From assembly GCA_027621335.1 (NCBI GenBank), contig JAQCAN010000001.1, positions 1-31,356 of the forward strand: a DNA stretch of 31,356 nucleotides, given 5' to 3'. A model generated the notes under the pieces. That model ran no database searches. It was not told the DNA's origin and was given only the letters and a program-made list of their open reading frames with translations. This document shows positions 1 through 31,356 of this stretch, piece after piece; position 1 is the stretch's first letter; every line of letters begins with the position of its first letter. This stretch comes from Bacteroidota bacterium. Its GTDB lineage: Bacteria > Bacteroidota > Bacteroidia > Flavobacteriales_D > JABDKJ01. The translations under genes were made by a program, and so were the position numbers.

Positions 1-237
1 TGGACGATCATCACGAGGATCTTCATTGACTTCAGATTGACAGTAGGAGAGGTACTTCTAGCCTATCGCTTCGAGTTGCTGGTTTCTGTCTTTGTCACAC
101 ATCTTCTCGTCTATACCGTATTCCTCAATAAGGAGTTGAAGTTCAAGTATAACTGGCTCTATATCGTAACTATTCTATTTGTTATCATGATCTTTGGACA
201 AGACTATCGAGAGAATTTCATCTATTTCCAATTCTGA
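1..237 (+). CDS. MBOAT family O-acyltransferase (AlgI/DltB-like), C-terminal part, truncated by window edge
   Basis: Frame 1 is open from base 1 (WTIITRIFIDFRL...) to TGA 235-237. It is hydrophobic and ends in the FIYFQF terminus typical of AlgI-like MBOATs. The stop overlaps the ATG of the SGNH gene. Confidence 0.8.
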   Translation, partial: WTIITRIFIDFRLTVGEVLLAYRFELLVSVFVTHLLVYTVFLNKELKFKYNWLYIVTILFVIMIFGQDYRENFIYFQF

Positions 238-1265
238 TGAGGATAACTAAGTGGACCATCTATAGGATGACCTTCGGGGTCGGGATACTGGCCATAGTGG
301 TTGCACTTATTGTTGACTCTTTCTTCCAGTATTACGCCATACCTAATCAGAGGCATTTCTCCAATACGCGTAAAATAGATCGCATCATCGTTGGGAACTT
401 TGAGGAAGAGATTCCGATCTTCGGGAGTTCCGTGGCACGCAGAGGCTACTACTGTGACTCCATCGCTCCGAACGTCTATAACTATGGGATGTCAGGCTCC
501 CTGTTCAATAGCATCTATCCCTTGATGCAGATAGAATTGGATAAGGATAAGGATACTCCAGTTATCTTGGATTTCGATCATCACACCTTCCTTTACAGCG
601 AGCACATCAAACTGGACCTTAGTAATTATGTGCCTCATATTGAGAATGCATATATCAGGGAGATGTTGAAGGAACACGATAAATGTGATTGGAACTTCCG
701 AGTTCCAGGGCTAAGGTATTTTGGTCTTTATATGGACTACACGCGTGATTTCCTCAAACCGAAATTGGAGACTGAAGAACTCATCAGTTGTGGCGGAGTA
801 TTCTATCCTCCAAAGGAGCAGGTTTTCTTAAGGTACCTGGCCAAGCGTGAAGAGATGATCAAGGAGGAACAGGATCTAAGGGAAAAGAAAAAATCCAACC
901 CTACACTGTTTAACAATTCCGATGCTAGAAGGTTGGAATACTTCGAGGCCCTGTTCTCATTCCACCCTGATTCGGGCAACGTTGCGAAATTGGAGTCCTT
1001 GATGAGCGAGAATCCGAACCGGCAGTTCTTCTTGGTCTATTCCCCTCAGAATTGGAGTAAGATCGATGCCTTGGTGAATTATGATGAAATCATTTCTTTC
1101 CTAGCGAGACTGGAAAAGGATCATGCCAACTTGAAGGTCTTAGACTATTCTTTGGCAGACTTTCCTGACACTTACTATAGGGATAGTGGTCACATGAATA
1201 TCCTCGGTGCCAAGGTCTTCAGCGGGATGCTTGGAAGGGATATCAGACCTTATCTGAAGAATTAG
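237..1265 (+). CDS. Membrane-anchored SGNH-fold protein, likely periplasmic O-acyltransferase partner of the MBOAT
   Basis: N-terminal TM segment, block I-like IFGSS and block V-like YRDSGHMN (DxxH). TGATG coupling to the MBOAT gene. Confidence 0.7.
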   Translation: MRITKWTIYRMTFGVGILAIVVALIVDSFFQYYAIPNQRHFSNTRKIDRIIVGNFEEEIPIFGSSVARRGYYCDSIAPNVYNYGMSGSLFNSIYPLMQIELDKDKDTPVILDFDHHTFLYSEHIKLDLSNYVPHIENAYIREMLKEHDKCDWNFRVPGLRYFGLYMDYTRDFLKPKLETEELISCGGVFYPPKEQVFLRYLAKREEMIKEEQDLREKKKSNPTLFNNSDARRLEYFEALFSFHPDSGNVAKLESLMSENPNRQFFLVYSPQNWSKIDALVNYDEIISFLARLEKDHANLKVLDYSLADFPDTYYRDSGHMNILGAKVFSGMLGRDIRPYLKN

Positions 1266-1268
1266 TAT

Positions 1269-2039
1269 TCAGGCCTTCTTTCGCCATTCCTTCCACGCCA
1301 AAGGAAGAAAAGCCAGGTCATCCCATAGATACCGCTTGATCATTCGTCTAGGTTCACTTAGCATTCTATGAAGGAACTCCAAGCCAATCTTCTGCACCCA
1401 TTGGGGCGCTCTGGACTTGGTCCCGAAATAGAATTCGAATGAGGCCCCTAACAAATAGAAGAGAGGAGGGTGGCCAGTTGAAGACTCTGACATCAAATCC
1501 AAAGCAAGACGCTCCTGTTTTGGGAATCCTAATCCAATAAGTACATGAGTATATGTCCCATCAGATAGAAGTTCGCGGCAGACCTTCAAAACTTCATCAT
1601 AGGCTGGCCTATCGTCCAAGGTAAAAAAAGGTGGGGCATAAGCTTTGCAAAGGTGATATTCAGCTTCGAACCGGCCACCAAGCTCATCACTCGGAAGGAT
1701 CATCAGGACTCTTTCTCCGCGCAATCTGATATCACTCCATAGAAGAGGAAAGAGATCACTACCCGTAAGTCGACTCCTCAGTCCACCTTTGCCATACTTC
1801 CATTTACTGAGCCACACCAGCGGTTGACCATCTGGCAGCACATACCGTGCTTTCTTAGCGGCCACCATGATCTCTTTATTCTCATCGCGGTGGAGCTTTA
1901 CGATCTGATCTACATTGGGTGTGATAAGAAGGGGAAGAGTTCCTTCTTCATCTACCTTATTTCCGGCAATATCTCTGAGTAGGGATAGATGGTCGACATC
2001 ATCGATGAAATCCAGTCCGAAAAGGCGAACGGTTTTCAT
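1269..2039 (-). CDS. WecB/TagA/CpsF family glycosyltransferase (GT26)
   Basis: Motifs ITPNVD, LPDGQPLVWLS, RLTGSDL, LGFPKQE and RAPQWVQKIGLEFLHRMLSEPRR. Confidence 0.92.
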   Translation of the reverse strand: MKTVRLFGLDFIDDVDHLSLLRDIAGNKVDEEGTLPLLITPNVDQIVKLHRDENKEIMVAAKKARYVLPDGQPLVWLSKWKYGKGGLRSRLTGSDLFPLLWSDIRLRGERVLMILPSDELGGRFEAEYHLCKAYAPPFFTLDDRPAYDEVLKVCRELLSDGTYTHVLIGLGFPKQERLALDLMSESSTGHPPLFYLLGASFEFYFGTKSRAPQWVQKIGLEFLHRMLSEPRRMIKRYLWDDLAFLPLAWKEWRKKA

Positions 2040-3055
2040 GACATCCTTCTTTTGATGGTGTCAACGATACTGCGCATTCTATTTAGGTTGAAAAGGAGAG
2101 CTCCGAATAGCTTCACTGGAAAACTCAGATAGCTCACCAAAATGGCAACAGAATTAGGACGAACATCCACAGGTGCGTAACTGAACTTGGCCATATAGTC
2201 TTGACATATACGCTGACACTGCCACACTTCCACATCACTCAAGCCTTTTTCTTTCCACGTGCGGGATGGTTTCTTTCGAATTCCTTTATCCGCGGTGTTG
2301 TCAGCCTCCAAGGACGACCCTGCTTGATCGATCTCCAACATGGTCTCATCGAATTCCAATCCAAAGTGCTCGCAGATGAGTCTAACCTTATCCTGAGGAT
2401 GTTGGATAAGATCTTCGAATCGGACTTCAAGGACGGCCGGGTCAACTGAGTAATGAAGCCCAGCTTGAACCGCAGCATTCCAAAGTTTACTCATCGTGAT
2501 GGGATGATAGTTCATTCGTAAGCGCAGCACTTCCTTCTTGGTCATGAACGTTGCTCCTAGGTCCTTGCGCTTCCATTTGTTCTTTTGGGAGAGCATGGTT
2601 GCCCGGGGATCTCTGACCATGTGGAGGATTCTCGCTTCAGGAAAAGATTCCAGAATCTCTTTGATGTAGAAAACATTCTGTGGAGTCTTCTCACAGGTCT
2701 TCTCCTTGCTATGTGTATGGGGTTCATAGTCCAAAAAGGAGCCGTAGATCTGAATTCGGGTCAATGGTCGATCGCTGGGCCACGTGTCCAGTAGCGCTTC
2801 AATTTCTTTGGAATAAAGGTGTCCATGTTCCTCTACACTCTCGAAGAAACCAGCCCTTTGTCTAGTGAATAGTTTGGTATAGAGATCCTTTGCATCTGCC
2901 TTCGAAATAGTCTTACCCTGGTCAGAGGGTGACCACATGGTTTCAAAGAAATGAGGTTCATTGATGCTATGAACCTGAGGATGGCGGTCCATGATGCGCA
3001 TCATCATGGTGGTACCGCTGCGCGAGTTACCTACTATGAAGAGAGGCCCGATCAT
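2036..3055 (-). CDS. PAPS-dependent sulfotransferase (Sulfotransfer_3/TPST-like)
   Basis: 5'-PSB loop FIVGNSRSGTT, 3'-PB motif VRDPRATMLS, and VRFEDL. Start moved to ATG 3055, which gives an ATGA overlap with the upstream stop at 3052-3054; the track start at 3070 is TTG. Confidence 0.9.
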   Translation of the reverse strand: MIGPLFIVGNSRSGTTMMMRIMDRHPQVHSINEPHFFETMWSPSDQGKTISKADAKDLYTKLFTRQRAGFFESVEEHGHLYSKEIEALLDTWPSDRPLTRIQIYGSFLDYEPHTHSKEKTCEKTPQNVFYIKEILESFPEARILHMVRDPRATMLSQKNKWKRKDLGATFMTKKEVLRLRMNYHPITMSKLWNAAVQAGLHYSVDPAVLEVRFEDLIQHPQDKVRLICEHFGLEFDETMLEIDQAGSSLEADNTADKGIRKKPSRTWKEKGLSDVEVWQCQRICQDYMAKFSYAPVDVRPNSVAILVSYLSFPVKLFGALLFNLNRMRSIVDTIKRRMS

Positions 3056-4008
3056 TTGAACTGAGGCCAATAGTTAGATGCATCAACTTCTATAAGGGAG
3101 GAAAGAAGCCTGACTTCTGAAGCGTAATAACGGACCAAGTAGGCCTTCTCTTCAGCTGCGATGGATGGCAGGTCCTTGTCCGAATACAGCACTTTGGCCA
3201 AACTTCCCCGTAATTGTTTCGGCACCATTCCTTTCAGGGTCTTAATCACACCGGTCTTGACCAGGAGCGCATTCAACGAAGCAGACCGTGGAAGACTGGC
3301 GGTATTCTTCTTCGAGCTGACATCGAATTGGAAGGTCTCATCTACCTCCAGAAAGTGACAGATGTCTTTAAGGATATCTAAGGGACGGTCCCTATACTCC
3401 TCGTAGAAGATGACCTTCAACTGCTCTCTTGGGAACAATTGGAGATACCTTTCCAACTGCCTTCCATAATTCCCCAATTCCAAGTACTGATGATTCACGC
3501 CCCAACCTGAAGGGCTCTTCTCGGCATCTCGTTCGAGCTCGCTGATGAAGTCTTTCTCCTGAGTCTTGGCTTCTCGGAGGTTCATAAGGTACTGGGACCA
3601 AGCACGGCCAATAGGATTCCTGAGAATGACGATGAGCTTGGAATCAGGGTTGAAGTCGTGGATGGCTTGGGCTGAGCTCGGACAGACCATGTAGGAATTG
3701 CTTACATCGCCCAGGGTTTTCTCTCCTTCGACTTTGTCATAGAGGGCGAAATAGTGCTCGTCCGAGTTCACATGGGCGATATGGATTTTCTCAGGCATGC
3801 CTTTCTTGATGTAGGCATCCAGATCCAGTTTCACATCCAGAGCATATTCGGGAAGGAAATCCTCAGGATGGATATCGGCTTTTGCGAAGTGGTTGGTCTC
3901 CTTGATTGGGGGCAGGTAAACCTCAGGATGTTGATCCAGATAATGATAAAGGGAAGTAGAGCCTCCCTTCACTACACCGATCACGAAGAAATCAGGTTTC
4001 TTCTTCAT
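3052..4008 (-). CDS. PAPS-dependent sulfotransferase (heparan sulfate 3-O/N-sulfotransferase-like fold)
   Basis: PDFFVIGVVKGGSTSLYHYLDQHP...KETNHF and ILRNPIGRAWSQY. Confidence 0.92.
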   Translation of the reverse strand: MKKKPDFFVIGVVKGGSTSLYHYLDQHPEVYLPPIKETNHFAKADIHPEDFLPEYALDVKLDLDAYIKKGMPEKIHIAHVNSDEHYFALYDKVEGEKTLGDVSNSYMVCPSSAQAIHDFNPDSKLIVILRNPIGRAWSQYLMNLREAKTQEKDFISELERDAEKSPSGWGVNHQYLELGNYGRQLERYLQLFPREQLKVIFYEEYRDRPLDILKDICHFLEVDETFQFDVSSKKNTASLPRSASLNALLVKTGVIKTLKGMVPKQLRGSLAKVLYSDKDLPSIAAEEKAYLVRYYASEVRLLSSLIEVDASNYWPQFK

Positions 4009-4009
4009 A

Positions 4010-5566
4010 CTACTGCTGCGGAAGCCTGATGAGGTTGATTGAAAAGGCTGGGATCACGATATGGCTCAAGTCCGAACATGAGCCATTGAACACGTTGATC
4101 TGGCCATAATCATAAAGCGGTGATTCAGCGCTGAAACCACTCATTTCTGCTTTAAGGTTTTCTATCTTATCTTCCTTTAGACTGATAATTTCTTGCACGG
4201 GACTTTGGTTGATGACCACCAGAAATCGCTCAGACGAGCTTTGGAAGGCCTTTGTTGTCAAGAGTCTATTGTCTCCTTTCTGAATGGTATTCAAGGCCAG
4301 ATGGCTCACGTCACCATTGAAGAGAGGATTCAACAATTTGGCGCTATGGTAGGCTGCGTTTCCATAGAAGTCCCCTTTGCCATTGGTTGCAATGATGTTG
4401 AAGCCGCCACCAGAGGCCAATAGGTTATGATAGGTGGCCAAATGAACCTCATCCTGATCCGTGAGCATCATGAGATGCTCGGCCATGTAAAAGGCTTGGA
4501 GCATGGTGTTCCCCAAACCTTCGAAAACTTCTTTCACATTCCATTCGGTGAGCCACATTTTTCTTGGACTGAAGATTTCATCATAGGCCTCTATCCCTGA
4601 TGGTAATGTGGACTGGACCAATTCCAAGTTGTGCGTGATGTAGCAATCAGCCCTTTGGGGAAGCATGGCCATCTGATCACAATTCTTGCTCCTGGCATAA
4701 TTATGAACAACATAGCCATCGTAGAAGTCTTCTTTGGCCAAGGTGAGATTCCAAGCCGCAGTCTCTTCAGCTCGTTTCGTATTCATGCTCTTCATTTCAT
4801 CATTGGGAGCAGCTACGACTGCAAGGGGGATTTCTGGGTAGCGCTTTTTCAACTTCAATGCTATAGGCTTCACCGCCTTGATGTAGTCTTGGACACGTGG
4901 AAATTTATCTGAGTAGGTTTTCAGGTAGTACTCATTTCCCAGTTCTACACCTGCAATGGGTGTACCTGACTTAGAGAAGAACTCGACCATGGCCAGATTC
5001 TCTTCATCGCTTCCTGTAAAGTGATTCGTAACTAGGACCAGCGCTGATCCAGTAGATCTGCAGAGGTTCACCATATCTTGGGCATAGTTCTGGGAGAGCT
5101 TTCCGCGCTCGACATCTTCCAACTCCTTCTGTGCACTGCTTTTCGTGTTCTTATATGCATTGAAGCCAGCTACTGTTTCAGCATCAGAGATTTTCAATCC
5201 ATAACCAGGACCATTGAAGTGGTAGAAATTTGCAGACGTACCACCAGGGAATCGTAAGATATTGGGATGTATATCCTTGATCAATTTGACGCCTTTTTCC
5301 TCATCTGACAGGTTAAGGAAGAGGTTGGCCGTATTGTAGCCGTATAACCACTTGTTTATCAGTGTTCCAGTCCCATTCATCAATTTCAACGTCAAGCCAG
5401 CAGAAGGGTCTGAATCTGATGTGGGTCTGATGACAGCCTCAGTGGGTTCAGTGCCTTGTGATTCCGGCTCTTCACTAGCCGTTACACCTGAAGTCTGGGT
5501 ACAGGCCTTAAGGATGATTATCAGACCAATAGCGATAAGAGTAAGAGGAGATTCTTTAAGGGTCAT
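4010..5566 (-). CDS. Secreted, probably lipoprotein, clan GH-A glycoside hydrolase (GH79/GH51-like barrel plus beta-sandwich)
   Basis: Hydrophobic N-terminus ending LKA-C22, then an S/T/P/E-rich linker. Motifs LRFPGG, ELGNE212 (acid/base), VVHNY and MWLTE341WN (nucleophile). ATGA overlap with the wzy stop. Confidence 0.75.
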   Translation of the reverse strand: MTLKESPLTLIAIGLIIILKACTQTSGVTASEEPESQGTEPTEAVIRPTSDSDPSAGLTLKLMNGTGTLINKWLYGYNTANLFLNLSDEEKGVKLIKDIHPNILRFPGGTSANFYHFNGPGYGLKISDAETVAGFNAYKNTKSSAQKELEDVERGKLSQNYAQDMVNLCRSTGSALVLVTNHFTGSDEENLAMVEFFSKSGTPIAGVELGNEYYLKTYSDKFPRVQDYIKAVKPIALKLKKRYPEIPLAVVAAPNDEMKSMNTKRAEETAAWNLTLAKEDFYDGYVVHNYARSKNCDQMAMLPQRADCYITHNLELVQSTLPSGIEAYDEIFSPRKMWLTEWNVKEVFEGLGNTMLQAFYMAEHLMMLTDQDEVHLATYHNLLASGGGFNIIATNGKGDFYGNAAYHSAKLLNPLFNGDVSHLALNTIQKGDNRLLTTKAFQSSSERFLVVINQSPVQEIISLKEDKIENLKAEMSGFSAESPLYDYGQINVFNGSCSDLSHIVIPAFSINLIRLPQQ

Positions 5567-6906
5567 CCTATGGCTTTTGCGTTGTAATCCTCGATGTGAT
5601 TCTTTACTCGAACAATTTTATCCTGCTCGTAGAAATAATAAATGACCATAATGGCATTTATAGAGTGAGCGGCATACATGCTAAGGTAGCCATTGGAGAA
5701 TGAATCTACGAACAGAGCCAGGAGGAAGAATTGACAAGTCATAAGGAAGACGTTCTTTTTCAATGGGCCTATTTTGAGTCCAAAGAACAGTGCGAAGAGG
5801 AATTGGGAGTACAGAACAATCAACCCGATAAATCCATAGACAAAGACTTGTCCTGCTATTCCAATATCCGAGATGAAGAAGAAGCCTAGGAAATGCTGGA
5901 ATCCACCTTCCACCCATTGACCACTGACTTTGCCGCTTCCAATCCATGGATTCTTTTCAATGTACTCCAATGCAATATTCAATTCAGTCAGTCGAATGGA
6001 CTGCTCGGAAGTTGTGTTATCAACGCTGGAGACAGTGGTGAAGATATCGGAGAACATCACATAATACTTCGTATACTCTTCGGGAAAGAGCATCAACGTC
6101 AGTACAATCAGGAGAATGGCAGGAATACCGAATTTCAAGAGATTCAACACCTTGGATTTCAAACTCATCCTGAAAAGGAAGAAGGCCCCAATGGCTCCCA
6201 CAGACACAAGGATGGTCGTCCTATCTAATCTAAAGAAGACAATATAGATCAAGAACAACGCAGCATAGAGCAGGTAAATACTCTTACGCTTCATTATAGC
6301 TTTGATAGCATAGTAAATGGATCCAAAGAACATGTAAGACATATTGAAACGGAAGTATACATCACCCCCTTTCAGTTCATTCGCACCTGCTGCCCCTGTC
6401 TCCTGGAATTGAGAGGGATCCACAAGAAAAGTCATACCATAGAAAAGAATCATATTGAACCAGGCTACACTTACCCAAGCCTGCTCAACAAGTGAGATGT
6501 CGATCTCCTTATTTCTCAGCATGTTATAGACAATCAGGGCCCCGAAGATCAAGTAGAAATCACGAAAGGTTCCAATTCCATACAATAGAGGCTGCCCCCA
6601 TTCGAGATAGGCCGAGAAGCCCCCTAGGAAGGGAAGTAGAAACAACATAGAAAGTAGGAGTTCGAAGGGATTCAGTCGGAAATTACTTGTGAAGATCCGC
6701 TTAGAAACGCGATATCCGAGATAAAGGAAGATCACCCCCAGATAGATAGCTTCGAGAGCCAAATCTATAACCTGGAAAATCGTTTCCAGAAGCACCCTGA
6801 ATCCTACCAAGAAGTTGAAGAACAGGAAGATATAGTACAAGACGGCCTTGTCGAAAGTTACCTTGTAAGCTGACGCGTTCAGTCGTATAAGGTTGAAAAT
6901 CTTCAT
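5563..6906 (-). CDS. O-antigen polymerase/ligase family (Wzy-like) integral membrane protein
   Basis: About 10 or more hydrophobic segments. Late periplasmic loop SIRLTELNIALEYIEKNPWIGSG resembles Wzy_C. Located in a polysaccharide locus with Wzx. Confidence 0.75.
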   Translation of the reverse strand: MKIFNLIRLNASAYKVTFDKAVLYYIFLFFNFLVGFRVLLETIFQVIDLALEAIYLGVIFLYLGYRVSKRIFTSNFRLNPFELLLSMLFLLPFLGGFSAYLEWGQPLLYGIGTFRDFYLIFGALIVYNMLRNKEIDISLVEQAWVSVAWFNMILFYGMTFLVDPSQFQETGAAGANELKGGDVYFRFNMSYMFFGSIYYAIKAIMKRKSIYLLYAALFLIYIVFFRLDRTTILVSVGAIGAFFLFRMSLKSKVLNLLKFGIPAILLIVLTLMLFPEEYTKYYVMFSDIFTTVSSVDNTTSEQSIRLTELNIALEYIEKNPWIGSGKVSGQWVEGGFQHFLGFFFISDIGIAGQVFVYGFIGLIVLYSQFLFALFFGLKIGPLKKNVFLMTCQFFLLALFVDSFSNGYLSMYAAHSINAIMVIYYFYEQDKIVRVKNHIEDYNAKAIG

Positions 6907-6941
6907 GTCTTATTTTTCTAGATGTACTCCATTCCAGAGGT

Positions 6942-6994
6942 GTTCAGGCTGAACCATCCGTCAACCCTCCACTGAATCTTGGTTCATTTTGAAC
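6942..6994. promoter_or_regulatory. Two copies of palindrome GTTCA-N3-TGAAC, candidate tandem operator
   Basis: GTTCAggcTGAAC at 6942-6954 and GTTCAtttTGAAC at 6982-6994, exactly 40 bp apart, in the divergent intergenic region. Confidence 0.5.
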
Positions 6995-7000
6995 CGAGAG

Positions 7001-7032
7001 TAAAGCTAGGGTAACTAACGACAGTGGACAAA
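7001..7032 (-). promoter_or_regulatory. Bacteroidota sigma70-type promoter (-33 TTTG / -7 TAnnTTTG-like) for the wzy operon
   Basis: Minus strand TTTG (7032-7029), a 20-nt spacer, then TAGCTTTA (7008-7001, one mismatch). Confidence 0.5.
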
Positions 7033-7080
7033 TGAGGATTCAGCTTGTTTGAACATTAAACTGTGAGGATTAGCGGCCAC

Positions 7081-7115
7081 TTTGATTTATCCGAAAAGAA
7101 TAGAGGTTAATATTG
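7081..7115 (+). promoter_or_regulatory. Possible promoter for the sulfotransferase pair
   Basis: TTTG 7081-7084 and TAATATTG 7108-7115 (one mismatch). The spacer is 23 nt, slightly long, and the ATG lies 4 nt downstream. Confidence 0.35.
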
Positions 7116-7119
7116 CGAC

Positions 7120-8046
7120 ATGAAGGTTTCAGTGATGAATGTGGACATCTGCTTGCCTGATGTGATGATCGTTGGCGCTGCGAAAAGCGGAACGACCAGT
7201 CTCTATAGGATGCTCTCTAATCATAAGAGCATCTATTTTCCGCCTTCACAGAAGGAACCTTTCTATTTCTGCTTTCAAGGAAAGGAACCTATGGGTCTAG
7301 ATGAAGACTCCAAGAGCAGGCATATCTGGAGAACTGAGGACTACCTTTCACTCTACAAGGATTGTCCTTCTGAAGCTCTTGCAGTGGACGCTTCTACGGC
7401 CTACCTCTACAAGTTCGAGGAAAGTATTTCCCATATGGCCAAGCTTTATGGTGAAAAACTCAAGGAGGTCAAGGTCATCATTCTTCTGCGGAATCCTGTG
7501 CAGCGAGCATATTCACACTACACCTATCTGGTGAGAAATGGCTTCGAGACGCTGCCGTTCGAGGAGGCGATCAAAGTAGAGAACATCGAGGCAAGGAAGG
7601 AGAGGAGATGGGGCTTTGATTACTTGGGATATAGTTCCTACCCGGATCAGGTCAAGGCTTATATAGAGGCCTTTCCACATTGCAAGATCCTACTAACCGA
7701 GGATATGCGCGAGCCGGTCAGCTTCATGAAGGAGGTCACTGATTTCCTTGGGATTGAGCCAATGGAGGAAGTGAATGAAGTCCAAGCTAATCCTTCAGGC
7801 ATCCCTAAGAGCCGTTTCTTGGTTAACGTCCTGCGAAAGAACAAGGTGCTCAAGTCCATGGTGAACTTGCTTCCTGAAGCTCAAAAACATAGATTGCTTG
7901 ATAAGAGAGATGCCATGATGGGAAAATTGCTGGTCAAAGAATCGATGGATGCAGGCGTACGTGAGGACCTCGTAAGATATTTCGAATCGGACATCTTATT
8001 TCTGCAAAAGCTCATTGAAAGAGATCTGTCATCTTGGTTGAAATGA
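7120..8046 (+). CDS. PAPS-dependent sulfotransferase (HS-sulfotransferase-like)
   Basis: PDVMIVGAAKSGTTSLY...KEPFYF and LRNPVQRAYSHY. Confidence 0.92.
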   Translation: MKVSVMNVDICLPDVMIVGAAKSGTTSLYRMLSNHKSIYFPPSQKEPFYFCFQGKEPMGLDEDSKSRHIWRTEDYLSLYKDCPSEALAVDASTAYLYKFEESISHMAKLYGEKLKEVKVIILLRNPVQRAYSHYTYLVRNGFETLPFEEAIKVENIEARKERRWGFDYLGYSSYPDQVKAYIEAFPHCKILLTEDMREPVSFMKEVTDFLGIEPMEEVNEVQANPSGIPKSRFLVNVLRKNKVLKSMVNLLPEAQKHRLLDKRDAMMGKLLVKESMDAGVREDLVRYFESDILFLQKLIERDLSSWLK

Positions 8047-8966
8047 GCATCAGAACAGACGTGACATTACCTTCATTCCTTTTCGTAGGAACCGCTAAGG
8101 CAGGAACTACTTCTATAGAGAAGTACCTCAAGCAGCATCCTGATATCTGCATCCCAAGGAAGGAGACTTTCTATTTCTTAAAGGACATTTATCGGAACAA
8201 CCATCTCTCATATCCATTACAGCGAAGGAGAGATGAATACATTTTGAACAAGGAGGTCTATGAGGAAGAGTATGCTGGAATAGAGGCAATGGTCACAGGG
8301 GAAGTAGGAACGGGATACCTCTTTCATCATGAGCTGGCCATCCCTAGAATCAAAGAGACCTTAGGGGATGATGTCAAGATTCTGATGGTACTGCGACATC
8401 CTGTGGATAGATGCTACAGTTCCTATCTTCATTTCGCCAAGGACCTCCATGAGAAAGGCACCTTCGAGGAAGTCTTGGATAGCGAAGAAAAGCGTTTCAA
8501 AGAAGGGTGGGATTTCATGTGGCAGCACAGGTTGATGGGGCTCTATGCGAAACAAGTGGAGGCCTATCTAGGAGCTTTCAAAGAGGTGAAAGTCCTGTTC
8601 TATGAGGACTTTAGGAGAGCACCGGATGTCTTCATGAAGGAGGTGTTCGAATTCATTGACGTGAATCCGAATATCAATCTTGATCTAGCCAAGACTCATA
8701 ATGCATCTGGTACACCCAAGAACGAAACTCTGCAGCGTTTCATCACACAAGAGACTTTTCTAAAAAGGCTCGTCAGGCCCCTTTTTCGATTAGTTTTCTC
8801 TAAGGATAGAAGGGAGAAGATACGTAAGGAGGCCAAAGGGAGGAACCTGAAGAAGAGCGAAGGACTCAGTGCAGAACAACGGTCAAAACTGATGTCTTTT
8901 TATAGTGATGATATCGCTGAATTGAGTGCTCTTATCGGGCGTCCATTGACTGAAATCTGGAACTAG
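8043..8966 (+). CDS. PAPS-dependent sulfotransferase (HS-sulfotransferase-like)
   Basis: PSFLFVGTAKAGTTS...QHP...KETFYF and LRHPVDRCYSSY. Start set to ATG 8043 (ATGA overlap with the upstream stop). Confidence 0.92.
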   Translation: MSIRTDVTLPSFLFVGTAKAGTTSIEKYLKQHPDICIPRKETFYFLKDIYRNNHLSYPLQRRRDEYILNKEVYEEEYAGIEAMVTGEVGTGYLFHHELAIPRIKETLGDDVKILMVLRHPVDRCYSSYLHFAKDLHEKGTFEEVLDSEEKRFKEGWDFMWQHRLMGLYAKQVEAYLGAFKEVKVLFYEDFRRAPDVFMKEVFEFIDVNPNINLDLAKTHNASGTPKNETLQRFITQETFLKRLVRPLFRLVFSKDRREKIRKEAKGRNLKKSEGLSAEQRSKLMSFYSDDIAELSALIGRPLTEIWN

Positions 8967-8975
8967 TAGAGGGAT

Positions 8976-10322
8976 TTATTTGATTGATAGGAAGGTAGAG
9001 ATGCCGTATTTCCTATAGATGAAAAGTGCTCCACCGATATTCCATATTCCTGTGCTGATCAACGTGGCCCATGCAGCACCTTCCATCCCCCACATCGGAA
9101 TGAATAGAGCATTCAACCCGATATTGACTACTGTGGCGACAAGAACTAATTTCGTGAAATAGGACTGATTGCCGGTCATATTCATAAAGGCTCCCACCAA
9201 TCCGCAAGTGGCGTTAAGGAGTTGCGTGAAGGCCAAAATCCTCAACGTATTGGACCCTGCTCGGAATCCGTCATCTACGAGGCTTAGTATCAGTTCTGGA
9301 AAGGCTAGAAGGATCAGGCTTATTGGAATACTGAACAGCATGATGACATTCGTGCTCTTCTTGACAACGGTCTTCAAATTGACCATGTCCTGCTTCCAGA
9401 AAAGCTCGGATATCTTTGGCATGGCGATGGTCTTCAAGGAAGCGATCATGAAATTGGTGATGACACTGATCTTCAAGGCCACACTGAAGACCCCAACGGC
9501 TGATATGTCGGTATAGAATCCTAGCATGATGGTATCCACCCTCCCGTTGAGCAGTTGGATGAAGGACGTGAGTATCATGGGGAAGGAGATATACAGGTGC
9601 TCTTTCATGGAGAAGGCCTCCTTAGGTGAGGACTCACGCCCGGCCTTGGTCCTGTGAAAGAATCTCCAGATGTAGTAGGTCGTATAAATGGCTGCAACCG
9701 CTATGCCAAGGGCGTAGACGTCCACAGCATAGATAGTCCTGATGCCTAAGTAGATTGCTGTTGCAAAGCCTACTAGATTGATGAATTGAATAACGAGGTT
9801 GCGAAAGAGCTCTGAGATATGGACCTCCTTCAATCCACGGATGAATTCCACATTTATAGTGCCCATCACGCTCAAAGGAAGAATCGCTCCGATAATCTTG
9901 AATGGCAGACTGAGTTCAGGGTCGTGATAGATGGAATCAGCCAGATAATCCGAACCGATGATGAAGGCCAAACCTATAAGGGCGCTCAAGGGTAAGGTCA
10001 ATTTCTGTATGCCCTTGAAGACAGCAAGTACGAGCTTAGGTTTTCCGAGTTCGGTGTACTGAGAGGTGAATCGGATGATGGAGGTATTGAATCCTAAGGA
10101 GGCCACCATGACCAAGATGCCGGAAATGGCCAGACAGAGATTATAGATTCCAATACCATCTTCTCCTAATTCCCTTGAGATATAGACCATGAGGCCGTAG
10201 CTAAGGACCATGGACATCACCCTGTAGATCAAGGCCACCGATCCTCCCTTGAGGATTTCGGAGAAGTCCGCATTCCCATCTGGGCCACGAAGTTTTTTCT
10301 TGATTTTTTTAAGGAGATCCAT
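8976..10322 (-). CDS. wzx: Wzx-type polysaccharide flippase (MOP superfamily)
   Basis: 12 or more TM segments. GIYNLC...ASLGFNTSIIRF, VDTIMLG...VGVFSVALKI, and the C-terminal motif LNALFIPMWGMEGAAWATLIS. Confidence 0.88.
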   Translation of the reverse strand: MDLLKKIKKKLRGPDGNADFSEILKGGSVALIYRVMSMVLSYGLMVYISRELGEDGIGIYNLCLAISGILVMVASLGFNTSIIRFTSQYTELGKPKLVLAVFKGIQKLTLPLSALIGLAFIIGSDYLADSIYHDPELSLPFKIIGAILPLSVMGTINVEFIRGLKEVHISELFRNLVIQFINLVGFATAIYLGIRTIYAVDVYALGIAVAAIYTTYYIWRFFHRTKAGRESSPKEAFSMKEHLYISFPMILTSFIQLLNGRVDTIMLGFYTDISAVGVFSVALKISVITNFMIASLKTIAMPKISELFWKQDMVNLKTVVKKSTNVIMLFSIPISLILLAFPELILSLVDDGFRAGSNTLRILAFTQLLNATCGLVGAFMNMTGNQSYFTKLVLVATVVNIGLNALFIPMWGMEGAAWATLISTGIWNIGGALFIYRKYGISTFLSIK

Positions 10323-10448
10323 TTAGGCTAGAGCAATGAGAAAGTACAGTATACGGTAGTCTTTTGAAATGGTTTTCAATCACCTTATTCTAGACAGGTA
10401 GCAAAGAGGTGGAATACATGGGGCAGGTATCACCGAAGGCCTTTTCGC

Positions 10449-11756
10449 TCAGTCGATGCGCTCCAATTGAGCGCCAATGGCCTTGAGCCTGGTATCGATG
10501 TTCTGATACCCTCGGTCGATCTGATTCACGTTGTCGATGACGCTCTCTCCTTGTGCACTCAGGGCAGCGATGAGCAAGGAGACCCCCGCCCTGATATCAG
10601 GAGAAGTCATCTTGATACCGCGTAACATGCTCTGTTTGTCCAATCCGATCACAGTAGCTCTATGCGGATCACACAAGATGATCTTCGCCCCCATGTCTAT
10701 CAATTTGTCCACGAAGAAAAGTCGGCTCTCGAACATCTTTTGATGGATGAGTACAGAGCCTCTGGCTTGGATGGCGGTGACTAGCACAATACTCAAAAGG
10801 TCAGGAGTGAAACCCGGCCATGGAGCATCTGCAACTGTCAGTATGGAGCCATCTATGAAAGTATCAATCTCATAACGATCCTGTGAAGGAATGAATAGAT
10901 CATCTCCTTTCAGTTCCATTTTGATACCCAACCTGCGAAAGATGTTCGGTATCTGACCGAGTTCGTTATAATGTACATTCTTGATGGTGATCTCACTTCC
11001 CGTCATGGCAGCTAGGCCTATAAAGGAACCGATCTCGATCATATCAGGGAGACAGGTATGCACACATCCACCCAGGCTATCTACGCCATCGATAAGTAAG
11101 AGGTTGGATCCTACTCCTGAGATCTTTGCTCCCATGCTATTGAGCATCTTGCACAATTGCTGTATATATGGTTCACAGGCGGCATTGTAGACGGTAGTCC
11201 TGCCTTCCGCTAATACAGCCGCCATGATGATATTGGCCGTGCCGGTCACAGAAGCCTCGTCTAATAGCATGTAGGTACCCTTCAGGCGCTTAGCCTCTAC
11301 TTTATAGAAGTGCTCTTGACGTTCATAGGTGAAGGTGGCCCCGAGGCGTTGGAAGCCAATGAAATGTGTGTCCAATCGTCTTCTTCCGATCTTATCTCCG
11401 CCTGGTTTGGGAATGTAGCCCTTGCCAAAACGTGCCAACAAAGGCCCCACAATCATGATAGAACCGCGAAGGGCACCTCCTTTCAGCTTGAATTCCTCGC
11501 TCAGTAAGTACTCGATATTGACATGATCAGCTTTAAAGCTGCATGACCCTGCACCAAGTCTCTTGACGGTCACTCCCAGATCAGCGAGCAGTTCAATCAG
11601 TTTGTTCACATCCACGATGTCAGGGATGTTGTGAACAATTACTTCCTCAGGAGTGAGGAGAACCGCTGAAAGAATTTGAAGGACTTCATTCTTAGCTCCT
11701 TGAGGCGTGATTTCCCCTTTGAGCTTGTGACCGCCTTGTACCCTGAACGAACTCAT
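10449..11756 (-). CDS. murA: UDP-N-acetylglucosamine 1-carboxyvinyltransferase
   Basis: GAKNEVL, LRGSIM, PGGDKIGRRRLDTH, PDMIE, APWPGFTPD, MFESR, DIRAG and IDRGY motifs. ATG 11756 overlaps the DUF4290 stop (TGATG). Confidence 0.97.
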   Translation of the reverse strand: MSSFRVQGGHKLKGEITPQGAKNEVLQILSAVLLTPEEVIVHNIPDIVDVNKLIELLADLGVTVKRLGAGSCSFKADHVNIEYLLSEEFKLKGGALRGSIMIVGPLLARFGKGYIPKPGGDKIGRRRLDTHFIGFQRLGATFTYERQEHFYKVEAKRLKGTYMLLDEASVTGTANIIMAAVLAEGRTTVYNAACEPYIQQLCKMLNSMGAKISGVGSNLLLIDGVDSLGGCVHTCLPDMIEIGSFIGLAAMTGSEITIKNVHYNELGQIPNIFRRLGIKMELKGDDLFIPSQDRYEIDTFIDGSILTVADAPWPGFTPDLLSIVLVTAIQARGSVLIHQKMFESRLFFVDKLIDMGAKIILCDPHRATVIGLDKQSMLRGIKMTSPDIRAGVSLLIAALSAQGESVIDNVNQIDRGYQNIDTRLKAIGAQLERID

Positions 11757-12400
11757 CAATTTCTCTTCTTACGGTGATTTTTTTGGAAACGCCCTCCTTT
11801 CTTGGCAGGTCGGTTGGACTGTGCTTCAGTAGGTCTTACTCCTTTCACCTGTAGCTCGGAGCTATTCTTAAGGGCCAGATCCTCCAACTTTAGTTCCAGT
11901 TTGCCGCCAGAAATTTCGTTCATCTGATTCAGAATGGTCTGATCCTCTACGCTGTCCCTGTTCCAAGTGAGATAGAAACGTTTCATGAGATTGGCCACAC
12001 ATTGGGTCAAGGCTTTTCGCTCCTCAGGATCGGTCTTTGCAGGGATTGCATCGATGAGGTCCTGGATGGACTCACCATAATGTCCATATCGGATATTTCC
12101 CTTGGGATAGGATATGGAGTTGGGCTTGGTCTCGAAGGTTTCCTTGGTAGGGATAGGATAAGGGGATTCCACGTCCAACTTGAAATCGGACATGATGAAG
12201 ATGTGGTCCCATAACTTGTGGTTATAGTCGTCAACGTCCCTGAGATGAGGGTTGAGCTGGCCCATGACCTGAATGATGGCCGCCACTACTTTCTGACGCT
12301 CTTCTTTATCCTCAACGGTGAGAGCAAAGTTCACCATCTTCTTGACGTTGCGTCCATACTCCGGTAATTGGAGGTCAGGCCGCGCTGTATTGTATTCCAA
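11756..12400 (-). CDS. DUF4290 domain protein (Bacteroidota, usually upstream of murA)
   Basis: MEYNT.R..L.LPEYGRNV, KLWDHIFIMSDFKLDVESPYP and RYGHYG; basic C-terminal tail; TTG start. Confidence 0.85.
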   Translation of the reverse strand: MEYNTARPDLQLPEYGRNVKKMVNFALTVEDKEERQKVVAAIIQVMGQLNPHLRDVDDYNHKLWDHIFIMSDFKLDVESPYPIPTKETFETKPNSISYPKGNIRYGHYGESIQDLIDAIPAKTDPEERKALTQCVANLMKRFYLTWNRDSVEDQTILNQMNEISGGKLELKLEDLALKNSSELQVKGVRPTEAQSNRPAKKGGRFQKNHRKKRN

Positions 12401-12467
12401 ATTGACTTGTGATTATGAAGTCCTCTCTTTCAAGGTCGGGGATGCCGTTAGGACTAATGTTATGTAA

Positions 12468-12475
12468 CAAAGGTA
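12468..12475 (-). promoter_or_regulatory. -7 promoter element TACCTTTG for DUF4290-murA
   Basis: Exact match to the Bacteroidota TAnnTTTG consensus in an intergenic region, correctly oriented. Confidence 0.6.
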
Positions 12476-12484
12476 TCAAAATCA

Positions 12485-14830
12485 TCAGGCGGTGCTAGGA
12501 AGAACCTTCAACTTCGCAAATTTCAATAAGAGCACTTTTTTCCCACTGCCTGGGAAGAATATAGTGGCCTTGGTGTCCGGACTGCCTCCTTCCAGTTTCA
12601 CCACTTTCCCTTTTCCGAATCTGGGATGCTCTACATCCATTCCCACTTCCACCTCCTCCACGGGACCATAGTCTCCATTATCGTTGGTATTGTTCAGTTT
12701 CTTGAAATTCCTCGGCACGTGGATGGGTATGCGTACGGGGGCGGTATCCTGCTTCTTAACGAAGTTCAGCCCTTCAGATCCCGCTCCTCCGCTCTGGCGA
12801 TTGAAGCTTGACCAACCCTCCATTCCACCTCCAAAACCCAGATCGGACATGTCTGAGACCTGTCCATTCCAGTTAGGAGGGAATTTCACATACGCCTTAT
12901 CGATCTCATCTATGAAGCGGCTCGGTTCGCAATAGGTGAGATTTCCCCAGCGATAGCGAGTGTTTGCCATGCTGATAGTCGCTCTGCGCTCTGCACGGGT
13001 CATGGCCACATAGAACAATCTCCTTTCTTCTTCCAGATCAGTTCGACTGCTCAAACTGAGCTGGGAAGGGAAGAGATTTTCCTCTAATCCAACGATATAG
13101 ACATAAGGAAACTCCAATCCTTTGGCTGCATGGATGGTCATCAAGCTTACGTAGTCCTCATTCTCATCCGTCTCATCGGCATCCGTCAAGAGGGCTACAT
13201 CCATGAGGAACTCATCCAAACGGTCATCGCCCCCATCCGCTCGCCTCTGTTCCGAGAAATCCTTGACCCCGTTGAGGAGTTCCTGGATGTTCTCGTAGCG
13301 GGCCACTCCTTCAGGTGATTTATCGTTGTAGAGGTCCTTCAGGATACCAGTGGTCTGAGCGACTTCATAGGCCATGTCATACGAGCCGGTGATGCCCAGA
13401 GAATGATGAAAACGCTCAATGAAGGTGACGAATTCCTTGATTTTAGAGGCCGTCCCCTTATTCACTTGGAGAGCACTTTGAATAGGGTCCAATATAACTT
13501 CCCAGAGCGATGTGCCTCGCTCTCTGGCTGTCAGGACAATCTTATCTATGGTGGTCTGTCCGATGCCTCGGGTCGGGTAGTTGATGACCCGCTTCAGCGC
13601 CTCTTCATCTTTCGGATTGCAGATAAGTCTGAAATAGGCCAAAAGGTCCTTTATCTCCTTGCGCTGATAGAACGAGAGCCCCCCGAAGATCTTATAGGGT
13701 ATGTTCATCTTCCTTAGGGCCTCTTCCATACTTCGAGACTGAGCATTGGTGCGGTACAGGATGGCGAACTGACTCTCCTTGAGTTGCTCCCGCATTTTTG
13801 TCTCGAAGATGTTTTGGGCCACCATACGGCCTTCCTCATTGTCCGTATTGGCTCTCAAGAGTTCAATGGACTCTCCTTGGGCGTTATCGGTCCAGACCTT
13901 TTTCTTGATCTGATCTTTATTCTTGCTGATGATACTGTTCGCGGCCTCAACGATGGTCTGGGTGGAGCGGTAGTTCTGCTCCAATTTGAAGAGGACATAG
14001 TCCGGATAGTCCCGCTTGAAATTCAGTATGTTCTGGATATTGGCCCCCCGGAAGGAATAGATGCTCTGGGCGTCATCTCCCACCACACAGAGGTTTTCAT
14101 GAACCGCAGCCAATTTCCTCACGATGAGGTACTGGGCATAATTCGTGTCCTGATACTCGTCTACCAAGAGGTACTTGAACTTATGCTGATAGGCGTGAAG
14201 GGCTTGGGGATGATCCCTGAAGAGCACATTGGTCTTGAAGAGGAGGTCATCGAAATCCATAGCGCCAGCTTTGAAACACCGGTCTGCATAGTTCATATAG
14301 ACCTCGCCTAGCCTCGGCTTGCCTGAGGCCTCATCACTTATCATCACATCCTGATTCGACATGTATTCACGCGGTGAGATGAGGTTGTTCTTTGCGCTGG
14401 AGATGCGGCTATAGACCACTCCTGGTTTATAGATCTTCTCATCGAGGCCCATCTCCTTGATGACGCTTTTTAGAAGGCTCTTGGAGTCTTGGGTGTCATA
14501 GATGGTGAAGTTGGACGGATAACCGAGCTTCGAAGCCTCAGAACGGAGGATGCGAGCAAAGACACTGTGAAAGGTTCCCATCCAGATGTTGCGGGCCTCC
14601 CCATAACCCACGACAGAGGCGATACGACCTTTCATCTCCTTGGCCGCTTTGTTGGTGAATGTGAGGGCAAGAATTGTGAAAGGGTCCACCCCTGTTTTGA
14701 CCAGATGGGCGATGCGATAGGTGAGGACCCTGGTCTTTCCAGAACCTGCACCAGCAATGACCATAGAAGGGCCTTGAGTGTGCTGCACAGCTTGCCGCTG
14801 GCTGTCGTTTAGTTCGTCCAGGTAACTCAT
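12485..14830 (-). CDS. uvrD: ATP-dependent DNA helicase UvrD/PcrA family
   Basis: Walker A AGAGSGKT, TFTNKAA, TFHS, Walker B LVDEYQD, VGDDAQSIYSFRGA, LEQNYRST, ILYRTNAQS, TIHAAKGLEF, EERRLFYVAMTRA, and a C-terminal Tudor-like HPRFGKG. Confidence 0.96.
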   Translation of the reverse strand: MSYLDELNDSQRQAVQHTQGPSMVIAGAGSGKTRVLTYRIAHLVKTGVDPFTILALTFTNKAAKEMKGRIASVVGYGEARNIWMGTFHSVFARILRSEASKLGYPSNFTIYDTQDSKSLLKSVIKEMGLDEKIYKPGVVYSRISSAKNNLISPREYMSNQDVMISDEASGKPRLGEVYMNYADRCFKAGAMDFDDLLFKTNVLFRDHPQALHAYQHKFKYLLVDEYQDTNYAQYLIVRKLAAVHENLCVVGDDAQSIYSFRGANIQNILNFKRDYPDYVLFKLEQNYRSTQTIVEAANSIISKNKDQIKKKVWTDNAQGESIELLRANTDNEEGRMVAQNIFETKMREQLKESQFAILYRTNAQSRSMEEALRKMNIPYKIFGGLSFYQRKEIKDLLAYFRLICNPKDEEALKRVINYPTRGIGQTTIDKIVLTARERGTSLWEVILDPIQSALQVNKGTASKIKEFVTFIERFHHSLGITGSYDMAYEVAQTTGILKDLYNDKSPEGVARYENIQELLNGVKDFSEQRRADGGDDRLDEFLMDVALLTDADETDENEDYVSLMTIHAAKGLEFPYVYIVGLEENLFPSQLSLSSRTDLEEERRLFYVAMTRAERRATISMANTRYRWGNLTYCEPSRFIDEIDKAYVKFPPNWNGQVSDMSDLGFGGGMEGWSSFNRQSGGAGSEGLNFVKKQDTAPVRIPIHVPRNFKKLNNTNDNGDYGPVEEVEVGMDVEHPRFGKGKVVKLEGGSPDTKATIFFPGSGKKVLLLKFAKLKVLPSTA

Positions 14831-14873
14831 GCCATAAAAGTAGGAATCAGGCTAAGGCCTTATTCATAAGGAA

Positions 14874-15710
14874 TCAGGAATTATTCACGAAGGCCTTCCT
14901 GTCTGGATAGTCGGTGATGATGCCGTCCACCCCGATGTCAGCCAACCACTGCATATCGCTCACTTCATTCACGGTCCATGGTACGACTAGAATTCCCTTT
15001 TCATGGCAAAGTCTGATGAGGTCAGGCGTTACCATGTTGAACTGAGGTCCTAGGAAGTTAGGAAGGAAGCCCAGGGTCTCGATCTCTCTTTCCAAGTTGA
15101 AGGCTTTGTCCAATAGCAAAGAGATCTGCACTGTAGGTTCTTGCTCATGGATGGCCTTCAAGATGCGCTTATCAAAGGATTGAAGGATGCATCGGCCCAA
15201 GGTATCCGCTTGCCTGATCACAGCCAAGACAATGGAAACGAATACATCAGGCGGTGGGTGGTATAAGTTATCGAAGTCAGGAGCGCTCTTCAGTTCGATG
15301 GTATAGAGAATGGGAGTGGAGTCTGTGAATTTCCATCTTGCCTCTATCTCTTGGAAGACTTCGGAGAGCAATGGACGGTGGATAACCTCCGTTTCTTGCT
15401 CGGGAAAGCGAGGATGAGGACATCCACAGTCAAAGTTGCGGATCATCTGATAATCCATCTGATAGAGGTTCAGGCCCTTCTCTTCTGCTTCAGTGATGTC
15501 ACTTCCATCAGGTTTCTTGCAAATATCATGAGGCATGAAAGGTTCGTGTGCCACTACCACCTGGAGATCGGCACTGATGACCACATCCATCTCCAGTGCA
15601 TCCATGCCGAGCTCCATTGCATGGATAAAGGCTGGAATACTGTTCTCAGGTTTAAGGCCGCGGCATCCGCGGTGACCATGCCATATCAAGGCATCTCTTC
15701 TTTCTTTCAC
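14874..15710 (-). CDS. Glycerophosphodiester phosphodiesterase (GDPD)
   Basis: HGHRGCRGLKPENS, EMDVVISAD...VVAHE, IELKS, QSFD, VPWTVN and DGIITDYPD. Confidence 0.93.
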   Translation of the reverse strand: MKERRDALIWHGHRGCRGLKPENSIPAFIHAMELGMDALEMDVVISADLQVVVAHEPFMPHDICKKPDGSDITEAEEKGLNLYQMDYQMIRNFDCGCPHPRFPEQETEVIHRPLLSEVFQEIEARWKFTDSTPILYTIELKSAPDFDNLYHPPPDVFVSIVLAVIRQADTLGRCILQSFDKRILKAIHEQEPTVQISLLLDKAFNLEREIETLGFLPNFLGPQFNMVTPDLIRLCHEKGILVVPWTVNEVSDMQWLADIGVDGIITDYPDRKAFVNNS

Positions 15711-15719
15711 AGTGCAAGT

Positions 15720-18700
15720 TTAACGCACTATAGTGACCATTCCTTGAAAAAGGCGTTTATCCACTGAATTCTTCAGTTTCACCTCCATGCGCCAGGTGTA
15801 GACGCCATCTCGAGTGAAGTAGTCCGAGCCATTGGCTCCCTCTCCTGACCACTTTCCATTGAGTTCAGCAGTCTCCCAGACCAGGCTACCCATGCGGTCA
15901 TAGATCTGGAAGAGGTACTCCTCCTCACTGGCACCCGTGATACGCGGATAGAAATAATCATTGACACGGTCATTGTCCGGAGTGAAAGCATCTGGCACGA
16001 AGACTGCCAATTCACCTTGGACTTTGATTGACTGGCAAAGGGTATCTGTACACCCTTCCTCTGTCGTGACCACTTGACAGACATTCCAGAACTCAGTGGT
16101 CTCCTGTTCTGGGAAGAAGAGGGATGGGCTGGCATTCTGAGAGAAGAGGATGCTATCCAGATACCATTCGTAGGCTACGGCATTCTGCGATAGATCGATA
16201 AATGTCACGATGTTCTCGATGCTGGTAGGTTCAAAGGGAGAATAAGTGAAATCAGCCAGAGGTGCACCATTGATGGTAATGAGTCCTGGATACTCTGTTT
16301 CACTGCCGCATCCTTGTTGTGTGGTCACGGAGAGGGACACGTCATAGATCCCGGTATCGGTGAATACATAGGTGAGTGCCTGACACCCTTGAATGGTGTC
16401 CAATCCGATGATCCAGGTACAATCCTCTCCAACTTGAGACAGAGTTGGTTCTGTGTCGAGGAGGACTTCCGTCTGTCCACAGAGGACAGAGGAGCCGTTG
16501 CCCAGTTCCACCACCGGGTTCTGGAAGACATTGATGGCGATGAATTGGGAATAGGGGAAGGCACAGGCATCTGTGTATATTAATTCAAGGCTCTGGGTCT
16601 GACTAGGCGTCAAGGTGATGCTCGCTCCTTGAATCAAATCACCTCCATCAACCCAGGTGAATCCATAAGGGCCTCCAGCCCCTCCTTCGGCTGAAACGGT
16701 CACTGTGATACTTTCTCCAATGCACAAAGAGGTGTCCAAGGGGAGATCTAATTGAGGGGCTTCGATGAATCCGATCAGGGCGGTGCCAGCCCCAGAGTTC
16801 TGACAATCTGCGTCAGTGACCAATGCGATGGAATAGAGTCCAGCTTCAGAGACTGTTATGGTCGTATCCCCTGATACGGCATTGAAGGTACTGAAGGGAA
16901 GGCCATCCAGTGTGATGGAAGCGGAGAAAGGAGGTGTGCCTACAAAGTCGATCTGAATATCGGTATCAGTGCCTTGACAGATGACCGCATCTCCGGATAG
17001 CGTGGCTAATGGAAGGCTGTTCTGGGTCAGGCTGATCTCATCAGCTATCGGGGCAGAGCAATTCGCATCAGCTATTCCAATAAGTTGGAAGGTTCCTGGT
17101 TCATTAACTTGGATAAGAGCAGGAGAGGCTAGGGCAGTTTCTTGAAGGGCTGTCCCATTATTGATACTGTATTCCAGGGTCCAAGGTCCCTGCCCTATCA
17201 GATCCAATTGAACGGTTCCTACATCGCCTTCACAAAAGGCGATGTCCCCATTCAAGCTGGCCTCAGGAAGAGCCGCCTCTGTCACATCGATGAAGCCGAA
17301 GACCACGCCTTGGCAAGTACCTTGGCTCAGCGAGACCAAGGAAACAAAGCCCGCCTCATCGATCAAGAGCTGAGCCTCTGGACCAGTCACCGTGATGCTC
17401 TCTTGGACCGTTCCGTTCAGCGCATAGGTGAGGTCATAAGTTTCGTTATCACTGAGTAATACGGGAACGTTGGCCGATCCTCCGGGGCAGATCTGAACAT
17501 CCTCGATGAGTGTAGCAGTGGGAGTTGGACTTTGAGTAACTTGGAAAAGTGGACCTATGAATGATGAACACACTTGATCATCAACAGTGAAGATCTGGTA
17601 AAGTCCTGGCTCATCTACGTTCAATGAGAATGGACTCACATCGGCTGTGAAGGTCACGATGTTCCCAAAGTCGATGAAATATTGAACTGTCCAAGGCCCA
17701 GTGCCAGTGAACTCGAATTCCAAGTCCACATTCTCTCCAAGACAGAACTCGAAATCTGGACCATTTGTCAGAGCGATCGTGGGTTCAGGAAGGGCATTCA
17801 CCAACGCTTGCCCACTCACAGTGCCGATACAGGAACCTGAGCTGACACTTATCAATTCATACAATCCAGGTCCTGGGACATCCAAGGAAGAGAAGTTATT
17901 CGGCACTTGAATTGGCGCTTGTACCACCCCATCGATGGAATAAGTAAGGGTAAAAGGCCCTTGACCTATGATGTCCAGATCTAAAGGAGGAAGGGTTCCG
18001 TCATTGAGACAATAGTCCCCACCTCCACTCAGCGTGGCCACGGGAGCCGTCACTTCTTCCACAAGGACAGTTCCGTCACCTATCCCTGTGCAGAATCCAT
18101 CCACTACTCCTGTGAGTTCATACAGACCAGGTACATCGGCCACCAGGATGTAGGGATTATCGCTGGTTATGATGTCTGGTTGAGGCAGTCCATCCAGGGT
18201 ATAGGAGATGATCCAGGGCGAGGTGCCCACCAAATCGATGACAATATCAGCACTACCACCCAAACAGAAAGCCAGATCCCCGAAACATGATGCGGTAGGC
18301 CCCGGGATCTGATTCACATCGAATTCGATATCAATGGGAATGCTGCAATTGGAATCTTCAAGATTGGTGAGTGTGATAATGGCGCTTTGGTCCAAAAAGA
18401 ATGTGAAGGGACTGCTTGGAATGGAGATATTGCCTTGTGGGATGCCATTCAAGAGGAAACCCAAGAGCCAAGGCCCTGTGCCAGTTAGTTCCAAGACAAT
18501 CTCGGACTGTTCCCCAAGGCAGAAATCAGAGGCACTGACGACCGTTACAGCAGGTGAATTGACGGAAGGGATATTGAAGTCTTGTTCATAAAGACATCCA
18601 TCGGCCGCTTCCACCTCAACAGTGTAATCACCTGGACATAGAGCACCAAAATCGATTTGTCCCGTTGCGCTCAGCCCATCCACAAGAATGGTTCCATTCT

Positions 18701-19256
18701 GGATGAGGGTCTGAGTAATGGGCAGCCCTGGTCCATTGAAGTTTAGACTCGCATTTCCATTACAGAGGCTGCAAGCACTCGGGATGGTAGAATCCAACAC
18801 CAAGGTCGCTGAGCATGGCTCAGGCTCACCACAATAGATGACGCCTTCAAATCCATCAGAGGTGACAATACTCCCTGTACTGAAATTTATGGTCAGACAA
18901 GGCCCAGTGGAGGTCACAGTGAATATCTGCGTTCCATCGAACGGGGACCCTGGAAAAGGTGTGGAAGAGGTCGTAGGGCCATCGAATATGAAGATTTGAT
19001 CGAAATTCTCCTCTGTGTCGATGGTGAAATCTATAGAAAGAGGCTCTCCAGGTGAGGAAGAACAGAAGGTGACTACATAATCCTCATCATTCAGGTAGTC
19101 CCCATTGGGCCCTCCTGAATCATAAAAAGTGCCTGAACAAGTTACAATGCCATTGCCATCAATACCATCATCCAAGATATAGACCTGTGACAGCAAGGAT
19201 GAACTGATTAGGAAGAAGACCGAGGAAAGAAAAATGGGAAAATATACTCTGTTCAA
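15720..19256 (-). CDS. Large T9SS cargo/adhesin: signal peptide, CUB-like domain, SprB-like module, 7 Ig-like repeats, PKD-like domains, type-B (gliding-motility-associated) C-terminal domain
   Basis: CUB-like CSGTFYDSGG...YVVTFC. C-terminal VFVPDAFTPDNDRVNDYF...QIYDRMG..VW...W.G...DGVYTW...GMVTIVR. TTG start downstream of TACCTTTG. Confidence 0.88.
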   Translation of the reverse strand: MNRVYFPIFLSSVFFLISSSLLSQVYILDDGIDGNGIVTCSGTFYDSGGPNGDYLNDEDYVVTFCSSSPGEPLSIDFTIDTEENFDQIFIFDGPTTSSTPFPGSPFDGTQIFTVTSTGPCLTINFSTGSIVTSDGFEGVIYCGEPEPCSATLVLDSTIPSACSLCNGNASLNFNGPGLPITQTLIQNGTILVDGLSATGQIDFGALCPGDYTVEVEAADGCLYEQDFNIPSVNSPAVTVVSASDFCLGEQSEIVLELTGTGPWLLGFLLNGIPQGNISIPSSPFTFFLDQSAIITLTNLEDSNCSIPIDIEFDVNQIPGPTASCFGDLAFCLGGSADIVIDLVGTSPWIISYTLDGLPQPDIITSDNPYILVADVPGLYELTGVVDGFCTGIGDGTVLVEEVTAPVATLSGGGDYCLNDGTLPPLDLDIIGQGPFTLTYSIDGVVQAPIQVPNNFSSLDVPGPGLYELISVSSGSCIGTVSGQALVNALPEPTIALTNGPDFEFCLGENVDLEFEFTGTGPWTVQYFIDFGNIVTFTADVSPFSLNVDEPGLYQIFTVDDQVCSSFIGPLFQVTQSPTPTATLIEDVQICPGGSANVPVLLSDNETYDLTYALNGTVQESITVTGPEAQLLIDEAGFVSLVSLSQGTCQGVVFGFIDVTEAALPEASLNGDIAFCEGDVGTVQLDLIGQGPWTLEYSINNGTALQETALASPALIQVNEPGTFQLIGIADANCSAPIADEISLTQNSLPLATLSGDAVICQGTDTDIQIDFVGTPPFSASITLDGLPFSTFNAVSGDTTITVSEAGLYSIALVTDADCQNSGAGTALIGFIEAPQLDLPLDTSLCIGESITVTVSAEGGAGGPYGFTWVDGGDLIQGASITLTPSQTQSLELIYTDACAFPYSQFIAINVFQNPVVELGNGSSVLCGQTEVLLDTEPTLSQVGEDCTWIIGLDTIQGCQALTYVFTDTGIYDVSLSVTTQQGCGSETEYPGLITINGAPLADFTYSPFEPTSIENIVTFIDLSQNAVAYEWYLDSILFSQNASPSLFFPEQETTEFWNVCQVVTTEEGCTDTLCQSIKVQGELAVFVPDAFTPDNDRVNDYFYPRITGASEEEYLFQIYDRMGSLVWETAELNGKWSGEGANGSDYFTRDGVYTWRMEVKLKNSVDKRLFQGMVTIVR
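16761..18557 (-). repeat. Seven tandem 85-87 aa Ig-like repeats, each with a conserved Cys pair
   Basis: aa 234-832. Consensus P.AtL.gd..fC.G....i.l.l.G.gPw.l.Y.idG......sp..l.v..pG.y.l..v.D..C. Diverged at the DNA level. Confidence 0.85.
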
Positions 19257-19276
19257 GACCTACTAACTATATACGG

Positions 19277-19284
19277 CAAAGGTA
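19277..19284 (-). promoter_or_regulatory. -7 promoter element TACCTTTG for the T9SS cargo gene
   Basis: Exact consensus, 20 nt upstream of the TTG start at 19256. Confidence 0.6.
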
Positions 19285-19410
19285 TCCATTTACCTAGGCC
19301 ATATCATGGATTCAGCGATCTTCGATACGGTCTTGGGCATTCCAAGAATGGGTCTTCTTGAATGATGTTGAAGGGGGGCAATTCGCTTGGCAAAGGGATA
19401 GTTTGCCAGA

Positions 19411-20126
19411 TCAGAAATTGCTTTCTATTACAAAGGCGATGATCTCAGCCCATGCGAGCTGTTGATCGGCATCAGCATGCAGTTCATCCTCGGGGGTATA
19501 GGCGCCAGCATTCTCATATAGAGCTCCGCTGATGGGGAAGATATCAGCGAGGTTGACACCTGCTAGATCTGCCTCTTCTGCAATAATGCTATTCATGGCC
19601 ATGAGGGTCGTCTCAGCCTGTGCTTCAGTTCCCGCTGATGCCGGAAGCCCAGGAGCTGATGAGTAATTGGGTAAGGTCACGCAGGTTACGCGATGTGTGT
19701 TGCCGGTCAAAGTGACCGCTTTTGTGATGAGTGAACGGTAGTCTGCCCTGAACTCTTCCAATGATCTTCCTTCGAAATGGTCTTGTGCTCCCACCATGAT
19801 GGTAGCTACATTCTTACAGGTGGGATTATTGGAGTTCAGAGCTGCATTCAAGTCTAGGCTGGTAGCATCCACCGCTCCGAAGACACTGAAATCAGTGACC
19901 TGATATCCTTGGTCTTCCAATTGGCCGACCACAATGGAAGGCCAAGCTTCAGTTGGCTCCAAGTAAATACCACTACTAAACCGTCCCCGATGGCTACGAA
20001 GTGGAGAGTGGTGTTGAAATCAATGCCACAAGGATTGATGACGAGTTCTTTCTTATCGTCCTTTTTACAAGCTGCAATGAGCAGTAAGGAGAAGAGGATG
20101 GTGGTGAGGGGGCGAAGGGTCGTCAT
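19411..20126 (-). pseudogene. Frameshifted SGNH/GDSL-family lipoprotein (two ORF halves, 19854-20126 and 19411-19962)
   Basis: Lipobox IAA-C followed by KKDD. The first frame reads FVAIGDG and then goes out of frame. One extra T in the TTT run (plus strand 19978-19980) restores GDGFSSGIYLEPTEAWP and a 238-aa protein with C-terminal DELH. Confidence 0.8.
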
Positions 20127-20133
20127 AGCTATT

Positions 20134-20174
20134 CAATAAAGATGGCCCCTTGCATTATGAATACAAGAGGCCAT
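20134..20174 (-). terminator. Intrinsic terminator of the porG-uppS-bamA-skp-skp operon
   Basis: Minus strand ATGGCCTCTTGTATT-CAT-AATGCAAGGGGCCAT forms a 15-bp stem with two U-G wobbles (paired only on this strand), followed by CTTTATT. Confidence 0.7.
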
Positions 20175-20202
20175 TCCAATACGTTTTTCTGGGTCATTAG
20201 GG

Positions 20203-20709
20203 TCACCCTGTGATGCCCAACTTGGTCTTCACCATTTGAGAGACATCTTGTCCATTCTGGAAGACCACCGCTCCAGAACCTAGGTCGAAGATGTATACGA
20301 ATCCATTCTCGGTCCCTACTTCGTCAATGGCTCTTTGAAGCTTTTCCAACATAGGCTGCACCAAGGCTTCTTCCTCGGCGACCAAGTCATTCTGTGCATT
20401 GTTCCTGAATTCCTGAATGCGTTTCTCCAGTTCTATGATTTCACCACGCATATCTTCCACGGTGGACTGAGGGGTATCCTCGGTCAACGCTTGGAAGGCT
20501 TGGATCTTAGTCTGATACTCAGTGGTGAGTACGCCTAGACGATCTTCTAACTGCTTGCTCATAGCTGTGATCTTAGCCTCAGCATCAGCGCGTTCGGGCA
20601 TCAACATGAGCAGCTCTTGTGTATTCACATGACCGAATTTCATTTGGTCTTGTGCGAATGTACTCAGGCTCAAGCCCAGCACTGCGATTACGAGTAGTAC
20701 CTTTTTCAT
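20203..20709 (-). CDS. skp: OmpH/Skp periplasmic chaperone (second copy)
   Basis: Signal peptide MKKVLLVIAV...AQ, KFGHVNTQELL, coiled-coil body, and C-terminal FVYIFD...DVSQMVKTKLG. Start moved to ATG 20709. Confidence 0.9.
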   Translation of the reverse strand: MKKVLLVIAVLGLSLSTFAQDQMKFGHVNTQELLMLMPERADAEAKITAMSKQLEDRLGVLTTEYQTKIQAFQALTEDTPQSTVEDMRGEIIELEKRIQEFRNNAQNDLVAEEEALVQPMLEKLQRAIDEVGTENGFVYIFDLGSGAVVFQNGQDVSQMVKTKLGITG

Positions 20710-20740
20710 TGTTTGATTCACTATGTTGTTTGTCTAATAA

Positions 20741-21370
20741 TTATTTGCCTCGAGTGCCACCGACTGAGCTTCCTCCATCTTGTGGAGTGGATTCTTTGAC
20801 CGGTGCGGAACCACCATCTGTATCCTCACTCTCTTGGTTGTTCTCTCCTGGGCGAATGCCCATCTTCCTGAGGACTTTATCGCTCTTGTCATACTTGGGA
20901 TTGGCATAGAGCACACCGGCTTCCCCTGATTTATCGAAGATGGCCTCATAGCCATTCTCGTTGGCATATTCCCTTATGGCTACGAATATCTTCTCTTGGA
21001 CAGGCTGTATCAATTCTTGACGCTTCTTGAAGAGGTCGCCTTCTACTCCGAACCTCTGCTTCTGAAGGTTTTTGGCCTCCGTCTCCTTACGGACGATCTC
21101 TTCTTCTCGTTTCTGCCTCATTTCTTCAGTCAGGAGGACCGCCTCTGCCTGATAGCTCTTATAAAGTCTTTCTATGGAGGCATAACGCTCTTCTATCTCT
21201 TTTTGCCATTCAGCAGAGGCGCTGTTCAATTCGTTCTGGGCCTGACTGTAATCCGGCATATTTTCCAAGATGTACTTTGTGTCCACAAAAGCGAATTTCA
21301 TCTGAGCTTTCGCTTCCGATGACGCCATTAGAAGAGCGAATACGAAGGCGGTTCTGAATAAGGTTTTCAT
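20741..21370 (-). CDS. skp: OmpH/Skp periplasmic chaperone (first copy)
   Basis: KFAFVDTKYILENMPDY, KRFGVEGDLFKKRQELIQPVQEKI and YEAIFDK...YDKSDKVL. Start at ATG 21370 or 21379; the track start overlaps bamA. Confidence 0.9.
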   Translation of the reverse strand: MKTLFRTAFVFALLMASSEAKAQMKFAFVDTKYILENMPDYSQAQNELNSASAEWQKEIEERYASIERLYKSYQAEAVLLTEEMRQKREEEIVRKETEAKNLQKQRFGVEGDLFKKRQELIQPVQEKIFVAIREYANENGYEAIFDKSGEAGVLYANPKYDKSDKVLRKMGIRPGENNQESEDTDGGSAPVKESTPQDGGSSVGGTRGK

Positions 21371-21401
21371 AGCATTCATGGGGCTAAGGTAAGTCATTGG
21401 A

Positions 21402-23927
21402 TCACAGTTCTCCAAGATTCATGCCAATGGTGAAGTGGAATTGTCCGCGCGGCATGGTCGGGTTGGTTTCCACGTCATCGAAGCGCCAACCGTAGTCCAG
21501 ACCCATCAGTCCGAACATAGGTAGGAAGATTCGAAGTCCAACTCCAGCAGACCGTTTCACTGCGAAAGGTTGGTAATTGACGAAGTCATCCCAGGTATTT
21601 CCAGCCTCCAAGAAAGTCAAGCCATAGATGGTCGCATTCGGATTCGGAGAGACCAGATATCGCAATTCCATAGTGTACTTATTGATGAAGGTCGCTCCAG
21701 TGCGTGGGGATAGCGAAAGGTCATCATAACCCCTTAAGGCAATGATCTCACGTCCATCTAACTGGAATCCTGTCAAGGCCGATCCGCCCAGATAGAACCG
21801 TTCGAAAGGTGAGTCTCCGATTCCTTTATCAAAATTACCGAGGTAGCCCAGTCCCACCTTGGTGAAGAGGACTAACCTGTTATTCTCTTCTTCATCTTGT
21901 TTACCAAGTGGCGTGTACCACTCGGTGGTGAATTTCCATTTATGGTATTCAGCCCAAAGGAACTTCTCTTGGTCGCTCAATCCTGAGTAGTCCTTGTCAT
22001 TGTCCCACCAGTGCCGCACCGCGATAGGAGTGATTCGTGTTGTGAGTCCCACCTTGCTTCCACCTGAAGGAAAGATGGGGTTGCCAGCTCTGGAGTCCCT
22101 TACCAATGAGGCCGTAATGGCCAAGTTGTTGGAATATCCGTCAGCGAAGGTGAAGATGGATCCGAAATTCGTCAGGTCATAATACTGATAGCTCAGCGTG
22201 GTGTATAGCTGGAACCAGTCGTCTGGAATTTGGAGTCTTTTTCCGAAACCGATGGATCCACCCAAAATCTGCAATTGCTGGCGCGAAGGATTATTGATCT
22301 CCCCTTGATCGGTCACGATGGTGCGTTGAGCCCCATTGCTCTGTACAGAATACTGGGCAGAAACGGAAAAGGAATTAGGCCTCCGGCCTCCCAGCCAAGG
22401 CTCCACAAAGGACATGGAGTAAGCTTGGAAGAACTGTCCATTGGTCTGTGCCCTCACACTCAACTTCTGTCCATCTCCTTTGGGGACGGGGCGCCAAGCT
22501 CCTTTGCTGAACACGTTACGCATGGAGAAGTTATTGAAGCTAACTCCAAAGGTTCCTACTACGCGGCCAGCTCCCCAACCTCCTTGGAGTTCTATCTGGT
22601 CGGATGGTTTTTCTTCAACTTGGTACTCGATATCTACGGTTCCATTAACGGGGTCCTGCTTAGGATTCACTCCAAATCCCTCTGGGTTGAAATATCCGAG
22701 CTGAGCTAATTCTCTTTGGGTTCGGATGATGTCCGATCGGCTGAACAGGTCACCGGGGCGCGTGCGGATCTCACGCATGATGACGTGGTCGTTGGTGATG
22801 GTATTCCCTTCCACGGTCACGCTGCTGATTCGATACTGTTTGCCTTCATAGATCCTCACCTCGATATCTATGGTGTCATTGAAGACCTTGATCTCCACAG
22901 GGTTGGCGCTGAAGGAGAGATACCCATTGTCCAAGTAGAGTGAACTCACGTCATCTCCATTCTGGCTCATGAAGAGTCGTTCCTCCAACTTCACCCGGTT
23001 GTATACTTCTCCCTTAGAGATGCCAAGTCGGTTGGCCAATATGTCGGTCTTATACTTTGTGTTGCCGAGCCAGGTGATGTCTCCGAAGTAGAACTGATTA
23101 CCTTCCTTGATGGCGATATCGATGCCCACGAGGCTACCATTCACCCTATACACGCTGTCTTTGCTGATTTTCGAATTCCTATACCCCTTCTCGTTGTATT
23201 TCGCCACGATGCGCTCGACATCTTCCTCAAAGTCTTTTTCTAGATACTTCGATCGTTTGAAGACATGATAGAAGGCTTTCTCCTTCGTATTCTTCATGAA
23301 ACGCTTCAGCTTCTTATCTGAAAAGGCCGTGTTCCCTTGGAAGTTGATAGCCTGTACCTTCACCTTCTCGTATTTCTTCACGTAGATGTCCAAGGTGACA
23401 CTGTTCAGCATCAGGGTGTCTTTGGATTCCTTGATGTCCACTGTGGTGTTCAGGTAGCCCTTATTGACAAAGTAATTCTTCACAGTATTGGCCGTATTCG
23501 TCTTCAGGTTCTCATTGACGATCTTTCCTCTGACCAAGCTCACTTCATCTCTCAGATTGTCATCTTCTGACTTGGTGGTGCCGTAGAACTTGAACTTTCC
23601 GAGGCGATTGCGTTCTTCTACTTCTATGACCAAGAAAATGGTCTCTCCGCGGATGTCGGCCACTCCGATCTCTACATCGGCAAAGAGGGATTGGTCCCAG
23701 AGGTTCTTGATGGCCTTCGGCAGACGTTCACCAGGTACAGTGATGCGGTCTCCTTCCTTCAATCCTGCATATAGCTTTATGGCCTGTACATCAGTGGTCA
23801 CAGCGCCTATGACAGTGATGCCACCTATGGTGTAGTCCTTGGGACGACTCAGGTCGAACTGCGCCTGAAGGGGCAGTTGACAGATGAACAGGCATAGAAG
23901 GGGGAGTAGGAAAGTAAGACGTTTCAA
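21402..23927 (-). CDS. bamA: Outer membrane protein assembly factor BamA (Omp85)
   Basis: N-terminal POTRA-type repeats (GNTAFSDKKL, GNTITNDHVIMRE, RTQRELAQLGYF), VEEKPSDQI, barrel with IIALRGY (VRGF-equivalent) and FLEAGNTW. TTG start overlaps the uppS stop. Confidence 0.95.
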   Translation of the reverse strand: MKRLTFLLPLLCLFICQLPLQAQFDLSRPKDYTIGGITVIGAVTTDVQAIKLYAGLKEGDRITVPGERLPKAIKNLWDQSLFADVEIGVADIRGETIFLVIEVEERNRLGKFKFYGTTKSEDDNLRDEVSLVRGKIVNENLKTNTANTVKNYFVNKGYLNTTVDIKESKDTLMLNSVTLDIYVKKYEKVKVQAINFQGNTAFSDKKLKRFMKNTKEKAFYHVFKRSKYLEKDFEEDVERIVAKYNEKGYRNSKISKDSVYRVNGSLVGIDIAIKEGNQFYFGDITWLGNTKYKTDILANRLGISKGEVYNRVKLEERLFMSQNGDDVSSLYLDNGYLSFSANPVEIKVFNDTIDIEVRIYEGKQYRISSVTVEGNTITNDHVIMREIRTRPGDLFSRSDIIRTQRELAQLGYFNPEGFGVNPKQDPVNGTVDIEYQVEEKPSDQIELQGGWGAGRVVGTFGVSFNNFSMRNVFSKGAWRPVPKGDGQKLSVRAQTNGQFFQAYSMSFVEPWLGGRRPNSFSVSAQYSVQSNGAQRTIVTDQGEINNPSRQQLQILGGSIGFGKRLQIPDDWFQLYTTLSYQYYDLTNFGSIFTFADGYSNNLAITASLVRDSRAGNPIFPSGGSKVGLTTRITPIAVRHWWDNDKDYSGLSDQEKFLWAEYHKWKFTTEWYTPLGKQDEEENNRLVLFTKVGLGYLGNFDKGIGDSPFERFYLGGSALTGFQLDGREIIALRGYDDLSLSPRTGATFINKYTMELRYLVSPNPNATIYGLTFLEAGNTWDDFVNYQPFAVKRSAGVGLRIFLPMFGLMGLDYGWRFDDVETNPTMPRGQFHFTIGMNLGEL

Positions 23928-24667
23928 TGGGTTTTGATTTGCTCGGAGACCTTTCCGAATCTGCGTTCTCTATTCTGATATTCTAAGATAGCCTCTCTGA
24001 AGTTCTCCTTGCGGAAGTCAGGCCAATTAACTGGACTGAAATACAATTCTGCATAGGCGATCTGCCAAAGCAGGAAATTGCTGATGCGCTGCTCACCACT
24101 CGTTCTGATGAGCAGCTCTGGATCGGGGATACCGGCCGTACTTAGAGAAGAAGAGATGCTTTCAGCGGTGATATCCTCCGGCTCCATCCGACCTTCTTTG
24201 ACGGCCTGGGCTATTTTCTTCATGCCGGCCACAAGTTCCCAGCGGGCGCTGTAACTCAGAGCCAAGATGAGGGTGATGCGGTCGTTCTTACTTGTTTGTT
24301 CAATACCTTCTTTCAAGGCCAGTTGGCACTGCTCAGGAAGGCTTTCCAGATCCCCGATGGCCATAAGGCGCACGCTGTTGTCGTTCAGGTCATTGACCTC
24401 ATTGAGGATGGTGTCAACCAAGAGGTTCATAAGAGCTTCCACCTCTTCCTTCGGGCGGTTCCAATTTTCGGTACTGAAAGCATAAAGGGTCAAGTATTTG
24501 ACACCAAGTTCAGTGGCGGCCTTCAAGGCTTCCCTGACCGATTCCACACCATTCATATGGCCGTAGATTCTCACCTGCCCTTGGTCTTTGGCCCAACGGC
24601 CGTTGCCATCCATTATGACGGCTACGTGCTCAGGTATGTTTTCTAGGTCTATGTCCATCTGTGTCAT
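23924..24667 (-). CDS. uppS: Undecaprenyl diphosphate synthase (cis-prenyltransferase)
   Basis: HVAVIMDGNGRWA, YAFSTENWNRP, LALSYSAR and PELLIRTSGEQRISNFLLWQIAYAE. Confidence 0.97.
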   Translation of the reverse strand: MTQMDIDLENIPEHVAVIMDGNGRWAKDQGQVRIYGHMNGVESVREALKAATELGVKYLTLYAFSTENWNRPKEEVEALMNLLVDTILNEVNDLNDNSVRLMAIGDLESLPEQCQLALKEGIEQTSKNDRITLILALSYSARWELVAGMKKIAQAVKEGRMEPEDITAESISSSLSTAGIPDPELLIRTSGEQRISNFLLWQIAYAELYFSPVNWPDFRKENFREAILEYQNRERRFGKVSEQIKTH

Positions 24668-24698
24668 TAGGCCATGCCGAATCAGCTTGGCTAAACAG

Positions 24699-24706
24699 CA
24701 AAGGTA
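24699..24706 (-). promoter_or_regulatory. -7 promoter element TACCTTTG (internal promoter for uppS-bamA-skp)
   Basis: Exact consensus in the 54-bp gap between porG and uppS. Confidence 0.55.
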
Positions 24707-24721
24707 TTCAATCCTTACTTG

Positions 24722-25558
24722 CTATCTCCAACATCCATTGCTGTCCTTTCCGAGTCGGACAGTAAGGATGAGACCAGTATAAATGTAGTAATCACGGGTT
24801 TCGGGATCCCCCCGTTGCATACCAGTATTCACGCCTCCAGGTCCTACCGGTACAATGGTCCTGTCTGCCAATGTCCTTCCAAGGTCCCCGGATTGTTGTC
24901 GGATGAGGTCGGGGTCAGCATAGAAACCACTTACATCATCAAGGTAGTCTGTAAAGGTTCGTCTGATACCCCATTCTATGTTCAAGGCCAGGCGGTCAGA
25001 AAATCCAGCCTTTACACCTAGCCCTATCGGAATGGCCACTTGACCTTTCTTATAGGGTTTAGGGCCATTGGCCGATCCTTGACCTTCCGTGCCCAGAGGG
25101 ATTAATTCGAAGTAGTTCCCGTCCAATTCTGACTCGGGATTGAAGTTGAAATAGGCTAGCCCACCGAAAATGTAGGGAGTGAATCCTTGTCCAATGCGAC
25201 CAAGACGGTAATCATAGAAATTGATCTCGAGGATAACTGAAGCTTCAGTCAGGTCCGTCCTGAAATTCAAATTCCTGTTCACCAGATCCGCTTGTGTATT
25301 ATCTGAATCGAAAGCCTCCAGTTCCATTCGCATCAATTGGAAACGCAATGCGTGACGTTGTGTCATATTGTAACGGTACATAGCCCCGAAGGCCAGTTTC
25401 TTCCGTTCCCCGAAATGAGTGTCTGGATTGATATCTCCGATGTAATAGCTATACCCTATTGTGACTCCCAGCTCTGCATAGGGGTCCACAGGGCGCTGAG
25501 CATGGCTCTGAATGGCCATGGACCATGAGATGAAAGTTATAAGGAAGTAGCGCTGCAT
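24722..25558 (-). CDS. porG: DUF6089/PorG-type outer membrane beta-barrel (T9SS-associated)
   Basis: SYYIGDIN, RNLNF, TPYIFGGLAYFNFNP, LGTEGQG and TFTDYLDD; sits directly upstream of uppS-bamA-skp-skp, as porG does in Porphyromonas. Start moved to ATG 25558. Confidence 0.7.
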   Translation of the reverse strand: MQRYFLITFISWSMAIQSHAQRPVDPYAELGVTIGYSYYIGDINPDTHFGERKKLAFGAMYRYNMTQRHALRFQLMRMELEAFDSDNTQADLVNRNLNFRTDLTEASVILEINFYDYRLGRIGQGFTPYIFGGLAYFNFNPESELDGNYFELIPLGTEGQGSANGPKPYKKGQVAIPIGLGVKAGFSDRLALNIEWGIRRTFTDYLDDVSGFYADPDLIRQQSGDLGRTLADRTIVPVGPGGVNTGMQRGDPETRDYYIYTGLILTVRLGKDSNGCWR

Positions 25559-25566
25559 CTTGTTTA

Positions 25567-25648
25567 CAAAGGTAAACAAGGGTAATTATTGCTTTTACCA
25601 TTCGGTGGTTACTTTCTCTAGATCCCTAAGTGGGAGTCTTTACCTTTG
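25567..25648. promoter_or_regulatory. Back-to-back -7 elements TACCTTTG: minus 25567-25574 (porG) and plus 25641-25648 (purK)
   Basis: Two exact consensus matches pointing away from each other, 8 and 5 nt before the respective ATGs. Confidence 0.65.
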
Positions 25649-25653
25649 GCCCC

Positions 25654-26790
25654 ATGAGAAAAGTGGCCGTACTTGGAGGTGGGCAATTAGGCATGATGAT
25701 GCAAGAAGCCTCCGCGAATCTTCCTTTGGAACTCCATTTCCTAGACCCTGATTCCCAGTGTTCGGTCGCTTCACTGACCCCTCATCTCGTGGAGGGCTCC
25801 TTCACTGATGAAAGCACTGTGATGGACTTCTGTAGGGATATGGACCTCATCACCGTGGAAATCGAACATGTGAACCTCAATGCCCTACATACCTTGGTCG
25901 CAATGGGAAAGGAAGTCTATCCACAACCCACTATCTTGGATACGATCATAGATAAGGGCCTGCAGAAAGAATTCTTCGATTCGCATGGCTTCCCGACTGC
26001 GCCCTATGAGCTCTTGAATTCGGGACATGAAGCGCTGGAAAGAGGATGGATTCCTCCATTTGTGCTCAAGTCAAGAACTGGCGGTTATGATGGAAAAGGC
26101 GTCCAGATCATAAGGAATGAGGAAGACATGGCTAGAGCATTTCAAGGACCTTGCGTCATAGAGGCCATGGCTCCCATCCAAAAGGAACTAGCAGTCATTG
26201 CCTCACGTGATGTGCATGGCAAGGTGAGCACCTTTCCCTTAGTTGAAATGGATTTCGATCCCGATTTGAACCTGGTCAGGGCCTTATTCAGTCCGGCACA
26301 GGTCAGTAAAGAGATTTCTCAAGCGGCTAAGTCCATTGCAAAGCGTTTGGTAGAGGAATGGGAACTGGTCGGGAATCTGGCTGTGGAGTTCTTCTTGAAT
26401 GAGAATGGGAGCCTCTGGGTCAATGAAGTGGCACCCCGACCGCACAATAGTGGACATCACACTATTGAGGCCAACGAAACTTCTCAGTTCGAGCAGCACC
26501 TGAGAGCCATTGCGGGACTAGGGCTTGGGTCCACAGCGCTGAAACGGCCAGCGGCCATGGTGAATATATTGGGGGCCCCTGGTCATTCAGGAAAGGCCAT
26601 CTTACGGCATAAAGAGCTTTTGAAGGGTGATAAGGAGGTCTTCCTTCACGAGTATCATAAATCAGAGACACGCCCTGGACGCAAGATGGCTCACCTCACC
26701 GTGTGTGCTGACAGCTCCGAGGCCGCTTTGAAAAAGGCTTTGGAATTAGGGGCTGAATTGAGCTATGAGGCCGAGTCCAGCTCATCATAA
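25654..26790 (+). CDS. purK: N5-carboxyaminoimidazole ribonucleotide synthase (ATP-grasp)
   Basis: VAVLGGGQLG, ITVEIEHV, DKGLQK, GGYDGKG, NEVAPRPHNSGHHT, SQFEQHLRAI and GRKMAH. Start moved to ATG 25654. Confidence 0.96.
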   Translation: MRKVAVLGGGQLGMMMQEASANLPLELHFLDPDSQCSVASLTPHLVEGSFTDESTVMDFCRDMDLITVEIEHVNLNALHTLVAMGKEVYPQPTILDTIIDKGLQKEFFDSHGFPTAPYELLNSGHEALERGWIPPFVLKSRTGGYDGKGVQIIRNEEDMARAFQGPCVIEAMAPIQKELAVIASRDVHGKVSTFPLVEMDFDPDLNLVRALFSPAQVSKEISQAAKSIAKRLVEEWELVGNLAVEFFLNENGSLWVNEVAPRPHNSGHHTIEANETSQFEQHLRAIAGLGLGSTALKRPAAMVNILGAPGHSGKAILRHKELLKGDKEVFLHEYHKSETRPGRKMAHLTVCADSSEAALKKALELGAELSYEAESSSS

Positions 26791-26808
26791 TTCTTACATT
26801 TACCCTGT

Positions 26809-27291
26809 ATGTCAGTAGAGGTTGGAATCATCATGGGCAGCGCAAGTGACCTTCCGGTCATGCAGGAAGCAGCCAAGGTATTGGAGGAGCTACAAGTGGC
26901 TACCCGAATGGAAGTAATTTCGGCCCATAGAACCCCAGAACTCATGTTCGACTATGCGAAGCATGCCCGTGAGAACGGTCTGAAAGTCATCATCGCTGGG
27001 GCTGGCGGAGCAGCACATCTACCAGGGATGGTCGCCAGTTCGACTACTCTTCCAGTAATAGGCGTTCCTGTGAAAAGCAGCAATTCAATAGATGGATGGG
27101 ACTCCATCCTCAGCATCTTGCAGATGCCTTCCGGGGTGCCCGTGGCCACGGTGGCATTGAACGGGGCTAGGAATGCTGGAATATTGGCGGCACAAATCCT
27201 ATCCACCTCCGATGGAGCATTGGCTGCGCGATTGGACAAGTTCAAGGCGGACCTGACCAAGAAGGTCATGGACTCAAGAAAAACCATCTGA
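26809..27291 (+). CDS. purE: N5-CAIR mutase
   Basis: [30 protein letters not shown] and [11 protein letters not shown]. Confidence 0.97.
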
Positions 27292-27293
27292 AA

Positions 27294-28124
27294 ATGAGAC
27301 GGGCTCTAGCTATTTCCATTGTTCTATTGCTTGCTGCTCAAGCCGCACGCGCAGGAGGGGAGAAGAGCTCTATCGGACCTCGGTCCATGGCGCTTGGAGG
27401 GACCTATCTGGTGAATCAGGATATCTGGGCTGCATTCAACAATCAGGCGGGGCTCTTAGGCCTCCAAGGAACGCAAGCTGGGGTGTATTATCACAGCCTT
27501 TTCTTCGTGGACGGATTAGGAGAACAAGGCCTCGTTCTCAGCTCAGAGCTTGGAAATGGCCGTGTGGCCATCAACCTCAATTCCTTCGGTTTGAGTACTT
27601 TCAAGGACGAACGCTATGGTTTGGCCTATGCTATGCGCCTTTCAGACGTACTCGACATGGGTATTCAACTGAATTATCACTCCACACGGGTCCAAGGAGA
27701 CCGTTACGGAAACCGCTCTTCCTTGACAACGGAAATCGGACTTATCGCCCATCTCTCTGATGACCTGGACCTAGGGGTCCATCTCTTCAATCCTTCTCAG
27801 ACTTTGCTCAGCGAATATGAGGATGAACGCATACCGACTGTTCTAGGGCTCGGTGGGGCGTACGATTTCTCGGATAAACTGAAGGTCTTAATGGATTTTA
27901 ACAAAGACATAGACCGTCCGATGCAAGTGGGATCTGGCATCGAGTATCAGGTTTCTGAGGGCATTTATCTGCGCGGGGGAGTATCCACGGCACCGACTTT
28001 CAGCAGTTTCGGTGCGGGCTTCAATATCGCTGGGGTGGACATCGATATCGCTGCGGCCTATCATAACACCTTAGGTTACAGTTCACAGATCAGCTTGAGC
28101 TATAATTTCAATGCTCAGAATTGA
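27294..28124 (+). CDS. PorV/PorQ/FadL-superfamily outer membrane beta-barrel of unknown function
   Basis: Signal peptide, GPRSMALGG and AAFNNQAGL (similar to the PorV GARS.GMG and NPAGL motifs), then alternating amphipathic strands ending SLSYNF. Confidence 0.65.
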   Translation: MRRALAISIVLLLAAQAARAGGEKSSIGPRSMALGGTYLVNQDIWAAFNNQAGLLGLQGTQAGVYYHSLFFVDGLGEQGLVLSSELGNGRVAINLNSFGLSTFKDERYGLAYAMRLSDVLDMGIQLNYHSTRVQGDRYGNRSSLTTEIGLIAHLSDDLDLGVHLFNPSQTLLSEYEDERIPTVLGLGGAYDFSDKLKVLMDFNKDIDRPMQVGSGIEYQVSEGIYLRGGVSTAPTFSSFGAGFNIAGVDIDIAAAYHNTLGYSSQISLSYNFNAQN

Positions 28125-30198
28125 GCGGTATAGCATTCTCCTTGTCTCACTGATCGTCACCTTCAGTGCCTACTCCCAGACCGATGAAGAAAGGGATATC
28201 ATAGAACGGAGCATCGAGTTCATTGCAGAAGGAGCCGACAACGAGGACTTGGACTACACCACCCTCATCGATGACCTCACCTATTTTCTGGAACGACCCT
28301 TAGACCTCAACCGAGCCAGTTCCGATGAGCTCTCGGCCATTCGTTTGCTCAGCGATATAGAGATTCAGGCTATAATCAGACATAGAGAAGAGTACGGGGC
28401 TTTCATCAGTGTTGAAGAACTTCAGTCCATATCCAATCTCTCCGTAGCTTCCATCAGGCGTATACTTCCCTTTATCAGAGTCAAAGGAAACGTGGATGAT
28501 TTGAAGATCAGCCGAAAGGAGATCTGGAATAACTCGAATCAGGAACTCTTCATGAGAACAGATCGAGTGTTGGAGGAAAGGGACGGTTATCGGACTGCTA
28601 CTGCAGCTGAACTGGAGGATAATCCCAATTCCAGGTACCTTGGAAGCCCTTGGCGATATTACATGCGCTATCGATTCCGCTACCAGAACAAGATCAGCAT
28701 TGGATTCACTGCTGAGAAAGATGGGGGTGAGGAGTTCTTTCAGGGAAGTCAGAAGAATGGTTTCGATTTCTACTCAGCTCATGCCTTTATCGCTGGATTT
28801 GGAAAAGTTGAAAAGCTAGCCATCGGTGACTATCAAGCCCTGATGGGTCAAGGCTTGGTGTTATGGAGTGGATTGGGATTCGGGAAGTCCATGGATCTTC
28901 TCACTCTGAAACGCAATCCAAGAGGTATCACACCATATCGATCGGTCAATGAGAACCTCTTCTTCAGAGGAGCGGCCGTCACCTTGAGGCAGGACCGCTT
29001 CAGGCTCACCTTGCTCTACTCCGACCATGACCGTGATGGGAATGTGCTTACGGGCGATACCTTGGACCGTGAGGAGGCTTTGGCTTTTTCCTCGCTCCAA
29101 CTCTCAGGTTTCCATCGCACTCCTAGGGAGTTGGAGGATCGCAAGAGTGTGAATGAGAAGGTGGCCGCGGCCGAGCTGACCTGGAGAAAAGGGGGCTTGA
29201 GTATAGGAGCAAGAGGGATGAGGTTCCAGTATTCAAAGGCACTGGACAGGGACCTAAGACCCTATTCTAGATTTGCATTCGAAGGCGATAGAGGTGGGGC
29301 CGTAGGATTGGATTATGACTACGTCAAGTCCAACTTGAATCTTTTCGGAGAGATCGCGAGGTCAGAGAATGGCGGCATCGCATACCTGAATGGAGCGTAT
29401 CTGGTCATGGACCCAAAGGTCACTTTTGCAGCCTTCCATAGGGGATTCGACCGGAATTTCCAGAATCCGTATGCCTTGGCGGTCGCTGAATCCAGTACAC
29501 CGATCAATGAGAACGGACTGCTCATGGGAATCATGACCCGTCCGGCTCCGCGCTGGCAGGTGGCCGCTTGGCTGGACCGCTTCCGGTTCCCTTGGCTACG
29601 TTTCAATTCAGATGCTCCTTCCCAAGGGTGGGAAATGATGAGCCAAGTGAGCTATAAGCCAAATAGATCCTCTGAATTCTATGTCCGCTATCGCCATCGG
29701 GAACGTCCACGCAATTCGGCCGAAGAGACTATTATCGATATCGCAGGTCAGACCATGCAGAACAACCTTCGCCTGAACCTGAATTATAGCGTATCTGAAT
29801 CCATGAGCATGCGAAGTCGAATCGAATGGACGGATTATGCAAGGGAAGGGACCGACAGACAGGAAGGTATCATGCTCTATCATGATGTCATCTACAGACC
29901 GAAGAGTTCACCCTTCGACTTCAGCATGCGCTATGTCATCTTCGATACAGATGGATATGATTCCAGGCTCTATGCCTTTGAGCAGGACGTTTTGTATTTC
30001 TACAGCATACCGGCCTTGAGTGGAACTGGTTCGCGGTATTACATCGTTGGTCGCTATACCCTGAAGAAGGGAGTGGATTTCTGGGTCAAATGGTCACGTT
30101 GGCACTACCTAGACAGGGACGTTATCAGCTCAGGCTTGGACGAGATCCAAGGACCCATCCGCTCGGATATCCGAATGCAGTTGAGGCTGCAGTTCTAA
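28111..30198 (+). CDS. ComEA-like helix-hairpin-helix domain fused to a large C-terminal outer membrane beta-barrel
   Basis: Signal peptide; aa 63-124 PLDLNRAS.DEL..I..LS...IQAIIRHREEYGAFISVEELQSI; Y/R/F-rich amphipathic strands ending QLRLQF; 14-bp overlap with the upstream barrel gene. Confidence 0.75.
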   Translation: MLRIERYSILLVSLIVTFSAYSQTDEERDIIERSIEFIAEGADNEDLDYTTLIDDLTYFLERPLDLNRASSDELSAIRLLSDIEIQAIIRHREEYGAFISVEELQSISNLSVASIRRILPFIRVKGNVDDLKISRKEIWNNSNQELFMRTDRVLEERDGYRTATAAELEDNPNSRYLGSPWRYYMRYRFRYQNKISIGFTAEKDGGEEFFQGSQKNGFDFYSAHAFIAGFGKVEKLAIGDYQALMGQGLVLWSGLGFGKSMDLLTLKRNPRGITPYRSVNENLFFRGAAVTLRQDRFRLTLLYSDHDRDGNVLTGDTLDREEALAFSSLQLSGFHRTPRELEDRKSVNEKVAAAELTWRKGGLSIGARGMRFQYSKALDRDLRPYSRFAFEGDRGGAVGLDYDYVKSNLNLFGEIARSENGGIAYLNGAYLVMDPKVTFAAFHRGFDRNFQNPYALAVAESSTPINENGLLMGIMTRPAPRWQVAAWLDRFRFPWLRFNSDAPSQGWEMMSQVSYKPNRSSEFYVRYRHRERPRNSAEETIIDIAGQTMQNNLRLNLNYSVSESMSMRSRIEWTDYAREGTDRQEGIMLYHDVIYRPKSSPFDFSMRYVIFDTDGYDSRLYAFEQDVLYFYSIPALSGTGSRYYIVGRYTLKKGVDFWVKWSRWHYLDRDVISSGLDEIQGPIRSDIRMQLRLQF

Positions 30199-30203
30199 AG
30201 GAC

Positions 30204-31355
30204 TCACCAGTATTTGTCCATCAAATAGATGATACTGGCAATTGAGGCACAGCCCAACTCCAATTCCCGCTTATGGACATTCTCGAAGACATCATTTTCT
30301 GAATGGTGATAGTCGAAGTAGCGCTGTGAATCCGGGCGGAAGCCTATCAAGGTGATATCCTCATATTGATCCTTCAATCGGTTGATGTCCACTCCTCCAT
30401 AACCTGCTTCCAGTTCAGTGAGACCATAAGGGTAAAGTAGGTAAGCGAAACTTTGCAAGAGCTCCAATCGCTCCAGAGAGCCATCCAAACTGAAGCCTCT
30501 GGGGGTATGCCCACCCGCATCGGATTCCAATGCGAATACATGCTTTTCTCCTTGTTCTATGGCCTTCTTGGCATAGGTCTCTGCCCCATAAACCCCATTC
30601 TCCTCATTCATGTACAATACAACCCGCAGAGTGCGTTTGAGCTTGATGCCTCTGTCCTTGAGGATGCGCATCGCTTCTATACAATGGACGATTCCCGCCC
30701 CGTCATCATGGGCCCCTTCGCCCACATCCCATGAGTCCAAGTGCCCACCAATGGTGATGATCTCATCAGGAAATTCGGAGCCCTGGATCTCTCCGATGAC
30801 ATTGTGAGAGATCTTGTCGGGAAAAGAACGGCAATCCATCTCCAAGCGGACCTGAACTGGGCCATTCTCAAGGGCTTGACTCAAAGCATCAGCGGCCATG
30901 GTAGAGATCGCTGCACCAGGAATCTTGGGTCCTTCCTCATCATAGCGCATGCTTCCTGTGTGAGGATGGTCATCCGTGGGGCTGGCGAGCGAACGGATGA
31001 GGACGGCTTTGGCGCCATATTTTCCAGCCTCTTTGGTGCCATTGCCGCGCATCGGCCAACATGCACCATAGGCGTTGAAGGTATTGACCAACTTCTGATC
31101 AAAGGGCTGGTCGATAAATACGACCTGATCCTTCAAGATGCCTTTCTTACCGAGGGCTTCCAACTGCTCCATGTCCTTCACCTTGAGAAGAGCCCCGGTG
31201 AGCATGCCATCTGTACCCACACTACCGCCCAAGGCGAGCACTTTGATCTTATGCATTTGTCCGTCTGCGGTGATATACCAAGCCCCTTCTGCAGTGCCAC
31301 GTTCCCAGTGGGGAATAGGTGTTTGTTGAAGCCTTGTGGTGAAGCCGTAGGATTC
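30204..31355 (-). CDS. M28 family metallopeptidase with PA domain (carboxypeptidase Q-like), 5'-truncated
   Basis: Frame is open to the window edge (...PIPHWERG...). Motifs GGHLDSWDVGEGAHDDGAG, MNEENG, ESDAG and YFDYHHS. Confidence 0.9.
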   Translation of the reverse strand, partial: ESYGFTTRLQQTPIPHWERGTAEGAWYITADGQMHKIKVLALGGSVGTDGMLTGALLKVKDMEQLEALGKKGILKDQVVFIDQPFDQKLVNTFNAYGACWPMRGNGTKEAGKYGAKAVLIRSLASPTDDHPHTGSMRYDEEGPKIPGAAISTMAADALSQALENGPVQVRLEMDCRSFPDKISHNVIGEIQGSEFPDEIITIGGHLDSWDVGEGAHDDGAGIVHCIEAMRILKDRGIKLKRTLRVVLYMNEENGVYGAETYAKKAIEQGEKHVFALESDAGGHTPRGFSLDGSLERLELLQSFAYLLYPYGLTELEAGYGGVDINRLKDQYEDITLIGFRPDSQRYFDYHHSENDVFENVHKRELELGCASIASIIYLMDKYW

Positions 31356-31356
31356 T

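What the first reader, a model, noticed from the sequence alone, without database searches (positions are those of the whole stretch)
1..10322. Candidate pathway for a sulfated and O-acylated Wzx/Wzy surface polysaccharide
Seen: four PAPS-sulfotransferases, a GT26 transferase, a Wzy-like polymerase, Wzx, an MBOAT+SGNH pair and a secreted GH-A enzyme within 10.3 kb. The minus-strand block wzy-GH-ST-ST-GT26 is joined by ATGA overlaps or a 1-bp gap. Known: genetically defined bacterial sulfated exopolysaccharides are rare; cyanobacterial synechan is the main model. Inference: this heterotroph makes a multiply sulfated, acylated glycan, possibly a glycosaminoglycan mimic. No initiating phosphoglycosyltransferase, Wza/Wzc or PAPS-synthesis gene is in the window, so the locus continues leftwards or is split.
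Basis: partly seen in the sequence, partly recalled or inferred. Interest (0 to 1): 0.8.

Follow-up and report, generated by a model that had tools for sequence, protein, structure and literature searches.

The report
Sulfated capsule/slime gene cluster, Flavobacteriales
An uncultured aquatic/marine Flavobacteriales bacterium carries a complete 22.5-kb assembly line that most likely builds a very densely sulfated, acylated surface sugar polymer; the design is known from a few other bacteria but has not been described in this phylum, which is better known for eating such polymers.

Summary
Window 1-10322 holds four sulfotransferases with intact PAPS-binding motifs, a GT26 transferase, Wzy, Wzx, a DltD-like SGNH protein, the last 78 residues of an MBOAT and a GH51/GH79-like lipoprotein. 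The genes are joined by ATGA overlaps.

The window is a whole contig of a fragmented MAG. Two other contigs of the same MAG (C183, C166) and three conspecific contigs (99% identity) extend it leftwards. They add the rest of the MBOAT, a GT4, Wzc, Wza, a WcaJ-type initiating transferase, a fifth sulfotransferase and cysC-cysD-cysN.

Orthologues of all four sulfotransferases keep their positions around Wzy and the hydrolase in about 28-45 species-level Bacteroidota genomes. The closest relatives have only two sugar-adding enzymes for four or five sulfotransferases.

No sulfite reductase was found in the genus, so PAPS probably serves sulfation only.

The glycosaminoglycan-mimic idea is untested, and no chemistry exists for the product.

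It is a new member of a known kind (synechan and the Vibrio and Cobetia sulfated capsules). This scan has already noted similar multi-sulfotransferase loci on other DNA, in at least 38 genomes.

The parts
1..237 (+). C-terminal 78 residues of an MBOAT O-acyltransferase (470 aa in full); the gene is cut by the contig end
   Evidence: Hydrophobic open frame with no Pfam hit on its own. It is near-identical to the C-terminus of the PF03062 protein in L033/L030 and continues in MAG contig C183.
237..1265 (+). DltD-like SGNH acyltransferase/esterase partner of the MBOAT, with an N-terminal membrane anchor (alternative start at 267)
   Evidence: No Pfam hit. In 24 homologues S65, N82, G84, D316 and H319 are invariant. 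AF2 pLDDT is 92.5 and the best folds are DltD, E 1e-5. One TM segment at residues 6-36.
1269..2039 (-). GT26 (WecG/TagA/CpsF family) glycosyltransferase, predicted second-sugar transferase
   Evidence: PF03808 5.4e-29; TIGR00696 72 bits against a cut-off of 69. It is the last gene of the conserved operon in relatives.
2036..3055 (-). Sulfotransferase ST_A (Sulfotransfer_3; start ATG at 3055, alternative TTG at 3070)
   Evidence: PF13469 8.5e-33; PAPS motifs present. Its orthologue clade has 34 members, support 1.0, all downstream of the hydrolase.
3052..4008 (-). Sulfotransferase ST_B (heparan-sulfate 3-OST/NST-like branch)
   Evidence: Pfam 2e-15. Best PDB match is 3rnl at 3.6e-46, then HS 3-OSTs at 1e-9. 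Clade of 54 members, support 0.99.
4010..5566 (-). Lipoprotein with a clan GH-A (GH51/GH79-like) fold, always coupled to Wzy; predicted polymer-processing hydrolase
   Evidence: No Pfam hit. Signal peptide with Cys22. E212 and E341 invariant. AF2 pLDDT 88.8. Foldseek: GH51 at 2e-23, GH79/heparanase at 1e-17 to 1e-19. 274 loci in Bacteroidota genomes.
5563..6906 (-). Wzy-type polymerase (polytopic membrane protein)
   Evidence: PF04932 6.5e-9. About 10 hydrophobic segments. Lies directly upstream of the hydrolase in at least 43 of 80 loci.
6907..7119 (.). Divergent intergenic region between wzy and the ST_C-ST_D pair
   Evidence: Gene map and sequence. A metatranscriptome contig spans 6894-7148. 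Promoters were not tested.
7120..8046 (+). Sulfotransferase ST_C
   Evidence: Pfam 1.6e-13; 3rnl 1.2e-42. Clade of 29 members, all upstream of the hydrolase.
8043..8966 (+). Sulfotransferase ST_D (start ATG at 8043, alternative TTG at 8034)
   Evidence: Pfam 3.7e-15. 3rnl 1.1e-49; NDST and 3-OST at 1e-8, with the Glu motif aligned. Clade of 38 members, all upstream.
8976..10322 (-). Wzx flippase (MOP superfamily); right-hand end of the locus, followed by murA
   Evidence: PF01943 1.7e-25 plus MatE. About 9 hydrophobic segments. murA at 10449-11759.

Best explanation
Window 1-10322 is the right-hand 10.3 kb of one 22.5-kb capsule/exopolysaccharide locus that is Wzx/Wzy-dependent and exported by Wza/Wzc. 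The gene order is cysN-cysD-cysC, ST2, PGT, wza, wzc, GT4, MBOAT, SGNH, GT26, ST_A, ST_B, hydrolase, wzy, ST_C, ST_D, wzx.

Proposed mechanism. The gene content is shown; every step is inferred from family knowledge.
1. CysDN and CysC make PAPS.
2. A WcaJ-type phosphoglycosyltransferase puts a hexose-1-phosphate (predicted glucose) on undecaprenyl phosphate.
3. GT26 adds the second sugar, and in this lineage a GT4 adds a third.
4. Five soluble, signal-less PAPS sulfotransferases sulfate different positions of the lipid-linked repeat on the cytoplasmic face.
5. Wzx flips the polyanionic unit, Wzy polymerises it, and Wzc/Wza export it.
6. MBOAT plus the membrane-anchored DltD-like SGNH protein O-acylate the polymer, probably with acetyl, outside the cytoplasm.
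7. The GH51/GH79-like lipoprotein trims or releases chains, as PslG does for Psl.
For: Contiguity:
- Three independent assemblies at 99.1-99.2% identity join C166 to C73 across a 3306-bp gap.
- The MAG's own contig C183 fills that gap and overlaps the first 42 bases of C73.
- Housekeeping genes flank the locus on both sides: recQ/tatC/ABC on the left and murA/DUF4290/uvrD on the right.

Sulfotransferases:
- PAPS-binding motifs and the Glu motif are intact in ST_A to ST_D, and the PSB and RNP motifs in ST2.
- None has a signal peptide.

Conservation:
- The operon PGT-Wzx-ST_C-ST_D-Wzy-hydrolase-ST_B-ST_A-GT26 recurs on one strand in other Flavobacteriales and Cytophagales MAGs, with unrelated flanks.
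- There are four separate sulfotransferase clades with fixed positions.
- cysC/D/N lie beside such loci in 15 of 80 cases.

Other points:
- No sulfite reductase was found in G000 (85.5% complete), G001 (95%), G002 (100%) or G011 (91%). This argues that PAPS is not used for sulfate assimilation.
- PAPS genes together with sulfotransferases inside a polysaccharide cluster are the published hallmark of sulfated polysaccharide synthesis (PMC11641403).
- Short metatranscriptome contigs at 95-100% identity map onto six genes of the locus.
Against: - There is no chemical evidence; the organism is uncultured.
- Acceptor specificity of the sulfotransferases cannot be read from sequence. ST_A's nearest solved relatives are protein-tyrosine sulfotransferases. 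Distant ST_A-like genes in another family of the order sit with P450, cupin hydroxylase and KAS III genes, not with wzx/wzy.
- Wzy_C also covers O-antigen ligases.
- Wzc shows no C-terminal tyrosine cluster.
- The RNA evidence comes from contigs and may include carried-over DNA.
- Further glycosyltransferases could be encoded elsewhere, so the repeat size is not fixed.
Confidence: 0.75

Rival explanations
1. The product is a sulfated O-antigen or anionic LPS-type glycan, for example an A-LPS-like anchor for type IX secretion cargo, rather than a free capsule or slime. The Wzy_C protein or another enzyme would ligate it to lipid A-core.
For: PF04932 covers both ligases and polymerases. A T9SS cargo gene lies 6 kb away. 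Wzc lacks a tyrosine-rich tail.
Against: Wza and a full-length PCP-2a Wzc lie inside the locus, next to the initiating transferase, here and in the relatives. No second Wzy_C gene was seen in the locus.
Confidence: 0.12
2. Some or all of the sulfotransferases act on a non-glycan acceptor (lipid, peptide tyrosine or small molecule) and merely share an operon with glycan genes.
For: ST_A is TPST-like in PDB searches. ST_A-like clusters in G009 lie in a P450/cupin/KAS III context. Bacteroidota are known to sulfonate lipids and steroids (my own knowledge).
Against: Stop-start overlaps link ST_A and ST_B to GT26, the hydrolase and wzy. Orthologues keep these positions in 28-45 genomes. ST_B, ST_C and ST_D fall in the carbohydrate (HS 3-OST/NST-like) branch, with the Glu motif aligned to those enzymes.
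Confidence: 0.08
3. The locus is a silent or decaying remnant that makes no polymer.
For: The MAG is fragmented. The GT4/MBOAT segment is more divergent (96.6%) than its flanks. The ST_C-ST_D pair is inverted relative to relatives.
Against: All 16 genes have intact frames in four assemblies. Catalytic motifs are conserved. Fragments occur in metatranscriptomes.
Confidence: 0.05

Closest known systems
Synechan (xss) cluster of Synechocystis sp. PCC 6803 (PMC8205485)
   Same: Wzx/Wzy-dependent pathway with a PCP. PAPS-type sulfotransferases (PF00685/PF13469) sit inside the polysaccharide cluster. The proposed model has sulfation of the repeat unit before flipping.
   Different: xss has 8 glycosyltransferases and 2 sulfotransferases. 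It has no PAPS genes, no hydrolase and no MBOAT; it carries its own regulators, and its OPX is encoded elsewhere. This locus has 3 sugar-adding enzymes (2 in the closest relatives), 5 sulfotransferases, cysCDN, Wza and Wzc in one locus, and sits in a different phylum.
Sulfated capsule clusters of Vibrio sp. KMM 8419 and Cobetia marina KMM 1449 (PMC11641403, PMC11766843)
   Same: Marine heterotrophs. A second cysNDC copy and sulfotransferases lie within a capsule locus. The Vibrio polymer carries an O-acyl group.
   Different: The Vibrio capsule is exported by an ABC transporter (Kps) and has no Wzy. Its three sulfotransferases are spread over an 80-gene region, and its polymer structure is solved. 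Here the pathway is Wzx/Wzy-dependent, the operon is compact, and there is no chemistry.
PslG of the Pseudomonas aeruginosa psl operon (periplasmic GH39 hydrolase inside an EPS operon; my own knowledge)
   Same: A clan GH-A hydrolase encoded inside a biosynthetic operon and exported from the cytoplasm.
   Different: The protein here matches GH51/GH79 folds, belongs to no Pfam family, is a predicted lipoprotein, and is fixed next to Wzy in many Bacteroidota loci, including loci without sulfotransferases.
DltB/DltD, AlgI/AlgJ/AlgX and PatA/PatB two-component O-acylation systems (my own knowledge of these families)
   Same: An MBOAT membrane protein followed by a membrane-anchored SGNH-fold partner with a Ser-Asp-His triad.
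   Different: The locus has no DltA or DltC. The SGNH protein is a separate, unannotated family (PF27429 on some homologues). The acyl donor and the acceptor are unknown.

Membership tests
Wzx/Wzy-dependent, Wza/Wzc-exported polysaccharide pathway | Initiating polyprenyl-phosphate phosphoglycosyltransferase | tested here: met
   Bac_transf 2.4e-66. WcaJ equivalog TIGR03023 scores 421 bits against a cut-off of 411. It lies on C166/L033, not in the window.
Wzx/Wzy-dependent, Wza/Wzc-exported polysaccharide pathway | Wzx flippase and Wzy polymerase | tested here: met
   PF01943 1.7e-25 and PF04932 6.5e-9; both polytopic. Sequence cannot separate a polymerase from a ligase.
Wzx/Wzy-dependent, Wza/Wzc-exported polysaccharide pathway | PCP-2a (Wzc) and OPX (Wza) in the same locus | tested here: met
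   Poly_export plus SLBB; Wzz/GNVR/AAA_31 in an 800-aa protein with 2 TM segments. Contiguity.
Sulfated-polysaccharide gene cluster (hallmark of PMC11641403) | PAPS-dependent sulfotransferases with intact cofactor motifs inside the glycan cluster | tested here: met
   five genes.
Sulfated-polysaccharide gene cluster (hallmark of PMC11641403) | PAPS synthesis genes (cysD, cysN, cysC) in the cluster | tested here: met
   They lie 0.2 kb from ST2, in the same locus.
Sulfated-polysaccharide gene cluster (hallmark of PMC11641403) | Ester sulfate in the product | not testable with these tools
   Uncultured organism; no chemistry.
Synechan xss cluster | Same gene set (8 GTs, XssQ/R/S regulators, plasmid-borne) | tested here: not met
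   Only a PGT, a GT26 and a GT4 are present; the Pfam scans found no regulator in the locus. Same logic, not the same cluster.
MBOAT + SGNH O-acylation pair | MBOAT protein followed by an SGNH-fold partner with a catalytic Ser and a DxxH motif | tested here: met
   PF03062 2e-24. S65, D316 and H319 invariant. DltD is the top fold match.
Dlt D-alanylation system | DltA ligase and DltC carrier protein | tested here: not met
   Neither is among the 16 genes of the locus. The DltB model scores 166 bits, below its cut-off of 375.
Clan GH-A glycoside hydrolase | (beta/alpha)8 barrel with Glu after strand 4 (NE motif) and Glu on strand 7 | tested here: met
   Model pLDDT 88.8, with strands 204-208 and 336-344. 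E212 and E341 invariant. 289 PDB matches at E<=0.001, led by GH51 and GH79.
GH51 or GH79 family | Match to the family's sequence model | tested here: not met
   No Pfam or NCBIfam hit at E<=0.01. No PDB sequence hit. 12-16% identity in the structural alignments.
Glycosaminoglycan or GAG mimic | Repeating hexosamine-uronic acid disaccharide | tested here: inconclusive
   No sugar-nucleotide genes in the locus. The PGT is WcaJ-type. No UDP-GlcNAc 2-epimerase was found in the 85.5%-complete MAG, though sugar dehydrogenases are present. Only the two-sugar, many-sulfate design and the HS-type sulfotransferase branch resemble GAGs.

The most novel reading that the evidence does not exclude
The conserved core operon (PGT, GT26, Wzx, Wzy, hydrolase and four or five sulfotransferases, with no other glycosyltransferase) makes a disaccharide repeat carrying about four sulfates. 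That would be a bacterial polymer with heparin-like charge density, sulfated while still on undecaprenyl pyrophosphate and flipped as a polyanion. If so, widespread aquatic and marine Flavobacteriales and Chitinophagales would be producers of sulfated glycans, not only consumers.
Probability: 0.3. Interest if true: 0.8.

Novelty: new member of a known kind. Interest (0 to 1): 0.55.

Why it matters
Bacteroidota are treated as the main degraders of algal sulfated polysaccharides. One MAG survey found no sulfotransferase in any of its Bacteroidetes bins (PMC9723792). A conserved, complete pathway for sulfated polysaccharide in this phylum would add a bacterial source of sulfated glycans to aquatic carbon and sulfur budgets.

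It would also supply compact operons and four conserved families of carbohydrate sulfotransferase for microbial production of heparin-like or otherwise sulfated polymers. Finally, it gives a context for an undescribed hydrolase family that travels with Wzy.

Tried and rejected
- Sequence searches of the hydrolase and the SGNH protein against PDB gave nothing. Only alignment-based folds resolved them.
- An exact-protein look-up of the C166 PGT failed. The Wza look-up succeeded instead.
- tblastn of the locus proteins against multi-sulfotransferase clusters in three complete genomes of the same order found no wzx/wzy. Pfam showed that the G009 cluster is a P450/cupin/KAS III context. Sulfotransferase clusters alone therefore do not mark glycan loci. 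I did not count those genomes as support.
- I considered that cysDNC serve assimilation. I think this unlikely, because no sulfite reductase was found in four genomes.
- I considered ManNAcA as the GT26 sugar. It is unsupported, because no wecB was found.
- I did not run complex prediction, because I claim no binding.
- I did not test promoters in 6907-7119.
Full report
**What is in the window.** The window is an entire 31,356-bp contig (C73) of a 2.38-Mb MAG with 299 contigs, 85.5% complete. Its relatives are labelled uncultured Flavobacteriales. The DNA recurs in marine and aquatic metagenomes from several studies.

Positions 1-10322 hold ten genes:
- an open frame entering from the left (1-237, +)
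- a 342-aa protein (237-1265, +)
- GT26 (1269-2039, -)
- two sulfotransferases (2036-3070 and 3052-4008, -)
- a 518-aa protein (4010-5566, -)
- Wzy (5563-6906, -)
- two more sulfotransferases (7120-8046 and 8034-8966, +)
- Wzx (8976-10322, -)

To the right come murA, DUF4290, uvrD and other housekeeping genes, so the locus ends at 10322.

**The sulfotransferases.** All four have the 5'-phosphosulfate loop near the N-terminus and no signal peptide. They share an invariant R-x-P...S 3'-phosphate motif and an invariant Glu in a K/N-E-x-x-x-F motif.

In HMMER alignments that Glu lines up with the SETF motif of heparan-sulfate N-sulfotransferase and the AEPHFF motif of 3-O-sulfotransferase-3. From my own knowledge, these motifs carry the catalytic base.

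ST_B, ST_C and ST_D are closest to an uncharacterised bacterial sulfotransferase structure (3rnl, 1e-42 to 1e-49) and next to heparan-sulfate 3-OST/NDST enzymes. ST_A is a Sulfotransfer_3 protein with weak similarity to protein-tyrosine sulfotransferases.

**The two unannotated proteins.**
- The 518-aa protein has a signal peptide ending in Cys22 and 45 homologues, none named. Its invariant residues include E212 in G-V-E-L-G-N-E and E341 in T-E-W-N. Its AlphaFold model (pLDDT 88.8) is a (beta/alpha)8 barrel plus a beta-sandwich. The best matches are GH51 arabinofuranosidases (E 2e-23) and GH79 beta-glucuronidases/heparanases (E 1e-17 to 1e-19) at 12-16% identity. It shares the clan GH-A fold and catalytic pair but belongs to no described family.
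- The 342-aa protein has one N-terminal membrane helix and invariant S65, N82, G84, D316 and H319. Its model (pLDDT 92.5) is closest to DltD.
- The open frame at 1-237 is the C-terminus of a 470-aa MBOAT.

**The rest of the locus.** The exact hydrolase protein also lies on a 68.6-kb ENA scaffold and on two Logan contigs. These are 99.1-99.2% identical to C73 and to another MAG contig, C166. They join the two left ends across 3306 bp. The MAG's own 3314-bp contig C183 fills this gap and overlaps the first 42 bases of C73.

The full order is: recQ-tatC-ABC | cysN, cysD, cysC, ST2 (Sulfotransfer_2), PGT, wza, wzc, GT4, MBOAT, SGNH, GT26, ST_A, ST_B, hydrolase, wzy, ST_C, ST_D, wzx | murA.

The PGT passes NCBI's WcaJ (glucose-1-phosphate transferase) equivalog cut-off.

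**Conservation.** A scan of species-representative genomes with the hydrolase alignment found 274 loci. Nearly all are in Flavobacteriales, Chitinophagales, Sphingobacteriales and Cytophagales MAGs. Among the best 80:
- Wzy lies directly upstream of the hydrolase in at least 43
- 50 carry sulfotransferases, and 26 carry four or five
- 42 show Wzx
- 23 show an MBOAT
- 15 show cysC

A tree of 155 sulfotransferases gives four clades. Each contains one window gene and each has a fixed position. ST_A (34 members, support 1.0) and ST_B (54, 0.99) lie downstream of the hydrolase. ST_C (29, 0.89) and ST_D (38, 0.86) lie upstream. These are therefore four old, separately maintained enzymes, not recent duplicates.

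The closest relatives (L036-L039, L051) have PGT-Wzx-ST_C-ST_D-Wzy-(ST2)-hydrolase-ST_B-ST_A-GT26 on one strand (L038 lacks a detected PGT and L039 a detected ST_A), and the flanks I scanned in L036, L037, L038 and L051 are unrelated genes. That core has only two sugar-adding enzymes for four or five sulfotransferases. The window's lineage has inverted the ST_C-ST_D pair and added GT4, MBOAT and the SGNH protein.

Thirty loci pair Wzy with the hydrolase but have no sulfotransferase. The hydrolase therefore belongs to the polymerisation/export step, not to sulfation as such.

**Physiology.** No sulfite reductase domain was found in this MAG, in two genomes of the same genus (95% and 100% complete) or in G011. 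PAPS synthesis is therefore unlikely to serve sulfate assimilation. No sulfatase was found. One CysQ-like phosphatase gene lies elsewhere. The MAG has two more glycan loci with sulfotransferases (C292 and C175), nine sulfotransferase genes in all. Short metatranscriptome contigs at 95-100% identity map onto six genes of the locus. This is weak evidence of expression, because DNA carry-over cannot be excluded.

**Controls and limits.** Sulfotransferase clusters are not always glycan loci. Distant ST_A-like genes in G009 lie with P450, cupin hydroxylase and KAS III genes. The argument here rests on the operon context and on orthology, not on the domain alone.

The glycosaminoglycan idea is not supported by sugar-pathway genes. 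What resembles GAGs is the short repeat with many sulfates, and the enzyme branch. No chemistry exists.

**Comparison and novelty.** The logic matches synechan (8 glycosyltransferases and 2 sulfotransferases; PMC8205485). It also meets the hallmark of PAPS genes plus sulfotransferases proposed for the Vibrio sp. KMM 8419 capsule (PMC11641403).

My literature searches found no description of such a pathway in Bacteroidota. One survey reported no sulfotransferases in its Bacteroidetes MAGs.

This scan has already noted multi-sulfotransferase Wzx/Wzy loci in at least 38 other genomes. None of them is a close sequence relative of this one.

Verdict: a real, complete, conserved locus and a new member of a known kind. 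Its unusually high ratio of sulfotransferases to glycosyltransferases makes it worth testing.

Noticed in passing
G000 contig C292 (L115:238-9023): A second glycan locus with three sulfotransferases: Sulfotransfer_4, DegT aminotransferase, WbqC, two Sulfotransfer_3/1 genes, GT2, two unknown genes and GT4. The contig ends cut it.
   Followed up: partly
G000 contig C175 (L116:11507-17980): A third locus: methyltransferase, sulfotransferase, two GT4 genes and an 824-aa YfhO-like membrane protein. The gene set recalls the putative sulfated-GAG cluster drawn for Pontiella F21.
   Followed up: partly
window 7120-8966: The ST_C-ST_D pair is inverted relative to the co-directional operon of the closest relatives. 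This creates the divergent intergenic region 6907-7119. Three conspecific assemblies share the inversion.
   Followed up: partly
G000 contig C183 (L117) against L033:12420-15766: The wzc-end/GT4/MBOAT segment is only 96.6% identical to the conspecific contig, with indels, whereas its flanks are 99.1%. Strain variation here probably caused the assembly breaks.
   Followed up: no
L022:2252-15773 (G009, same order): Four adjacent Sulfotransfer_3 genes lie with a cytochrome P450, three cupin/JmjC proteins, an Asp/Asn beta-hydroxylase, KAS III and GT2. This looks like a sulfated small-molecule or lipid cluster, not a capsule locus.
   Followed up: partly
L051:1209-3648 (Flavobacteriales UBA6057): An ECF sigma factor and a 618-aa protein with an outer-membrane beta-barrel domain sit divergently upstream of the sulfated-glycan operon. 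They are possible regulators.
   Followed up: no
L033:10805-13207 (Wzc): The 800-aa Wzc homologue has the ATPase domain but no tyrosine-rich C-terminal tail; only one Tyr occurs in its last 60 residues.
   Followed up: no
80 loci L035-L114: Thirty loci, mostly Chitinophagales and Sphingobacteriales, keep the Wzy-hydrolase pair without any detected sulfotransferase. The undescribed GH-A-like family is therefore a general partner of Wzy in Bacteroidota.
   Followed up: partly

Follow-up and report, generated by a model that had tools for sequence, protein, structure and literature searches.

A widespread pair of outer-membrane barrels in Bacteroidota, with a degenerate ComEA-like domain and a possible role in the passage of DNA

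What is carried by a pair of overlapping outer-membrane genes, one of which joins a ComEA-like domain to a large barrel, and might the cargo be DNA? The route across the outer membrane in P. gingivalis is called unclear by the authors in the accessible part of the Discussion of PMC11532111. The pair considered here is located in a window of 31,356 nucleotides, the whole stretch of DNA that was analysed, from a Bacteroidota genome of 2.38 Mb that is 85.5% complete. The small gene, designated S (27294..28124, forward strand; 276 aa), and the large gene, designated L (28111..30198, forward strand; 695 aa), overlap by 14 nt; both open reading frames are present and both products are modelled as barrels, in agreement with the preliminary description of the locus as two overlapping outer-membrane genes. 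Upstream, the housekeeping genes purK-purE (25630..27291, forward strand), included as context only, end 2 nt before S, and purE lies directly upstream of the pair in 12 of 60 family-spread loci. Downstream, an M28 peptidase gene is convergent to L, 5 nt past its stop codon. Scans for promoters (5 sites against 4.9 expected) and terminators (7 against 4.1) were both uninformative.

The product of L starts with a likely Sec-type signal peptide (residues 1-22; 28111..28176, forward strand), as read from the sequence, and the Gln that follows it is at least 90% conserved. On the same strand, this is followed by a pair of acidic helices (28177..28287), a double helix-hairpin-helix (HhH) domain of ComEA type (28297..28479), and a predicted 24-strand barrel (28537..30195). 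In the AlphaFold2 model (pLDDT 90.7, pTM 0.86), two helices and the HhH2 domain precede a closed barrel of 24 long strands. Short turns alternate with long loops in the barrel, which puts the N-terminal domains in the periplasm. The strand order is supported by coevolution across 591 sequences (Neff 476), in which adjacent strands account for 47 of the 49 strand-strand pairs within the top 100, and closure contacts were detected between the first and last loops. The barrel region contains 10.3% Arg and 5.9% Tyr, compared with 3.9% and 3.8% in 13 other proteins of the window, and the protein ends with Phe, both as originally reported.

Searches with L for relatives of known function gave little. 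The only Pfam match was PF12836, with no match to TonB-receptor, plug or usher families; the sequence gave no usher match against NCBIfam and PDB, the latter returning weak HhH matches only, and a search of ESM Atlas returned clusters of the same family only. By Foldseek, no solved fold stood out, the TM score being 0.40 at most. The L family has no named or solved member in the libraries searched. Fimbrial ushers have 24 strands, and the best structural match to L was the FimD usher (Z 15.0, rmsd 5.2, 357 residues aligned, 10% identity), but porins and TonB receptors followed within 2 Z, so that the match is not clearly above those to large barrels in general. The ushers FimD and PapC (PDB 3ohn, 7lhh) provide the best whole-barrel structural match at 8-10% identity, but L shows no usher Pfam match, and neither pilin nor chaperone is found among its annotated neighbours. 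L was rejected as a member of the fimbrial usher family for the lack of usher sequence matches and of chaperone-pilin genes among its annotated neighbours. A TonB-dependent transporter has 22 strands and a plug, whereas L has 24 predicted strands and no plug or receptor match in Pfam; on the same grounds L was not accepted as a TonB-dependent transporter or as DdbC.

The predicted lumen of L is strongly asymmetric in charge. When lumen faces were assigned by hydrophobic alternation, an assignment consistent with the interface residues of strands 18-23 (see below), which point outwards, the wall formed by strands 17-24 and 1-2 was predicted to carry a net charge of +12.7 in the family and +14 in the source protein, and the wall formed by strands 10-16, under loop L3, a net charge of -3.0 in the family. 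Loop L3 (28846..28962, forward strand), which is conserved, carries a GQGL motif and lies opposite the basic wall, is predicted from coevolution to be folded inwards and to lie against strands 9-16 within the lumen: 13 of its 15 pairs within the top 200 reach these strands or their loops, a pattern that suggests an infolded constriction loop. The first 37 mature residues, comprising the acidic helices, have a net charge of -7.8 in the family, with a negative value in 98% of the 591 sequences, and may form a periplasmic plug. Residues 221-240 take four of the 10 best coevolving pairs between the N-terminus and the barrel, but at ranks of only 75-192, so that the plug is weakly indicated. Altogether the lumen appears to be partly filled by the infolded L3, and perhaps also by the acidic N-terminus. 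Modelling, which had been proposed as a check of the barrel as a DNA conduit, gives 24 strands and a predicted periplasmic HhH domain, with an Arg-lined wall in its favour and, against it, a lumen that appears partly filled by L3.

A basic lumen is not specific for nucleic acids, as Arg-lined barrels such as AlgE also pass non-nucleic polyanions. It is quite possible that S and L instead transport, as a channel or as an exporter, a different polyanion or macromolecule, such as an acidic polysaccharide, polyphosphate or peptide, and that the HhH domain is structural or protein-binding. AlgE is among the top Foldseek rows for L, at a TM score of 0.30 only, and two Bacteroides-type homologues have a precomputed match to PF21687, which we take to be the SAM-like domain of GspK of the type II secretion system; both points favour such a cargo. 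Against it, genes for polysaccharide synthesis are not recurrent among the annotated neighbours of L, and an HhH domain is found fused to either barrel, since S itself carries a C-terminal HhH domain in two loci (L091 and L092).

The AlphaFold2 model of S consists of 14 strands with an N-terminal hatch (pLDDT 94.7), and it matched FadL, TodX and PorV at Z 28-32 (rmsd 2.0-2.5, approximately 250 residues aligned) and BamG at Z 26. Based on this combination of a 14-strand barrel and an N-terminal hatch, S is predicted to belong to the FadL/PorV structural superfamily. At the level of sequence the relationship is more distant: residues 27-272 matched the NCBIfam model PorV_fam with an E value of 5e-15 at a score of 55.9, below the cut-off of 90, and the score against PorVQ2 was 17.6 for a cut-off of 325, for which reason S was rejected as an orthologue of PorV, PorQ or BamG. 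No match was obtained in Pfam at an E value of 0.01 or in a sequence search of PDB.

In the complexes SprA-PorV (PDB 6h3i, 8gl6) and BamA-BamG (PDB 9hiv; PMC12578637, accessible part), a FadL-type barrel of 14 strands is positioned laterally to a larger barrel, as is predicted for S and L, but L gives no match to the SprA or Omp85 families, and mature S has about 256 aa compared with 345-406 residues in the solved chains. Co-folding of S with L gave ipSAE values of 0.74, 0.73 and 0.74 in three runs, in which the contacts were 100% shared and the pLDDT of the partners was at least 85, whereas the best of three controls gave 0.00; the ipSAE mark is reached by 116 of 157 solved pairs and 2 of 215 mismatched pairs, counts that apply only roughly to the alignments used here. 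The predicted interface of L with S is on strands 18-23, and the residues that form it showed no excess of conservation over the remaining lipid-facing positions (p 0.20 and 0.59). The score may in part reflect a resemblance to SprA-PorV or BamA-BamG. S and L are thus predicted to sit side by side as a complex, and the original proposal of the small barrel as a partner of the large one gains from this prediction as well as from the conservation of the two genes as a unit.

This conservation extends far beyond the source genome. The L barrel alone forms 6,054 clusters at 50% identity. A search with the barrel identified L in 246 of 300 genomes of the phylum, and a further 14 were recovered when the 54 blank genomes were searched with profiles, for a total of 260 of 300; several of these 14 were themselves in the profile, having been first seen as HhH open reading frames beside S or as partial matches. 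Outside the host's class L was found in 221 of 226 genomes. Within the class, 34 of 35 blank genomes stayed blank on re-search and the remaining one held a broken remnant; the blanks included all 22 genomes of family f5 and all three of f7, which we guess to be Flavobacteriaceae and Weeksellaceae. In a family-spread sample 71 of 80 genomes carried L, as did 55 of 61 WOR-3 genomes with paralogues included; named carriers include Sphingobacterium phlebotomi, Chitinophagaceae, Bacteroidales, WOR-3 records and B. thetaiotaomicron (orthologue in the KAB4461730.1 cluster). A strong match to S was present in 19 of 25 L-positive but only 1 of 24 L-negative genomes of the host's class. Among 207 loci for which 1 kb or more of sequence was available upstream (14 paralogue and 11 duplicate or short loci excluded), a gene for S lies within 1.2 kb upstream of L in 160, and the pairing is therefore not due to chance. 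The two genes have stayed paired in most Bacteroidota and in some related phyla, and L is non-essential in several families. No description of the pair was found in a literature search with most subscription papers outside its scope, and the readable parts of the supplements of PMC12478041 and PMC12578637 gave no match to helix-hairpin-helix or ComEA. The S-L pair is a real, widespread and apparently undescribed two-barrel module.

The fold of S raised the alternative, already mentioned in the preliminary description, that the two proteins serve type IX secretion or the BAM complex in an accessory role. This is improbable in view of the distribution: L is decoupled from SprA, which was detected in all 24 L-negative genomes of the host's class but not in six L-positive ones (five of family f21, and G226), and B. 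thetaiotaomicron, which has L, gave no SprA-family match. For this lack of co-occurrence the pair was rejected as a component of the type IX system. With respect to BAM, the absence of L from 34 of the 35 re-searched genomes, including every member of f5, indicates that it is not a universally essential part of that complex. Gene order had pointed the other way, as 16 of 70 loci have a divergent porD gene upstream, and porG and bamA are situated 1.7-6 kb upstream in the source window; however, the porD-linked loci are all from other classes, so that the linkage may be inherited gene order, and porG-bamA is divergent from the pair, with purK-purE in between.

The HhH domain was the initial reason to associate L with DNA. 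Residues 63-123 matched PF12836 (HHH_3) at 38.7 bits, over the cut-off of 27, and the span of this match differs by one codon at most from that given in the first place (28297-28482). Against the NCBIfam models of ComEA the scores were 35.2 for a cut-off of 152.35 and 25.9 for 53.1, both below, and L does not have the small, soluble or inner membrane-anchored architecture of ComEA. The double HhH fold is the same as in ComEA (PF12836, TIGR00426; PDB 8dss, 8dfk, 2duy) and its location in L is predicted to be periplasmic, but the domain of L differs in being fused to a barrel, devoid of GxG, and acidic. Both hairpins lack this motif, as had been pointed out (IRLLS, ISNLS): hairpin 1 has L79-L80-S81 in place of GIG, and I83/E84 at the positions equivalent to K62/K63 of V. 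cholerae ComEA. Since GxG with a basic residue in the first HhH is missing and the NCBIfam cut-offs are not reached, L was rejected as a ComEA in spite of the PF12836 match.

These features bear directly on the proposal of a conduit with a built-in ratchet, in which L would pass the DNA and its HhH domain, tethered in the periplasm, would bind the DNA as it enters; we consider this proposal highly unlikely. According to the accessible text of PMC3879209, the GIG hairpin and K62/K63 of V. cholerae ComEA are needed, and K63E abolishes transformation; L has Glu at the equivalent of K63. GxG in hairpin 1 was found in none of 68 HhH members fused to the barrel, compared with 18 of 39 domains in 21 ComEA control proteins, and in the host's class only 1 of 34 members has Lys or Arg at the K62/K63 equivalents. 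The mean net charge of the domain was -2.1 in the host's class, 0.1 in other classes and +0.8 in the ComEA controls; a domain both degenerate and acidic is in line with a cargo other than DNA. Three members of the L family (L059, L080 and L082) have no detectable HhH, and the source genome encodes a separate ComEA with three HhH domains and intact GIG. On the other hand, the HhH domain precedes strand 1 on the periplasmic side in the model, as a ratchet would have to; outside the host's class, where the domain is roughly neutral, hairpin 2 retains GxG in 5 of 34 members; and in ComEA proteins of Bacteroidota the last HhH domain, which that of L resembles, is also without GxG, while a three-HhH protein of Riemerella is needed for transformation as judged by transposon insertion (PMC8459023, accessible part). 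As the source genome has its own ComEA together with a DdbCD-like pair, S and L are not needed for the roles of these proteins.

If not through its own HhH domain, L might still be connected with DNA through its genetic context. Most of the annotated neighbours of L are housekeeping genes, and the source window itself contains no link to comEC, a nuclease or a DNA-binding surface protein. In 7 of 213 loci, L is followed directly by a comEC gene in the same orientation. Six of these loci group as a single clade (support 1.0), and the seventh, belonging to a complete genome of 1.3 Mb, is unplaced, so that the linkage represents one or two events or lineages; that the remaining 206 loci have no competence neighbour by this test favours a different cargo, as does the occurrence of L in nearly all genomes outside the host's class, including hosts not known as competent. 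Co-occurrence with comEC, another check proposed at the outset, is uninformative because nearly every genome has the gene (79 of 80 in one sample and 317 of 321 in the host's class, the latter tally including the unpublished G422 and G480). Two genomes of one genus (G283 and G299) are without L, comEC and dprA, and the one that was checked also lacks a strong match to S; the 0.5-Mb genome G360 is without the barrel and comEC, and three drafts (G375, G436 and G561) have an intact barrel with no comEC match; the joint absences count in favour of a DNA role, the three drafts against it. The source genome encodes DprA, ComM and ComEC in addition to the separate ComEA and the DdbC/DdbD-like pair, and no match to a pilus ATPase or secretin was found in this 85.5% complete assembly.

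DdbC-DdbD of B. thetaiotaomicron and RA0C_RS04915/04920 of Riemerella anatipestifer are likewise pilus-free systems with an outer-membrane barrel proposed for DNA (PMC12478041 and PMC8459023, accessible parts), and S-L would operate in a similar manner. DdbC is annotated as TonB-dependent and has a surface lipoprotein as partner, whereas L has an HhH domain and a barrel partner, and DdbD carries a DUF5689 domain (PMC12478041, accessible part). The source genome encodes both a DdbCD-like pair and S-L. A strong DUF5689 gene of DdbD type was present in 33 of 35 L-negative but 11 of 39 L-positive genomes of the first sample; among 50 additional named genomes with L, most of them drafts, 22 had it. 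In the family-spread sample the numbers for L-negative and L-positive genomes were 2 of 9 and 16 of 71. Since this complementarity was not replicated, mutual exclusion of L and DdbD was rejected as proof of function and is not counted as support.

A further association with nucleic acids is found around a paralogue in WOR-3, a barrel of about 800 aa with two HhH domains, which is homologous to L (HHalign 99.9%, E 4.7e-33, 470 columns) at an identity of about 22%. A total of 14 loci were analysed, selected for long contigs and related to each other rather than independent. S precedes the paralogue in all 14, and it is followed in 13 by a third barrel-like gene, in 13 by a nucleotidase-like gene (six long and seven short forms; two long forms were scanned and exceeded the 5'-nucleotidase cut-off, the short ones being called by similarity), and in seven by a PLD/Nuc-like nuclease; an OB-fold surface protein precedes it in seven. 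One of the surface proteins matched DUF5689 over the cut-off, and another shows 37% identity, across 191 residues, with the protein encoded next to the DdbD-like gene in the source genome; the paralogue is thus set beside a DUF5689 protein and nucleases, as is DdbC. The shorter, orthologous WOR-3 form has no nuclease cassette among its annotated neighbours in six loci. The nucleic-acid theme of the paralogue cassette weighs against a wholly different cargo, and altogether these observations lend real but indirect support to a link of L with nucleic acids. Of the DNA conduit as first conceived, a connection with nucleic acids is supported indirectly, through comEC, the WOR-3 cassette and a lumen predicted to be lined with Arg, but a ratchet formed by its own HhH domain is not supported.

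Taking all the lines together, we estimate the chances of a DNA role for the pair as about even. The reading that we prefer, tentatively and at somewhat less than even weight, is that L is a gated channel for polyanions, likely DNA or its fragments, flanked by S as a partner and equipped with an HhH domain for docking. In such a channel, the polyanion, with DNA or pieces of it as the most likely cargo, would enter the periplasm through L; the acidic N-terminal helices would close the pore from the periplasmic side until displaced by the cargo; the degenerate HhH domain would serve for docking instead of ratcheting, and the pulling would be performed by the separate ComEA; and S would stabilise or gate L, as PorV and BamG accompany SprA and BamA. 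The cargo may be used for transformation or for feeding. A broader version, which is rather doubtful, regards L as the ancestral gate for DNA in the FCB superphylum, working with neither a pilus nor a TonB receptor, and with a 24-strand Arg-lined pore closed by a DNA-mimicking acidic plug. From this gate DNA would be handed to ComEA/ComEC when used in transformation, or to periplasmic nucleases when used as food, and in some lineages DdbCD would have taken the place of L.

ComEC was matched in 317 of 321 genomes of the host's class, yet the source genome gave no match to a pilus ATPase or secretin, and the presence of an orthologue of L in B. thetaiotaomicron makes the question of the outer-membrane route of DNA a testable one. 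Even if the cargo is not DNA, the predicted S-L complex would be the third combination of a large barrel with a FadL-type barrel, beside SprA-PorV and BamA-BamG.

The small and the large barrel genes occur in several arrangements in other genomes. In a complete 1.3-Mb genome, the small barrel, the large barrel and comEC are organized as a single run on the same strand (L301:5993-8008). In families f37 and f25, small barrels with an HhH domain fused at the C-terminus are encoded apart from the large barrel (L091:4797-5969 and L092:4830-5978). Genome G078 keeps a strong small-barrel gene (L076:5580-6506), and no large barrel was found in this genome.

Damaged or shortened forms of the large barrel were also identified. 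In genome G254, it remains only as a broken remnant (L221:4381-4965 and L250), and a DUF5689 system is present in the same genome; in G407, the gene is split in two (L306). Several Bacteroidales large barrels (L087, L110, L134 and L160) lack about 40 profile positions in the loop after strand 7. One large barrel is located on a contig labelled Comamonadaceae (L161), with efp and lpxD/lpxA-type neighbours that match the Flavobacteriales loci, and this contig is probably mis-binned.

Within the window, a porG-uppS-bamA-skp-skp run (20203-25579, minus strand; porG above the NCBIfam cut-off), an arrangement known in Bacteroidota, is oriented divergently to purK-purE. Four sulfotransferases are interleaved with an O-antigen ligase-like gene, adjoined by a flippase and a WecG glycosyltransferase (2036-8966), and this region is likely a sulfated surface-polysaccharide locus. 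A T9SS cargo of 1178 aa (15720-19256, minus strand) carries a CHU_C tail and repeated Ig-like domains that match POM152 models.

The WOR-3 cassette (L313-L326) includes a surface OB-fold/DUF5689 protein, the small barrel, the two-HhH barrel, a third barrel, Nuc-like nucleases and a 5'-nucleotidase, and in some cases additionally a DHH-family gene. In the source genome of the window, a DdbC-like barrel end, a DUF5689 lipoprotein and a T9SS-sorted protein, the last resembling the OB-fold surface proteins of WOR-3, are encoded together (L220:3506-7234, on contig G000:C27). This is likely a Ddb-type DNA-capture locus.
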